Assembly (NCBI GenBank): GCA_964004705.1
Contig: CAXFOQ010000002.1
Location: forward strand, 1,971 to 65,970
DNA: 64,000 bases
Reading direction: 5' to 3'
Source of the DNA: an uncultured Flavobacteriales bacterium
GTDB lineage: Bacteria > Bacteroidota > Bacteroidia > Flavobacteriales > UBA7312
The notes beneath the pieces were generated by a model. That model saw only the letters and a program-made list of their open reading frames with translations, made no database searches and had not been told where the DNA came from. The position numbers and the translations under genes were made by a program. Positions 1 through 64,000 of this stretch are shown here, piece after piece (position 1 is the first letter of the stretch; every line of letters starts with the position of its first letter).

Positions 1-1497
1 AAGACCCCCAGGCCCTAGCGCTGACATTCTTCTTTTGTGTGTAACCTCAGCTAAAGGATTAGTTTGATCCATAAACTGAGATAACTGATTAGTTCCAAAG
101 AAAGAATTTATTACAGAAGATAGAGTTTTAGCATTGATAAGATCAACCGGAGTAAATACTTCATTGTCTCTTACATTCATCCTCTCTCTAATTGTTCTAG
201 CCATTCTTGAAAGACCTAAACTAAATTGATTAGAAAGCTGTTCTCCAACTGTTCTTACTCTTCTGTTACTTAAGTGATCAATATCGTCAACATTAGTTTT
301 AGAGTTTGCTAATTCTACTAAATTCTTTATGATTGAAATAATATCTTCTTTTGTTAAAATTTGATTGTTAGAATCAACATCTAATCCTAATTTCTTATTA
401 ATTCTAAAACGACCAACTTCACCTAAACTATAGCGTTGTTCAGAGAAAAATAATTTATCGATAATACCTCTTGCTGTTTCCTCATCTGGCGGCTCGGCAT
501 TACGAAGTTGCCTATAAATATAAATGACTGCTTCTTTTTCAGAGTTAGTAGGGTCTTTTTGGAGCGTGTTATAAATAATAGCATATTCAGAAGTTGACAC
601 GTCCTCTTTATGAAGAAGAACTGTTTTCGAACCTGATTCTATTATGTCATTAATATGTTCTTTTTCGATAATAGTTTCTCTATCAATAATAACTTCGTTT
701 CTTTCAATTGAAACAACCTCACCAGTATCTTCATCTACAAAGTCTTCAATCCATGTTTTAAGTATTCTAGCCGCTAATTTTCTACCAACAACTCTTTTTA
801 AAGCGGCTTTACTAACCCTTATCTCATCAGCAAGGTTGAAAATCTCAAGTATATCTTTGTCATTTTCAAAACCAATAGAACGTAATAATGTAGTTACAGG
901 TAACTTTTTCTTTCTGTCAATGTAAGCATACATGACATTATGTATATCCGTAGCAAATTCTATCCATGAACCTTTAAATGGTATTACTCTTGCTGAATAT
1001 AATTTTGCTCCATTAGCATGAAAACTATGACTAAAAAATACTCCTGGTGAACGGTGTAATTGAGAAACTACTACTCTTTCAGCACCATTTATTACAAAAG
1101 AGCCCTTAGGAGTCACGTAAGGAACCGATCCTAAGAAAACTTCTTGTTCTATTGTTTCAAAATCCTCATGATCAGGGTCTGTACAGTATAATTTAAGTTT
1201 TGCTTTTAGAGGCACTTTGTAAGTTAATCCTCTTTCAATACACTCTTCGATGGAGTATCTTGGCGGGTCGATGTTATAATCAATAAACTCTAATACGAAG
1301 TTATTTCTTGAATCAGAGATTGGAAAGTGATCATTGAACACCTGCCATAAACCTTCTTCTTTTCTTGTATCAGCAGAAACACCGATTTGGAAAAAGTCTT
1401 TGAAAGCACCTATTTGAATATCTAAAAAATCAGGATAGGTAAGCTGATTTTTGATAGATGCAAAATTGATTCTATTGGTAGTTTTGTTTGAAGCCAA
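1..1497 (-). CDS. rpoB: DNA-directed RNA polymerase subunit beta, N-terminal ~499 codons (gene continues past the left edge)
   Basis: My reverse-strand translation from 1497 reads (M)[36 protein letters not shown]...[24 protein letters not shown], the conserved RpoB N-terminus. It lies directly downstream of rplL as in rplKAJL-rpoBC. It is absent from the ORF track because it is truncated. The only start codon near the conserved N-terminus is TTG (1495-1497). Confidence 0.9.
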
Positions 1498-1545
1498 CTT
1501 GGTAAATGTTTTTGTTAAAAAATAAATAGTTTGTAAACACAAAAG

Positions 1546-1582
1546 GGTTTAAGCTTTAAATGCTATGTTTAAAGCCTAAACC
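1546..1582 (-). terminator. rplL-rpoB intergenic hairpin (attenuator / partial terminator)
   Basis: On the sense strand, GGTTTAGGCTTTAAA pairs with TTTAAAGCTTAAACC (15 bp, one G-U) around a 7-nt loop. It is followed by CTTTTGTGTTT and starts ~22 nt after the rplL stop. An attenuator at this junction is known from other bacteria. Confidence 0.55.
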
Positions 1583-1603
1583 TTTAAGGATAGTAGTGTA
1601 AAC

Positions 1604-1981
1604 TTATTTAAGTTCCACTTCAGCACCTGCACCCTCGAGTTGGGTTTTTAATGCTTCAGCTTCATCTTTAGCTACACCTTCTTTAATTGGAGCTGGTGCA
1701 CCGTCTACAATATCTTTAGCTTCTTTAAGACCAAGACCTGTCAACTCTTTTACGAGTTTTACAACAGCTAACTTAGATCCTCCAGCGGCTTTTAAGATTA
1801 CATCGAATTCTGATTTCTCATCAGCAGCGTCTCCGCCACCTGCAGCAACAGGTCCAGCAACAGCTACTGCAGCAGCTGCAGGCTCTATTCCATACTCATC
1901 TTTTAAGATATCAGCTAATTCACTTACTTCTTTTACAGTCAAGTTTACTAACTGTTCTGCGAAAGCTTTTAAATCTGCCAT
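1604..1981 (-). CDS. rplL: 50S ribosomal protein bL12 (L7/L12)
   Basis: 125 aa with an Ala/Gly hinge ([16 protein letters not shown]) and the C-terminal [22 protein letters not shown] hallmark. Operon position fits. Confidence 0.97.
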
Positions 1982-2059
1982 GTTTATTTTAGTTTAATTG
2001 TTATACATTTATTTAATGTGGAAGCATTAAAAATTAGTGGTGCGTAATCACTAAGATTT

Positions 2060-2581
2060 TTATTCTGATCTCTCAGATAATGTTTTTAAAATTCCAGAAA
2101 GTTGACCTCCTGCTGATTGCAGCGAAGAAATAACTGTCTTTGGTGGTGACTGTAGTAGTGTAATAATTTCACCAATCAATTCGTCTTTTGACTTGAGTGA
2201 GGATAATACCTCAACCTGATCATCACCAAAATAGAAACTCTCTTCGATAAACGCCGACTTTAAAAGTGGCTTATCTTCTTTCTTTCTAAATTCTTTTATA
2301 ATTTTTGCTGGAGCATTAGTAGACTCTGCAAACATAATTGCTGTGTTTCCTTTTAAAGAATCATACATTTGAGCAAAGTCAACATCATTTTTCTCCATTG
2401 CTTTTCTAAGTAATGTATTTTTAATTACCTGAATCTGAACATTACTTTTAAAGCACAAACGTCTTAAGTCACTGTTACTTGCAGCATTTAAACCAGCAAT
2501 ATCAGTAAGATAAAAGTTTTTATTTTCTACTAGTTGAGTACTCAGCTCATCAATTGCTTTATTTTTTTCTTCTCTTGTCAT
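2060..2581 (-). CDS. rplJ: 50S ribosomal protein uL10
   Basis: 173 aa. N-terminal MTREEKNKAIDELS..., size, and position between rplA and rplL all fit uL10. Confidence 0.93.
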   Translation of the reverse strand: MTREEKNKAIDELSTQLVENKNFYLTDIAGLNAASNSDLRRLCFKSNVQIQVIKNTLLRKAMEKNDVDFAQMYDSLKGNTAIMFAESTNAPAKIIKEFRKKEDKPLLKSAFIEESFYFGDDQVEVLSSLKSKDELIGEIITLLQSPPKTVISSLQSAGGQLSGILKTLSERSE

Positions 2582-2595
2582 AACTAATAACTGAT

Positions 2596-3282
2596 TTAGA
2601 TAGATTTTTCATCAATTCGAACACTTGGACTCATCGTCGAAGACATATACACACTTTGCATATATGTACCTTTGGCCGCCGAGGGTTTAAGCTTCAAAAT
2701 TGTTTGTAAAAGTTCATTGGCATTATCGACTAGTTTAGAGGGATCAAAAGAGGCTTTACCTATTGCACAATGGATAATACCAAACTTGTCTACTTTAAAA
2801 TCAATTTTACCTTTCTTAACGTCAGAAACTGCTTTAGCAACTTCCATAGTTACTGTACCAGTCTTTGGGTTGGGCATTAAACCTCTTGGTCCTAAAATAC
2901 GACCTAAAGTACCTAATTTACCCATTACGGAAGGCATTGTAATAATGACGTCAACATCCGTCCAGCCTTCCTTTAGTTTTTCAATGTAATCCTCAAGACC
3001 AACATAATCAGCACCTGCTTCTTTAGCTTCAGCTTCTTTGTCAGCTGTTACTAATGCAAGTACTTTAACATCTTTACCTGTACCATGTGGAAGTGTTACA
3101 ACACCTCTAACCATCTGGTTGGCTTGTTTTGGATCAACACCTAATTTAACTGCGATGTCTACTGATGCATCAAACTTAGCTTTAGAAATTGACTTCATTA
3201 AACCTGCTGCATCAGTTAGAGAATAAGCTATAGTCTTATCAACAAGAGCAGAAGATTCTTTCATATTTTTACTAACTCCCAT
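2596..3282 (-). CDS. rplA: 50S ribosomal protein uL1
   Basis: Contains [34 protein letters not shown]. The ORF-track start (3312) overlaps rplK. The ATG at 3282 ([22 protein letters not shown]) gives 228 aa, starts 4 nt after the rplK stop, and matches the length of typical uL1 N-termini. Confidence 0.95.
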
Positions 3283-3286
3283 ATCC

Positions 3287-3733
3287 TTATTTTTTTTGTG
3301 GTGCAGTACCACCTTTAACTGTTAAACCCATACTTCTTGCTGTTCCAGCAATCATCATCATAGCTGAATCTAATGTGAAGGCATTTAAATCAGCCATTTT
3401 ATCTTCAGCAATAATTTTGATTTGGTCCCAACTAACAGAACCTACTTTGGTTCTATTAGGTTCTCCAGAACCTTTTTTCTTTTTAGATGCTTCCAACAAC
3501 TGAACAGCTGCCGGCGCAGTCTTAATAATAAACTCAAAAGATTTGTCAGCAAAAACAGTGATAACAACGGGAACAACTTTTCCTTGTTTCTCTTGAGTCC
3601 TAGCATTAAACTGCTTACAAAACTCCATAATATTTACCCCCGCGGCACCTAGTGCAGGACCTACTGGCGGTGAAGGATTAGCTGCGCCTCCTCTAACCTG
3701 TAATTTTAATATTTTACTTACTTCTTTAGCCAT
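3287..3733 (-). CDS. rplK: 50S ribosomal protein uL11
   Basis: Contains [35 protein letters not shown], the uL11 signature region. Confidence 0.97.
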
Positions 3734-3814
3734 TACTTAAATTTATTTTAAAATTACTTGATTGAAATTGGAAGCATTAATGTTTCAACAAAGTAAAATC
3801 GGTTGTTTACATAT

Positions 3815-4357
3815 TTATTCTTTTTCGACTTGCATAAAACTCAATTCAACAGGAGTCTTACGACCAAATATTTTTACTGTAACTTTTAATTTCTTCTTTT
3901 GTTCATCAATTTCTTCAATGAAACCACTGAAAGAATTGAATGGACCATCAATTACCTTAACTGACTCACCAACTACATAGGGAATTACTATTTCTTCATC
4001 GATAATAGCTAATTCATCAACCTTACCCAGTATTCTGTTAACCTCTGATGTTCTCATTGGAACTGGATCACCACCCTTAGTAGCACCTAAAAAGCCGATT
4101 ACACCAGGGACTGATTTAATAATATGAGGTACTTCACCAACAAGATTAGCTTCAATTAAAACATATCCAGGGAAAAAATTTCTTTCTTTACTGACTTTTT
4201 TGCCATTTCTAATTTGAAAGACTTTCTCGGTTGGCACGAGAATCTGTGAAACAAAATCTGAAAGATTTAATCTTGAAATTTCATTTTCAATGTATGTGCA
4301 AACTTTTTTTTCTTGTCCGCCAATTGCTCTTACTACGTACCAGTGTTTATCTGCCAT
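3815..4357 (-). CDS. nusG: Transcription termination/antitermination factor NusG
   Basis: MADKHWYVVRAIGGQEKKV N-terminus and a KOW-like GESVKVIDGPFNSFSGFIEEI. The start is moved from 4396 to the ATG at 4357, just after the secE stop. Confidence 0.95.
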   Translation of the reverse strand: MADKHWYVVRAIGGQEKKVCTYIENEISRLNLSDFVSQILVPTEKVFQIRNGKKVSKERNFFPGYVLIEANLVGEVPHIIKSVPGVIGFLGATKGGDPVPMRTSEVNRILGKVDELAIIDEEIVIPYVVGESVKVIDGPFNSFSGFIEEIDEQKKKLKVTVKIFGRKTPVELSFMQVEKE

Positions 4358-4364
4358 ATCTTTA

Positions 4365-4556
4365 TTAAAATAAGCTATATAGTATTTCAAGAACATTACG
4401 GAAACTTAAATCCATAACATATACAATTAATGCTATAATTAATGAAGCTATTGCGACTACAATTGAGCTACTTTGCAGCTCTTTCCATGTAGGCCAAGAG
4501 ACTTTATTCATTAAGTCATCAGCTGATTCTTTTATGTATTCGACAAATCTTGCCAT
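4365..4556 (-). CDS. secE: Preprotein translocase subunit SecE
   Basis: 63 aa with a single C-terminal TM helix (SSIVVAIASLIIALIVYVMDL). Canonical position between tRNA-Trp and nusG. Confidence 0.85.
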   Translation of the reverse strand: MARFVEYIKESADDLMNKVSWPTWKELQSSSIVVAIASLIIALIVYVMDLSFRNVLEILYSLF

Positions 4557-4573
4557 TTCATTTTGTGTTTATG

Positions 4574-4646
4574 CACGGGTGGAGAGACTCGAACTCCCAA
4601 CCAATGGTTTTGGAGACCACTACTCTACCAATTGAGCTACACCCGT
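4574..4646 (-). tRNA. tRNA-Trp (anticodon CCA)
   Basis: Reverse strand reads ACGGGTGTAGCTCAATTGGTAGAG...TCTCCAAAACC...GGTTCGAGTCTCTCCACCCGTG. The acceptor ACGGGTG pairs with CACCCGT, the anticodon loop is CTCCAAA, and a T-loop GGTTCGAGTC is present. Confidence 0.93.
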
Positions 4647-4696
4647 AAAAACAGCAATAGGAAAGATCTAAAATAGACCTTTCCCGAGTTGCTGTT
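4647..4696 (-). terminator. Stem-loop after tuf (probable partial terminator or processing hairpin before tRNA-Trp)
   Basis: Sense strand AACAGCAACTCGGGAAAGGTCTATTTTAGATCTTTCCTATTGCTGTTTT has nested stems (ACAGCAA/TTGCTGT and GGAAAG/CTTTCC) followed by TTTT. Confidence 0.5.
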
Positions 4697-4710
4697 GGTA
4701 AAAATTATTA

Positions 4711-5898
4711 CTAGCTGATGATCTCAGTAATTTGACCCGCACCTACAGTTCTACCACCCTCACGGATTGCAAAACGGAGACCTTGGCTCATTGCTACTTT
4801 GTTGATTAACTCAACTGTGATTGTTAAATTGTCACCTGGCATTACCATTTCAGTACCTTCTGGTAACTGGATTTCACCAGTTACGTCAGTAGTTCTTAAG
4901 TAGAACTGTGGACGGTATTTATTATGGAATGGTGTGTGACGACCACCCTCTTCTTTTTTCAAAATATAAACCTCAGCTTTAAATTTAGTGTGAGGTGTTA
5001 CAGAACCTGGTTTGCAGATTACCATACCTCTTTTAATATCTGATTTCTCAATACCACGAAGTAAGATTCCTACGTTGTCACCTGCTTCACCTCTGTCTAA
5101 GATTTTACGGAACATTTCAACACCAGTTACTGTTGAACCTAATTTCTCAGCACCCATACCGATGATATCAACCGCATCGCCTGTGTTTGCAACACCTGTT
5201 TCGATACGACCTGTAGCAACAGTACCACGTCCAGTAATTGTAAATACATCCTCAATTGGCATCAAGAAGTCTTTTGCATTATCACGAACTGGCTCGGGAA
5301 TATAAGAATCTACACTCTCCATTAATTTCATTACAGTATCTACCCACTGAGCTTCACCATTTAGTGCACCTAAAGCAGAACCTGGAACAACTGGAGCATT
5401 ATCTCCATCGTAATCATAGAAAGAAAGTAATTCTCTAACTTCCATCTCAACTAGTTCTAGTAACTCATCGTCATCTACCATATCCACTTTGTTAAGGAAT
5501 ACAACAACAGCAGGAACACCTACCTGACGAGCTAAAAGGATATGCTCTCTTGTTTGAGGCATAGGGCCATCAGTAGCAGCACATACTAAAATTGCACCAT
5601 CCATTTGAGCAGCACCAGTAACCATGTTCTTTACATAATCCGCGTGACCTGGACAGTCAACGTGAGCGTAATGACGGTTAGCTGTTTCATACTCTACGTG
5701 AGCAGTGTTAATTGTAATACCTCTCTCTTTTTCTTCTGGAGCGTTATCGATAGAGTCAAACGCTTGAGCCTCAGCCAATCCAGCGTCCGCCAATACCTTA
5801 GTAATAGCGGCAGTCAAGGTAGTTTTACCGTGGTCAACATGACCAATTGTACCAATGTTTAAGTGTGGTTTGGTACGATTAAAATTCTCTTTTGCCAT
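4711..5898 (-). CDS. tuf: Elongation factor Tu
   Basis: 395 aa with the G motifs [18 protein letters not shown] and NKVD. Near-universal EF-Tu sequence throughout. Confidence 0.99.
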
Positions 5899-5969
5899 AG
5901 CTAGCTATTTAAAATTAATTAATAATTAAATCCTCCTATTAAAGAAAGGCTGTTTTTTTATTTCAATTG

Positions 5970-6041
5970 AGCCAATGACGGGAATTGAACCCGTGACCTC
6001 TTCCTTACCAAGGAAACGCTCTACCCCTGAGCTACATCGGC
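5970..6041 (-). tRNA. tRNA-Thr (anticodon GGT)
   Basis: Reverse strand reads GCCGATGTAGCTCAGGGGTAGAGC...CCTTGGTAAGG...GGTTCAATTCCCGTCATTGGCT. The acceptor GCCGATG pairs with CATTGGC and the anticodon loop is TTGGTAA. Confidence 0.92.
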
Positions 6042-6051
6042 TTAGGTTAAG

Positions 6052-6125
6052 AGCGGGAGACGGGATTCGAACCCGCGACCCTCAGCTTGGAAGGCTGATG
6101 CTCTGGCCAGCTGAGCTACTCCCGC
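6052..6125 (-). tRNA. tRNA-Gly (anticodon TCC)
   Basis: Reverse strand reads GCGGGAGTAGCTCAGCTGGCCAGAGC...CCTTCCAAG...GGTTCGAATCCCGTCTCCCGCT, with anticodon loop CTTCCAA. Confidence 0.92.
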
Positions 6126-6137
6126 AATTTGTTAATG

Positions 6138-6219
6138 TGGGGAGAGCAGGATTCGAACCTACGAAGGCGTAGCCAACAGATTTACAGTCTGTCCTCGTTG
6201 ACCGCTTGAGTATCTCCCC
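6138..6219 (-). tRNA. tRNA-Tyr (anticodon GTA), long variable arm
   Basis: Reverse strand reads GGGGAGATACTCAAGCGGTCAACGAG...GACTGTAAATC...variable arm...GGTTCGAATCCTGCTCTCCCCA, with anticodon loop CTGTAAA. Confidence 0.92.
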
Positions 6220-6248
6220 ATAACAATTAGCTCTTAAACTAAGAACTG

Positions 6249-6322
6249 AGCCGCTAGAGGGACTCGAACCCACGACCTGCTGATTACAAATCAGCTGCTC
6301 TAGCCAGCTGAGCTATAGCGGC
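6249..6322 (-). tRNA. tRNA-Thr (anticodon TGT)
   Basis: Reverse strand reads GCCGCTATAGCTCAGCTGGCTAGAGC...ATTTGTAAT...GGTTCGAGTCCCTCTAGCGGCT, with anticodon loop TTTGTAA. Confidence 0.92.
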
Positions 6323-6366
6323 AATTTCAATAAATAAAAAAACAGCCCCTCTTGAAAAAGGGTTTG

Positions 6367-6397
6367 CAAATGTATTAAAGTTTTTGTTTCGCACAAA
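6367..6397 (-). promoter_or_regulatory. Bacteroidota-type sigmaA promoter for the tRNA(Thr-Tyr-Gly-Thr)-tuf unit
   Basis: Sense strand TTTG-(19 nt)-TACATTTG, about 45 nt upstream of tRNA-Thr(TGT). It matches the published Bacteroidetes consensus -33 TTTG / -7 TAnnTTTG. Confidence 0.55.
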
Positions 6398-6446
6398 TAA
6401 CAAATACTGTTTTTTTTTGTGATATTGTTTTTTAGAGAAAATAATT

Positions 6447-6746
6447 CTAAACGGCACGCTTTTTATGCTTATTTTTTTTGACCTGTCTTATCAATATTTC
6501 TTGCACAAGATCAACCGCCTCTTCAAAAGATTCGCATTTTTTACTCGCAAATAGCTCATTAAAACCCGTATTAATCTTTATTTCTACTAGCTTATTAGAT
6601 TTGTCTGTAGCATTTTCTATACGTAAAAAAATATCAGTGGATATGAGTTCATCATCAAACCGAATTAACTTTTCTATTTTCTTGTGTATGAAGTTAAGTA
6701 ACTTTTGATCGGCGTCGAAACGTAATGAGTGAATGGTTATTTGCAT
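6447..6746 (-). CDS. hpf: Ribosome hibernation/associated factor, short HPF/YfiA family
   Basis: 99 aa. MQITIHSLRFDADQKLLNFIHKKIEKL...VEIKINTGFNELFASKKCESFEEAVDLVQEIL is the typical HPF/RaiA pattern. Confidence 0.85.
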   Translation of the reverse strand: MQITIHSLRFDADQKLLNFIHKKIEKLIRFDDELISTDIFLRIENATDKSNKLVEIKINTGFNELFASKKCESFEEAVDLVQEILIRQVKKNKHKKRAV

Positions 6747-6759
6747 AACTCTAATTTTT

Positions 6760-7641
6760 TTATGCTCTAGGGTGAGCGTTTTTAAAAATTTCTTTGAGCT
6801 GGTCTATTGAATTGTGAGTATAAACTTCGGTTGCTGAAAGACTAGCGTGTCCTAATAATTCTTTAATTACATTCAAATCAGCTCCGTTATTAAGCATATG
6901 GGTTGCAAAAGTATGTCTAAGAACGTGTGGGCTTTTCTTTTCTAGAGTCGTTACGTTATTCAAAATTTTATTTACCTTTCTGTAAACCATACTTGGATTG
7001 AGTTTTTTACCTGAATCAGTTAAAAATAAATACGATCTATCGATTACTTTTTGTTTGTTCCTAAGCATCATGTAGCCTTCAATTGATTTTTGAAGTTCTT
7101 TTGTTAAAGGAATAAGGCGTTCTTTATTTCTTTTTCCAAGCACTTTAATTTGACTTTTTAGACAGTCCACATCTATTGATTTTATATTTATAAGCTCTGA
7201 TAGTCTAATTCCCGTTGAATAAAAAACTTCAATAATGAGTTTATCTCTAAAACCTGAAAAATTTTCTTCAAATTTTAGCTTGTCGAGAAGTTCATTCATA
7301 TCAGAAAGCCCAACAAACTGAGGCAACTTTTTTGAAGTTTTAGAATATGAAATCCTTGAGGTAGGGTTTTGCTTTATTTTCTGTTCTTTAAATAGGTATT
7401 TGTAAAAGGATTTTAGCGTTGTAATTTTTCGATTGACTGTTCTGGCAGAATTTCCTTTATTTAACTCTTTTACCAACCAACTACGTATCATAGCGTGATT
7501 TGCTTTGTCAATGGAGATGCTATATATGTCTTTAAGATAAGACTCAAATAATTTCAGATCGGTTCGGTAAGCTTTAACTGTGTGAGAAGAGTAGCGTTTT
7601 ACTAAAAGTAAATAATCAAGGTAGTTTTGAGTCAATGGCAT
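6760..7641 (-). CDS. Tyrosine site-specific recombinase, XerC/XerD-like
   Basis: N-terminal SAM-like region (YLDYLLLVKRYSSHTVKAYRTDL). The C-terminal catalytic region carries ...TGIRLSEL..., HVLRHTFATHML and LLGHASLSATEVYTH (R..HxxR..H..Y). The ORF-track start is TTG; the ATG at 7641 is preferred. Confidence 0.88.
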   Translation of the reverse strand: MPLTQNYLDYLLLVKRYSSHTVKAYRTDLKLFESYLKDIYSISIDKANHAMIRSWLVKELNKGNSARTVNRKITTLKSFYKYLFKEQKIKQNPTSRISYSKTSKKLPQFVGLSDMNELLDKLKFEENFSGFRDKLIIEVFYSTGIRLSELINIKSIDVDCLKSQIKVLGKRNKERLIPLTKELQKSIEGYMMLRNKQKVIDRSYLFLTDSGKKLNPSMVYRKVNKILNNVTTLEKKSPHVLRHTFATHMLNNGADLNVIKELLGHASLSATEVYTHNSIDQLKEIFKNAHPRA

Positions 7642-7727
7642 AAAAAGAAACAACGTATATAACGAATATACTAAAAAAAATTCAAAAATTCAAATGATGT
7701 CTCGAATAAGCAGAGCTAAGAAGCGGA

Positions 7728-7919
7728 CTAGTCTTCTTCTCTTTGTAAAGTTTCTCTGTATGCGGCTTTAATCTTTTGATTGCGTAACTCAACTGACTTT
7801 TTAGTGAATTCACGACGTGCTCGTAGCTGCTTCATCGTACCTGTCATATTAAATTTCTTCTTAAATTTCTTAAGGGCTCTATCAATTGATTCTCCGTCTT
7901 TTACTGGAATAATTATCAT
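7728..7919 (-). CDS. rpsU: 30S ribosomal protein bS21
   Basis: 63 aa. MIIIPVKDGESIDRALKKFKKKF..GTMKQLRARREFTK is a clear bS21. Confidence 0.95.
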   Translation of the reverse strand: MIIIPVKDGESIDRALKKFKKKFNMTGTMKQLRARREFTKKSVELRNQKIKAAYRETLQREED

Positions 7920-7939
7920 ATTCTAATTTTATTGGGCTG

Positions 7940-7970
7940 CAAATATACAAATATCTACTTCACATACAAC
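7940..7970 (-). promoter_or_regulatory. Bacteroidota-type promoter for rpsU
   Basis: Sense strand GTTG-(19 nt)-TATATTTG, ending ~20 nt upstream of the rpsU ATG. Confidence 0.5.
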
Positions 7971-7973
7971 TGC

Positions 7974-9113
7974 TTACTTTAAAATTTGCTTAGATATGAC
8001 TATTTTTTGAATTTCCGAGGTTCCTTCTCCAATTGTACATAACTTTGAGTCACGATAAAATCTTTCTACAGGAAAGTCTTTCGTATATCCATAACCTCCT
8101 AATACTTGAATTGCATCAGTGGAAACTTTAACAGCTACTTCAGATGAAAAATACTTAGCCATCGCTCCGTCCAAAGTAACTTTTTGATTATTATTTTTCT
8201 TATCGACAGCTTTATATATCAATAACTCAGAGGCATCTATAGTAGTAGCCATATCAGCAAGCTTAAATGCCACAGCTTGGTGCTGAGCGATAGGCTTTCC
8301 GAATTGAACTCTTTCTTTAGCATATTTCAAGGCTGCTTCATAAGCTCCTTTGGCAATACCTAATGATAATGCTGCTATAGAAATTCTACCCCCATCCAAC
8401 ACCTTCATAGCTTGCACGAAACCATCGCCAATATTTCCCAAAAGATTTGCATGAGAAACTCTACAATTATCAAAGATTAATTCTGCTGTTTCCGAAGCAC
8501 GCATTCCAAGTTTATCTTCTTTTTTTCCGGAGGTTAAGCCTTGGGTTCCTTTTTCTACAATAAAAGCTGACATGCCTTTAGAATCTCCTTTGTCTCCAGT
8601 CCTAACAATAACAACAATAACATCACCACTAATAGCGTGAGTAATGAAATTTTTGGCACCATTCAACACCCAATAATCACCATCTTTAACGGCTGTAGTA
8701 AACATACCAGCAGAATCGGAACCGGTATTATGCTCTGTTAAACCCCATGCTCCTAAATATTCTGCCGAGGCTAATTTTGGTAAATATTTATTCTTTTGTT
8801 CTTCATTACCAAACTGTAAAATATGTCCAGTACACAATGAGTTGTGGGCTGCCATTGACAATCCTACAGAAGGATCAACTTTTGCTAATTCTTCGATTGC
8901 AGTAACATACTCTGCATATCCAAAACCCGAACCACCATATTCTTGAGGAACTAAAACTCCCATTAAACCCAATTCGCCGAGTTTTTTAAAAACCTGAACA
9001 GGAAAAATTTGATTATCATCCCATTTCTTTATATTCGGAACAATTTCTTTTGTTGAAAAAGAACGAATCATTTCTGATATTAACTTTTGATTTTCATTGT
9101 AATTAAAATCCAT
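7974..9113 (-). CDS. Acyl-CoA dehydrogenase (short/medium-chain type)
   Basis: 379 aa with ACAD N, middle and C-terminal patterns ([53 protein letters not shown]). Confidence 0.9.
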
Positions 9114-9114
9114 A

Positions 9115-9642
9115 TTAGTATTTAATTAATGATTTTATTGATAATGAATAATCTAGCAAATTAGTCCTTCCTTCCAAAAATGACAACTCAACAAGAAATA
9201 AAAATGATATGATATTGCCTCCCAATCGTTGAACTAGCTTAGAAGCTGCTACTGCTGTTCCTCCAGTTGCTAATAAATCGTCGTGAATAACAATATTCCA
9301 ACCTTCTTGAATAGCGTCAGTATGTATTTCTACTTTTGCAGATCCATATTCTAACGCATATTCTTCAACAATAGTATCTGCAGGAAGCTTGCCAGCCTTT
9401 CTAATAGGAATAAAAGGTACTTTTAAAGCATTTGCTAGCAACATTCCAAATAAAAAGCCTCTACTTTCAACCCCAACAATTGCATCTATCTCTTTATCAT
9501 TTAAAAATTCTATAAATGAATCTATAACCTTATTAGAAAGCTCGGGATTTGATAAAATCGGCGTGATATCTTTAAAAGAAATACCTTCTTTTGGAAAGTC
9601 TTTTACTTCTCTAATATGCTCCGCTAACAGACTTGTTTTCAT
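9115..9642 (-). CDS. apt: Adenine phosphoribosyltransferase
   Basis: Contains IREVKDFPKEGISFKDITPIL, VGVESRGFLFG and the PRPP motif VIHDDLLATGGTA. The start is set to the ATG at 9642 (MKTSLLAEH). Confidence 0.93.
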   Translation of the reverse strand: MKTSLLAEHIREVKDFPKEGISFKDITPILSNPELSNKVIDSFIEFLNDKEIDAIVGVESRGFLFGMLLANALKVPFIPIRKAGKLPADTIVEEYALEYGSAKVEIHTDAIQEGWNIVIHDDLLATGGTAVAASKLVQRLGGNIISFLFLVELSFLEGRTNLLDYSLSIKSLIKY

Positions 9643-9865
9643 AGGTTGATAATTAAGGTACAATTTTACGGAATTTAAGGGAGTCTATCAAATGTATTTT
9701 TGTTAAATCACTTAGTGTTTTGTATACACCGTATTGGTGTTTGTAATTAATAATCAAACGAGCTAATTTGTAAGAAATATAAGTTTATGACTACAACTCA
9801 TTTTTGTGCAAGTGTTGATATTAATTCACTCAATAAAAAAAGTTTTTCATGTACTAATGAGATTT

Positions 9866-11377
9866 TTATTTTATTTTTTTAATCATCCCATTTTTAACTT
9901 TATTAAGATATTCTTTTAAGTCTATTTTGACTTCACCAGAGAGAATCAATAAACCTAAAATATTTGGAAATGCCATAGCTAAAATCATCATATCTGAAAA
10001 ATCTAGTACAGCCCCTAATTTGACTGATGAGCCTATGATTATGAAAATTAAAAATATAAGCTTATAAACGAGTTCTGATTTCTTTGAAGAACCGAATAAA
10101 TAAGTCCATGATTTTAACCCATAATATGACCAAGATATCATAGTAGAAAATGCGAATAAGAAAATAGCAATAACTAAGACATATGGAAACCAAGATATCA
10201 CACTCTCAAAAGCTTGTGAAGTGAGTTGAGCACCTTCAACACCTTGAACTCCAGACATCCCAGTAACGATAATAACTAAGGCTGTCATTGTACAAATTAC
10301 TACTGTATCAATAAATGGTTCAAGTAAAGAAACGATACCTTCACTTACTGGCTCATTAGTTTTGGTAGCAGAGTGAGCGATTGAGGCAGAACCTACACCA
10401 GCCTCGTTTGAAAAGGCTGCTCTCCTAAAACCTTGAATTATGACACCTATAAAACCTCCAAAAGCTGCACTTGGCGCAAAAGCTCCTTTGAATATCATAG
10501 CAAAAGCATTACCGATATCTGAAAAATTAACCACTAAAATTACTAATGCTGCAGCTACATAAAGAACTGCCATAAATGGCACTATTTTCTCCGTCACTTT
10601 AGCTATACTTTTAATACCACCGATAATTACTGTACCTACTAGAATTGCTAATAGAAAACCAAACATTGGACCATTACCAGCAAGCATTGGAAATTGACCT
10701 GATAACTGAGCATATGCCTGATTAGCTTGGAACATATTACCACCACCAAAAGAACCTCCAATACAAAGTATAGCAAATAAAACAGCTAATACTTTTCCAA
10801 TATTCGCATAGCCATATTTAGCTAAACCATTCTTAAGATAGTACATTGGTCCTCCCGAGACTTCACCATTCTCATTAACCACTCTATATTTGACGCCTAA
10901 GGTACACTCAACAAATTTTGATGACATTCCTAACAATCCAGCTACAATCATCCAAAAAGTTGCTCCTGGACCACCTACAGTTATTGCAACAGCAACCCCA
11001 GCAATATTACCTAAACCAACTGTAGCAGATAGAGCTGTGGCTAAGGCTTGAAAATGCGAAACTTCTCCCTCATCATTAGGATCATCGTATTTACCGCGAA
11101 CCAAATCTATAGCGTGTTTAAATGCTCTGACGTTGATAAAGTTCATTTTTACAGTGAAAAATAATGCGCCAAACACTAACCAAACTACAACAATTGGAAT
11201 TGAAGTGCCTATATCGAAACCCATAGCAGCAATAGGATCCCAAAAAATAAACATTGCAATAACATCTACTATTGGCACAAAAAAATCGTTAATTCGATCC
11301 CCTAAGTTTTTAGATTCTTCGGCAAAAGCTGAGTTTGTAGTTAATATTGATGATAACAAAAAAATAATGCGTTTCAT
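9866..11377 (-). CDS. Alanine/glycine:cation symporter (AGCS family)
   Basis: 503 aa, polytopic. The [29 protein letters not shown] motif is typical of AGCS transporters. Confidence 0.85.
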
Positions 11378-11397
11378 ATAGAGAATAATTGATATTA

Positions 11398-12294
11398 TTA
11401 ATTGAGTTGTTTTTCTAACAAGGTTAATCCTTCTTCAAAAGAATGAGGTTTATAACCCAATTCTTTAATACTTTTATCTAAAATAAATCCTGTCTTAGTT
11501 GGACGTTTTGCTTTTTGATTTAAAGTGGTTGAAGATATTCTATTTATTTGAGATTTATCGCATTGATAAAAGTCGGCCATTCTCTCAACCATTTCATATA
11601 TACTCATTATGTCTTTTCCTGAGGCATTGTAAATACCAATAGCTTCTTTTTCAATAACTAAATAACATGCTTGTGCTAAATCCTCAGCTAGAGTTGGAGA
11701 ACGAAATTGATCGTCAATTATATTCAATTCTGAGCCTTCTTTTAGTGCTTTTCTTCCCCACAGAACAATATTATTTCTCTGTAAGTTTTCAGCCGTTCCA
11801 TATAAAATTATAGTCCTCAGAATAGCCCACTTACAATTAGATTGTTGTAAAACTTGCTCAGACTTCCATTTTGACAGGCCATAATAACTCAAGGGATTGG
11901 GTTGATCATTTTCACGATAGGGTCCGTTTTCGCCATCAAAAATGAAGTCTGTAGAAATATGTAATAGATGTGAATTAAAGTTCTCACAAGCTCTAGACAA
12001 ATAGTTTACAGCTGTCACATTTATCTTGTCGCACAACTCTTTATCATCCTCACAGCCGTCAACATTAGTCATTGCAGCTGTGTTTATCACAAAGTCAGGT
12101 TTATATTTTTCAAATATTTGTAAAATATTTTTTTCTTCTGTAATATCTAAACTTTGATATATAAAATCGGACTGGTTTGAAATTAAACAAGAACCCAATG
12201 AGGTTGCCACCACTTTATACTTATGTTTTAATAGATGAACAAGTTTTTGACCTAGCAAGCCATTACTTCCTGTTATTAAAATCGTTTTTTTCAT
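11398..12294 (-). CDS. NAD(P)-dependent SDR, RmlD (dTDP-4-dehydrorhamnose reductase)-like
   Basis: 298 aa. Rossmann motif [17 protein letters not shown] (YxxxK), and RmlD-like length. The substrate is not inferable from sequence. Confidence 0.65.
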
Positions 12295-12310
12295 TATATA
12301 CTTTTGGGCT

Positions 12311-12457
12311 TTACAAGATATAAGATAAAAAAATTAAAATAGGTGAACCAAAACCAAGAATAGCGGCAATAATAAACAACAATCGTATGCCTGATACATC
12401 AAGATCAAACTTTTCTGAAAGCCAAGAACAAACTCCTAATATTTTTTTTTCACTCAT
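12311..12457 (-). CDS. PspC-domain mini-protein (48 aa, below the ORF-track cutoff)
   Basis: My reverse-strand translation is MSEKKILGVCSWLSEKFDLDVSGIRLLFIIAAILGFGSPILIFLSYIL*. The (I/L)xGVCxxL(A/S)xxFxxDxxxxRLxF pattern plus one TM helix is a PspC domain. It fills an otherwise empty gap. Confidence 0.7.
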   Translation of the reverse strand: MSEKKILGVCSWLSEKFDLDVSGIRLLFIIAAILGFGSPILIFLSYIL

Positions 12458-12496
12458 GAATTATTCGTAATATTTTGTAATAAAATCTACTATTAA

Positions 12497-12715
12497 TTAT
12501 AAATCAAATACGCTAGGTCTTTTGCGGTATTTAAAATGATTTCTAACTCTTAATACAAAAACCATACTTAGGTATATCAACGGAATACCAAAGTTAACAA
12601 AAGACAGATATATAAAAAATAAGCGAACAAAAGAAGGCTTCAAACCTAACTTACTTGCCCACCACGCACTTACTCCAAAGAATTGTTTTTCAAGAAAATT
12701 AAATAGACTTTTCAT
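12497..12715 (-). CDS. PspC-domain membrane protein
   Basis: Contains FFGVSAWWASKLGLKPSFVRLFFIYLSFVNFGIPLIYL. The ORF-track start is TTG; the ATG at 12715 (MKSLFNF) is preferred. Confidence 0.7.
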   Translation of the reverse strand: MKSLFNFLEKQFFGVSAWWASKLGLKPSFVRLFFIYLSFVNFGIPLIYLSMVFVLRVRNHFKYRKRPSVFDL

Positions 12716-13002
12716 TTTTATAATCAACTCGTTGCCAATTTTGCAATTTAAACATTTTTTAGATTCACAATAATTTCTTAGGGCCAGTATTAATAGTTAC
12801 ATGTACTATATGTTAGATATATACTTCATTATTATATATTACTCTAGAATTTAAATAAATCAGATCCGACATCATAATTAGACTTATCTACTTTATAAAT
12901 AAACAAAGGAAAATGCTGACTTTTCGATAATGACTTTGCATCAAAGTGAGTCAAGTGCCAAATATAATCAAGTAATTGTTAGTTTAGGGTATTTAAAAAA
13001 AG

Positions 13003-13908
13003 CTAATCCATTTGAATAATTACACTATCCTTGGATGATACTGCAAAAATACCATATCCTTGAATTTCGCCATCATCATCTAGAAAACTATTATAAACAT
13101 TAACAGGCTCAGAATTAAAAATGGGATTATTTCCTGTATTTGATTGTATAATCTTTGTTGTAAAATAATTGTAAAAAGCATAATCTACACTCCATAAATT
13201 TAAAAGTATAGAGTCAGCTTTTGTGGACACATAACTATCGAATAATAAATTAAACTCTTTTGTTGTTCCATTGAATAACTTATCGTCAAAAAGGACTTTG
13301 CCTCTTGAAAATTGTCCTTGATTCAAAGAGGGGTCATCGCTATCAAAATTTATCTTTTCCATTTCTGAATAATATTCCACCCAAACATCTGTTGTATCAA
13401 AAGCATTTTGCGAATAATAGGCCTTAAGACTAATCATGTAATAATTATTCGATTGAGGATCATCAATTGTAAACTTAAGACTCATTGTTTCACTGGAGAT
13501 GTTTTGGAGCTCTTCAATAGATTTTAGAAGTACTTTTTGAAAAGGGAACAAAGTAGCATTTATGGTATTGTATTTTGAATGTGATACTCGAATTTCAAAA
13601 TTCGTTCCTTCTTGTACAGTTAATGAAGATTCATATCTGTTCTTGGGAGCATTATATGTTAGAGTATCTAGAGCAATCTCACCATCAATTAATATCACTA
13701 ACGCATCGCTCAAAAAAACAAAATCATTGGTTGACAAGGGTGCTTGTGAAACACTAACATAGGCTTTCCACTTTTCGCCAACTTCGTTAACTGAATTAAC
13801 TACTAATTTGGGCTCATGTGGTGGTAAATCTACATCAATAACGGTTTGTAGATTATCACAAGAGACAAATAAAATTACAATTATGATGGAAATAAAAAAT
13901 CTTTTCAT
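13003..13908 (-). CDS. DUF4249-like lipoprotein (partner of the upstream TonB-type receptor)
   Basis: Lipoprotein signal MKRFFISIIIVILFVSC. 301 aa, beta-rich, immediately (4 nt) downstream of a CarboxypepD_reg receptor. This is the usual DUF4249 context; the family call is from memory of that architecture. Confidence 0.55.
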   Translation of the reverse strand: MKRFFISIIIVILFVSCDNLQTVIDVDLPPHEPKLVVNSVNEVGEKWKAYVSVSQAPLSTNDFVFLSDALVILIDGEIALDTLTYNAPKNRYESSLTVQEGTNFEIRVSHSKYNTINATLFPFQKVLLKSIEELQNISSETMSLKFTIDDPQSNNYYMISLKAYYSQNAFDTTDVWVEYYSEMEKINFDSDDPSLNQGQFSRGKVLFDDKLFNGTTKEFNLLFDSYVSTKADSILLNLWSVDYAFYNYFTTKIIQSNTGNNPIFNSEPVNVYNSFLDDDGEIQGYGIFAVSSKDSVIIQMD

Positions 13909-13912
13909 TATT

Positions 13913-16351
13913 CTAAAATTTAAATTTATAAGAAATAGATGGTATTATTGGAAACAAAGATGTCTGCCGAACAACTCTAGTACTAGTGGGTACACCATTT
14001 TGTATTTCTATATTATCGTTCACTGATAGAAAAAATGGATTTTTTCTGTTATAAACATTGTAAGCACCTACTGAAATAGTTCTATCTATCCTCTTCTTCT
14101 TTTTATGAAAGTTAAGACCTATATCTAACCTATGATAAGCAGGAAGTCTTAGATTGTTTCTTGTTGGGTAATATTCTATTTCACCCACGCTTCCTTCATC
14201 TATACCATTTATATTGCCATTTATATTAACTGATGGATATCTAGACTCTAGAAATGTCATGTTATTACCTGTTCCATAAACCCAAGTCATACCAATATCG
14301 AAGTTGTCTGAAAATTCATGTGATATCACTAATGAAAAATCGTGCCTTCTATCAAACTTATATGGATACCACTTCCCAAAATTAACCCCTTCAAACTTTC
14401 TCTCACTAAATGATAGCGTATACCCTATCCAACCAGTAGTTTTACCTTTTTTCTTTTGAATGAATAACTCTGCACCATAAGACCTTCCTATTCCATTAGT
14501 ATCTACTTTATTTTTCCAATCATCAAATCCAATAATTTCTGCTCCAGGTTTTAATGTAATTAAATCACTCATTGTTTTGTAATACCCTTCTATACCAACT
14601 TCAATCGAACCATTTAAGAAGTTTTTGTTAGCAGTAAAGGCTACTTGTTTAGAATATTGTGGCGGAACAGAATCGGTACTCGGCACCCAAATATCGGTCG
14701 GCAATCCGGCTCCACTTCCAGTTAACAAGTGTATATGTTGCTGCATTTCAGCATAGGAGGCTTTTAAAGACCAATCTTTATTAATTAAATAACGTGATGA
14801 AAATCGAGGCTGAAAAGAATAGTAGGTTTTGTTATTGGTATTAAAATAACCTATATGCATTCCCAAATTGACTTTCAATTGATCATTAACTTTTATATCA
14901 TCTTCAACATAAAAAAAGGCATCATTACTTTCTAATGCTTCGGAAAAATTAAAAGTCGTATCATAAGGTACCTGATAATTTTCTACACCAAGAGAATCTA
15001 TTTCGTAGGAGCTGAGATACAACAGCAAAGAACCGGGATAAAAGTTATGACGCACATAGTTTAAACCGAATTTAATGTAATGATTAGGATTAGGTAAATA
15101 ATCAAAATCAAATTTTGCACCATAGTCTTTAACTCCAGAAAAATAGTTGAAATTTGTAGTGTCTATATTAGTTGTATATGGTGTTACTTCTGATGAATAG
15201 CTATCAAATATGGTGTTAAATTGGTATTTACTATATGTCAAAGTTGTATTAGCGAATAGTTTATTGGAAAAAAGATGATTCCAACGAAAAGATGAAGTTA
15301 CATTTCCCCAATCTAAACCAAAATCATTTCTGGATGTCGATTTATAATTGTTATTATCTATTAATGAGCTGTATTCATCTCCTTCAGATAAATAAAATCT
15401 ATCTTTTCCCAAATAAGCGCTCAAATAAAGTCTGTCTTTTTCAGAAAATTTATGATTTAACTTGGCATTCAAATCATAAAAGTAATAACCTGCGGGGTTA
15501 CCATCATTGGCACTTCTAATAAATGGTTGTGCTAAAATATCTATGTAAGTTCTTCTTCCTGAAACAATAAATGATGTCTTGTCTTTTATTATTGGACTTT
15601 GTAGGGTCAATTTTGAGGAGATTAAGCCAATACTTCCCTCACCTTCGATCTTCTTCATATTGCCTTCCTTCATATCAATTTCAAGAACAGAAGATAAACG
15701 CCCACCAAAACGCGCTGGAAAACCTCCCTTTGTTAGCCTCACATTTTTTATGGCATCGGCATTAAAAACCGAAAAAAAACCGAATAAATGTGAGGCATTA
15801 TAAACAGGTACCCCGTCTAAAAGAATTAAATTTTGATCGGGACCGCCACCACGTACATAAAAGCCACTTGTTCCCTCACCACCAGATTGTACACCAGGCA
15901 ATAATTGAATTGCTTTTAAAACATCTACTTCACCCAATAATGCTGGTATGTTTTTAATTTGTTGTACGGGGACCTCTACTATACTTGTTTGTGTTCTTTC
16001 AACAACGGTCTCTTCAGCTACAATAGTTACCTCACCAATATCAGTACTTGAGCTCTTTAAATCAACATTAAGCGAAATATTTTTGTTAAGGTTTACACTT
16101 TGTTTCAAGTTTTCAAAACCAATATAAGTAAACGAAATTTCATAACTACCTTCAGGTAAAGTAAGACTATAAAAGCCGTATGTATTAGAAGTTGTGCCGA
16201 TAAGTTTTTCTTTAACTAATACATTTACACCAATCAATGATTCCCCATTTTCATTATCATTAACGAAGCCACTAATGGTATACTTTTGTTGAGAAAATGA
16301 GTAGAGGGAAATTACTATCAAAAAAGATAGGATAAAATATTTTTTCATCAT
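13913..16351 (-). CDS. TonB-dependent receptor with N-terminal CarboxypepD_reg-like domain
   Basis: Signal peptide, then a YTISGFVNDNENGESLIGVNVLV...YGFYSLTLPEGSYEISFTYIGF beta-sandwich. A plug-like segment follows (LLPGVQSGGEGTSGFYVRGGGPDQNLILLDGVPVYN), then a long barrel ending ...PSISYKFKF. Confidence 0.88.
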   Translation of the reverse strand: MMKKYFILSFLIVISLYSFSQQKYTISGFVNDNENGESLIGVNVLVKEKLIGTTSNTYGFYSLTLPEGSYEISFTYIGFENLKQSVNLNKNISLNVDLKSSSTDIGEVTIVAEETVVERTQTSIVEVPVQQIKNIPALLGEVDVLKAIQLLPGVQSGGEGTSGFYVRGGGPDQNLILLDGVPVYNASHLFGFFSVFNADAIKNVRLTKGGFPARFGGRLSSVLEIDMKEGNMKKIEGEGSIGLISSKLTLQSPIIKDKTSFIVSGRRTYIDILAQPFIRSANDGNPAGYYFYDLNAKLNHKFSEKDRLYLSAYLGKDRFYLSEGDEYSSLIDNNNYKSTSRNDFGLDWGNVTSSFRWNHLFSNKLFANTTLTYSKYQFNTIFDSYSSEVTPYTTNIDTTNFNYFSGVKDYGAKFDFDYLPNPNHYIKFGLNYVRHNFYPGSLLLYLSSYEIDSLGVENYQVPYDTTFNFSEALESNDAFFYVEDDIKVNDQLKVNLGMHIGYFNTNNKTYYSFQPRFSSRYLINKDWSLKASYAEMQQHIHLLTGSGAGLPTDIWVPSTDSVPPQYSKQVAFTANKNFLNGSIEVGIEGYYKTMSDLITLKPGAEIIGFDDWKNKVDTNGIGRSYGAELFIQKKKGKTTGWIGYTLSFSERKFEGVNFGKWYPYKFDRRHDFSLVISHEFSDNFDIGMTWVYGTGNNMTFLESRYPSVNINGNINGIDEGSVGEIEYYPTRNNLRLPAYHRLDIGLNFHKKKKRIDRTISVGAYNVYNRKNPFFLSVNDNIEIQNGVPTSTRVVRQTSLFPIIPSISYKFKF

Positions 16352-16389
16352 TAATTTAGTTTAGTAAACATAATTTGTAATCAGAAATT

Positions 16390-17208
16390 TTATTTTAGAA
16401 GTGATGCATTTTTCAGCATTTCACTCATCTTATTTTGCAACTCTAATGATTTTTGTCTAGCTACTTTTGCAAAGTCTTGTGAAGAATTAGCATAAATAAT
16501 TCCCCTAGAAGAGTTAACTAATAAACCACAATATGAATTCATTCCATATTCGGCAACCTTTTCTAGACTTCCCCCTTGGGCACCCACACCAGGGACCAAA
16601 AGAAAATTGTCAGGTACTATTTTACGTATTTCTTTCAAGGCTTTTGCTCTAGTAGCACCAACTACAAACATGATGTTCTGTCCATAAGTTTGAACTTTTT
16701 TAAGCACCTTTTTATATAACATTTCGTTATCTTCATCTTTGAGGAGTTGAAAGTCTAAGCCACCTTTATTGGACGTTAGTGCTAACACAATAGCCCACTT
16801 TCCATCAAAGTCTAAAAAAGGCTTAACAGAGTCTGACCCCATATATGGTGCAACAGTAACAGAATCAAAATTATAAGTTTCAAAAAAAGTTTTGGCGTAC
16901 ATTTTTGAAGTATTTCCAATATCCCCTCGTTTGGCATCAGCAATTGTAAAAATCTCTTTTGGAATATATTCTAAGGTCTTTTTTAAGCTATTCCAACCAC
17001 TTACCCCCATACTTTCATAAAAAGCTATATTGGGCTTGTAGGCAACACATAAATCATTAGTAGCATCTATTATTTGCTTATTAAACTCAAAAATTGGGTC
17101 GTCTGTGTTGAGAAGATGAGATGGGATTTTTTGTAAATCAGTATCCAAACCAATACACAGGAATGATTTTTTCTTTTTTATTTGCTGAAATAAATATTCT
17201 CTAGTCAT
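16390..17208 (-). CDS. pyrF: Orotidine 5'-phosphate decarboxylase (type 2)
   Basis: Contains [19 protein letters not shown] and [13 protein letters not shown]. The ORF-track start is TTG (17214); the ATG at 17208 lies 2 nt after the prfA stop. Confidence 0.92.
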
Positions 17209-17210
17209 TC

Positions 17211-18281
17211 TCAATTATCATTAGTAGTTCCTTCTTTTAGTCTTTCTGCATTTTCTGCTAACTGCAGTTCTTCAATGAATTTATCAATTTCACCATCCAT
17301 AACATTAGAAAGGTTATACTGAGTTAGACTAATACGATGGTCTGTAACTCGACCTTGAGGATAATTATAGGTTCTTATTTTTGCTGATCTATCACCAGTA
17401 ACAACCATTGATTTACGTTTTCCTGAAAGTTCCTCCAATCGTTTTTGTAGTTCTATTTCATAAATACGTGAACGTAATACTTTGAGTGCCTTATCGTAAT
17501 TTTTGTGTTGCGATTTTTGATCTTGACATTGAGCCACTACACCAGTTGGAATATGAGTTAACCTCACAGCCGAATAAGTCGTGTTAACGGACTGACCTCC
17601 AGGTCCTGAAGAACAATAAGTATCTTTTCTGATATCACTATCTTTAATCTCAACATCAAACTCTTCAGCCTCTGGCATAACCACGACCGATGCTGCAGAA
17701 GTATGTACTCTACCTTGTGTTTCGGTCTGAGGAACCCTTTGAACACGATGAACACCAGACTCAAATTTTAGCATTCCATAAACATCTTCTCCTTTAATAT
17801 TGAAGATGATTTCTTTATAACCTCCAGATGTTCCCTCTGCTACATCCACAACTTCAGTTTTCCAACCTTTAGAACTAGCATAATTATAATACAATCTATA
17901 TAAATCACCAGTAAAAATACTAGCTTCGTCCCCACCTGCTCCAGCACGAATTTCTAAGACTGCGTTTTTAGAATCAGCAGGATCTTTAGGTATAAGTAAA
18001 ACTTTTATTTCTTCATCTAATTCTTCTTTTTTAGGCGTTAATTCATCCAACTCCATCTTTGCCATTTCCTTCATCTCATCGTCTTTCAACATTTCTTTGG
18101 CATTCTCAATGTTGGACAATATATTTTTATATTCCTGATAAGCTTCAATAATAGGCTTAAGATCTTTATACTCTTTATTAAGTTGGATATATTGTTTCAT
18201 ATCAGAAATTATATTGGGATCAACAATAAGTTCTGACACTTCATCAAATCTATTTTTTATTGCTTCTAACTTATCTAACAT
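17211..18281 (-). CDS. prfA: Peptide chain release factor 1
   Basis: 356 aa with the PET-type tripeptide region ([14 protein letters not shown]) and the GGQ motif ([11 protein letters not shown]). Confidence 0.96.
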
Positions 18282-19448
18282 TTAGTATATAAATTCTCCA
18301 AAATGGCTTTTGATAGTTAATTTTTTACCGTCATAAGCTTCTACTCTACCTACTACTTTTGCTTCCACACCAAAAGAATTAGATATAGCAATAATAGAAT
18401 CTGCTGTTTCTTGAGGAACATACAACTCCATTCTATGTCCCATATTGAACACTTTGTACATTTCCTTCCAATCCGTATTAGACTCTTTTTGAATCAATTC
18501 AAATAAAGGTTGAATATCAAAAAGGTTATCTTTTATGACGTGTACATCGTCAACAAAATGCAGAACTTTAGTTTGTGCCCCTCCACTACAATGTATCATG
18601 CCATGTATATCACAACGATATTTTTCTAAAATCTCTTTTATTATAGGAGAATAAGTTCTAGTTGGTGACAAAACTAATTTACCCACATCTACACTTAAAT
18701 CAGCTAAAGTATCCGTTAACTTTTTACTTCCAGAATAAACCAGGCTTTCAGGAACTGATGAATCATAACTTTCAGGATACTTTTCTGAAAGATACTTAGC
18801 AAAAACATCGTGACGAGCAGAAGTCAAACCATTACTTCCCATACCACCGTTGTATTCGCTTTCATAAATAGCCTGACCAAATGAGGATAAACCTACTATT
18901 ACATCACCTGATTGAATATTGCTATTTGTAATAACATCTGTTTTTTTCATTCTTGCTACTACTGTAGAGTCAACTATAATTGTTCGAACAAGATCACCAA
19001 CATCAGCTGTCTCGCCACCAGTTGAACGAATATCTATACCAAAACCTCTCAAATCAGAAAGTAGTTCTTCTGTCCCATTTATTATTGCTGAAACAACTTC
19101 TCCTGGAACGAGATTTTTATTTCTACCTATTGTAGAAGATAGTAAAATATTGTCGGTTGCTCCAACACATAATAAATCGTCAATATTCATTACTAGAGCA
19201 TCTTGAGCTATCCCTTTCCAAACGGAAATATCAGTTGTTTCTTTCCAATACATATATGCCAAAGATGATTTAGTACCAGCACCATCGGCATGCATAACTA
19301 TACAGTATTCATCGTCATTTGACAGGTAATCTGGAACTATTTTGCAAAATGCTTTAGGAAACAATCCTTTATCTACATTTTTAATTGCCTGATGTACATC
19401 TTCCTTGTCGGCTGAAACTCCTCTTAAGTTGTATCTATCGTTACTCAT
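18282..19448 (-). CDS. AIR synthase-related (PurM-like) protein
   Basis: Contains VMHADGAGTKSSLAYMYW and DDLLCVGA, a PurM-superfamily N-domain, plus a C-domain. The start is set to the ATG at 19448 (MSNDRYNL). Confidence 0.8.
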   Translation of the reverse strand: MSNDRYNLRGVSADKEDVHQAIKNVDKGLFPKAFCKIVPDYLSNDDEYCIVMHADGAGTKSSLAYMYWKETTDISVWKGIAQDALVMNIDDLLCVGATDNILLSSTIGRNKNLVPGEVVSAIINGTEELLSDLRGFGIDIRSTGGETADVGDLVRTIIVDSTVVARMKKTDVITNSNIQSGDVIVGLSSFGQAIYESEYNGGMGSNGLTSARHDVFAKYLSEKYPESYDSSVPESLVYSGSKKLTDTLADLSVDVGKLVLSPTRTYSPIIKEILEKYRCDIHGMIHCSGGAQTKVLHFVDDVHVIKDNLFDIQPLFELIQKESNTDWKEMYKVFNMGHRMELYVPQETADSIIAISNSFGVEAKVVGRVEAYDGKKLTIKSHFGEFIY

Positions 19449-19455
19449 TATAATG

Positions 19456-19489
19456 TAAAAAAAAAGCATCTCTAGTTTATCGAGACGCT
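19456..19489 (-). terminator. Rho-independent terminator after the OmpA-family gene
   Basis: Sense strand AGCGTCTC-gataaacta-GAGATGCT (one G-U) followed by a 9-T run. Confidence 0.6.
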
Positions 19490-19509
19490 TTTTGTATTGT
19501 TAAATTAAA

Positions 19510-21552
19510 CTACTTTTTCTTAGGAAGTACCGTATCTGATTCAGCATCATAGAAAGAATCTAGCACAACTTTAAAGTCTGTCCTTCTATTGTATTGATGA
19601 GCTTTCTCTATATCTTTCCTTCTTTTCAACTTATCAATAAATGTCTCATTTAAAATTGCTCCAGGTCTTAACTTACCATCCTTTACATCCATAACAAATG
19701 GTTCATTTTCTCCCATGCCTTTAGCAATTAATCTCATTGGCGCAATACCTTTTGCTACCATATAATCAACACAAATTTGGGCTCTTCTTTGGGATAAGGC
19801 TATATTGAATTCATCACCTGCTCTATTGTCTGTATGAGAACGTAATTGAATTACAACATTAGGATTTTCAATTAGTACAGTAATTAGGCTATTAAGTGCA
19901 TCTTTAGATTCTTTTCTTAGTTCAGCACTATTATAATCGTATTCAATTTTTGGTAAAACAATTTCTTTGAGCGTAGCTTCTAATACAATATCTTGAACCA
20001 TATTAACAGATTCTTTCACGCCAATTGTCGATTGAGTAAAATTAGTTGACAAATAGCCTTCACTTGTGACAACAAGGTTATATGATACATTTTCTTTAAT
20101 GAAATCTTCATCAAATAAATATCTACCTGAATTATCTGTAATAGTTCGAGAAGTACTACCATCACTTCCAATAATATCAATGTTCGCTCCAGTTATAATT
20201 TGTTTTGTTTTAAGATCCGTAATTACTCCTGAAAGCGTTAAATTTAGCTTTGGTAAGTTAAATCGATAAATATCATCACCTTTACTTCCTACTCTGTTAG
20301 AAGATAAATAACCTCTTTCTTCTTCGTCTTCAAAAATAATTCCAAAATCATCATTAGAAGAATTGATTGGACTATTCATATTATCTACTGAACGAAGATT
20401 GTTTTCGGCATCAAATGTAGCCTTAAAAATATCAAGACCTCCCATACCTATGTGGCCGTCAGAAGAAAAATAAAGAGATCCGTCGGCATGGATAAAAGGA
20501 AATAATTCATTTCCGCTAGTATTAATTTCATCACCTAGATTGATTGGCTCACTCCACTCATCTCTTTTAACTTTTTTGATGTACCAGATATCTTTACCTC
20601 CGTAACCACCATTCATATCAGATGAAAAATAAAGAACTTTACCGTCAGAACTCAATGATGGATGTGCAAAACTACTTACACTATCGTATGGAAGTGGTAA
20701 TAATACTGGCGATATCCAATTTTTACCTTTTTTCTTTGAGAAATAAATTTCACAAGTTGGGACAGGCTTAACTTTTGAGTTTTGCATACATCTTGTAAAA
20801 TACAATTCATTGCCTCTCTTGTTTATTGATGGAGCTGCTTCATGATCAGAAGTATTCATTGGCTCCGCAAATGGGGATGGCTTAGACCATCTTTTCTTTT
20901 TCTTATCGTATTTTGACCAATAAATGTCAGTAAAAGAATTACCTGTAAAACCATCAGAAGACTTTCCTAAAGAGCCATCTCTAGAAGATGTAAAAAACAA
21001 CTCGTCATAGTCTCTACTAGCGTAACAGGGAGCATACTCTTCTTGATTAGTATTATGTGGGAATGGGGTTAACTCATATCGACTTGGATTCTGCAATACA
21101 TCCTGAGCAAACATACAAGACTCTATACCTTTTTGAGCTCTTTCATCATCTGGCTTGAATTCTTTGTACTTTTTGTATTGCACTATAGCATCAGAGAAAT
21201 TTTGTTGTTTTTGTAAAACTTGAGCGTATCTAAGATATACTTCAACATGAGGGTATTTAGCTTTTATAGCTCGCTTATACATTGCCATCGCTTTCTTCAG
21301 AAATATTGGGGTTCCTATGTTTCTAGCACACTCAGCTTGTAGAAAAATTAATTCGGCTTTTTTAGCCCTATTTTTCTCTTTAGCATAATCGGCTTTATAA
21401 AGCTTTTCTGCTTCATAATAATTTTGCATCATAAAGGCTTTATCAGCCTTAGACATCTTGTTTTTCTTAGGAGATTGAGAAAAAAGAGATGTTGATGACA
21501 TCAATAAAAACAATATCGAAAGTGAAAGTATATTTTTCATTTTTTGAATCAT
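19510..21552 (-). CDS. OmpA-family peptidoglycan-associated protein with TPR, TolB-like (PD40/WD40-like) repeats and a CarboxypepD_reg-like insert
   Basis: Signal peptide, then TPR-like helices. Repeated ...ELFFTSSRDG..., ...ELYFTR..., ...VLYFSSDMNGGYGGKDIW... and ...SLYFSSDGHIGMGGLDIF... are PD40-like. LTLSGVITDLKTKQIITGANIDI is a regulatory beta-sandwich. The C-terminal OmpA_C segment is SAELRKES...LRSHTDNRAGDEFNIALSQRRAQ. The start is uncertain (21552 or 21540). Confidence 0.85.
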   Translation of the reverse strand: MIQKMKNILSLSILFLLMSSTSLFSQSPKKNKMSKADKAFMMQNYYEAEKLYKADYAKEKNRAKKAELIFLQAECARNIGTPIFLKKAMAMYKRAIKAKYPHVEVYLRYAQVLQKQQNFSDAIVQYKKYKEFKPDDERAQKGIESCMFAQDVLQNPSRYELTPFPHNTNQEEYAPCYASRDYDELFFTSSRDGSLGKSSDGFTGNSFTDIYWSKYDKKKKRWSKPSPFAEPMNTSDHEAAPSINKRGNELYFTRCMQNSKVKPVPTCEIYFSKKKGKNWISPVLLPLPYDSVSSFAHPSLSSDGKVLYFSSDMNGGYGGKDIWYIKKVKRDEWSEPINLGDEINTSGNELFPFIHADGSLYFSSDGHIGMGGLDIFKATFDAENNLRSVDNMNSPINSSNDDFGIIFEDEEERGYLSSNRVGSKGDDIYRFNLPKLNLTLSGVITDLKTKQIITGANIDIIGSDGSTSRTITDNSGRYLFDEDFIKENVSYNLVVTSEGYLSTNFTQSTIGVKESVNMVQDIVLEATLKEIVLPKIEYDYNSAELRKESKDALNSLITVLIENPNVVIQLRSHTDNRAGDEFNIALSQRRAQICVDYMVAKGIAPMRLIAKGMGENEPFVMDVKDGKLRPGAILNETFIDKLKRRKDIEKAHQYNRRTDFKVVLDSFYDAESDTVLPKKK

Positions 21553-21711
21553 AGAATTTTTGCTAAAATAAGGATTTATTTCATTGGATAACATCACAAT
21601 GCAATATCTATTAAAAAGTTGTTAATATTTTTGGTAGATTTACCAAATTGAAACAATAATAAAATTTATATTTGTGTAGTATTTACACTTTCTATTAATA
21701 ATAATTAAAAA

Positions 21712-22719
21712 ATGACAAAAAGTAAACTTGAGTATATTTGGCTCGACGGATATGAACCTACTCAAAACATGAGAAGTAAAACTAAAATTATTAATGATTT
21801 TAGTGGTAAATTAGAGGATTGTCCTATGTGGTCTTTCGATGGAAGCTCGACGCTGCAGGCTTCTGGAGGTTCTTCAGATTGTTTGTTAAAACCTGTAGCT
21901 ATTTACCCTGACCCTTCAAGAATTAATGGTTATTTAGTTATGACAGAAGTTTTAAATGCTGATGGCTCTAATCATCCATCGAATGCTAGAGCAACAATTG
22001 ATGATGATGATAACGATTTTTGGTTTGGTTTCGAGCAAGAATATTTCATTATGGATACTAAGACTCAACTTCCTTTAGGTTTCCCGCTAGGTGGTTACCC
22101 AGGTCCACAAGGATTGTATTATTGTTCAGTTGGTGGAAAAAATACTCACGGTAGAGAACTTGTAGAAGAGCACGCAGATTTATGTATTGAAGCTGGACTA
22201 AACTTTGAGGGAATCAACCAAGAAGTTGCTAGCGGTCAATGGGAATTCCAATTGTTTGCTAAAGGTGCTAAAAAAGCTGGCGACGAAATTTGGATTGCTA
22301 GATATATTTTAGACAGACTTACAGAGAGCTTCGGATATTACATTGAATACCATCCAAAACCCATCAAAGGAGATTGGAATGGTTCAGGAATGCATGCTAA
22401 TTTTTCCAATACTACATTAAGAACATGTGGATCAAAAGAAGTATATGAAAAAATTTGTGAAGCTTTCAGGCCAGTTGCTCAAGAACACATTAAAGTTTAT
22501 GGTGCATTCAATGATGAGAGACTTACTGGCTTGCACGAAACAGCGTCTATTAACGATTTTAGCTATGGCGTTTCAGATAGAGGTGCTTCTATTAGAATAC
22601 CTATTATGACTGTTGAAAACGGCTGGAAAGGTTGGCTTGAAGATAGAAGACCTGCTTCAAACGGAGATCCGTACAAAATTGCAGCAAGAATTATAAAAAC
22701 TGTAAAAGGAGCAGAATAA
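21712..22719 (+). CDS. Glutamine synthetase, type II (eukaryote-like, short form)
   Basis: 335 aa. EYIWLDG at the N-terminus, plus FGFEQEYF, GQWEFQ, GSGMHANFS and RGASIRIP, are GSII hallmarks. Confidence 0.9.
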   Translation: MTKSKLEYIWLDGYEPTQNMRSKTKIINDFSGKLEDCPMWSFDGSSTLQASGGSSDCLLKPVAIYPDPSRINGYLVMTEVLNADGSNHPSNARATIDDDDNDFWFGFEQEYFIMDTKTQLPLGFPLGGYPGPQGLYYCSVGGKNTHGRELVEEHADLCIEAGLNFEGINQEVASGQWEFQLFAKGAKKAGDEIWIARYILDRLTESFGYYIEYHPKPIKGDWNGSGMHANFSNTTLRTCGSKEVYEKICEAFRPVAQEHIKVYGAFNDERLTGLHETASINDFSYGVSDRGASIRIPIMTVENGWKGWLEDRRPASNGDPYKIAARIIKTVKGAE

Positions 22720-22744
22720 ATAAATTCAGTATGAAATTGAAAAA

Positions 22745-22773
22745 CTAACAAGAAATCTTGTTAGTTTTTTTTT
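22745..22773. terminator. Bidirectional terminator between the GSII gene (+) and tatA (-)
   Basis: CTAACAAG-aaat-CTTGTTAG is a perfect 8-bp stem. It is flanked by AAAAA on the left and a 9-T run on the right. Confidence 0.7.
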
Positions 22774-22775
22774 AA

Positions 22776-23000
22776 TTATTTTTTTAGGTCTTTTTCAACC
22801 TTCTGAGCTTCCTCATTAACAGTATTTGCACTTGAACGAATTTCTCTTCTTATATCGTTAGAAGCATCTTTCATCTCTCTAATACCTTTACCTAATGCTC
22901 TTGCAATCTCAGGTATCTTTTTAGAACCAAATAACATAACTACCACTAACATGATAATTAGAATTTCTGGCCCACCAATAAACAAAATAATAGAAGTCAT
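22776..23000 (-). CDS. tatA: Sec-independent (twin-arginine) translocase subunit TatA/E
   Basis: 74 aa. GGPEILIIMLVVVMLFGSKKIPEIARALGKGIREMK shows the TatA TM helix plus amphipathic helix pattern. Confidence 0.9.
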   Translation of the reverse strand: MTSIILFIGGPEILIIMLVVVMLFGSKKIPEIARALGKGIREMKDASNDIRREIRSSANTVNEEAQKVEKDLKK

Positions 23001-23100
23001 TTAAAATTTTTGAGTACTACAAATTTAAAGATAAATTAAAAATTATAAATGCCCCAAAAATTTGGAGTATTTAAAAAAAATACAAATTGATAATATAGAA

Positions 23101-26061
23101 TCACTTTTTATTTTCTGATTTTTTGATGGTATCAACCATAATTGGTGATGCTACGAATAATGAAGAATATGTTCCTACAATAACACCAACCATTAAGGCA
23201 AACATAAATCCTCTTATCACTTCACCCCCAAACAAGAAAATAACTAATAACACAAAAAATGTAGTCAGAGAAGTGTTTACTGTTCTACTTAAAGTACTAT
23301 TTAAAGCATTATTGACCAGAGAAGTAAATTCTTTCTTCTTATAAATATTCATATGCTCTCTAATTCTATCGAATACTACAACCGTATCGTTAAGAGAATA
23401 ACCAATAATTGTTAAAAGAGCTGCAATAAAGGCTTGATCAATTTCCAACGAAAATGGTAAAATTCCATAAAATAACGAGAAAATGGAAAGTACAATTAAC
23501 ACATCGTGGAACACTGCAGCAACTGCACCTAAACTAAATTGCCATTTTCTAAATCTTAGTAAAATATATAAGAAAATAACAAGTAATGAGAAAATTATTG
23601 ACCACAAAGCCGAAACTTTAATATCATCAGCAATAGTAGGTCCTACTTTTTGAGAACTCATAATTTCATAATTACCAATTTCAGACAAACCATTGTCTAG
23701 CTTTTTAGCTACTAACGAATCAGCACTCAATTCTTTACTATCAATCAGAAATTTAGTGGTAATCTTAACTTGATTGTTATCTCCAAAAGTTTTTACCTCA
23801 GGAAACATTTTTAGACCCGAATCGTCCACAAAATAATCAGCTAACGAATTTCTTACTGCCTCATTATCAACAGGCTGATCAAAACGCACAACAAATGTTC
23901 TACCACCTTTGAAATCTACACCATAATTAAGTTTTTTAGTAATTAGAGAACCTATTCCAATTAAAATTATTAATGATGAAACTCCGTAGAAAAATTTACG
24001 CTTTCCTATAAAGTCAATTGCTGTATTTTTAAATGCGCCTTTAGTGATAGAATTGTCAAAAGTAGCTGTACCTTTTTTCTCAAGTTTCCAATGAAAAATT
24101 AATCTCGTAATGAAAATAGCTGAGAATAAAGAAGTCAGAATACCTATTACGAGAGTTGTTGCAAAACCTTTTATAGGGCCAGAACCAAAAATATAAAGAA
24201 TTATACCTGTCAGAAGAGTAGTTACGTTAGCATCAATGATTGAACTATAAGCATTTTTATATCCATCAGAAACAGCTAATTTAAGACCTTTACCATTTAA
24301 TAATTCTTCTCGAACTCTTTCGTAGATAAGTACATTTGCATCTACAGACATACCAATGGTAAGAACAATACCTGCAATACCGGGTAAGGTAAGTACGGCT
24401 CCTAGAGAAGATAATACACCAAACACAAAGAAAAGATTAGCTAATAGTGCAATATTAGATACTAATCCTGCAAAACTATAATAGAACATCATATACACCA
24501 ATACTATGGACAATGCAATAATGAAAGATCTAAGCCCAGAGTCAATAGCCTCTTGACCAAGTGAGGGGCCAACAATTGCTTCTTCAATAATTCTTGCAGG
24601 AGCAGGTAATTTACCAGACTTTAAAATATTGGATAGGTCATTTGCTTCATTTATAGTAAAGTTTCCTGTAATCTGCGATCTTCCACCAGAAATTTCTGCT
24701 TGAACAGTTGGGAAAGAATATACATAATTATCAAGGACAATTGCAACGCTTTTACCGATATTGTCAGCTGTTAATCTCTTCCATTGTCTAGCACCCTCTG
24801 CATTCATTGCCATAGAGACTTCCGGTACACCGTTAAATTGACCGAAGTCTGTTCTTGCATCTGTTACGACATCACCCTCCATTGCGGCTTTACCGTCTCT
24901 TGTAGTAACTTTTAAAGCTACAAGCTGTACAAATTTTCCTTCTTTATCATAAGGCTTTACAGTCCAAGCAAAATGTACATCTCTTGGCAAGATGTCTTTT
25001 ACTTCTTCCATTTTTAAATAATCGTTAACAACGGCAGTATCTTTAACTGAAGAAATACCACATACGGGTCCTTCATTTGGTTGATTTGACTGATTTAGAT
25101 TTGGGAATAAAACAGCATATAATGGATTTTCTCTAGAAAATTGTTCAGCAGTTATTGCAGCTGAATCTGAAGCGACTTCGCTGTCAATACTCAAATCATC
25201 AATATTCAATGATCCTTCTAATTCATCTTCTGAAGCTAGTTCTTCTTGAACAGCTTCTAATTCTGAAATAGTATCTTCCTCATTTTCGACTTGAGATTTT
25301 AAATAAGTGTTAATTTGATCAATCGCACCTAAAATTTCAGCATTTTCATAGGTTTCCCAAAACTCTAGTTGGGCAGTACCTTGTAAAAGCTTACGAACTC
25401 TTTCAGGATCTTTAACTCCAGGTAATTCAACTAAAATTCTACCCGAACCCTCTAAACGTTGTATATTTGGTTGTGACACACCAAAGCGGTCAATCCTTGA
25501 TCTTAAAATATTAAATGAGCGATCTATAGCGTCTTCTACCTCTATGCGAATTACGCCAATAACTTCATCATTAGTTGAATTAGATGTTATTTTATCCCTT
25601 AATTCAGATGTATAAAAAAATGAAGTTAATTTTCCTTCAGGATTGATTTCATTAAAAGATTGAGCAAACAAAGTCACAAAATCGTCTTGACTATCTAATT
25701 GTTTATCAATAGCCAGATTAATTGCACTATTGAAGTTTTCGTCCTGGTTGTAATTAGACATTGCCCTAATAACATCTACAACTGAAACTTCAAGAGTTAC
25801 GTTCATACCACCTTTAAGATCTAAACCTAAATTTAATTCTCTAGATTTACATTCGTTGTAAGAATAATTTTTAAAACCTATATTATAAACTGGTTCTGAG
25901 GAAATAGAGTCTAAATACGCTTTTTCTTTTAGCTCATCACCATTCGAATACTCTATAGCATCTTCTTCTATACCTTTAGCAACCCATGTAAAGGATAGTT
26001 GATATAAACAAACAACAGCAAAGACTATTGCGAACAATGAAACAAAACTTTTATTTTGCAT
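23101..26061 (-). CDS. secDF: Protein translocase subunit SecDF (fused)
   Basis: 986 aa. MQNKSFVSLFAIVFAVVCLYQLSF N-terminus, LGLDLKGGMNVTLEV, and two six-TM modules. The ORF-track TTG start is replaced by the ATG at 26061. Confidence 0.93.
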   Translation of the reverse strand: MQNKSFVSLFAIVFAVVCLYQLSFTWVAKGIEEDAIEYSNGDELKEKAYLDSISSEPVYNIGFKNYSYNECKSRELNLGLDLKGGMNVTLEVSVVDVIRAMSNYNQDENFNSAINLAIDKQLDSQDDFVTLFAQSFNEINPEGKLTSFFYTSELRDKITSNSTNDEVIGVIRIEVEDAIDRSFNILRSRIDRFGVSQPNIQRLEGSGRILVELPGVKDPERVRKLLQGTAQLEFWETYENAEILGAIDQINTYLKSQVENEEDTISELEAVQEELASEDELEGSLNIDDLSIDSEVASDSAAITAEQFSRENPLYAVLFPNLNQSNQPNEGPVCGISSVKDTAVVNDYLKMEEVKDILPRDVHFAWTVKPYDKEGKFVQLVALKVTTRDGKAAMEGDVVTDARTDFGQFNGVPEVSMAMNAEGARQWKRLTADNIGKSVAIVLDNYVYSFPTVQAEISGGRSQITGNFTINEANDLSNILKSGKLPAPARIIEEAIVGPSLGQEAIDSGLRSFIIALSIVLVYMMFYYSFAGLVSNIALLANLFFVFGVLSSLGAVLTLPGIAGIVLTIGMSVDANVLIYERVREELLNGKGLKLAVSDGYKNAYSSIIDANVTTLLTGIILYIFGSGPIKGFATTLVIGILTSLFSAIFITRLIFHWKLEKKGTATFDNSITKGAFKNTAIDFIGKRKFFYGVSSLIILIGIGSLITKKLNYGVDFKGGRTFVVRFDQPVDNEAVRNSLADYFVDDSGLKMFPEVKTFGDNNQVKITTKFLIDSKELSADSLVAKKLDNGLSEIGNYEIMSSQKVGPTIADDIKVSALWSIIFSLLVIFLYILLRFRKWQFSLGAVAAVFHDVLIVLSIFSLFYGILPFSLEIDQAFIAALLTIIGYSLNDTVVVFDRIREHMNIYKKKEFTSLVNNALNSTLSRTVNTSLTTFFVLLVIFLFGGEVIRGFMFALMVGVIVGTYSSLFVASPIMVDTIKKSENKK

Positions 26062-26207
26062 AATATTTTTATTTAGAACGCGCAAATATAGAATTTCAAT
26101 TTTGAAATAGCAATTGAAATCAGATTTACTAATTATTTGTCTGTATGTTCAATCTCATTATATTTTGGCATACGTTTTTCAAAATTTTAAATCGTAAGTT
26201 TGTAAGT

Positions 26208-28391
26208 ATGAAAAAAGCACTATTGCTATCTATTTTTATGATTCCATTTACGATTTTTGGACAGTTTCTTAAAGAATCCGAACTTTCAATTATCGAAAAT
26301 GGAAGTTTGATTAAAAATCCTCTTACTGGCGGACTGAATTCCTGTCAATTATCTAATATTGATTTAAACAATGACGGAAAGAAAGATATTTTTGTATTTG
26401 AACGTGTAGGTGATAGAGTTTTATGTTTTCTTAATAACAATGATGGCGTTGGAGCTGATTTTGACTACAGTAAAGACTACAGCAAGAACTTTCCTGAGCT
26501 AAATAAATGGGCTTTATTAGTTGACTTCAACTGCGATGGCAAGGAAGATATTTTTACCTACAACGACAGCTATGTAAAGGTATATAAAAACACTTCTCAA
26601 GGCGAAAATCTAAGTTTTCAAATCGTAACACATGCTTTAATTAGTGACTTAGGACCTATTCTTAGTGCTATAATAATATCAGAAGTCGATATTCCATCAT
26701 TTGTTGATGTTGATGGAGATCAAGATATTGACGTGCTAACTTTTAAACAAAGCGGTGGCTATATAGAATACCATCAAAATCAAAGTCAAGAACTGTATGG
26801 CAATTGTGACAGCCTAGTTTTTGAATTGAAAACTGATTGTTGGGGAGAGTTTTTTGAAGGATTAAACACCTATGAATTTAATAGCTGCAATGAAGATGCA
26901 ATAATTAAACAATCAGAAACTCGATCATCTGGCGCTCATAGTGGCTCATCATCTTTAGCTATTGACATGGACGGGGATAACGATATGGATTTAATTTTAG
27001 GCGATGTATCTTTTGATAACTTAAACTTATTGATTAATGGAGGTGACTCACAAGATGCAAGCATGATTTCTGTAAATCAAGATTTTCCAATAGGCAATGG
27101 AAGTAATATAAGTGCTGAAATCAATACTTTTCCTGCTGCTTTTTATTTAGATGTAAACAACGATAATTTTAAAGATTTGGTAATCAGCCCTAATATTGAC
27201 AATAACTCGGAGAATTTTGAAAGTATCATGGTATTTTTAAACACTACAGAAGAAGACAACCTTACTTTTGAGTTTAGTCAGAAAGATTTTCTTCAAGATA
27301 ATACATTAGATTTTGGCTCAGGAGCTTACCCTGCAGTTATTGACTACAACAACGATGGCTTAAAAGATTTACTTATTGGAAATTACGGGTATTTTAATAA
27401 CAATAACCCTATTTCTCAACTTGCATTACTTAGAAATATAGGAAGCCAAAATGAACCAAATTTTGAAGTTGTTGATAGGGATTTTGGAGGGCTTTCAACA
27501 ATTGCATTAGACACTATTCTAAACGAAACGGTAAAAGGCATTTTTCCGACTCTTGCAGACTTGGATAATGATGGGGATGATGATATGGTTGTAGGTGATA
27601 ATAATGGAAAAATACATTATTTTAAAAATAATGCTAGTGCAGGTCAAGATGCTTTATTCGAATTGGAAAATGTCAACTTTTTTAATATTGATATAGGACA
27701 ACACTCAGCTCCTTTTCTTTATGATATGAATGATGATAATTTATTTGACTTAATAATTGGTCAAGTAGATGGTACGATTACTTACGCCCAAAATACGGGA
27801 ACGATTGAAAATCCAGTCTATGATACTCTTATTGAAGATTTTGGAGGTATATCAGTCAATAATGAAGAAAGTTTATATGGATTCAGTACTCCTTTTGTTT
27901 TTAAACAAGATAATGAAATAAATATTTTAATCGGAAGTGAAAGTGGTCGGATATACCATTACAAGAGTTTGAATAACGACTTATCTGTAAATTTTGAACT
28001 TATTAGCGACAACTTTCAGTCTATCGGTAAAAGAAAAAATACAGCAATACTTTTTGATGATTTTACTAATGATGGTAAAAGAGAAATGTTTTTAGGCATG
28101 CAATCTGGTGGGCTATTTTATTTTTTTAACGATAGTACTAATACAACTACAGACAATTATGTCAGTAATTTTTTGGCAAAAATTTACCCTAATCCTAGTT
28201 ATAAACAACTAACTATTGATACTGATAAAGAAAGTCAAATTTCTATTTATTCAAGTGTAGGACAATTGGTATTAAATAGTAAAATACAAGGACTATCAAC
28301 CATTGATATTGGCTTTTTAGCTCCAAGCTACTATTTGATTCACATACAACAAAATGGTGTTTCAGAATGGAGAAAAATTATCAAAAAATAA
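26208..28391 (+). CDS. FG-GAP/VCBS-repeat secreted protein with T9SS type A C-terminal sorting domain
   Basis: Signal peptide MKKALLLSIFMIPFTIFGQ. Repeated D.N.DG..D(L/I) Ca-binding FG-GAP-like units (DLNNDGKKDIFV, DFNCDGKEDIF, DMDGDNDMDLILGD, DYNNDGLKDLLIG, DLDNDGDDDMVVGD, DMNDDNLFDLIIG). The C-terminus KIYPNPSYKQLTIDTD...ISIYSSVGQLVL...YLIHIQ is Por_Secre_tail-like. Confidence 0.85.
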   Translation: MKKALLLSIFMIPFTIFGQFLKESELSIIENGSLIKNPLTGGLNSCQLSNIDLNNDGKKDIFVFERVGDRVLCFLNNNDGVGADFDYSKDYSKNFPELNKWALLVDFNCDGKEDIFTYNDSYVKVYKNTSQGENLSFQIVTHALISDLGPILSAIIISEVDIPSFVDVDGDQDIDVLTFKQSGGYIEYHQNQSQELYGNCDSLVFELKTDCWGEFFEGLNTYEFNSCNEDAIIKQSETRSSGAHSGSSSLAIDMDGDNDMDLILGDVSFDNLNLLINGGDSQDASMISVNQDFPIGNGSNISAEINTFPAAFYLDVNNDNFKDLVISPNIDNNSENFESIMVFLNTTEEDNLTFEFSQKDFLQDNTLDFGSGAYPAVIDYNNDGLKDLLIGNYGYFNNNNPISQLALLRNIGSQNEPNFEVVDRDFGGLSTIALDTILNETVKGIFPTLADLDNDGDDDMVVGDNNGKIHYFKNNASAGQDALFELENVNFFNIDIGQHSAPFLYDMNDDNLFDLIIGQVDGTITYAQNTGTIENPVYDTLIEDFGGISVNNEESLYGFSTPFVFKQDNEINILIGSESGRIYHYKSLNNDLSVNFELISDNFQSIGKRKNTAILFDDFTNDGKREMFLGMQSGGLFYFFNDSTNTTTDNYVSNFLAKIYPNPSYKQLTIDTDKESQISIYSSVGQLVLNSKIQGLSTIDIGFLAPSYYLIHIQQNGVSEWRKIIKK

Positions 28392-28446
28392 ATAGAAAGA
28401 CTCTGTTTGAATAACAATTTTATAAATATCCAAGTTATGTGTTGAC

Positions 28447-29370
28447 TTAGCTCAGCAATGAATTAGTAGCTTTAACCCCTTGAGCTGATTCGGCTAGTTT
28501 TTCTTTTTCCTCATCATCAAGGTCGATTTCAATAATCTTTTCAATTCCATTTTTGCCTAGAACAACAGGTACACCAATACATAAATCGCTCATTCCATAC
28601 TCTCCTTCTAATAATGCTGAACATGGAAACATTTTATGCTGGTCACAAGCGATAGCCTGAACTAAAGATGAAACAGCCGCTCCTGGTGCATACCATGCCG
28701 AAGTTCCTAACATTGCAGTAAGTGTAGCTCCTCCAATTTTAGTATCTTCCATTACTTTATTTAATCTTTCATAACTTAAAAACTCCGAAACTCTAACACT
28801 ATTCCTTGTGGCTAAACGAGTCAATGGTAACATTCCTTTGTCACTATGACCGCCAATAACCATACCATCGACATCAGAAGCTGGACATTTAAGAGCTTCA
28901 CTTAACCTGTATTTAAATCTAGCGCTATCTAAAGCTCCACCCATACCAATGATTCTATGCTTAGGAAGACCAGTAACTTTGTGTGTTAAGTAGGTCATAG
29001 TATCCATTGGGTTACTGACTATTATAAGTATTAAATTAGGCGAATACTTTATTAGGTTTTCTGAAACCATTTTAACAATTCCAGCATTGATATCAATTAA
29101 CTCTTCACGAGACATTCCAGGTTTTCTAGGAATTCCACTAGTAATGACAGCTATATCACTATTTACAGTTTTTGAATAATCGTTAGTACTTCCAACAATT
29201 TTAGTGTCAAAACCATTTAAAGAAGCAGTCTGCATCAAGTCCATAGCTTTTCCTTCAGCAAAATTTTCTTTGATATCAACTAAAACTACTTCGGATGCGA
29301 AATCTTTTATGGCAATGTATTCTGCACAACTTGCACCTACAGCTCCAGCGCCTACAATTGTTACTTTCAT
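28447..29370 (-). CDS. mdh: Malate dehydrogenase (LDH-like family)
   Basis: MKVTIVGAGAVGAS Rossmann motif, ITSGIPRKPGMSREEL, and GGHSD. Confidence 0.93.
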   Translation of the reverse strand: MKVTIVGAGAVGASCAEYIAIKDFASEVVLVDIKENFAEGKAMDLMQTASLNGFDTKIVGSTNDYSKTVNSDIAVITSGIPRKPGMSREELIDINAGIVKMVSENLIKYSPNLILIIVSNPMDTMTYLTHKVTGLPKHRIIGMGGALDSARFKYRLSEALKCPASDVDGMVIGGHSDKGMLPLTRLATRNSVRVSEFLSYERLNKVMEDTKIGGATLTAMLGTSAWYAPGAAVSSLVQAIACDQHKMFPCSALLEGEYGMSDLCIGVPVVLGKNGIEKIIEIDLDDEEKEKLAESAQGVKATNSLLS

Positions 29371-29553
29371 AAAATTATATTTTAAGCAAAATTAAATATT
29401 TAATACTTTAAATATAAATTAAAAAGTATTAAAATTATGTAAACAACATCATAAATTTGCAAATCTACAGGCTTATCTAAATTAACTTTTTGATATTTGA
29501 TTTTATTTATATCTTTAAAGGCTGAACACATAGCAAGAAAAATCTGTTCATTT

Positions 29554-32043
29554 ATGAGATACTTAACCTTACTGCTCACTATAATATTTTTTTGTGCTAA
29601 TCAAGCAAACGCTCAGATTGATGCAGGTGCAGATGTCATTATTTGTAATATTGAAAATGTAGATTTATCTGCTGATTATACTCCTAATTCTATTGGAACA
29701 AGTGATTATACCATTGAAAATATTCCTATTGATATGGATCCTTTTAATTCAGGAACCAATCTAAATGGTCTTGGGGATGATATATATTCGGGTATCATTG
29801 ATATAGGTTTTGATTTTTGTTTTTATGGAAATATTTTTAATCAACTTTTAATCTCTACCAATAATTATGTGACCTTCGATCTTACTAACGCAAGTGCATA
29901 TTCTCCCTGGAATACATATGCTATTCCAAGCGCTGCACCTCCAGGGCAGGTAATTAATGCTATTATGGGACCTTGGATGGACTTAAACCCAAATAATGGT
30001 GGAGGACTATACTACAATGTTTATGGTGTTGCTCCATTTAGAAGATTTGTAGCCTCTTTTGAAAACTTTGGTTATTTTAGTTGTGCAGGATTACAATTTA
30101 ATGGTCAAATAAAGATTTTTGAAACGACTAATGTCATCGAAATTCATATTCAAGATCAACCATTGTGTGCTAATTGGAATAACGGCGAATCAGTACTAGG
30201 CATAGTAAACGAAGACGAAAGCCAATTTTTAATTGAAGCAGGTTGGAATAATACCCAACTAACAGGTAATAATCAAGCATTTAGATTTGTGCCTGATGGA
30301 GCAAACAACTCTAATGTTACATGGCAAGATGATATGGGTAATGTAGTTGGTAATGGTACGAATATAACTGTTTCACCATTAGTAACAACAACCTACACAG
30401 TAACTGCTTCCGAGTGTCCAGACACATACACAGATGATGTGACAGTATTCGTTTCTACACCAGTTATAATTGATGCTATAGTTGACGATAACATTTGTCC
30501 TGGAGAAATTTTTGGTGCAATTGATATCACTACCTCTAATGGTACCGCACCATTCAGTTTTGATTGGACTTCTTTGAATAATAATTATACATCTTCTAGC
30601 GAAGATATTAGTAGCCTTTTGTCAGATACTTACAACTTAACGCTTACAGATGATTTAGGCTGTGTATATACAGCAGGTCCTTTTGTAATATCTCCACCAC
30701 CACAAAATATTGAGATATTTGAATCCATAGATCCTGTAAGCTGCTTTGGATTTAGTGATGGTATAATTAGTACAAACGTAAGCGGCGGTACACCTCCATA
30801 TATTTATAATTGGACAGGTGACAATCCTATGACAGGAAATGGAACATCAATAATAAGTGATTTAGCATCTGGAAATTATCAGATCAGTGTAACAGATAAT
30901 AACAATTGTCAAAACTCTGCCTCATATTTCTTACCTGAAAATTCTTCAATTTCACTGAGCAGTACAATTTCTGACTATAACGGTTTTAATGTAAGATGTT
31001 ATGGCGGAGACGATGCTTGGGTGTCTTGTGTAGCAAGTGGTGGTATGCTTCCATACACATATAACTGGGTTGACTTATCGACTAATGATATCATTTCAAA
31101 TCAAGCTGATATTTACAACATAGTTGCTGGAAGCTATACATTTACCGTTGAAGATGCAGAAGGCTGTCCTAATAGCATCACTTTTGATATCACTCAACCA
31201 GACTCTCTATCTCTAGACATTGCTAACTACAGTCATAAAAGCTGCACCTATAACAACGATGGCTTTATTGAGGTATCATCTTGGGGCGGGCCAGACAACC
31301 CACCCTATTCAGAGCAATTTTTACCAATTTCGTTTGTTTGGAAAGGAGAAAATTCGTTTTACTCTACTGACCAAAACATTTATAACTTATCCGAAGGTTC
31401 ATATACTATTACCGTTGAAGATGCTAACCAATGTATTAACGATTTAACTTTCGAAATTACACAGCCTCCTTTTGTAATAGCTGACTACAGAGTTATGGAT
31501 GATACGGTAACAACCAACTATCCTATAGTCAACTTGTACGATAATTCAGAAGGTAATATCGTAGAGTGGCAATGGGAATTAAGTAATGGATTTACTGCTA
31601 ATTCTCAAAATGTTATGAATTTAGATTTATCAACAAATTTAGATAGTACTGGTATTAAATATTACGATTTGAAATTAGTAGTTATTGACGAATTTATGTG
31701 TAAAGATAGTATCTATGGAACTTTAGCTATAAAAGAAGAACATACTTTATTTGTTCCTAATGGTTTTACTCCAGATTTGGACGGTAATAACGATACATTC
31801 AAAATATTTCATCACGCTATGAAAACAGAAACGTTTTCTATATCTATTTTTGATAGATATGGTTCATTAGTATTTCAGTCTAATGATCCAGATATGGCAT
31901 GGGACGGTACGAATATAATAACAGGAAGACCACTCATTACAGGAACTTATTCATATGTACTTAGCTATCAAGATTTTGAATACCGAATTTACGATCACAC
32001 CAATTGTGAAAATTGTACTGGTACTATTACTTTAGTTAGATAA
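29554..32043 (+). CDS. SprB-repeat adhesin-like protein with T9SS type B (gliding motility-associated, CHU_C) C-terminal domain
   Basis: Signal peptide MRYLTLLLTIIFFCANQANA. It has several C.G..DG.I...SGGT.PY.Y.W units (SCFGFSDGIISTNVSGGTPPYIYNW, RCYGGDDAWVSCVASGGMLPYTYNW). The C-terminus LFVPNGFTPDLDGNNDTFKI...FDRYGSLVF...WDGT...GTYSYVLSY is the type B sorting-domain pattern. The ORF-track TTG start (29497) is replaced by the ATG at 29554. Confidence 0.85.
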   Translation: MRYLTLLLTIIFFCANQANAQIDAGADVIICNIENVDLSADYTPNSIGTSDYTIENIPIDMDPFNSGTNLNGLGDDIYSGIIDIGFDFCFYGNIFNQLLISTNNYVTFDLTNASAYSPWNTYAIPSAAPPGQVINAIMGPWMDLNPNNGGGLYYNVYGVAPFRRFVASFENFGYFSCAGLQFNGQIKIFETTNVIEIHIQDQPLCANWNNGESVLGIVNEDESQFLIEAGWNNTQLTGNNQAFRFVPDGANNSNVTWQDDMGNVVGNGTNITVSPLVTTTYTVTASECPDTYTDDVTVFVSTPVIIDAIVDDNICPGEIFGAIDITTSNGTAPFSFDWTSLNNNYTSSSEDISSLLSDTYNLTLTDDLGCVYTAGPFVISPPPQNIEIFESIDPVSCFGFSDGIISTNVSGGTPPYIYNWTGDNPMTGNGTSIISDLASGNYQISVTDNNNCQNSASYFLPENSSISLSSTISDYNGFNVRCYGGDDAWVSCVASGGMLPYTYNWVDLSTNDIISNQADIYNIVAGSYTFTVEDAEGCPNSITFDITQPDSLSLDIANYSHKSCTYNNDGFIEVSSWGGPDNPPYSEQFLPISFVWKGENSFYSTDQNIYNLSEGSYTITVEDANQCINDLTFEITQPPFVIADYRVMDDTVTTNYPIVNLYDNSEGNIVEWQWELSNGFTANSQNVMNLDLSTNLDSTGIKYYDLKLVVIDEFMCKDSIYGTLAIKEEHTLFVPNGFTPDLDGNNDTFKIFHHAMKTETFSISIFDRYGSLVFQSNDPDMAWDGTNIITGRPLITGTYSYVLSYQDFEYRIYDHTNCENCTGTITLVR

Positions 32044-32108
32044 ATCAAAAATATACGCACAATAATAAAGCGCTAAATTGAGGACTTTTATATTTATTGA
32101 ATAGTTAT

Positions 32109-34058
<1,950 letters not shown>

Positions 34059-34168
34059 TTATTAACTTGGCTACATACTAGATTAAAACAAAGGTAAAAA
34101 AAGGACAATAAATCAATAAAAAAAAGTAAGAAATATAGTGTCTACTTATTAACAATTAGTGAATAAGT

Positions 34169-35866
34169 TTAAAAACGCAAAGACAAGCCAAAAAAGACTT
34201 GAGGGCCCAGAACTGGATAATTTTCCCAAACCTGATATCCACCTATCAGATTTTGAGCTTTACAATAGGCAGAAAAAATAGAATTGTATTTATACTCTAA
34301 AGAAAAATTAACATCTATAATATCATTTAATAATGGCACACTATTAGCTGTATTAGCAGCATTTGAACGATCAAATGCACCAACTAGCTCAATTTGAGGT
34401 ATGATTTTATCTCCAATATTATAAGAAAAACCTAATTTAGAAACTAAACTTGGTTTATAGGCATAGTCCTTTAAAGTATCTAAGTCGTAATTATGGTAGT
34501 CTAATTGAAGGTTTATATTTGCGTTAGAATTCATTTCCCAATCTAGTAAAGAAGACAATAATAAATGATTGACATCATCATAAACTACCTTAAACTTATT
34601 TTGATAAGTTGAATTATCATCTAAATCGAAAAAATGCATATCTTTTACTCTAGAATATGATAATTCTGAAGACCAATTTATATTTAATCCTAAATAGGAA
34701 TTCATACCAACATAAAAATCATACATAATTCGACTATTAACGAGATTTAAACTACCTCCGTCTGATGTTAAAGCGTTTAAAATAAAAGGATTCTCTTTAC
34801 TTAATTCCCAATACGAATTTTGATTTAGACCACCTCTAACACCAGCATACGCACTTAAATTCTTTTCTGAAAAAATATAATTGTAATGAATTTGTGGAAA
34901 AACAGCATAACTAATTTCGGATGAGTCTCTTTTATCTATCGATTTTAGCTCAAAACCTAAATTCAAATATCCTCCAGAAATTTCTCTACTTACTGTTGGA
35001 TTAAAAGTTAAAATTAATTCTTTTTTTAAACTATCTGAAAAGACAATTTTTTCTGAAAGATTGTTGAAATCATAATCCATATCTAACTTTAGACTATAAT
35101 TATTCAAACCAATAGTTTGTTGGGCAGAAAATAAAAATGAAACTAAATTTTCAGTAAATTCATTTAAGTCGTAGGCAAATAATTTAGCATAATAGGATGG
35201 CTTACTCTTATCTGTATTTTTACTTTGAAGTGATACACTTACAGTTGAATATCCCCAATATTCCTGAGTAAATTCCTCGTCTAATTTTAAATTAGGATTA
35301 TAGCCATAAGCTTGAAAAACATTTCCTTGTCTGTAAAAATAAGCATTGATTATACCAAAATCTAAATCTTTTTTGATGTAAGCAGAAAAATCTGTTTCTC
35401 TAAAATCTGCAGATACTTTTTGTTCGTTATCAAAAAGACTTTTAACATCAAAATACGACTGTACATAACTATAAGCTAATCCGTATGTCAAAGATTTATT
35501 TCTATCTGAACTGTAAAAAATCTTACAAGTAGGTAAACTAAAATTACCAAAACCTCCGTAAATATAAGTATGATAAAGCTTTGAAAGCGGTTCACCTTTT
35601 ATCTTAGCGGATTTAATAGGATTCAGCTTCAACTGACTTTCAAATCGACGGCTTAATGGCTTGTAACTGACATTTTTGGTGACTTTAATGGTATCTGACA
35701 GCTTTGGGTTATCAGCCAATTTGATAGCGTCTGGCACATCAGGAATAAAAGATTCTGTAACTTGAACTTCTTGAACTCCTAAATCCCCATCTGTTTGGGC
35801 AAAGATGCTTTGACCTGTAAGGAAACATCCAAGAATGTAAAATAATACAATAGTTTTATTCTTCAT
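34169..35866 (-). CDS. Outer-membrane beta-barrel protein, putative porin family
   Basis: Signal peptide MKNKTIVLFYILGCFLTGQSIFAQ. Alternating aromatic-rich beta-strand pattern throughout, with a C-terminal ...FFGLSLRF beta-signal. It resembles the Bacteroidota 'putative porin' proteins of ~560-640 aa (recalled, not searched). Confidence 0.5.
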   Translation of the reverse strand: MKNKTIVLFYILGCFLTGQSIFAQTDGDLGVQEVQVTESFIPDVPDAIKLADNPKLSDTIKVTKNVSYKPLSRRFESQLKLNPIKSAKIKGEPLSKLYHTYIYGGFGNFSLPTCKIFYSSDRNKSLTYGLAYSYVQSYFDVKSLFDNEQKVSADFRETDFSAYIKKDLDFGIINAYFYRQGNVFQAYGYNPNLKLDEEFTQEYWGYSTVSVSLQSKNTDKSKPSYYAKLFAYDLNEFTENLVSFLFSAQQTIGLNNYSLKLDMDYDFNNLSEKIVFSDSLKKELILTFNPTVSREISGGYLNLGFELKSIDKRDSSEISYAVFPQIHYNYIFSEKNLSAYAGVRGGLNQNSYWELSKENPFILNALTSDGGSLNLVNSRIMYDFYVGMNSYLGLNINWSSELSYSRVKDMHFFDLDDNSTYQNKFKVVYDDVNHLLLSSLLDWEMNSNANINLQLDYHNYDLDTLKDYAYKPSLVSKLGFSYNIGDKIIPQIELVGAFDRSNAANTANSVPLLNDIIDVNFSLEYKYNSIFSAYCKAQNLIGGYQVWENYPVLGPQVFFGLSLRF

Positions 35867-38800
35867 CTTCTAAAGTATTTTCTTCTTCAAACAATTCGTT
35901 AAGTTCAATATCGTTTAAAAGATTGATTATTAATTCGTCTTTTTGCGAGTTCTTTTGAGCCTGTTCATTGAGCAAATCTATTTCCGCTATTTTCTGCAGA
36001 CATATCTCCTTTAAATCTTCTCCATCATAGTTATCTACAATACTTTGCAAGGTAGCTTTAGACTGAAAAAGGTTATCTTTTTCTTTGTAGATATCAGCTA
36101 ATAAAATAAACGATTTCGCAATATAAAAGTCACTGTAATAGTTTTCAGCAAGTTCAAAAATTATCTTTTCTGATTGGTCAAAATCACTTTCAAGATAAGC
36201 TAAGTAAGCTAATTGGTATTTGGCCTCCGAGCCTATCTCATACTGATTTTGTTCTGCAATAATTTGGTAATCTTTTTTAGCTAAATGAAATTCTGATTCG
36301 TCAAAATAATTGTTGGCTATTACTAATCTGGCTTCATTGGCCAGTTCGGCATCAACCTTATCCAAATCAAGAACTGCCTTGGCAGATTCTAATAAACTAG
36401 CATTCAATTCTAAATTTTTATAGCAGTAGAAAAGATTTATCGTAGCTTCTCTTAAAAGACTATTTTCTTGAGCAATTGCTTTTAGATTCGTGTAGTGCAA
36501 GGCAGCAACACCGTATTCTTCTTTTTTAAATTCTATTCGTGCCAAACGGCTTAATGCTCTTTCGGTAAACATATTTTGCGAAAATTCTAACACGCTTAAA
36601 TAATCATCTACAGCTAAATCAGGATCTGTAGTAAAGATAGACTCTGCTTTGTAAAAATGAGCGTTTAATTTGAAGATAGGAGCATCGAATTCATTCAGAT
36701 AGTTTTCAAAAGCATCGATAGCCTTTTCGTAATCTTGCTTGAGATATAAGTTTTCTGAGGCTTCATAACTAATGGAGTCTTTAGATGCTATATCTACACT
36801 TAAATTAGACAGCTTCCCTACATAATCGAAGTACGACTTTACATCTCCTGATTCAACAGAAACATTTTTATAAGCTATTAAGGCCTCTTTAGACTCTTTA
36901 GTATTAGGATAATTTTCAATAACTGATTTGAAATAATAAATGGCTGAGTCTGAAACACTTTCGTTATAAAAATTCAGACCTAATTTTAAAAGAGCCGTTT
37001 TTACCAAAATACTTTTGGGATGTTTTTTTATCAAGTCTGACAATAAAGCTACAGACTCGTCCTGTCTATCCTCATTCAAATACATGGTACTCAAATTAAG
37101 CATAGCATCATCGTTGTATAGCGACTGTGGATAATCGGAAATTAACTGACTAAGTGCCGTTCTTTTTTTATCTCTCTGATTAGTTAGCCCAAAACATTGT
37201 ATTTGCTGATGTATAGCATAATCAACGTCAAAGGCTCCACTTTCTTCAGCTAATCCGTAAAACTCTTGGGCTCTGGTGTAGTCTTGAGTCATATAATATG
37301 CATCTCCCAATCTGAGATAGGCATCGGTTTGCTTTTGAATATCATCGGATAAACTAATGAATTTTCTAAACCAAAGAATAGCATCTTTATATTTAGAAGA
37401 TTGATAGTAAGTGTAAGCTAAAGAATAGTGAGCTTGTTTGTATTCTTCAAGTAAGAAAGAACCGTCTTTTATATTAAACGCTTTGAAAGATTGAATGGCA
37501 TTACCGTAATCTTTGGTGTGGTAATAAGCTTCGGCTTTCCAATAGTATGCCAAAGCAAACAACTTATTGTCTATGGGGTATTTTATTGACTTATCAAACC
37601 AAGTGATGGATTGTTGGTAGCGTTTGTTTACAAAGTGTTCGGCAGCCAAATAATAGCTTAACTTCTGATACACTTGCTGTTGAGGTAAAGACATACTGCT
37701 TAGTGCAGATAACTTATCTACGGCTGTCTGAAAATCTTTAGTGGAAGTGTAGGCTCTAATGAGTAAATCTTGCACATAATCAATATGTAAAGATTGTGGA
37801 TATTCTTCAATAAATTGTTCAATACTTTCAACGGCATTGTCATAAGATGATTGCTCCTCATAAATTAACTTTAAAGAATTGAAAGCAGCATCTTCTTTAA
37901 GTTTGTAATCAAAATTTATAGCTGAAGCATATTTAAAGGCATTAATAGCTAATGGCTTTTTATCTAACAACAGATAACATTGACCTAATTGATGAGCAGC
38001 AAACTGAGATAAACTGTCTTCGTCGAATAAGACATCTTCAAACTGAATAGTAGCTTTGTTATAGTCCTGCAATTCAAAATAAGATAAACCCAATTGGTAT
38101 TTTTCTATTCTATCCAATGAACTCGAAGCATCATCTGACATGTAACCTTCAAGATAATCAATGGAATTTTGGTATTGACCCACAGCAAAGTATGCATCAC
38201 CAATCAATCGTTTCAATTCTTTATCTCGTTTAGGGTTATAGCTATTTTCCAATAAAGGCTTGGCAAAGTCAATTAGCTCATTGTATCGCTCTTGGTAATA
38301 ATAGATATGAGTAATATAATACTTACTAATGATACCTAATGTCGGAGTACTGATTAACTGCTGAAAACCTTCTAATGCTGTAGCGTAATTTCCCTCTTCA
38401 TAAGCTATATGTGACAGACAATAAGTAGTTAACTCTGAATAGGTGAATGCTACAGATTTGACATCAAAGAAAGCCAACTTAGCTTTTTCATATTTATTTA
38501 AAGAAAAGTAGGAATAACCCAAGCGAAAAAAATACATGGCTTCTTCATCAAACTCCAAATCATACACATTAACATTACTCAATTTAGCAACAACTTTATC
38601 ATATTCTTTGTTTCTGAAATGAAGTTTTGCTAATGAAAGATAGGCTTGTCTGCTGTACTTACCTAAAGGATAATTTTCAAGATATTTCTCAAGTCTAAAT
38701 TGGGCTTCATCGTTAAACAATTCTAAAGCACAAATAGCTTGATGAAACTTAACCCATTCGACATCTGATTCATTGATATTAGAACATTCTTGTAAGGCAT

Positions 38801-38927
38801 CAGACATAGAATATACTAAAGCATACTGTTGATTTTTTAGCAGGTCTTTTATCTGTTCAACGTCACAATTCTGGGCAAAAGAGATTTGACTAATAAGTAA
38901 AAAGAAAATGTAAACTCTTAGTCTCAT
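35856..38927 (-). CDS. Very large periplasmic tetratricopeptide-repeat protein (1023 aa)
   Basis: Signal peptide MRLRVYIFFLLISQISFAQ. TPR/YbgF-like helical repeats cover nearly the full length (many (A/G)xYxxGxxYFxxxxYxxAIxxF units). Acidic tail EEENTLEDEE. Confidence 0.8.
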   Translation of the reverse strand: MRLRVYIFFLLISQISFAQNCDVEQIKDLLKNQQYALVYSMSDALQECSNINESDVEWVKFHQAICALELFNDEAQFRLEKYLENYPLGKYSRQAYLSLAKLHFRNKEYDKVVAKLSNVNVYDLEFDEEAMYFFRLGYSYFSLNKYEKAKLAFFDVKSVAFTYSELTTYCLSHIAYEEGNYATALEGFQQLISTPTLGIISKYYITHIYYYQERYNELIDFAKPLLENSYNPKRDKELKRLIGDAYFAVGQYQNSIDYLEGYMSDDASSSLDRIEKYQLGLSYFELQDYNKATIQFEDVLFDEDSLSQFAAHQLGQCYLLLDKKPLAINAFKYASAINFDYKLKEDAAFNSLKLIYEEQSSYDNAVESIEQFIEEYPQSLHIDYVQDLLIRAYTSTKDFQTAVDKLSALSSMSLPQQQVYQKLSYYLAAEHFVNKRYQQSITWFDKSIKYPIDNKLFALAYYWKAEAYYHTKDYGNAIQSFKAFNIKDGSFLLEEYKQAHYSLAYTYYQSSKYKDAILWFRKFISLSDDIQKQTDAYLRLGDAYYMTQDYTRAQEFYGLAEESGAFDVDYAIHQQIQCFGLTNQRDKKRTALSQLISDYPQSLYNDDAMLNLSTMYLNEDRQDESVALLSDLIKKHPKSILVKTALLKLGLNFYNESVSDSAIYYFKSVIENYPNTKESKEALIAYKNVSVESGDVKSYFDYVGKLSNLSVDIASKDSISYEASENLYLKQDYEKAIDAFENYLNEFDAPIFKLNAHFYKAESIFTTDPDLAVDDYLSVLEFSQNMFTERALSRLARIEFKKEEYGVAALHYTNLKAIAQENSLLREATINLFYCYKNLELNASLLESAKAVLDLDKVDAELANEARLVIANNYFDESEFHLAKKDYQIIAEQNQYEIGSEAKYQLAYLAYLESDFDQSEKIIFELAENYYSDFYIAKSFILLADIYKEKDNLFQSKATLQSIVDNYDGEDLKEICLQKIAEIDLLNEQAQKNSQKDELIINLLNDIELNELFEEENTLEDEE

Positions 38928-39020
38928 TTTTTAAATTTGATGCTAATTTATCAAAGAATATCCCTATTACTATCGTAGAGTCAATAAGTTATTAACAGAA
39001 TGCGTGTGCATAAACAACAC

Positions 39021-39050
39021 TTGACCAACGCAATAAAAAAAGTAAATTTG
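39021..39050 (+). promoter_or_regulatory. Bacteroidota-type promoter for ftsE-like/GT2
   Basis: TTG-(19 nt)-TAAATTTG, ending 21 nt before the ATG at 39072. Confidence 0.5.
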
Positions 39051-39071
39051 TAGAAACTCAAATGTCGAGAA

Positions 39072-39737
39072 ATGTCCCTAATTGAACTCAAACACGTCGA
39101 TGTATTTCAATCCGACCGACTAATCCTAAGCGATGTATCTTTCAGCATACAGCCCACCGAATTTGTTTACCTCATTGGTGCTACTGGTAGCGGCAAAAGT
39201 AGTTTACTTAAAACCTTGTATGCCGAACTTCCTATGAAAAAAGGTCTTGGCGAAGTGGTGGACCATCAACTTTTTGAAATCAAAAAATCTATGATTCCTT
39301 ATTTGAGAAGGAAAATTGGCATTGTTTTTCAAGATTTTCAACTCCTTACTGACCGTTCAGTAAGAGACAATTTAGACTTTGTACTCAAAGCCACTGGCTG
39401 GAAAGATAAGAAAGAGATAAAGGATAGAATTGAAGAAGTTTTAACGAAAGTGGAAATGCTCGACCACATAGACAAAATGCCGTTTGAACTTTCTGGTGGC
39501 GAACAACAACGCATATGCATAGCACGTGCCTTACTCAACGACCCTAAACTGATATTAGCTGATGAACCAACAGGAAATTTAGACCCTGAAACCACAGATA
39601 AGATCCTCAATTTGATTCACGATTTATGTGCTAATGGCTGTGCTGTATTAATGGCAACTCATGAGCATAACTTATTGAATCGTTTTCCGTCAAAAGTCTT
39701 GAAGTGTGAAGACGGCAAAGTCGCTTTTACCGAATAG
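39072..39737 (+). CDS. ftsE: FtsE-like ABC transporter ATP-binding protein
   Basis: Walker [10 protein letters not shown], signature LSGGEQQR, Walker [13 protein letters not shown], and FtsE-like length (221 aa). No ftsX is adjacent. Confidence 0.8.
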
Positions 39738-40619
39738 ATGTTATCCATCTTAATTCCCATATATAATTTTGCTGTTAAAGAATTAGTGAATGAATTATCT
39801 TCTCAAGCACAGGATTTAAACATACCGTTTGAAATACTTTGTGTAGACGATACTTCCAAAGCTACATACATCAAATTAAACGATGGGCTAGAAAAAATTA
39901 AGGGTGTTAATTACCAATTGAACAAAAAAAATATTGGACGTTCTGCTGTAAGAAATCTACTCACCGATATAGCTCAGTATGACTATTTGTTATTTTTAGA
40001 TTGTGATGTCCAAATAGGTGATGATTTCATTAAAAAATATATTGACTTTAAAGAAGAAAGCGAAGTAATTGTTGGCGGTGTGAGTTATGCCGAATACGAA
40101 CAATTGGAAAAAAATAAACGATTAAGGTGGAAATACGGTAAGTACAGAGAGGAGCGCAAAGCACATTTCAGAAATCAAAAACCTTACGCCTCATTTAGCG
40201 CATGTAATCTATTCATTAACAAGAAAGTTAGTCAGAATATTAGATTTACAGAAAGCTTAACCAGGTACGGCCACGAGGACACCTTATATGGTGCAGAATT
40301 AGAGTTTAACTCTTATACGGTTATGCATATCAACAATCCAATTATACATTTAGGATTAGATGAGGTATCTGTTTTTTTGGAAAAAACAGAATTCGCCCTT
40401 ATCAACCTATTATCTTTAAAAAAAAGTCACCCTAGGGCATGTAAGAATATCAAAATTTTTAACTACTACAACTTCATTAGAAAAACAATGTTTTTAACTA
40501 AAGGCATTTTTATTTTTTGGAAATATTGTTGTCGTAAATTACTAATGAATGGAAGCGCCAATCTAATGGTGTTCGATTTGTATAAACTCAGCTTTATGCT
40601 TTGTCTAAAAAAGGACTAA
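39738..40619 (+). CDS. Glycosyltransferase family 2
   Basis: LSILIPIYNF..., LCVDDTS, and LLFLDCDV (DxD) give a GT-A fold pattern. The ATG immediately follows the ftsE-like stop. Confidence 0.8.
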   Translation: MLSILIPIYNFAVKELVNELSSQAQDLNIPFEILCVDDTSKATYIKLNDGLEKIKGVNYQLNKKNIGRSAVRNLLTDIAQYDYLLFLDCDVQIGDDFIKKYIDFKEESEVIVGGVSYAEYEQLEKNKRLRWKYGKYREERKAHFRNQKPYASFSACNLFINKKVSQNIRFTESLTRYGHEDTLYGAELEFNSYTVMHINNPIIHLGLDEVSVFLEKTEFALINLLSLKKSHPRACKNIKIFNYYNFIRKTMFLTKGIFIFWKYCCRKLLMNGSANLMVFDLYKLSFMLCLKKD

Positions 40620-41676
40620 AAACACCCTCTAGTATCTGAGATTCATTTTGCCAGTTTAACTCCTTTTTGGCCTTTGTAAAGTCATAAGAGCTTATTTTTT
40701 GAGACATTTCCTCAATTTGTTTAGCAATACTTTGTGGTGTTCTTTCACGAATTAATTCACCAATTTGATAGTGATTCATTATGCTTTTAACCTCAACCAA
40801 AGACGATGCCAAAACAGGCGTATCGGCATGAATATAATCGAACAATTTATTAGGCAAACTGTATTCAAAACTCAAGCCTACAGGCTCTTCAAATAATATA
40901 CCAATACTAGCTTGTTCGGTATGAGCTTTCAAATCATTAAAAGGCAAACGACCTAAAAACTCTACTTTATGTTCCACCCCTTTTTGTTTAGCTAATGCTT
41001 TTAGGGTCTTTAACTCATCGCCTTTGCCTATAATTTTAAGTTTAAAATCATCTAAATAGCTCATCATTTCTATGGCTAGTTCTAAACCTCTACCTGGGTT
41101 CATGCCTCCTTGATAAATAATAGTTTTAGAGCTAGAGTGAGCCGAAGATGATGGGCTTAAATAAGGAACATTACGAACTACTTTCATAGTTATACCGTAT
41201 CTATCCTTATAAAACTGTGCTATGGAATGGCAGACTGTGTAGCTATATTTAATTTTTGGTAAAATCCAGCGTTCTAAGCTTTCCCATATTTTCTTTTTGG
41301 TTGGACTATATATCAGTTCTGGAGCTTCTGGAAAAAGCTCGTGGCTATCATACACCAAAGGAATACCTTTATATTTAGATGCTAAAAAATTGGCCAATAA
41401 GGTGTCTAAATCGTTACTCAATAACAGATGGCTTTTGCTAAACAGTAATATCAAAAACAAACGGAAATTATACTCCAAATAAAACAATGGCCCTGAAGAA
41501 AAAAGCAAGGTCATTCGCTTAGTCGTATAGCTACGATATAAGACTTGACTGAAGGACAACTTCCTACCCCATAAAATCACCTCAAAGCCCATAGACTCCA
41601 AACTTTGGCAAACCTTATGCACCCGTTGGTCAGTACTAATATCATTAGTTACAGAGACGATGATTTTTTTCCTCAT
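40594..41676 (-). CDS. Glycosyltransferase family 1/4 (GT-B)
   Basis: 360 aa with the C-terminal GT1 pattern (GRLPFNDLKAHTEQASIGILFEE..., NKLFDYIHADTPVLAS). Confidence 0.8.
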   Translation of the reverse strand: MRKKIIVSVTNDISTDQRVHKVCQSLESMGFEVILWGRKLSFSQVLYRSYTTKRMTLLFSSGPLFYLEYNFRLFLILLFSKSHLLLSNDLDTLLANFLASKYKGIPLVYDSHELFPEAPELIYSPTKKKIWESLERWILPKIKYSYTVCHSIAQFYKDRYGITMKVVRNVPYLSPSSSAHSSSKTIIYQGGMNPGRGLELAIEMMSYLDDFKLKIIGKGDELKTLKALAKQKGVEHKVEFLGRLPFNDLKAHTEQASIGILFEEPVGLSFEYSLPNKLFDYIHADTPVLASSLVEVKSIMNHYQIGELIRERTPQSIAKQIEEMSQKISSYDFTKAKKELNWQNESQILEGVFSPFLDKA

Positions 41677-41736
41677 ATTTGCGAAAATACATAAAATAGA
41701 ATGAGTAAATCATAAGTATTCATACCTTTGAACTAT

Positions 41737-42741
41737 ATGGCATTAAAACACAACTATCCTTTACAAACGCTCAATACCTTTGGCTTATCAGCACAAGCCG
41801 AGTACTTTGCTCGTTTTCAATCTATAGAGGAGTTACAAAACCTATTGACTCAAGCTGAACGACCCCTCATGATACTGGGTGGTGGTAGTAACATCTTACT
41901 AACTCAAGATGTGAAAGGTAGTGTTTTGAAAAATGAAATTGGAGGCATTAACATCATTGAAGAAGATGACCGAAGTGCCTTAGTAAAAGTGGGTGGTGGT
42001 GTAGTCTGGCACGACTTTGTTATATGGAGCATCAATAAGCAATTAGGAGGAATAGAAAACTTATCACTAATACCGGGAAGTGTTGGGGCGGCACCTATGC
42101 AAAATATTGGAGCCTATGGCACTGAATTAAAATCGGTTTTTGAGGAGTTAGAAGCAGTACATATAGATAGCCGTGAGGTTAAAATTTTTAACAATGACGA
42201 TTGTCAATTTGGCTACCGTTATTCTATTTTTAAAGGCGAACTCAAAGGGCAATTTGTGATTTGTAGCGTTAACTTTAGGCTCAGAAAAATACCCCAATTC
42301 AACACATCTTATGGTGCTATAGAAGATGAGCTCAAAGCAATGGGAGCAACAGCTAGTTTAGAAAGTATTAGCCAAGCCGTTATAGCCATCAGAGATCGTA
42401 AACTACCTAACCCTAAAGAAATTGGCAACAGTGGTAGCTTTTTCAAAAATCCGACCGTTTCGAATACGCTGTTTGAAACTCTAAAAAGCCAATTCCCCAA
42501 TATAGTAGGTTATCCTAATGGGCAATACAAAACTAAAGTGGCCGCAGGTTGGCTCATAGAAGAAGCGGGATGGAAAGGCTATAAACATAAAGATGCTGGC
42601 GTATACAAAAACCAAGCCTTAGTACTTGTCAATTATGGACAAGCCAAAGGGCAAGATATTTTGAAGCTATCTCAAGATATACAAGCCTCTGTTCAACAGA
42701 AATTTGGCATCGCTCTAGAAGCTGAAGTTAATATTATTTAA
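41737..42741 (+). CDS. murB: UDP-N-acetylenolpyruvoylglucosamine reductase
   Basis: Contains LNTFGL, ILGGGSNILL, PGSVGAAPMQNIGAYG, and GSFFKNP. The ORF-track TTG start is replaced by the ATG at 41737. Confidence 0.93.
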   Translation: MALKHNYPLQTLNTFGLSAQAEYFARFQSIEELQNLLTQAERPLMILGGGSNILLTQDVKGSVLKNEIGGINIIEEDDRSALVKVGGGVVWHDFVIWSINKQLGGIENLSLIPGSVGAAPMQNIGAYGTELKSVFEELEAVHIDSREVKIFNNDDCQFGYRYSIFKGELKGQFVICSVNFRLRKIPQFNTSYGAIEDELKAMGATASLESISQAVIAIRDRKLPNPKEIGNSGSFFKNPTVSNTLFETLKSQFPNIVGYPNGQYKTKVAAGWLIEEAGWKGYKHKDAGVYKNQALVLVNYGQAKGQDILKLSQDIQASVQQKFGIALEAEVNII

Positions 42742-42752
42742 AATTTATAAAA

Positions 42753-42778
42753 AAGCAACTTGTTTTAGTTACTTTTTT
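42753..42778. terminator. Imperfect bidirectional hairpin between murB (+) and the 1312-aa gene (-)
   Basis: AAGCAACT-tgtttt-AGTTACTT (7 of 8 bp), flanked by an A-run and a T-run. Confidence 0.35.
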
Positions 42779-42800
42779 ATTGTTGTATATATCCAATCGC

Positions 42801-45800
42801 TTATTGTTTTACCAATTTATAATTCACTATTCCGTTAGATGTAATTACGCTTAGTTTATATAATCCCTTAGCATTTTCAGACAAATCAATAATTGTACTA
42901 AAACTACTATTGGCATTAAACGATTGTCCATAGACTTGTTCTCCCAACAGACTGTAAAGTCGAATCTCCGTTTGAGTGTCAGCATAAAAATCTAAATAGA
43001 AGATATCAGACGATGGATTAGGATAAATCTTTAGATTTAAAAGATTGGCTAATCTTACTCCACCTAATGTGTATTCAACAGGCTGTGAGAAAATTGTTGC
43101 CCAAGAAGTACCATTAGTTCCACAAGCACCACGTATTCTCCAAGAATAATCTCCTGCTGTTAAACCAAACTTAGTTTTTGAAGTTAATGAACCTGCTAGG
43201 TTGTTCCACGCCCATACTTGACCTGTAGTAACGTTAGTAAGCTCCAAGAAATAGTGATCTGGTTGTCCATTTTCTGGCGTACTCCAAGACATCGTAATTG
43301 CTGTTTGTGCACCATTAGCACTAGTCAATAGGTTGGTAGGCATTTTGTCGCAAATAGCTTCAGTTGTAAAGGTTGAGAAGTCTCCCCATCCTGAGTGGTA
43401 TTGTGGGTCTGAATCACCATTGGCGTCAACATTACCTGTACACCACGCTTTAGTGTGCCATTCATAGTCTGTACTTGGCGTAAAGTTTCCTTTTAAGACG
43501 TTGATATCACCATTAGCATTTCCATTTAAGTATCGGAAAGAGTTAGTTCCAACCACTCTAACTTTACCTTTAGACTGCCATACACCCCAAGAAGCATCCG
43601 GTGCATCTGCACTTAAAGTCACCCAATTAGCCTCGGTAGAAGCTGATAAGTTTTCTAAGTTAGCACACGCCTCTAGTGTGGTGTATTGTGAACTTGCTGA
43701 CCAAGGCGACTGACAGTTGGTAGAACCATCTTCATTTAGCACTCTCGCTCTAATGTTCCACTGATAAGTAGTCCCTGGCTGCATGAAGTAACGAGTTCTA
43801 CTAGTGCCAGTAAATTCATTAGTATTTACGGGGCCAGCTGTCATAACTGTCCAAGAAGAAGTGCCTACTGGACGATAACGAATCATATAATGTGATGGCG
43901 CAGTGGATGGTGCTGACCAATTGAATACGACTCTATCGTGTATAATATCATCAACAAATAAGCCTGAAGGTACAATGTCACAAGGGTTTACAGGATAGAC
44001 ACAAGAGTTGTCATCGAGTGTTGCTTCTGAGTTATAATTTGAAGCCGCAGAATCTGTACAACCAGCTATATCAATGATCAATACATAAATTGAAAATTCA
44101 GTTTCAACAGTACAGTCTAATGTTATGTCCGTTACAGCTACAGTATAGTCACCAACAGACAAGGCAAATGGATTTTGTTGAATACCATTTAAATCAAATA
44201 CATTGATATCGTAATTGTTAGTTCCATTAATTCCTGTTGCAATAATATTTCCATCAGAAGCATTATGAGAGCTAACGTCCTGAGTACTCAATATAGAAAC
44301 TTGAAAATCGCCACAATAAGTGCAACTACCATCATCTTGAGTAACTAATGGATTATAATTATCTGCTAAAGGGTCCGTACAACCTAAGGTTGTTGTGGTA
44401 TTACAATCGTTACATTCGCCAAAACAAACGACAGGCAAATCTATTATTTGCCCACATTCGGCAGTAAAATAAAAATTAGGAGAATCATCGCCAGTTTCAG
44501 GATTTGTTCCTAAGGCACAATCGTCTGGAGCATAACCAATAACTCCCCAACCAGACCAACCGTCAGCAGCTCCAGATAAAGCATGTACATATTCATATAA
44601 TCCTGGGTCAAATAATTCTAATGAGCCCGAATAAATACCGTCCATATCATCATCAATAAGTGTTACACCCCAAGAGCCCCAATATTGACTAGAATCTCCA
44701 AAAGTATCCCAACTACCATTAATCATAACATTATCATAATCCCCACTGACTACACCACTCGCATTAACATTAAAGTTAATAACTGCTGGTTCTTCACAAA
44801 TCACACACGAACCGTCATCAATGGTAGCAAAAGGGTCATAATTACCTGCTGCCTCATCAGTACAGCCTAAGCCACCACCAATACACTCTGAACATTCACC
44901 AAAACAAATGGTTGGCAAATCAATGACTTGACCACATTGAGCGTCAAAGTAATAATTGGGCGCATCATCACCATTTTCAGGATTTGTTCCTAAAGCACAA
45001 TCATCTGGAGCATAACCAATAATTCCCCAGCCAGAATAACCATCTGCAGAACCACTTAAGGCATGTACATATTCATAAAAGCCTGGCTCTAAGGATAAAG
45101 AACCGGTATAAATACCGTCCATATTGTCATCTGTAAGAGTAACACCCCATGCTCCCCAATACTGATTGGAATCGCCAAAAGCATCCCAACTTCCATTGAT
45201 TAAAACATAGTCATATTCAGCAGAAATAAGGTAACTAGCATCAACACTAAAATTAATTGTAGCAAGTTCTTGACAATCCACACAAGATCCGTCATCCATT
45301 ATGGCATCAGGATTGTAATTAGAGGCTGTTTCATCTGTACAGCCAAATATATTGGGAGAAGAACATTCGCCAGCAATCCAATTGACAACACCACTAATTT
45401 CTGCATAACAAGAATTGGAATAAGTTACATTATCACAGCCACAAATAGGATCGTAAATCTCAAAACAAAAAGCATTGGGGTTAATGAGGTCAGAGTCTAT
45501 ACAAAACTCACAAGAACCATCATCCAAATTAGCATTAGGATTGTAATTGAATGCAGTGACATCGGTACACCCTGAAATACTTGGAGCAATAGAAATGTCG
45601 CAAGTATCGTTAGCATTTATTGTTAAATTATTTTGACTCAATTGCCAGTTTCCACCAAAAGACTGCTTACTCCATAACACATTAATATCTACAGTATTGA
45701 CATCAGAATTCCATGTCATAGTATTACTATATATACCATTATTTGAAGACAATTCTCCGAGAGCATATCCATCAGTAGAACTGTATATAATCAAATCATC

Positions 45801-46739
45801 TAATGGGTCAGCATCGGCCGATTCAACTTGAATAATAATTGAGTTTGGACCATTATTGCCAATAGACAAGAAAACCGATGATGCTACTTCAGCCTCAATC
45901 GCAAAGTGATAAATTTGAGTATCACAGTAAGGAGATTCTCCATCAAGTAAAAACTCACAACTACCATCATCTTCTGAGGCTGCTGGATTGTAGTTCATAG
46001 CCGATTCATCAGTACAACCTGAGATAATTGGACAAGAACCATCATTATCGCAAGTTGCGAAACAATGTAATAGTGTTGTGTCAGAACTTATAGAAGGTAA
46101 AATTCTATCGTTCCAGTTAGCCGCATCAGCACAAGGAAGACCGGCTATATTTTCTTTAGCACCCCAGTCACCGCCATTATTAGGGTTATTTAGTAAGGTG
46201 TAGTTGCCAGTTGCACCATTGCTAATATAAGTTACTCCAGTCCAAATACCATCGCCATCATCATCAGACAATGGTAGTGCCATAGCATCACCAAACATAC
46301 CGCCCCCTATATACATTCCGTTAGGGCCTACTATTATGTTAGCAGTATTTATAGAAAATGTGACGTTAAATCCCTCTGGCTCTGGGTAAGTACACGAACC
46401 ATCATCAGTCGTAGCACTAGGATTAAAATTAGTAGCCGTTTCATCTATACAGCCAAATACAGTCGTAGAAGAACACTCACCATTCACCCAACTCAATACA
46501 CCACTATTTTCGGCATAACAAGAATTGGAATAAGTGACATTATTACAACCACAAACAGGGTCATAAATAAAAAAACAAATGGCATCAGGATTAATAAGTG
46601 AAGGATCTATGCAGTCAAGCGAATTAATCTCATCTACAACAACAGTTATAGAAATTGGCTTAGAAATAGTGTTAGATTCTGACTTAGATATACCAATAAA
46701 TGGCATCAAAATAATCAACAAAGTATAAACAAGTCTCAT
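42801..46739 (-). CDS. 1312-aa mosaic secreted protein: 2 Kazal-like domains, 7 GCTD..NYNP..DDGSC Cys motifs, duplicated beta-rich modules, 3 FN3-like domains, T9SS type A sorting domain
   Basis: Signal peptide. The Kazal-like cores are YDPVCGCNNVTYSNSCYAENSG..GEC and YDPICGCDNVTYSNSCYAEISG..GEC. FN3-like segments include VVFNWSAPSTAPSHYMIRYRPVG. The C-terminus is LKIYPNPSSDIFYLDF...IRLYSLLGEQVY...GLYKLSV. Confidence 0.8.
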   Translation of the reverse strand: MRLVYTLLIILMPFIGISKSESNTISKPISITVVVDEINSLDCIDPSLINPDAICFFIYDPVCGCNNVTYSNSCYAENSGVLSWVNGECSSTTVFGCIDETATNFNPSATTDDGSCTYPEPEGFNVTFSINTANIIVGPNGMYIGGGMFGDAMALPLSDDDGDGIWTGVTYISNGATGNYTLLNNPNNGGDWGAKENIAGLPCADAANWNDRILPSISSDTTLLHCFATCDNDGSCPIISGCTDESAMNYNPAASEDDGSCEFLLDGESPYCDTQIYHFAIEAEVASSVFLSIGNNGPNSIIIQVESADADPLDDLIIYSSTDGYALGELSSNNGIYSNTMTWNSDVNTVDINVLWSKQSFGGNWQLSQNNLTINANDTCDISIAPSISGCTDVTAFNYNPNANLDDGSCEFCIDSDLINPNAFCFEIYDPICGCDNVTYSNSCYAEISGVVNWIAGECSSPNIFGCTDETASNYNPDAIMDDGSCVDCQELATINFSVDASYLISAEYDYVLINGSWDAFGDSNQYWGAWGVTLTDDNMDGIYTGSLSLEPGFYEYVHALSGSADGYSGWGIIGYAPDDCALGTNPENGDDAPNYYFDAQCGQVIDLPTICFGECSECIGGGLGCTDEAAGNYDPFATIDDGSCVICEEPAVINFNVNASGVVSGDYDNVMINGSWDTFGDSSQYWGSWGVTLIDDDMDGIYSGSLELFDPGLYEYVHALSGAADGWSGWGVIGYAPDDCALGTNPETGDDSPNFYFTAECGQIIDLPVVCFGECNDCNTTTTLGCTDPLADNYNPLVTQDDGSCTYCGDFQVSILSTQDVSSHNASDGNIIATGINGTNNYDINVFDLNGIQQNPFALSVGDYTVAVTDITLDCTVETEFSIYVLIIDIAGCTDSAASNYNSEATLDDNSCVYPVNPCDIVPSGLFVDDIIHDRVVFNWSAPSTAPSHYMIRYRPVGTSSWTVMTAGPVNTNEFTGTSRTRYFMQPGTTYQWNIRARVLNEDGSTNCQSPWSASSQYTTLEACANLENLSASTEANWVTLSADAPDASWGVWQSKGKVRVVGTNSFRYLNGNANGDINVLKGNFTPSTDYEWHTKAWCTGNVDANGDSDPQYHSGWGDFSTFTTEAICDKMPTNLLTSANGAQTAITMSWSTPENGQPDHYFLELTNVTTGQVWAWNNLAGSLTSKTKFGLTAGDYSWRIRGACGTNGTSWATIFSQPVEYTLGGVRLANLLNLKIYPNPSSDIFYLDFYADTQTEIRLYSLLGEQVYGQSFNANSSFSTIIDLSENAKGLYKLSVITSNGIVNYKLVKQ
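44388..45344 (-). repeat. Intragenic tandem duplication, 2 x 477 nt (159 codons)
   Basis: Protein units at aa ~466-624 and ~625-784 align residue for residue (GCTDE..., INGSWD.FGDS.QYWG.WGVTL.DD.MDGIY.GSL, YEYVHALSG.ADG.SGWG.IGYAPDDCALGTNPE.GDD.PN.YF.A.CGQ.IDLP..CFGEC..C). The DNA shares long identical runs, e.g. TTTTCAGGATTTGTTCCTAA and TCTGGAGCATAACCAATAA at 44.49 and 44.97 kb. Confidence 0.85.
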
Positions 46740-46868
46740 AATGTATTTATTAGTATAGTGTCAAAACTACACTTTTTAAGGTTAAATCAAAATTACATTT
46801 GTGAATTTCATATAAAATCAAGCTTATTTTTAGTAAATTTTCATAAAAAAAGTATCGATGAGCTAGAA

Positions 46869-46898
46869 CAAAAAAAGCAACTCCAGTTTGAGTTGCTT
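46869..46898 (-). terminator. Rho-independent terminator after tRNA-Leu
   Basis: Sense strand AAGCAACTC-aaactg-GAGTTGCTT is a perfect 9-bp stem, followed by TTTTTTT. Confidence 0.75.
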
Positions 46899-46903
46899 TA
46901 GTG

Positions 46904-46985
46904 TGCGGATGAAGGGAGTCGAACCCCCACGCCTCGCGGCACTAGATCCTAAGTCTAGCGTGTCTACCAATTCCACCACATCCGC
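46904..46985 (-). tRNA. tRNA-Leu (anticodon TAG), long variable arm
   Basis: Reverse strand reads GCGGATGTGGTGGAATTGGTAGACAC...GACTTAGGATC...variable arm...GGTTCGACTCCCTTCATCCGCA, with anticodon loop CTTAGGA. Confidence 0.92.
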
Positions 46986-47106
46986 AGCAAAATGGATTGC
47001 AAATATATAGTTTTTAGTCAATTTTACTTAAAAAATATTTATTCTGTCTCCTGCCGTAATTTTACAGTCAAAATATTACTTTTGTTATGAATCATTTTTA
47101 ACCTTT

Positions 47107-48012
47107 ATGTTACACATACAGCCTAAAGATATTCCTGTTGGCGAATTGCACCAATACCTTTTGGGTGCTGTTGGTCCTCGCCCTATTGCACTAGCAAGTA
47201 CGCTAGATCAGTATGGCAATCCTAACCTTAGCCCCTTTAGTTTTTTCAATGTGTTTAGTGCCAACCCTCCTATCGCTATCTTTTCTCCAGCAAGACGAGT
47301 CCGCAATAATACTACTAAGCATACCTTAGATAATGTATTAGACAACAAAGAAGTCGTTATCAATGTAGTTTCTTATGACATTGTGCAACAGACTTCACTT
47401 GCAAGTACAGAATATGAATCTGGTGTCAACGAATTTATTAAATCTGGCCTGACAGCCGTCGATTCTGAATTAGTTAAGCCATTTAGAGTGAAAGAATCAC
47501 CTGTTCAAATGGAATGTGTCGTTAACGAGGTTGTTTCTCTAGGAAATGAAGGAGGAGCTGGAAATTTGGTCATTTGTGAAATCAAGATGTTACACATCAA
47601 CGAAAATATACTAAACGATGTAGGTGGAATTGACGCTAACAAAATTGATTTAGTAGGTCGAATGGGTGGTAATTGGTATTGCCGTTCATCACAAGATGCA
47701 CTGTTTGAAGTAGAAAAGCCTATACGTAACTTAGGAATTGGTATAGATAACATTCCTTCACGAATTAGAAATAGCTATATACTTACAGGAAACGACTTAG
47801 GAATGCTGGGTAATATAGAATCTATTCCAAGTATAGAAGAAGTAGAAAAATATAAAAAAGAATATTATAATATAAAAGAATTACTAAATTTTAGTGCTGG
47901 GGATGAAGAAGCTAGAGAAGCTTTACATTACCGTGCTAAAGAATTATTAAAAAAAGGCCGCATTAGTGAGGCTTGGAAAACATTATTGATCGATAAATTA
48001 AATAGAACATGA
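47107..48012 (+). CDS. Flavin reductase-like domain protein with ~100-aa C-terminal extension
   Basis: Contains PRPIALASTLDQYGNPNLSPFSFFNVFSANPPIAIFSP, a Flavin_Reduct split-barrel pattern. Confidence 0.65.
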   Translation: MLHIQPKDIPVGELHQYLLGAVGPRPIALASTLDQYGNPNLSPFSFFNVFSANPPIAIFSPARRVRNNTTKHTLDNVLDNKEVVINVVSYDIVQQTSLASTEYESGVNEFIKSGLTAVDSELVKPFRVKESPVQMECVVNEVVSLGNEGGAGNLVICEIKMLHINENILNDVGGIDANKIDLVGRMGGNWYCRSSQDALFEVEKPIRNLGIGIDNIPSRIRNSYILTGNDLGMLGNIESIPSIEEVEKYKKEYYNIKELLNFSAGDEEAREALHYRAKELLKKGRISEAWKTLLIDKLNRT

Positions 48013-48368
48013 GTTTAGCAATTACAGGAAAATTAGTCAAAGCATTAGATGTAGAAAGTGGTACAAGTAAAGCGGGAAAAGAATGGAAAAAACAATCATT
48101 TGTCATTGATACTGGTGCACAATACAATCCAGAAGTATGTTTTAGTCTTTTTGGCGAGGATAAAATCGCTATGTTAGATGGTATTCAGCCTGGTACTGAA
48201 ATAGAAGTTTCTTTCAATCTTTCTTCTAGAGAGTATAATGGCAAATATTATCACAATATCGACGCTTGGAGAATCAATAGAGCAGCAGCAGCCGTTGTAG
48301 AAGATGTCGCTATGCCTCAAGCACCATTAGAAGCATCTGACGCTGAAGAAGATGACTTACCGTTCTAA
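48009..48368 (+). CDS. DUF3127-like small protein (OB-fold-like) with acidic tail
   Basis: The pattern (I/L)TGKLVKALDVESGTSKAGKEWKKQSFVI...YNGKYYHNIDAWRI matches my memory of DUF3127. ATGA overlap with the upstream gene. Confidence 0.6.
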   Translation: MSLAITGKLVKALDVESGTSKAGKEWKKQSFVIDTGAQYNPEVCFSLFGEDKIAMLDGIQPGTEIEVSFNLSSREYNGKYYHNIDAWRINRAAAAVVEDVAMPQAPLEASDAEEDDLPF

Positions 48369-48371
48369 AAG

Positions 48372-49703
48372 ATGTCTGCTCGGCTAATCCGTGTATTTAA
48401 GACTTTACTACCTGCGCCATTTACAATAGCAGTAGTACTTACTTTAGTCACTTTTGTTTTAGCCTATTTTCTAAGTCCAAATCAAGAAACGCCTTTATCA
48501 CTGATCAATTATTGGGAAAAGGGATTGTGGAACTCTCCCCTTTTAGTTTTTGCAGTGCAAATGATGCTCATGCTCGTGCTGGGTCATGTTTTGGCACTCA
48601 CTAAAACAGTTAGTCATTGGATAGATAAAGCCACACTATTTTGTAGTAATACGTCTCAGGCTGCAGCTTGGGTTACTTTACTGACTTTATTAGTTAGCTT
48701 TTTCAATTGGGGATTAGGCTTGGTGTTTGGTGCTATCTTTGCTCGAAAAGTAGGAGAACATGCCACCAAAAATAATATCCCACTGAACTATCCACTTATT
48801 GGTGCGGCTGGATATTCTGGCTTAATGGTTTGGCATGGTGGTATTTCTGGCTCTGCACCTATCAAAATTGCTGAAAAAGGTCATTTTTTGGAAGAAAAAA
48901 TGGGCGTTATTTCTCAATCCGAAACTATTTTTTCTAGTATGAATATCAGCATTAGTCTAGTGTTGCTAATAGTCTTACCCTGTCTAATGTATATGCTCGG
49001 TAAAAAAAGCGAGTCTAAAATCATCAAATTAAACTTAGCGCCTATTGAAGATGAAGCAGAAGAAATACAAGGTGCTGAACGCCTAGACCATTCTAACATT
49101 CTGGCTTATTTCTTTGGAGGTATGATAATCTTGTACTGCATATACAAAGCCCTAATTTTACCACAACAACTGTCTCTTTCCTTTATCACCCCTAACTTCA
49201 TCAATCTATTTTTATTGGGCTTAGGCATACTGTTGCACAAGAATTTTAATCACTTTCTAAAAGGTGTTAATCAAGCTATTGGTGGAGCGAGTGGAATCCT
49301 CATACAGTTTCCTTTATACTTTGGTATTATGGGCATTATGAATAGTTCAGGTTTAGTTGGTGTATTTTCCGATTTCTTTGTCAGTATATCCAACCCTACC
49401 ACCTTCCCTATATTTACCTTTATTAGCGCAGGAATAGTTAATGTTTTTGTTCCTAGCGGTGGTGGTCAGTGGGGAGTGCAAGGACCCATTATTATTGAAG
49501 CCGCTAGTCAGCTGAATGTACCCTATTGGAAAGCGGTGATGGCACTAGCTTATGGCGACCAACTCACTAATATGTTACAACCGTTTTGGGCATTGCCATT
49601 GCTAGGAATTACAGGCTTAAAAGCAAAAGACATTTTACCTTACAGTTTACTATTATTATTGGTTGGGGGTTCAATATTTGTAATTGGTCTTTTACTGTTC
49701 TAA
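48372..49703 (+). CDS. Short-chain fatty acid transporter-like (AtoE family) membrane protein
   Basis: 443 aa, polytopic. AtoE-like features: N-terminal (LIRVFKTLLPAPFTIAVVLT...) and GGGQWGVQGP. Confidence 0.6.
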   Translation: MSARLIRVFKTLLPAPFTIAVVLTLVTFVLAYFLSPNQETPLSLINYWEKGLWNSPLLVFAVQMMLMLVLGHVLALTKTVSHWIDKATLFCSNTSQAAAWVTLLTLLVSFFNWGLGLVFGAIFARKVGEHATKNNIPLNYPLIGAAGYSGLMVWHGGISGSAPIKIAEKGHFLEEKMGVISQSETIFSSMNISISLVLLIVLPCLMYMLGKKSESKIIKLNLAPIEDEAEEIQGAERLDHSNILAYFFGGMIILYCIYKALILPQQLSLSFITPNFINLFLLGLGILLHKNFNHFLKGVNQAIGGASGILIQFPLYFGIMGIMNSSGLVGVFSDFFVSISNPTTFPIFTFISAGIVNVFVPSGGGQWGVQGPIIIEAASQLNVPYWKAVMALAYGDQLTNMLQPFWALPLLGITGLKAKDILPYSLLLLLVGGSIFVIGLLLF

Positions 49704-50749
49704 TGACGAACATCAAGAGCATCTCTTAAGGCATTACCCACCAAAACAAAAGACAATACCAAATACATAATAGCTAAACCTGGAAAAATAGCTAAATATG
49801 ATTTTCCCATTACGATATAGGCGTAATGGTCTTTTATCATTGTTCCCCAAGATGGCATAGGGGGCTGAGCACCAATACCTAAAAAGCTGAGTCCCGATTC
49901 TATGAGTATTGCAGAAGCAAAATTAGCAGCCGAGATAACAATTACTGCACCCATAACATTTGGCAAAATGTGCTTAAATATTATTCTAAAATGTCCAAAG
50001 CCTAAGGATTGAGCCGCTTCTACATATTCTTTCTCTCTAATGCTTAGCACCTCACCCCTAACTATACGAGCTACCTCCACCCACATAGTCAGTCCGACAG
50101 CTACAAAGACTTGCCAAAAGCCTTTGCCTAAGGCTAAAGAAATAGCTATAACCATCAATAAAGTAGGAATGGACCAAACTACATTGACTAACCACATTAC
50201 AACGGCATCAACCTTGCCTCTAAAATAAGCCGCCATAGCTCCTAGGGTTATGCCAATCACTAAAGAGATTAAAACTGCAATAAAACCAACCGACAGACTT
50301 ACTCGAGTACCACATAAAATACGACTAAGCAAATCTCTACCAAAAGAATCTGTACCAAGGATATAGTTGCGTTTTATTAGGCTATAATCCTCACTCTCTA
50401 TTACTTGTTCATAATTGGTTCCAAAAGCAGTATAGTACAATTTACCATTCACGTCCCTAAAATCAGAAACAGGGATTTCCTTGTAAGGGTTTTCTTGACC
50501 GAAAATCATTTTTTCAAAAAAACCAATTTGCTCTACATCATCTTTAGGTAATAAAATAATATCAACTTCAAAACCGGGTGATTGCTTAGAAAGTTCCAAG
50601 TGCATTTGGTTGGCATAAGGTGTAGAATCAGGAAAAATATGATACCCAAAAATACTTACCACAACTGCTAAAATAATAGCACACAAAGCCGTAACTCCTA
50701 AGAGGTCTTTTTTAAATTTAGACCAAGCTATTTGAGATAAACTATTCAT
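49700..50749 (-). CDS. ABC transporter permease, DppC/OppC type (orphan)
   Basis: N-terminal OppC_N-like TM, then BPD_transp_1 with an EAA loop (EYVEAAQSLGFGHFRIIFKHILPN). Two candidate ATGs: 50773 gives a 28-nt overlap with the upstream gene; 50749 gives an ATGA overlap and is preferred. Confidence 0.8.
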   Translation of the reverse strand: MNSLSQIAWSKFKKDLLGVTALCAIILAVVVSIFGYHIFPDSTPYANQMHLELSKQSPGFEVDIILLPKDDVEQIGFFEKMIFGQENPYKEIPVSDFRDVNGKLYYTAFGTNYEQVIESEDYSLIKRNYILGTDSFGRDLLSRILCGTRVSLSVGFIAVLISLVIGITLGAMAAYFRGKVDAVVMWLVNVVWSIPTLLMVIAISLALGKGFWQVFVAVGLTMWVEVARIVRGEVLSIREKEYVEAAQSLGFGHFRIIFKHILPNVMGAVIVISAANFASAILIESGLSFLGIGAQPPMPSWGTMIKDHYAYIVMGKSYLAIFPGLAIMYLVLSFVLVGNALRDALDVRH

Positions 50750-51810
50750 TGTTGGTGTTTTCTTTCTTTCCATTCAAAGGAACTAAACTGTGAACTGACT
50801 GCTACCCAAACAATATAAAAAGGATACAAAAAAGCCATAAACCAATAGTAAGATAAGTATTTTTCATAAAAGAAAAATCGAGACAAGGACTTGACAAAAA
50901 GATAATCAACAATGAGTTTGATGAAGAATACAAGTAAAAACAAATTAAATTTAGCAGTAAACAAAAGCAATATCAGTACTAAATTGATTAGAAAAACCAC
51001 AGTACTAATCCACTGTGCAGAAGCATCTGTATAAGACGAGCTTTTAGCTGCCCAACGTTTTCTCTGGTTGAAAAAGGCTTTTAGACTTGCCTTAGGACTT
51101 GTAAATACTATAGCTGATTGCTCCTTAACAAAAGCAATTTTAGATCCAGTTTTTTTTACATGATGCAATAGAAAAACATCATCACCAGAGGTTATGTGTT
51201 CCTTGGTATCTGCAAAAATGGATTTACGAAAAGCCATATTAGCTCCATTACACATAAAGGCTTTATTTACACCAATTGCTCCAGCACCTGAACCAATCAA
51301 ACTCATAAATTCTATAGCTTGAAACTTATCAAATACTGTGTTTAAATTGGTGTAAGATACAGGTCCAGAAACTAAGTGGATACTATCATCGCTAAAGGGG
51401 GCTAACATTTGTTTCACCCAATTAGAAGACAAACGGCAGTCGGCATCGGTTGTCAAAATAATATCGTATTGTGCCACAGCTACACCACTATTGATAGCCG
51501 CTTTCTTGCCTTCTTCTTTGGAACGCAACACCTTTAAAGGCAAACTGGACTGCTTGAGTAAGTCATAGGAATTGTCATCAGAAAAATCGTCAACTAATAT
51601 GAACTCCAAACAGTCAGATGAATAGTCTTGTTTGGATAAATCTTCTAACAAAAAAGGTATGTTTTTTTCTTCATTTCTAAGAGCTATAACAACAGACACT
51701 TTAGGGCTAAAATCACTTTCGAAAGGGTCTAGATTATGCCAACCTTTATAAAAACGATACACTTGATGTGAGTAAATCAAAACAATGAAAATAAGTAGTA
51801 CTTCCATCAT
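50746..51810 (-). CDS. Membrane-anchored glycosyltransferase family 2
   Basis: VSVVIALRNEE, ILVDDFSDD, TDADC (DxD), and QRKRWA (QxxRW-like), plus N- and C-terminal TM helices. This is the processive GT2-like layout. Confidence 0.8.
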   Translation of the reverse strand: MMEVLLIFIVLIYSHQVYRFYKGWHNLDPFESDFSPKVSVVIALRNEEKNIPFLLEDLSKQDYSSDCLEFILVDDFSDDNSYDLLKQSSLPLKVLRSKEEGKKAAINSGVAVAQYDIILTTDADCRLSSNWVKQMLAPFSDDSIHLVSGPVSYTNLNTVFDKFQAIEFMSLIGSGAGAIGVNKAFMCNGANMAFRKSIFADTKEHITSGDDVFLLHHVKKTGSKIAFVKEQSAIVFTSPKASLKAFFNQRKRWAAKSSSYTDASAQWISTVVFLINLVLILLLFTAKFNLFLLVFFIKLIVDYLFVKSLSRFFFYEKYLSYYWFMAFLYPFYIVWVAVSSQFSSFEWKERKHQQ

Positions 51811-52778
51811 TTTCTAAAAAATTTGAGTTGATAGACAAAGAAGACACCAATTATTGCAGGAACTACCAAGTTAATAATCCATAATGCAAAAGACGCCGTC
51901 ATTATCCCTAAGGCATTTGATGATATGAAACCAAAGAAGTAAATAGCCACCGAGCCACGAACACCAAGTTCCGTCAAAGCGATAGTGGGTATAATAGACA
52001 TACTTAAAAAAGTGAGTGCACTCATTGTCAAAGACTGCAAAAGGTTGATTTCAATATTGGCAAACTTAATGAGTAAATAGAATTGAAAAGAATATACACC
52101 GTACCTAAGCATACTCAAAAACAAAACATTAGAAATATCTTTTGCTGAAAACAAAGAAAATACTGGAGTGTAAGATTTATATTTTTCTAAAAAATTCCAT
52201 CTAGAAAATAGTGATGATAATTGAGAAACATTGTACAATAAATACATTAAAACCGTAAGTACCACAACAGATAAAACTAATAAGATGTAAATACCGTAAT
52301 CACTTTTTGTAAATATTAAATAGGTGTATTGTGAGCTAAAAAAAAGAAAAGCTAAAACTCCGAAGATTATGGTTGTCACTAATTGAGTGATATTTCCAAA
52401 AATAGTAACCAAAACGGCTTTTATCCTATCGGCCTGCTGCAAACAAAATACACGACCACCAAACTCACCTACCCTATTGGGTGTAAAAATGGATACCGTT
52501 ATTCCTAAAAAAACAGCTTTTAAAGCCAACCAAAAAGAAACTTTCTCCAACTTAGAAACTAAAAATTGCCATTTAATTGCATCTATTGACCAATTGACAA
52601 ACATTAGAAAAAAAACTAGCACAAGCTCAATGTAACTACCCTCGCTTAGAATAGATAAAAACTCAGTTTTAACTTCCGAGTAACTTTCATTAGAAAAGAC
52701 CTTTTGATACAAAAACCACACGGCTAAGCAAACTATACTTAGCTTTATAAAAGCACTTATTTTTTTACTACTTTGCAT
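51807..52778 (-). CDS. Flippase-like / lysylphosphatidylglycerol-synthase TM-region family (UPF0104) membrane protein
   Basis: ~323 aa with about 8 TM helices. The size and pattern match proteins usually annotated this way in Flavobacteriia (recalled). The ATG at 52778 is preferred to the TTG at 52787. Confidence 0.55.
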
Positions 52779-52797
52779 CAGCAACAATAATACGAAA

Positions 52798-53355
52798 TTG
52801 AAAAGTAAAACAGACCGAATTATTTTAGGTATTGACCCCGGAACTACTATTATGGGTTATGGACTCATACACGTTAAGGGAAATAAAATGGAAATGATAA
52901 CAATGGGGGTTTTACATTTATCCAAATTGAATAGCCATGCCGATAAGCTAAAACGTATTTTTGAGCGAACATTAGCATTAATAGATGAATACAAAGCCGA
53001 TGAAATGGCACTAGAAGCACCTTTCTTTGGCAAGAATGTACAATCTATGCTAAAACTAGGTAGAGCCCAGGGTGTCGCTATGGCAGCTGGTTTGTATAGG
53101 GATATTCCCATTTTTGAATATGCTCCTAAAAAAATAAAAATGTCGATTACTGGTCAAGGGACAGCCTCTAAAGAACAAGTTGCAGCTATGCTAAAAAGCT
53201 TATTGAAAATTAATGATATGCCAAAGCATTTGGATGCTTCAGATGGCTTGGCGGCCGCCGTTTGTCATTATTTTCAAAAAGGAAAAATTAGTGGTGGTAA
53301 ATCGTATTCTGGCTGGAGCTCATTCCTAAAAGATAACCCTGATAGATTAGGCTAG
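52798..53355 (+). CDS. ruvC: Crossover junction endodeoxyribonuclease RuvC
   Basis: [18 protein letters not shown] (catalytic Asp) and [12 protein letters not shown]. The only in-frame start after the upstream stop is TTG at 52798. Confidence 0.92.
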
Positions 53356-53744
53356 AATACTTCGGCAATAGAATTTGCAATCCCTTGCATTTCTTCTTTA
53401 GCAAGAGATAATTTAGGTTTAGAAAAATTGATATCCTGAACCCCATTAATCGGAATAAGATGTATGTGTGCATGAGGGACTTCTAATCCAATAACAGCTA
53501 CACCAATACGTTCACAAGTAATAACTTTCTTTTGTGATTTAGCTACTTTTTGGGCAAACTGCCACAAACGAGCGTATTCGTCACTTTCTATATCAAAAAT
53601 ATAATCAGTTTCACGCTTTGGGATAACCAATGTATGTCCTTTTTCTAATGGAAAAATATCGAGAAATGCTAAAAACTCATCATTCTCAGCTACTTTATAA
53701 AAAGGAATTTCTCCATTTACTATTTTGGTGAAGATAGACGGCAT
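53352..53744 (-). CDS. HIT-family (histidine triad) protein
   Basis: 130 aa with [11 protein letters not shown] and the triad motif HAHIHLIP. Confidence 0.92.
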
Positions 53745-54217
53745 TAACGACTGATATCAATAATTTCAAATTTCATCAAACCGTTTGGGACTTGAATTTC
53801 AGCAATGTCTCCTACTTCTTTCCCTAATAATCCTTTGGCTATTGGTGAGCTTACAGAAATTTTCTTTGACTTGAGGTCAGCTTCACTTTCAGGAACCAAT
53901 TCGTATGACATAGTTGCGCCATTCTGGACATTTTTGATAGTCACCTTGGACATAATTAAAACCTTAGAAACATCAATTTGTGATTCATCTAAGATTCTAG
54001 CTTTTGAGAATTCCGATTCCAATTTAGCAATCTTAGCCTCCAAAAGTCCTTGGGCTTCCTTGGCGGCATCGTATTCAGCATTTTCAGAAAGGTCACCTTT
54101 GTCTCGTGCTTCCGAAATCTGTCGAGCTACATTACGTCGTTCTGTTGTTTTTAGATGTTCTAACTCTTTCCTGAGTTTTTCCAATCCTTCTTCAGTATAA
54201 TATACAATTTCAGACAT
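53744..54217 (-). CDS. greA: Transcription elongation factor GreA
   Basis: 157 aa. Coiled-coil N-domain with DLSENAEYDAAKE, and a C-terminal SVSSPIAKGLLGKEVGD. Confidence 0.95.
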   Translation of the reverse strand: MSEIVYYTEEGLEKLRKELEHLKTTERRNVARQISEARDKGDLSENAEYDAAKEAQGLLEAKIAKLESEFSKARILDESQIDVSKVLIMSKVTIKNVQNGATMSYELVPESEADLKSKKISVSSPIAKGLLGKEVGDIAEIQVPNGLMKFEIIDISR

Positions 54218-54230
54218 TTTTCAATGTATT

Positions 54231-54267
54231 AAAAAATTCAAAAGAGAAGACCACAATAGCCTTCTCT
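54231..54267 (-). terminator. Hairpin plus T-rich tract after the PorV/PorQ-like gene
   Basis: Sense strand AGAGAAG-gctattgtggt-CTTCTCT followed by TTTGAATTTTTT. Confidence 0.45.
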
Positions 54268-54296
54268 CCTCACTAAATTACAAAATTTATTTTTAT

Positions 54297-55328
54297 TTAC
54301 AGATCTATACGAACACCTATAGTATTCAACAATCCAAAATGATCGGCGGTACGTAAGGAGTAATCTACACCAAACGTTGTTTCACCACTTAAAGGTAATT
54401 CAACTGTAAAACCAACCGATAAACCTGTCAAATCAGTACTACCATCGGACATACCTTCTTCATATACATAACCTCCTCTAAGAGATACTAACTCTTTGAA
54501 TGAATACTCGATTCCAAAACGGAATTGATCATTCTGAAATGAATTTGATGTAAAGGTTCCTGCTGTTGTTAATCGATGATTTTCTGGCAAAACTGGAACA
54601 TCATACGCTAGTCCTATGTTCAACAAAGAAGGTAATTCAAAAGCATTAGTTCTTTGTTCTAGAGTCATAGTATACTCTCCGTCTGGAGCTTGACCTCTAA
54701 AAGAAATACCATCACCGTCAAAAATCATAGTCGGTCCAACATTTTTTAGTGCAATACCGAATTTTATATGATCATTCTCACCTGTGATATACTGAATGCC
54801 TGCATCTAAAGCTATACCACTTGCTGTAACGTCCGACGTGCCTTCAATAATAGCTTTCATGACGAAACCACCATAAATACTGTTAGAAAAAGCTTTAGAG
54901 TAACCAACATTTAAGTTTGTGGCAGATATACTATAAGTACCTAAACCTCCGTCAGGAAGCAATTCTGTAGTAATCATAATATCAGCTAAAGAAATAGAAG
55001 ATATGGCTAATGCTAACACAGATGACTCATTCATGCGTTGTGAGAAACCAAAAGAATTAATTGGCACATCAGCAATCCATGAAGAACGAGAAAATATAAG
55101 CTCTGTTTTATCTGTAAAAGCTAGACCAGCTACATTGCCGTATAATGACTCTAAACCTCTCACTGAAGCTATATTTGAACCGCCCCAACCAGAAGACCTT
55201 GCCCAAGGGTTAATCAATAATTGACTAGCACCTGCAGAACCAACTCGATCCGGGTTTCCAGCTGGTAGATTGGTTGTAAAAGCACAAGCTAATAGCAAAA
55301 CCCCAAAGTATTTTAATGATCGTATCAT
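54297..55328 (-). CDS. PorV/PorQ-family (FadL-like) outer-membrane beta-barrel
   Basis: Signal peptide MIRSLKYFGVLLLACAFTTNLPA. The N-terminal stretch GSAGASQLLINPWARSSGWGGSNIASVRGLESLYGNVAGLAF resembles the conserved PorV/PorQ opening motif. Alternating beta pattern to the end. ~343 aa is closer to PorQ-size than to canonical PorV. The ATG at 55328 is preferred to the TTG at 55340. Confidence 0.6.
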   Translation of the reverse strand: MIRSLKYFGVLLLACAFTTNLPAGNPDRVGSAGASQLLINPWARSSGWGGSNIASVRGLESLYGNVAGLAFTDKTELIFSRSSWIADVPINSFGFSQRMNESSVLALAISSISLADIMITTELLPDGGLGTYSISATNLNVGYSKAFSNSIYGGFVMKAIIEGTSDVTASGIALDAGIQYITGENDHIKFGIALKNVGPTMIFDGDGISFRGQAPDGEYTMTLEQRTNAFELPSLLNIGLAYDVPVLPENHRLTTAGTFTSNSFQNDQFRFGIEYSFKELVSLRGGYVYEEGMSDGSTDLTGLSVGFTVELPLSGETTFGVDYSLRTADHFGLLNTIGVRIDL

Positions 55329-55347
55329 TTCTAATTTCAATTAAATA

Positions 55348-58300
55348 TTAAAAGGTGTCTAAGTCAATTGGACGTAACACACCAAACCATTTTAAATTTC
55401 TTTCTTTACCTAGACTAGGAACACTAACATTAATAATATATGCCCCACTAGCAATAGGAATACCCTTTTGATTTTTAAGGTCCCAATCGATTGATGCAGA
55501 ACCTTCACTATCTTTATTCAGTTGTTTAACTAACGAACCGTTTATGGTGTATATGGAAATAACACACTCATCTGGCAGGTTAGTAATTCTAACTCTTGAA
55601 TCTAATTGACCTCCGTTTTCTACACCTTCATAAGTAGAATAAGCATAGTATGGGTTAGGCACAACATTAATTAAATCCATAACTGAATCTACTTGACTTA
55701 CTTCAGTCATAACTGTAGGTGCTATCCCTTCAGTAGAAAAACGATAATTTGGATAATTAACTTTCTTATAAGAAACTGTAATATTTACTGGTGAGCTTTG
55801 TGTTCCGCCGCTAACTTTATCTACATAGTATATATCACCTAGACTGTTGGATTGTCTCCAATTATCATTAACCTTAACTGAGTCTGTCGCAGAAATTGAA
55901 GTAATCTCATAGGCATACAATCTATCATAGTTATTTAAAAATTCTTTTAATGGAGTAGCTGTAGTCGTGATAGAAATATCTTCTGTGAACTCTGTGTCAT
56001 CTACTTCAACCATTTCTCTATACTCTCTAGAAACATCAATATTAATAGTTACGTCTGATGATAATAAATCATAACCTTCCTTTAATAATGGAACTGATGT
56101 CCACATCATATCTCTAAAGAAACTTAACTTACCAGTAGTTGATTCTAGATCTACCATGGCTTGTTCACATTCATCATATTTAGATGAGTGTACATAAATA
56201 AAATGCTTACCTCCCAAGTAATAACTTCCATTTGCCCAAGTAGGTATCTGTGTCTGAACTCTTGTTGATGGGTTCCATAACATATCATCACCATTATCGG
56301 AACTTAACCAAGAGTCTTCTGCAAACATAATATTTAGACGCTCACCTGTTTCTTTATTAATTGCGTAACCTGGGAACCAACCCATACCTGTCCCTGTTCC
56401 GTCAGGGTTGCCATCTTTATCGACTGATTCATCTGATCGTGGATCAAGTTTAGCTACACCACCTTTTGCAAAAGCTGTGTTATCTTGAGATTCTAAAACT
56501 ACGCATCTTGACCACTTAGACTTATCATCAGTGATAACAACTTTTACACTTTGTAAGTTCCTCATTCTATTACCTAATTGAGATTGGGGAAAGCTGTACG
56601 TCCCACTAAAATTTGTGTTGATCGAATAACCAGGACCATCAATGTATGGAGAAACTAATCTGTAAGGTCCCCAAGTACCATTAACAACATCTTCAAATAC
56701 ACCATCGGGATCACCATCAATATCGTTAAATACAGTATTTGCTGCAGTTGAATATGAACCAGCACGAATCCAATTTCTAGCCCAAAGATAAGTATTACTA
56801 ACTGAAACTTCTCCATCTTCCTCATCAACATCTCTAACGCCACCTAACCATGGGTTATATTCATCACTAAATTCAATTGAAGATGAAATTAAACGGTTAC
56901 TCTCTTCGTAATTAGCTGAATTGGATAAATAATCCCAAGCTGGAGGATTTTCTTGATTTACCTCAATAGAAAAACCAAATTCACTGAATAATTGTTGATT
57001 TCCATCACCAATAGTGGCGTCTGAAACGTAGCTCTCATTGGTATTCAAATTCACTAATTCCCATTTACTTAAATTTTGGTCTAAAACAATATGTCTAGGG
57101 TCAGAAGAAGAAGCATTGTAGACCTCTCCAAACATCTTAAGAGCAAACTCAGATTGTGTAAGATTTCTAGGGTCTATCACTTGAATGTCAACTGGTCCTA
57201 AGTTAGCTTGATAAACAGGCTCTTCAGATTCGTGATTAGCTGAAGTTAGTATTTGATTTTCTGTTTCCTCAGTTAAAGCCAGTTCAAAACCACCATTACC
57301 AGCACCGTAAATTTTCTTAATCTCTACACCATCTCCAACTTTTGCATTATAAATAGTTGTAAACGGTTTATGTGGAATTCCAGTGTAAACTTTAATATTT
57401 TTACGTCCAGCTTTGTATGGTTTTTGCTGACCATCAAGTTTATCTGGATCAGTAGGGTCGTAATCTTTATATTTATTATATCCATATGCAACAGACATAA
57501 AATAATAAGCTTGATTATTGACCAATTTTTTATTCTGGAGTGCGAATTGATCCTCAGTTATTGAAACCGAGTGCTGTATACCTTGATTAGTAGCTGCTAC
57601 TTCAAGTGATGGTACATTTGCTCCAATTGAAACATCGAAATTATAATTAATCAAATTTTCAACCGAATCCTCTAAATCACATTGATATACAAGACGAGCT
57701 AAATCAGGGTTATCTAGATCTGTTACACTTACAGAAACAGAAGCTAACTGATATAATTGATATCCTTGGAATCTAAAATATGGATCCCAATCTTGACCTG
57801 GAGGTGAAATTATTAATGGGTCAAACTCTATATATTCTTCTAAAAAATTATTTGATGTTGGCCCATTTGATAAGTTTAATACCAATTCTTGATCAAGTTC
57901 AATAATTTCTACATCCGGAGCATCAGGACCGTTTAAAACTTGGAAACAGTTATCAAATAAAGCTTGTGCTTTATCATCAGCTAGACGGATTAGTTCAACA
58001 GAAGCTAAATTATCACCAGCTGTGGCTCTTGCCCATACAACACCTGTGGTAATTCTGTTTACAGCGCCAGGCTCCAGTGTAAAAGGTCCTGCAGATTGTA
58101 CAAACCGTCTATCAGCAGGGTCATTTCCAGAGTTCTTTTCTGTCCATCCTTCTGGCTCATCCCAGTCGTCTGAAGTTATTAATCCGTCTGTACCCCAACC
58201 ATATGGATCTGTATCACCTGGGAACATGAATTTGGCAAGTGTAGAACCACCACGACCTGTACCACCATAAGTAATATCTAATCCGTCTTTCCATTTACCT

Positions 58301-59469
58301 AATAGATAATTATAAACGTGCTGACCATTTTCAGGATTACCAGTTACAGTAAAGTCATTATTATAATATACAAAGCGAGACATAATAGCTTGCTCTCCTG
58401 GCTCATCAATGATACTATCTCTATCGTTATCAATACCATCATCAGGATCTGCCAAAGGACCTTGGAAGAAATCCACGCCAATAGCTGGAGGAGTAGTTCC
58501 ATATCCAGAAGCTCCTTCATCGTTATCGTCACCGTTATAGCAATATCCAAAACCACGAGCTACATCACAACCTACGTAATCATCATCATACTTTCCTAAA
58601 TCTGGGTCAACCCACTGACCAAAATAAGTATCGTTTAATTGAATGGTTGCTTTGTTGATTATTTTATAGTTGTAGAATGTCATGTTATTGATTTCATCAT
58701 TGGTAGCAAAAGCAAAAGCTTGTGCACGAATTTCTAAACCAATAGGATCAGCACTTGTTTCGGAGTGTATATTTCCTTTATCATTGAATACCCAATACAA
58801 AGTTTGATCACCATAAATAAGGTCATCATCATTACAATCTAAGTCACCATCAATATCGTACTTAGGATAATCTCCATCGTTAGGGTTGTATTCTCCATCA
58901 TCATTAGCATCATAGTAAGGAGCTAAAAACTGATAGTCACCATCGATACCATTTCCTGGCCAATTTGTAATGCTATTAGGGATTGTATAATCCGGATATG
59001 CGGAATTGTCATTGAACCAAGCAATGAATTCATCCACTTCTTGACGAGTAATACTAAAATGTTTATCGTAATTCTCACAGGTTTCTGCACTGATATCACC
59101 ATTTTCATCAAGTGGACCAGTCCAAAAGTCATTTCCTGACTGTCGGTAAGTCATAGCTGCAGCCTTTAGTTGCTCACCAGCATCAATACCAGCAATCCAT
59201 AAAGCACCAGCAAACATAGAATGTTTGTTACTATTTTTAGGAATTTCATATCTAGCATCACTCAAGTTCCACCACATATCACCACCTCCCATAATGGTAG
59301 TCCTAACGTTGTTGATATTCAAATCCGTCATAGCTTGTGAAGGAGTGCAATCTGCTGCTACCCTAGCCAAGCTTGTCTGAGAATCTGAACCTGAAGTTCC
59401 TACATTTTCTTTAGCGAATAATGTTAAAGAAGATATACTTGCAATAACGACTAATACTATTTTGTTCAT
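55348..59469 (-). CDS. 1373-aa secreted protein of unknown function with Asp-rich Ca-binding-like motifs and a T9SS type A / FlgD-Ig-like C-terminal beta-sandwich
   Basis: Signal peptide MNKIVLVVIASISSLTLFA. Asp-rich runs are YYDANDDGEYNPNDGDYPKYDIDGDLDCNDDD and DPDDGIDNDRDSIIDEPGE. The C-terminus is VVPNPYYAYS...VISIYTINGSLVKQL...IDWDLKNQKGIPIASGAYIINV...RPIDLDTF. I could not recognise a catalytic signature. Confidence 0.7.
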   Translation of the reverse strand: MNKIVLVVIASISSLTLFAKENVGTSGSDSQTSLARVAADCTPSQAMTDLNINNVRTTIMGGGDMWWNLSDARYEIPKNSNKHSMFAGALWIAGIDAGEQLKAAAMTYRQSGNDFWTGPLDENGDISAETCENYDKHFSITRQEVDEFIAWFNDNSAYPDYTIPNSITNWPGNGIDGDYQFLAPYYDANDDGEYNPNDGDYPKYDIDGDLDCNDDDLIYGDQTLYWVFNDKGNIHSETSADPIGLEIRAQAFAFATNDEINNMTFYNYKIINKATIQLNDTYFGQWVDPDLGKYDDDYVGCDVARGFGYCYNGDDNDEGASGYGTTPPAIGVDFFQGPLADPDDGIDNDRDSIIDEPGEQAIMSRFVYYNNDFTVTGNPENGQHVYNYLLGKWKDGLDITYGGTGRGGSTLAKFMFPGDTDPYGWGTDGLITSDDWDEPEGWTEKNSGNDPADRRFVQSAGPFTLEPGAVNRITTGVVWARATAGDNLASVELIRLADDKAQALFDNCFQVLNGPDAPDVEIIELDQELVLNLSNGPTSNNFLEEYIEFDPLIISPPGQDWDPYFRFQGYQLYQLASVSVSVTDLDNPDLARLVYQCDLEDSVENLINYNFDVSIGANVPSLEVAATNQGIQHSVSITEDQFALQNKKLVNNQAYYFMSVAYGYNKYKDYDPTDPDKLDGQQKPYKAGRKNIKVYTGIPHKPFTTIYNAKVGDGVEIKKIYGAGNGGFELALTEETENQILTSANHESEEPVYQANLGPVDIQVIDPRNLTQSEFALKMFGEVYNASSSDPRHIVLDQNLSKWELVNLNTNESYVSDATIGDGNQQLFSEFGFSIEVNQENPPAWDYLSNSANYEESNRLISSSIEFSDEYNPWLGGVRDVDEEDGEVSVSNTYLWARNWIRAGSYSTAANTVFNDIDGDPDGVFEDVVNGTWGPYRLVSPYIDGPGYSINTNFSGTYSFPQSQLGNRMRNLQSVKVVITDDKSKWSRCVVLESQDNTAFAKGGVAKLDPRSDESVDKDGNPDGTGTGMGWFPGYAINKETGERLNIMFAEDSWLSSDNGDDMLWNPSTRVQTQIPTWANGSYYLGGKHFIYVHSSKYDECEQAMVDLESTTGKLSFFRDMMWTSVPLLKEGYDLLSSDVTINIDVSREYREMVEVDDTEFTEDISITTTATPLKEFLNNYDRLYAYEITSISATDSVKVNDNWRQSNSLGDIYYVDKVSGGTQSSPVNITVSYKKVNYPNYRFSTEGIAPTVMTEVSQVDSVMDLINVVPNPYYAYSTYEGVENGGQLDSRVRITNLPDECVISIYTINGSLVKQLNKDSEGSASIDWDLKNQKGIPIASGAYIINVSVPSLGKERNLKWFGVLRPIDLDTF

Positions 59470-59490
59470 GTCTATACTATTTATCTTAGA

Positions 59491-62400
59491 CTAAAAGTTA
59501 ATTTCTATACCTAAGCGTGCCATTCTTGGCAAGCTGTAATTCGATGGATTGTTAATTTTCATCATATACATATCTCTGAATGATTGTGGATCATTCTGAG
59601 CATTAATATCTGTTTGAGCTGATGCATCAGATAGATAACCATCATCATCAGGATTTCCAGTTGCCCGATAAACCGATCTAACATTCTTAGTGTTTAAGAG
59701 GTTTTGTACCTGTAAATAGATGTTGAAACCTAATTTCTTTTTATCATCTAGTTGACCAACATCAAGTGAGAATCTTTTATTGATTTTAGTGTTTATCCTA
59801 ACTGTCCATGGATTTCGTGAACCGTTCAGACTTCCCTCTAAAGTAGATCGCTGGTTTATCCCAAAAGCACCATCTTGTGTAATATTAGATTGTCTTGAAT
59901 ATGGCGTACCTGATCCAGCAATAATTATGAAATTAGCACCAGAATTAGCTAAAACTTGCTTATTAAACCAAACCGGTCCATTGTAGTCTTTACCGCTATC
60001 AAATCTGTAATCCATACTTAAATTGAAAGCATGTCTTTGATCATAACTTAAAGGTATTGTTGTCCTCAAGTTTGGTTGCCCTGTATTTACTAAGCTCAAA
60101 GCTGAAGATGATGATGAACCTGTACCATTTGCAAATTGCAGTGTATAGTTAGCTGACATAGATACATTTCCACTTCTTCTCATTTCATACAAAGCTGAAA
60201 AACCTTTAACTGTACTAAAGTCAATGTTTCCATAAGTCAAATATGAAACTGGATATGAATAATTTGTCTTAACAACTTGTATCATATCTCTTAACTCTCT
60301 GTAAAATGCAGACAGTGTTAATGATGAGTTTAAATTTAGAGTTTGAGCAAATCCTAATTCAAAGTCAACTGTTTTTTCTGATTTCAAATTAGGATTCTGA
60401 ACAAATGCATTTACCGTTTCAGCCAAGTATAAATAACTAATAGGGTTTAACCTATTTCCTGTGGGAGGTCTTTGAGTTAAAACATCGTAATGAGCAAAGA
60501 ATTGCGCCTCATCAGAAATTGGAAAGGAGAACGAAATTCTTGGAGAAAAATCAGTTTGAGGTTCAAAATCTTTAAAGACTGGAATACTATCCTCAGAGTT
60601 TACAAGATATGGAGTAATTTGACCTGTTGTTGAAGCTTGAGCTAATATTTTAGGGTCATTGATAGCCTCGCCGTTCTCATCAAACCAATCTTGACCAGAA
60701 CGATAACCTACTACTTCAGTAGGATTATCTAAATCATTCACATAAACTACATAGTCATCACCAATTCCTGCTGGTCTAGTATAATCACCGCTAAGTAAAG
60801 ATACATTTGAACTTGCAGTATATGTATCATACAAGCAATATTCATCTGCTAAAACAGATTGGTTAGCATCATATCGATCTACCCTCAAGCCTATACTAAA
60901 AATTAAATCGTCAAAAGCAAATTTATCTTGTATATAACCTGCAGTATAGATAGGTTCAAAAGCACCAATATTTCTTGTGAAATCTTCTTTGTCATTTGTT
61001 TCAGTAAAGAAATCTTCGATAGATGCGGCAGAATTCAATTCGTCACCTTTATAGTCATATCCATAATAAGAAACCAAACCATTTTCGTTTAATTCATCTG
61101 CACTAAACATATCAATAGATAATTGATCAGGGTCATACGAATCTATATCAATAAACTCATCGGGAGCAATATTATATTTCTCCCTCAAATTAGCGTCAAA
61201 ACGAGATTGGGCATTTGTATTAACTAAACGATCATAGTACACTTGGTCATAGGTACCCAAAGCATTGAATTGTGGATTGGCTAGGTCTAATTCTAAAATA
61301 TGGAAATTAGTTAATTGTCTTGCAAGACCCCAGAGCGAGTTTGGAGCAACAAACCAACTTCTATCTGTTCTTTTCTCATATTCAAATCCAAATTGAATAG
61401 CATGATCCTTTATATCAGCCGAACCATTTGCCCTAATGGAGAATTGTTCAGCCTGTTGTTTTCCGTAAGAACCATACTGATCACCGTAATTATAATACAG
61501 TGAATATACATTTCTAGGTCCTTGACCATTTAGTAGCCCTAGCTCTCCCAAATCATTAGCTGTTCTTATGACACCTCTATTTCCACTACCTCCAAAAGAT
61601 AAACTTTGCAGCTCGTTTTCTCTAAACATGTCATAATATTGTTGAGTGTAAGCTGCTAAATCAGGATTAGATGAATTACTACCATCAAAAGTCATTAGGG
61701 TATCAATGAAACCTCTATGAATAAATCCACTTACACCACTTGCTGTATCTTCTCCAAAGGTGTAGAATCTTTCTTTATAAGTATTGAATTTACCCACGTG
61801 ACCATATCTGAATAACTCTTGACCATGATTTGGATTTCTTCTTTCAAAATCATTTCTTGTGTAATCTACAGTAATATTATAGTAAGCATTTTTGATATTA
61901 GAAGCAGACTCATCATCACCTTCTTGAGCACCAAATCGTTGTGTAAATCTTGCATATGTTCTCCATGTATTTCTTTCCTCTTCAGAATTATTTTGCCAAT
62001 TCAGTAAAGAATAAGTATAAACAAAAGGATGGTCAACTGAATGACTTACTGCTCCACCCAATGTTAGATTCGTTTTAAGAGTAGGTTTGAAGTCTAACTT
62101 TCCAGATAAATTAAATCCACTTAGGTTTGTATTCATTTTAGCTTGAACATTTTCAAAATCATCAGCTCTTAAAAAAGTAGCATTACTCAATAAACCAATT
62201 GATGAAGATTGTTGATTAGGTACAGCTACAAAAAGATTTTCTTTCAAATCTTCTAGTTTGTTATCCTTAATTTTCCAAACTCCTACTGCTGAAGGACTAG
62301 GGTCATCGATGTTTCTAAATTCACCTGCAAGGAAGTAACCTAAGATAGCTCTTCCTTTAGAACCATCTTCTTTAATCTCCTTGTAGATTGGACCTGAAAG

Positions 62401-63153
62401 ACCAAAACCAAGTAATCCATAATTATAACTATCAAATATGTGCGATGATACAACTTCAGCACCACCATATAATTGATTGGATGGGCCTTTTGATGTTACA
62501 CTGATAATACCACCTGTAGCATCACCATACATAGCAGATAAACCACTTGACATAACTGTTATTTGTTCAATTGCACTCTGCGGCAAAGCTAAACTTCCTC
62601 GAACCTTGACCCCATCTACATAATAATCTGTAGCCTCAGATCGAGAGCCTCTAACATTAACAGAAGATCCTTCATCAGACTGGTATACACCAGCTGCAGT
62701 TGCAGCAACAGAGGTAACACTTCGAGTGGGCATAGAACGAATTTCTTCACTAGTTACCGTTTTACCTCCTAAATTGTCGGGGTCTAATAGTGGTTTTTCA
62801 TCTTTAATAACTACTTCTTCAATATCAATACCCTCAGATAATTGAACATCTCTAAATGTAATTTTATTTGAAGAAACTACAATACCTTCAAGAGTCACTT
62901 GACCATATCCCACAAAGGATACGATTAAGTCGTAAGTGCCAGGATCAAGTGGCTTGATTGTATAATTACCATCAAAATCAGTTGTAACACCTGCAATTTG
63001 ATTGCCATTTCTTTCAGCAACAACATTTGCAAAGGGTACAGTTTCACCAGTGTTTTTATCAGTAATTTTTCCTTCTAAGGAGCCTGACTGCGCGAAGATA
63101 GATGAGCTTGTAAAAATCAAGCCTACTATAAGCAAGTATAATTTATTGAACAT
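59491..63153 (-). CDS. Oversized (1220 aa) TonB-dependent-receptor-like barrel with N-terminal CarboxypepD_reg-like domain
   Basis: Signal peptide, then a GSLEGKITDKNTGETVPFANVV...DFDGNYTIKPLDPGTYDLIVSFVGY beta-sandwich. A plug-like segment follows (EEIRSMPTRSVTSVAATAAGV...VNVRGSRSEATDYYVDGVKVRG...MYGDATGGIISVTSKG). The long barrel ends ...ARLGIEINF. Confidence 0.82.
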   Translation of the reverse strand: MFNKLYLLIVGLIFTSSSIFAQSGSLEGKITDKNTGETVPFANVVAERNGNQIAGVTTDFDGNYTIKPLDPGTYDLIVSFVGYGQVTLEGIVVSSNKITFRDVQLSEGIDIEEVVIKDEKPLLDPDNLGGKTVTSEEIRSMPTRSVTSVAATAAGVYQSDEGSSVNVRGSRSEATDYYVDGVKVRGSLALPQSAIEQITVMSSGLSAMYGDATGGIISVTSKGPSNQLYGGAEVVSSHIFDSYNYGLLGFGLSGPIYKEIKEDGSKGRAILGYFLAGEFRNIDDPSPSAVGVWKIKDNKLEDLKENLFVAVPNQQSSSIGLLSNATFLRADDFENVQAKMNTNLSGFNLSGKLDFKPTLKTNLTLGGAVSHSVDHPFVYTYSLLNWQNNSEEERNTWRTYARFTQRFGAQEGDDESASNIKNAYYNITVDYTRNDFERRNPNHGQELFRYGHVGKFNTYKERFYTFGEDTASGVSGFIHRGFIDTLMTFDGSNSSNPDLAAYTQQYYDMFRENELQSLSFGGSGNRGVIRTANDLGELGLLNGQGPRNVYSLYYNYGDQYGSYGKQQAEQFSIRANGSADIKDHAIQFGFEYEKRTDRSWFVAPNSLWGLARQLTNFHILELDLANPQFNALGTYDQVYYDRLVNTNAQSRFDANLREKYNIAPDEFIDIDSYDPDQLSIDMFSADELNENGLVSYYGYDYKGDELNSAASIEDFFTETNDKEDFTRNIGAFEPIYTAGYIQDKFAFDDLIFSIGLRVDRYDANQSVLADEYCLYDTYTASSNVSLLSGDYTRPAGIGDDYVVYVNDLDNPTEVVGYRSGQDWFDENGEAINDPKILAQASTTGQITPYLVNSEDSIPVFKDFEPQTDFSPRISFSFPISDEAQFFAHYDVLTQRPPTGNRLNPISYLYLAETVNAFVQNPNLKSEKTVDFELGFAQTLNLNSSLTLSAFYRELRDMIQVVKTNYSYPVSYLTYGNIDFSTVKGFSALYEMRRSGNVSMSANYTLQFANGTGSSSSSALSLVNTGQPNLRTTIPLSYDQRHAFNLSMDYRFDSGKDYNGPVWFNKQVLANSGANFIIIAGSGTPYSRQSNITQDGAFGINQRSTLEGSLNGSRNPWTVRINTKINKRFSLDVGQLDDKKKLGFNIYLQVQNLLNTKNVRSVYRATGNPDDDGYLSDASAQTDINAQNDPQSFRDMYMMKINNPSNYSLPRMARLGIEINF

Positions 63154-63281
63154 AGTTTTATAAAATTCTATTCATATTCTGCTTAACAAAAGTTTGTAAA
63201 TATAGAAATTAAATGATGATTATCTAATAAGTTGTGCTAAAAAATTTGTACTCTTACAACATGAATCAGACCTCATTTTAA

Positions 63282-63689
63282 TTGAATAAATATTTAACAT
63301 TATTATTAATTATAATTTTTTCATCATGTACAAAAGATGATAATATTATTCCTGATGTTCCGGTCAGTTTTAGAATACAAGCCTCCGAATTAGGCGGCGT
63401 CGGAAGCGCCGTTTATACTCAAGAGATTTATGGTATTAGAGGAATAATAATATATCATAAAAATATTAATGAATACGTTGCTTATGAAAGAGCATGCTCT
63501 TTCAGACCTAGCAATGATTGTGAGGTAATTCAGTTAAATGATGAGATAAATCCTAGTTTTTTGACGGATAGCTGTTGTAACTCCAATTTTTTACTTGAAG
63601 ATGGCACCCCATTTAGTGGTCCTGCACTAGTGCCATTGAAACAATACTACACTAATTTTGACGGCACTTACATTTATATTTCTAACTAG
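63282..63689 (+). CDS. Small lipoprotein with a Rieske-fold-like core lacking the His ligands
   Basis: Lipobox LLLIIIFSSC. The core ...GIIIYHKNINEYVAYERACSFRP...DSCCNSNFLLEDGTPFSGPALVPLKQY... parallels the Rieske pattern A...CPH...CP.HGS.F....G....GPA..PL..Y, but with C-S-F and C-C-N-S-N-F. TTG start (the upstream ATG frame is closed). Confidence 0.45.
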   Translation: MNKYLTLLLIIIFSSCTKDDNIIPDVPVSFRIQASELGGVGSAVYTQEIYGIRGIIIYHKNINEYVAYERACSFRPSNDCEVIQLNDEINPSFLTDSCCNSNFLLEDGTPFSGPALVPLKQYYTNFDGTYIYISN

Positions 63690-64000
63690 TTAAGTAAGAC
63701 AGGCTTTATCAATTGATGTCCTTTAGTATACATCTTTAGCATATAAGTACCCCTTTCTAAATATTGTACGTCAAGACGATTTATGTCGCCCAATAATTGT
63801 TGACTAAGTACTTTACGGCCTTGCATATCAAATAACTCAATAAGATAAATTGACTGATCACCTTCAATCATAACATCCAAATAATTCGAAGCTGGATTAG
63901 GATAAACTGATAGCTTATTTTGATTATAATTATTAAGAGACAAAGGACTAAAAAACACTTCGTTAGAATTATATTTACAGCCCCATTGATCAAGTAAAAG
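63686..64000 (-). CDS. C-terminal end of a larger T9SS type A cargo protein (start lies beyond the right edge)
   Basis: LSVYPNPASNYLDVMIEGD..IYLIELFDMQGRKVLSQQL...LERGTYMLKMY is a Por_Secre_tail pattern. The reading frame stays open to position 64000. Confidence 0.8.
   Translation of the reverse strand, partial: LLLDQWGCKYNSNEVFFSPLSLNNYNQNKLSVYPNPASNYLDVMIEGDQSIYLIELFDMQGRKVLSQQLLGDINRLDVQYLERGTYMLKMYTKGHQLIKPVLLN

Follow-up and report, generated by a model that had tools for sequence, protein, structure and literature searches.

In the SusC–SusD systems of Bacteroidota, a TonB-dependent transporter carrying an N-terminal extension and a TonB box is followed by the gene of a large surface partner, and BtuB–BtuG and the utilisomes are other complexes of this phylum that join a TonB-dependent transporter to surface proteins. 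Surface proteins can also be held by barrels of the PorV/PorQ family, which bind the C-terminal domain (CTD) of type IX secretion system (T9SS) substrates. Such anchoring has so far been described for components of the secretion apparatus, i.e., PorU and PorZ, and type B cargo uses the separate PorP/SprF barrels. In Porphyromonas gingivalis, porQ and porZ are not known to lie side by side. The two genes are numbered PG0602 and PG1604, respectively (PMC5445135). The CTDs of PorU and PorZ stay uncleaved, and PorQ has been proposed to collect PorZ from Sov and to remain bound to it (PMC10947112, PMC10202324). The gene of a type B cargo can adjoin that of its own specialised FadL-fold shuttle/anchor, as for SprB–SprF in Flavobacterium johnsoniae (PMC12618676, PMC10202324). 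Two further precedents involve large barrels. BamG, a 14-stranded barrel of the FadL fold, packs on the large barrel BamA and its loops hold the extracellular BamH (PMC12578637), and PorF (PG0534), a barrel of the TonB-receptor type, is tied to type IX secretion as a component whose role is not known (PMC5445135).

Here, we analysed a window of 64,000 nucleotides of an uncultured Flavobacteriales bacterium, in which three genes of the minus strand, hereafter g1, g2 and g3, encode a predicted TonB-dependent transporter, a secreted protein and a barrel of the PorV/PorQ family. As in the PorQ–PorZ and PorV–PorU pairs, a family barrel goes with a substrate bearing an anchoring CTD, whose retention is here a prediction. 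Unlike in these pairs, the body of g2 has no relation to the propellers of PorZ or the peptidase of PorU, g3 scores below the PorQ and PorV cut-offs, and the pair stands in an operon with a TonB-dependent transporter. The arrangement also recalls SprB–SprF, in that the gene of a cargo adjoins that of a barrel; on the other hand, the g2 CTD is not of type B, g3 belongs to the PorV/PorQ branch and the unit includes a TonB transporter. The succession of g1 and g2 resembles that of SusC and SusD, but g2 is neither a lipoprotein nor SusD-like, g1 does not match the SusC/RagA model, and g2 could be displayed only with the help of the T9SS and of a third subunit, a barrel. BamA–BamG–BamH provides an architectural precedent for the hypothesised g1–g3–g2 complex, although the families and the function are unrelated and BamH is a lipoprotein and not a T9SS substrate. 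Finally, PorF (~92 kDa), which we compared by description only, is to be set against a g1 of ~135 kDa, and is not encoded beside porQ or porZ; a TonB-receptor-like barrel already belonging to the T9SS is a counterweight to an import model.

Organisation of the locus

The original prediction described three tightly packed, co-directional genes, and the ORF list bears this out. The g1 gene (59491-63153, minus, 1220 aa) is separated from g2 (55348-59469, minus, 1373 aa) by 21 nt (59470-59490). The distance from g2 to the g3 gene (minus) is 19 nt when the ATG at 55328 is taken as the start of g3 (54297-55328, 343 aa, reading MIRSLKYF...), and 7 nt when the in-frame TTG at 55340 is taken (54297-55340, 347 aa). 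The ATG is the more likely start; its presence in frame had been correctly predicted, and its position, given as 55329, was one base off.

Upstream of g1, 128 nt of non-coding DNA (63154-63281, minus), beyond which lies a divergent ORF, form the promoter-sized gap that had been noticed and presumably contain a putative promoter and the 5′ UTR. The −7 box of Bacteroidota has the consensus TAnnTTTG, and two candidates with one mismatch each are found in this region, i.e., TATATTTA at 63204-63197 and AACTTTTG at 63194-63187. A sigma-70 promoter scan upstream of g1 returned fewer sites than shuffled sequence; it is uninformative, and Bacteroidota promoters depart from the sigma-70 consensus. The same region gave no Rfam match at E ≤ 1 and none at the gathering score, and thus no riboswitch or other RNA clue to the substrate. 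At the other end, the terminator scan agrees with the predicted hairpin and T tract: a terminator-like hairpin followed by a T-run lies between g3 and greA (54230-54270, minus), consisting of a 14-pair stem-loop (54270-54240) and then GAATTTTTTA.

The annotated neighbours are greA, a gene for a HIT protein, ruvC, and genes for a membrane protein of the LPG_synthase_TM type (lysyl-phosphatidylglycerol synthase-type), a glycosyltransferase and a permease. As stated in the prediction, no SusD-like gene is found among them. Neither enzymes nor an inner-membrane transporter nor a riboswitch are linked to the operon, which sets it apart from polysaccharide utilisation loci and is a counterweight to an import model. 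No further paralogue of g1, g2 or g3 was found within the window. The window also encodes a PorE-family protein together with T9SS cargo of both type A and type B, which indicates that the genome has a T9SS.

A predicted TonB-dependent transporter encoded by g1

Of the sandwich-plug-barrel layout claimed for g1, profile searches confirmed the sandwich and the plug. A signal peptide (residues 1-21, cleavage between FA and QSGS) precedes an N-terminal extension of the CarboxypepD_reg family (residues 25-105, 62839-63081, minus; Pfam, 60.9 bits), a TonB-box-like motif, IEEVVIK, recognised by inspection (residues 111-117, 62803-62823, minus), the Plug domain (PF07715; residues 132-216, 62506-62760, minus; 45.8 bits for a cut-off of 23.9) and a long barrel region (residues 217-1220), which ends in ...GIEINF. 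The TonB box of the family has the consensus G-E-V-x-V-I, in which the E is invariant and E-V-x-V-I is conserved in the alignment. The family profile also matches 6ytc and 9hfj, two solved structures of such extension domains. Within the barrel, NCBIfam models of TonB-transporter barrels match partially at residues 914-1053; PF00593, the family of the 22-stranded TonB_dep_Rec beta-barrel, gave no match to g1 itself at E ≤ 0.01 and is recorded for homologues of 97-98% identity as well as for the orthologues of loci L081-L083. The AlphaFold2 (AF2) model of g1, for which the alignment was shallow (28 sequences, ≥57% identity), is poor (mean pLDDT of 43.7), and submitting it to Foldseek gave only weak matches to TonB transporters. 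Hence, on the N-terminal extension, the conserved E-V-x-V-I TonB box, the Plug domain and the PF00593 matches of near-identical homologues, g1 is predicted to be a TonB-dependent transporter.

With 1220 aa, g1 is long compared with classical TonB-dependent transporters and moderately longer than those of the SusC type in Bacteroidota, so that "oversized", as it had been called, is a relative term. A SusC/SusD pair was considered and rejected, since g1 has no match to the SusC/RagA model TIGR04056 and no SusD family matches g2 or the annotated neighbouring products. Another transporter of the window matches TIGR04056 weakly.

g2, a large secreted protein of an uncharted family

g2 encodes a protein of ~150 kDa, which starts with a signal peptide (~residues 1-19) and contains, according to its conservation profile, a conserved core (residues 41-520, 57910-59349, minus). 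Further along come the region most divergent between paralogues (residues 761-1000, 56470-57189, minus), a hypervariable linker (residues 1161-1240, 55750-55989, minus) and the CTD, a C-terminal sorting/anchor domain (residues 1241-1373, 55351-55749, minus). Paralogues thus diverge most at residues 761-1000, and the N-terminal core and the CTD are constrained, a modularity that fits a capture subunit.

The absence of a recognisable catalytic motif, noted in the original prediction, was borne out: the body of g2 has no Pfam or NCBIfam match, and matches no PDB sequence even when the family profile is used. The only Pfam signal in the protein is a FlgD_ig match at residues 1295-1349, with 25.8 bits for a cut-off of 27. 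AF2 on residues 25-1140 produced a mostly beta model with a pLDDT of 82. When this model was submitted to Foldseek, as had been suggested, the best TM-score against the PDB was only ~0.2, mostly with glycoside hydrolases/phosphorylases (GH94, GH116), and the BFVD search returned FN3-like phage proteins; no fold was assigned. By these four routes (Pfam, NCBIfam, PDB sequences and Foldseek at TM-score ~0.2), no binding or catalytic domain could be recognised in the body of g2, which is a counterweight to an import model. The family is large, with 7,766, 6,238 and 2,695 representatives of 50%-identity clusters at E ≤ 1e-3, 1e-10 and 1e-30, respectively, and we take the last of these counts, 2,695, as a lower bound of its size.

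The last 120 aa of g2 were used to score the CTD. They match the PorZ model NF052228 at positions 661-741 of 757 (E 2.6e-9; 36.1 bits, against 260 for the model) and the PorU model NF033707 at positions 1024-1083 of 1095 (E 2.8e-6; 25.3 bits against 420). The identity of g2 with either protein is rejected: only the CTD of PorZ and the last 60 positions of PorU are matched, g2 has no C25-type peptidase, and none of the Pfam families of the PorZ propellers matches its body. The generic type A model TIGR04183 gives 19.4 bits for a cut-off of 23, and Por_Secre_tail (PF18962) gives no Pfam match. Among four homologues tested, three prefer, like g2, the PorZ/PorU CTDs over the generic signal; with TIGR04183, one homologue (P0044) reaches 26.3 bits, above the cut-off, and the others 20-21. 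The pattern is reversed in two ordinary type A CTDs taken from this window as controls, which reach 40.7 and 37.7 bits with TIGR04183 and have no PorZ or PorU match. The type B model (TIGR04131/CHU_C) does not match g2, whereas the type B control of the window reaches 57.2 bits. Several g2 homologues are labelled T9SS CTD proteins by NCBI.

Column conservation in the CTD (0.61-0.72, versus 0.08-0.19 in the linker) is as high as in the core, and its residues are near-invariant up to the last amino acid. When g2 paralogues from a single genome are compared, the CTD is again the region that has changed least (0.77 and 0.84 identity). We conclude that the g2 CTD is a predicted T9SS signal of a PorZ/PorU-like subclass. 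It looks retained and not cleaved, given its PorZ/PorU-like matches, the opposite behaviour of the cargo controls and its core-level conservation. A T9SS type A/FlgD-Ig domain had been proposed at the end of g2: the sorting domain is there, and its class is better described by PorZ and PorU. The sub-threshold scores of g2 with TIGR04183 (19.4 versus 23) and FlgD_ig (25.8 versus 27) are themselves a counterweight to an import model.

g3, a distinct member of the PorV/PorQ family

The PorV/PorQ-like character attributed to g3 was upheld, since the family model NF033709 matches residues 37-343 with 125.6 bits for a cut-off of 90. The family profile also matches the solved PorV of F. johnsoniae (6h3i_F, E 7.2e-10), and NCBI names the g3 homologues "PorV/PorQ family protein". 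On the contrary, g3 stays far below the equivalog cut-offs of PorV (NF033710, 48.5 versus 250), PorQ (NF033711, 60.8 versus 220) and PorV2 (NF052325, 31.5 versus 325). On these profile scores, g3 is a distinct PorV/PorQ paralogue and not a canonical PorV, PorQ or PorV2. An ordinary porU-porV locus is rejected, because neither a peptidase nor a PorU body is found in g2 and the score of g3 is below the PorV equivalog cut-off; the prediction that the locus is not a generic one is in line with these scores. Overall, profile searches on the three proteins called Plug, CarboxypepD_reg and PorV/PorQ, left FlgD_ig below threshold and detected no PorU body.

Conservation of the operon

The order and strand of g1, g2 and g3 are kept in 73 of the 80 best related loci (38-97% identity), nearly all from metagenome-assembled genomes and one from a single-cell genome, and this synteny reaches Flavobacteriales, Bacteroidales and Chitinophagales. 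Independent gene calls reproduce the layout, and median gaps across 71 loci are short (28 nt between g1 and g2, 31 nt between g2 and g3). The trio is thus one operon, as had been proposed from the single locus. It is present in at least 570 Bacteroidota species. Between orders, g1 retains 38-56% identity. No cultured host appears among the 80 best loci, and the cluster look-up returned only "Cryomorphaceae bacterium". A full-text literature search found no description of such a trio.

The operon usually adjoins greA and occupies a fixed position among the housekeeping genes ahcY, greA, HIT and ruvC. This position and the high conservation would equally suit a housekeeping envelope function, which is a counterweight to an import model. 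In several genomes g2 is duplicated, and solitary g2 paralogues have neither a barrel gene (no g3-like neighbour) nor a g1 neighbour alongside.

A proposed surface module and its alternatives

We propose that the three proteins may form a surface module of the outer membrane, in which g1 would be the TonB-energised, plugged barrel. g2 would reach the periplasm through Sec and cross the outer membrane through the T9SS by means of its CTD. g3 would act as a private barrel, collecting g2 at the translocon and staying bound to its uncleaved CTD, so that g2 would be permanently displayed on the cell surface according to the logic of PorQ–PorZ and PorV–PorU. Placed beside or over g1, g2 would capture a ligand, probably macromolecular, and pass it to g1 for TonB-dependent import. 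This would follow the SusC–SusD logic, with a surface subunit delivered and anchored by the T9SS and not by a lipid. We give a probability of roughly 0.45 to this reading as a whole, i.e., a g2 exported by the T9SS and anchored by g3 as the capture subunit for import by g1. The anchoring of g2 by g3 is moderately supported by sequence comparison, and the "private attachment module" of the original prediction gains strength from the PorZ/PorU-like CTD, the opposite controls, the conservation of the CTD and the solitary g2 copies devoid of a barrel gene. Several g2 proteins could share one g3, which would fit these solitary copies. From gene linkage only, we infer the association with g1, the "lid" role and the link to uptake. 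That the T9SS assembles a stable subunit of a TonB import machine, with a PorQ-like barrel tethering a 150-kDa substrate to a TonB transporter, is a claim that we advance tentatively. If true, such tethering would be a third coupling of capture and uptake, after SusD-type lipoproteins and soluble hemophore-/siderophore-like carriers.

The evidence for anchoring would serve equally if g2 were displayed for its own sake, as an adhesin, a coat or an S-layer-like protein exported by the T9SS and held by g3, with g1 being an ordinary transporter that contacts neither of them. Large, beta-rich proteins with Ig/FN3-like sandwiches are found among adhesins, g2 is such a protein, and its solitary paralogues do without g1. 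We nevertheless regard this as unlikely: g1 directly precedes g2 in 73 of the 80 loci, across three orders and at a median distance of 28 nt, a strictness of linkage unusual for functionally unrelated genes, and g1 is itself highly conserved (38-56% identity between orders). Somewhat less likely still is an accessory module of the T9SS, in which counterparts of PorF, PorZ and PorQ would process, attach or modify other cargo or a surface glycolipid and import nothing. The CTD of g2 is nearest to that of PorZ, g3 scores slightly higher with PorQ than with PorV, the position of the operon is housekeeping-like and its conservation high, and the TonB-receptor-like barrel PG0534/PorF is required for T9SS function. 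However, g2 meets the PorZ model by its CTD only (36 bits versus 260) and has none of the Pfam domains of the N-terminal PorZ propeller, g1 matches no NCBIfam model named after the T9SS and its TonB box and Plug are complete, and the duplication of g2 in several genomes would be unusual for a machine component.

A role of g3 as a mere escort, after which the CTD would be cleaved and g2 released or bound covalently to a glycolipid like usual type A cargo, could be imagined from the homologue P0044, which passes the generic type A model (26.3 versus 23), and from the linked specialised shuttles documented for type B cargo (PMC12618676). But a transient signal would not require a CTD conserved like the core and near-invariant to its last residue, and the CTDs nearest to that of g2, those of PorZ and PorU, are the two for which retention is known; we consider such a release improbable. 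As for an outward function of g1, which would secrete g2 or another substrate in the manner of Myxococcus Oar, the order CarboxypepD_reg, Plug and long barrel is that of Oar-type proteins and is found in g1. Yet g1 matches no Oar-like barrel model, and g2 bears a T9SS-type signal of its own in a genome equipped with a T9SS, which makes this export highly implausible.

Significance and distribution

If the proposed capture module is real, anchoring of the PorZ/PorU type would extend to a widespread dedicated cargo, and type IX secretion would have a direct tie to TonB-dependent transport, by which Bacteroidota chiefly take up their nutrients. g2 would then be the founding member of a family of at least some 2,700 clusters at 50% identity, which is among the larger families still devoid of a model or a structure, with no representative in Pfam, NCBIfam or the PDB. 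With three genes only, the trio is also a simple system in which to study the recognition of particular CTDs by barrels of the PorV family. The operon is kept in marine Flavobacteriales with small genomes, in anaerobic Bacteroidales and in Chitinophagales, so its function likely matters in many habitats. As a further hint in favour of the proposed module, about 14 loci of the Bacteroidales type encode a sensor kinase of the propeller type together with a LytTR regulator directly upstream on the same strand.

A Conserved Three-Gene Operon

The locus consists of three co-directional ORFs of the minus strand: g1, the gene of a TonB-dependent transporter (59491-63153, 1220 aa); g2, coding for a large secreted protein (55348-59469, 1373 aa); and g3, which encodes a barrel of the PorV/PorQ family (54297-55340, 347 aa when counted from a TTG start). 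The spacing between g1 and g2 is 21 nt. The junction between g2 and g3 reads ...TTT TAA tatttaa TTG AAA TTA GAA ATG ATA CGA... and, because of this sequence, the start of g3 is likely the ATG at 55328, which would give a protein of 343 aa with the N-terminus MIRSLKYF and a gap of 19 nt to g2. All three proteins carry signal-peptide-like N-termini. On the 5' side of g1, 128 non-coding bases are followed by a divergent ORF and, on the 3' side of g3, a terminator scan revealed a 14-pair hairpin (54270-54240) and then a T-run, the start of greA being located at 54217. The coordinates and the description of this trio in the original prediction, i.e., three co-directional genes, the 21-nt gap, and the downstream hairpin with its T-run, were borne out.

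The original prediction had also raised the question of synteny in related genomes. A scan of genomes with conserved g2 peptides as seeds matched at least 578 species-level genomes, of which we examined the best 80 loci (designated by L numbers below). These belong to the Flavobacteriales (Cryomorphaceae, Parvicellaceae, Salibacteraceae), the Bacteroidales (including Lentimicrobiaceae), and the Chitinophagales; no cultured carrier of the trio was found. Using tblastn and ORF clustering, we found g1, g2, and g3 in one order and on one strand in 73 of these best 80 loci. The seven others correspond to two loci cut by contig ends (L031, which lacks g3 only, and L052, which keeps a g3 fragment) and five solitary g2 paralogues. 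The lowest identities across loci were 38-40% for g1 and g2 and about 40-45% for g3, and the median intergenic gaps in the trio loci were 28 nt (g1-g2) and 31 nt (g2-g3). A g3-seeded look-up with independent gene calls gave an identical layout. We have hardly any doubt that the trio is a real conserved operon.

The surroundings of the trio are conserved as well, with ahcY and the gene of a small Rieske-like lipoprotein upstream, and greA (65 of the best 80 loci), a HIT protein gene (63 loci), and ruvC downstream. In the window, the divergent ORF (63282-63689, plus strand, 135 aa) has no family match itself; its homologues are small and lipoprotein-like and match Rieske weakly (PF00355, 20.9 bits), and in 41 of the 80 loci they lie upstream of the trio in divergent orientation, mostly beside ahcY. 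In around 14 Bacteroidales-type loci, the genes of a sensor kinase (1053 aa, Reg_prop x6 + Y_Y_Y + His_kinase) and of a LytTR regulator are inserted immediately upstream of g1, in its orientation (L023, L028, L033, L037, L039, L040, L042, L043, L047, L050, L059, L070, L074, L079). The pair may act in these lineages as the operon's own regulator. A conserved acidic membrane protein of 164 aa, with no informative family match, was found in 19 loci, many with the kinase pair and others without it.

Several loci depart from the simple layout. A second g2 follows g3 in L013 and L021, and g3 is duplicated in L020. L064 has g2 copies in tandem and neither g1 nor g3, and solitary g2 paralogues lie elsewhere in the genome in L011, L016, L027, and L035, the first sharing one MAG with a full trio (L006). 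Two taxonomic labels call for caution: L072, labelled 'Omnitrophica WOR_2', is probably a mis-binned Bacteroidales contig, since its flanking genes are those of the Lentimicrobium-type loci L057, L058, and L068; and the label of L041 ('Chryseobacterium gleum' MAG, short contig) is doubtful.

A Distinct PorV/PorQ Paralogue and a PorZ-Like C-Terminal Domain

The assignment of g3 to the PorV/PorQ family, proposed in the original prediction, was confirmed by the NCBIfam family model (125.6 bits, cut-off 90). The scores of g3 remain far under the equivalog cut-offs of PorQ (60.8 bits versus 220), PorV (48.5 versus 250), and PorV2 (31.5 versus 325). As its family profile also finds the solved F. johnsoniae PorV (E 7.2e-10), g3 is, as judged by these models, a distinct paralogue inside the PorV/PorQ family.

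The protein g2 ends with a domain of the kind found at the C-terminus of T9SS substrates (CTD, residues 1241-1373). When the last 120 residues were submitted alone, the best match was the PorZ model (positions 661-741/757, E 2.6e-9, 36.1 bits), followed by the PorU model (positions 1024-1083/1095, E 2.8e-6, 25.3 bits) and the generic type A model TIGR04183 (positions 15-60/72, E 7.9e-4, 19.4 bits, cut-off 23). PorZ is also the top match for the CTDs of three of the four g2 homologues tested, the fourth passing TIGR04183. As controls, two ordinary type A CTDs of the same window reached 40.7 and 37.7 bits with TIGR04183 and had no PorZ or PorU match at E<=1, and a type B CTD of the window matched only TIGR04131. 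The type A/FlgD-Ig tail originally predicted stands as a C-terminal T9SS-type domain, but this domain is PorZ/PorU-like and stays below the cut-offs of both TIGR04183 and FlgD_ig (25.8 bits versus 27), the latter being the sole Pfam match in g2, at its extreme C-terminus.

Among T9SS substrates, PorU and PorZ are the two whose CTDs are left uncleaved (PMC10947112; PMC10202324). PorZ stays in complex with PorQ, and PorU with PorV, and it has been proposed that PorQ picks PorZ up from the Sov translocon (PMC10947112; PMC10202324). The conservation of g2, measured as the mean top-residue frequency over 81 family members, agrees with a structural role of its CTD: the CTD reaches 0.61-0.72, equal to the best core segments, and the linker just before it (1161-1240) 0.08-0.19. 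In each of two genomes that carry a pair of g2 genes, similarity between the copies peaks in the CTD (0.77 and 0.84) and, among the structured regions, is lowest at residues 761-1000 (0.51 and 0.57). In the five solitary-g2 loci, we detected no g3-like gene with the family HMM at E<=1. Such a pattern, with alike CTDs and solitary g2 genes without g3, is the one expected if a single g3 anchor served several g2 proteins.

A Large Protein Family without a Model

As originally stated, g2 has no recognisable catalytic motif. Its body has no Pfam or NCBIfam match, including when 16 family members were scanned; the NCBIfam matches are also C-terminal, except for a marginal, chance-level one far under its cut-off. 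No sequence relative was found in the PDB, family profile included. The AF2 model of residues 25-1140 is usable and mostly beta (pLDDT 82, pTM 0.66). With this model, Foldseek returned TM-scores of only ~0.2 against the PDB, mostly with glycoside hydrolases and phosphorylases, and FN3-like phage proteins in BFVD, so that no fold-level homologue could be named from these two databases. The family is very large: with the body alone as query, a full HMMER run retrieved 7,766 representatives of 50%-identity clusters at E<=1e-3, of which 2,695 reached E<=1e-30. Four cysteines are invariant and several loops are rich in Asp, as would suit an extracytoplasmic protein that may bind calcium.

In g1, Pfam identifies CarboxypepD_reg (residues 25-105) and Plug (132-216). 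Between them, the IEEVVIK motif (111-117), with the family form G-E-V-x-V-I, reads as the TonB box of the Bacteroidota type. The barrel model PF00593 has no match in g1 of the window at E<=0.01 and is recorded for homologues of 97-98% identity and for orthologues; partial NCBIfam matches to TonB-transporter barrels lie at 914-1053. In the PDB, the matches of the g1 family profile are limited to solved domains of the N-terminal extension type (6ytc, 9hfj). The AF2 model of g1 is poor (pLDDT 43.7).

Proposed Mechanism and Relation to Known Systems

Given how these families are known to behave, we propose that the T9SS exports g2, that g3 takes it from the translocon and stays on the uncleaved CTD, and that g2 would thereby be shown on the cell surface. 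It is very probable that g2 is a T9SS substrate, and we put at about 0.6 the probability that g3 is its dedicated anchor. From gene linkage, g2-g3 could then cooperate with g1, the simplest role being that of a capture subunit feeding a TonB-powered importer. The constrained ends and variable middle of g2 paralogues fit docking surfaces and a specificity region, and the BamA-BamG-BamH complex provides an example, in the same phylum, of an extracellular subunit being held to a large barrel by one of the FadL fold (PMC12578637). Several points count against uptake, however: no linked enzymes, inner-membrane transporter, or riboswitch were found around the trio; no binding domain could be recognised in g2; the genomic surroundings resemble a housekeeping context; and PorF/PG0534 is a TonB-receptor-like T9SS component whose role is unknown (PMC5445135). 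The coupling to g1 for uptake is a tentative proposal, somewhat less likely than not.

The trio would work most like PorQ-PorZ in anchoring and most like SusC-SusD in joining a transporter and a surface partner. It belongs to neither class, because g2 fails the tests for PorZ, PorU, and SusD, g3 those for the PorQ and PorV equivalogs, and g1 does not match the SusC/RagA model of NCBIfam. The same failures of g2 as PorU and g3 as PorV led us to reject a standard porU-porV locus, the alternative considered with the original prediction. Full-text literature searches found no description of the trio, and NCBI/JGI name its homologues 'hypothetical', 'T9SS C-terminal target domain-containing', 'PorV/PorQ family', or generic TonB receptor. 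What is new here is the way in which known kinds are combined; in addition, the trio includes a large protein family for which no model exists.

Other T9SS-Related Features of the Window

The window encodes a 695-aa PorE-family T9SS protein (19510-21597, minus strand; NF052230, 571.5 bits, just below the cut-off of 600) and several predicted T9SS cargo proteins: a 1312-aa Kazal + fn3 protein (42801-46739, minus strand) and an FG-GAP protein (26145-28391, plus strand), both with type A CTDs, and an SprB-repeat protein (29497-32043, plus strand) whose CTD is of type B. A PorE-family protein and such cargo confirm that the organism has T9SS components. The 307-aa ORF upstream of the SprB-repeat gene is a malate dehydrogenase and not a PorP/SprF barrel. 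A TPR-rich protein of 1023 aa (35856-38927, minus strand) has weak PorW/SprE similarity (54.7 bits versus 250), and its gene overlaps by 11 nt a 565-aa ORF without Pfam or NCBIfam match (34169-35866, minus strand); the two may form a divergent T9SS or envelope pair.

Six tRNA genes are present, five of them, Trp, Thr, Gly, Tyr, and Thr, within 4573-6322 (minus strand), amid which lies a 395-aa ORF (4711-5898), and a solitary tRNA-Leu at 46903-46985 (minus strand). They represent an ordinary chromosomal context, and the composition of the window is uniform (~29-39% GC).
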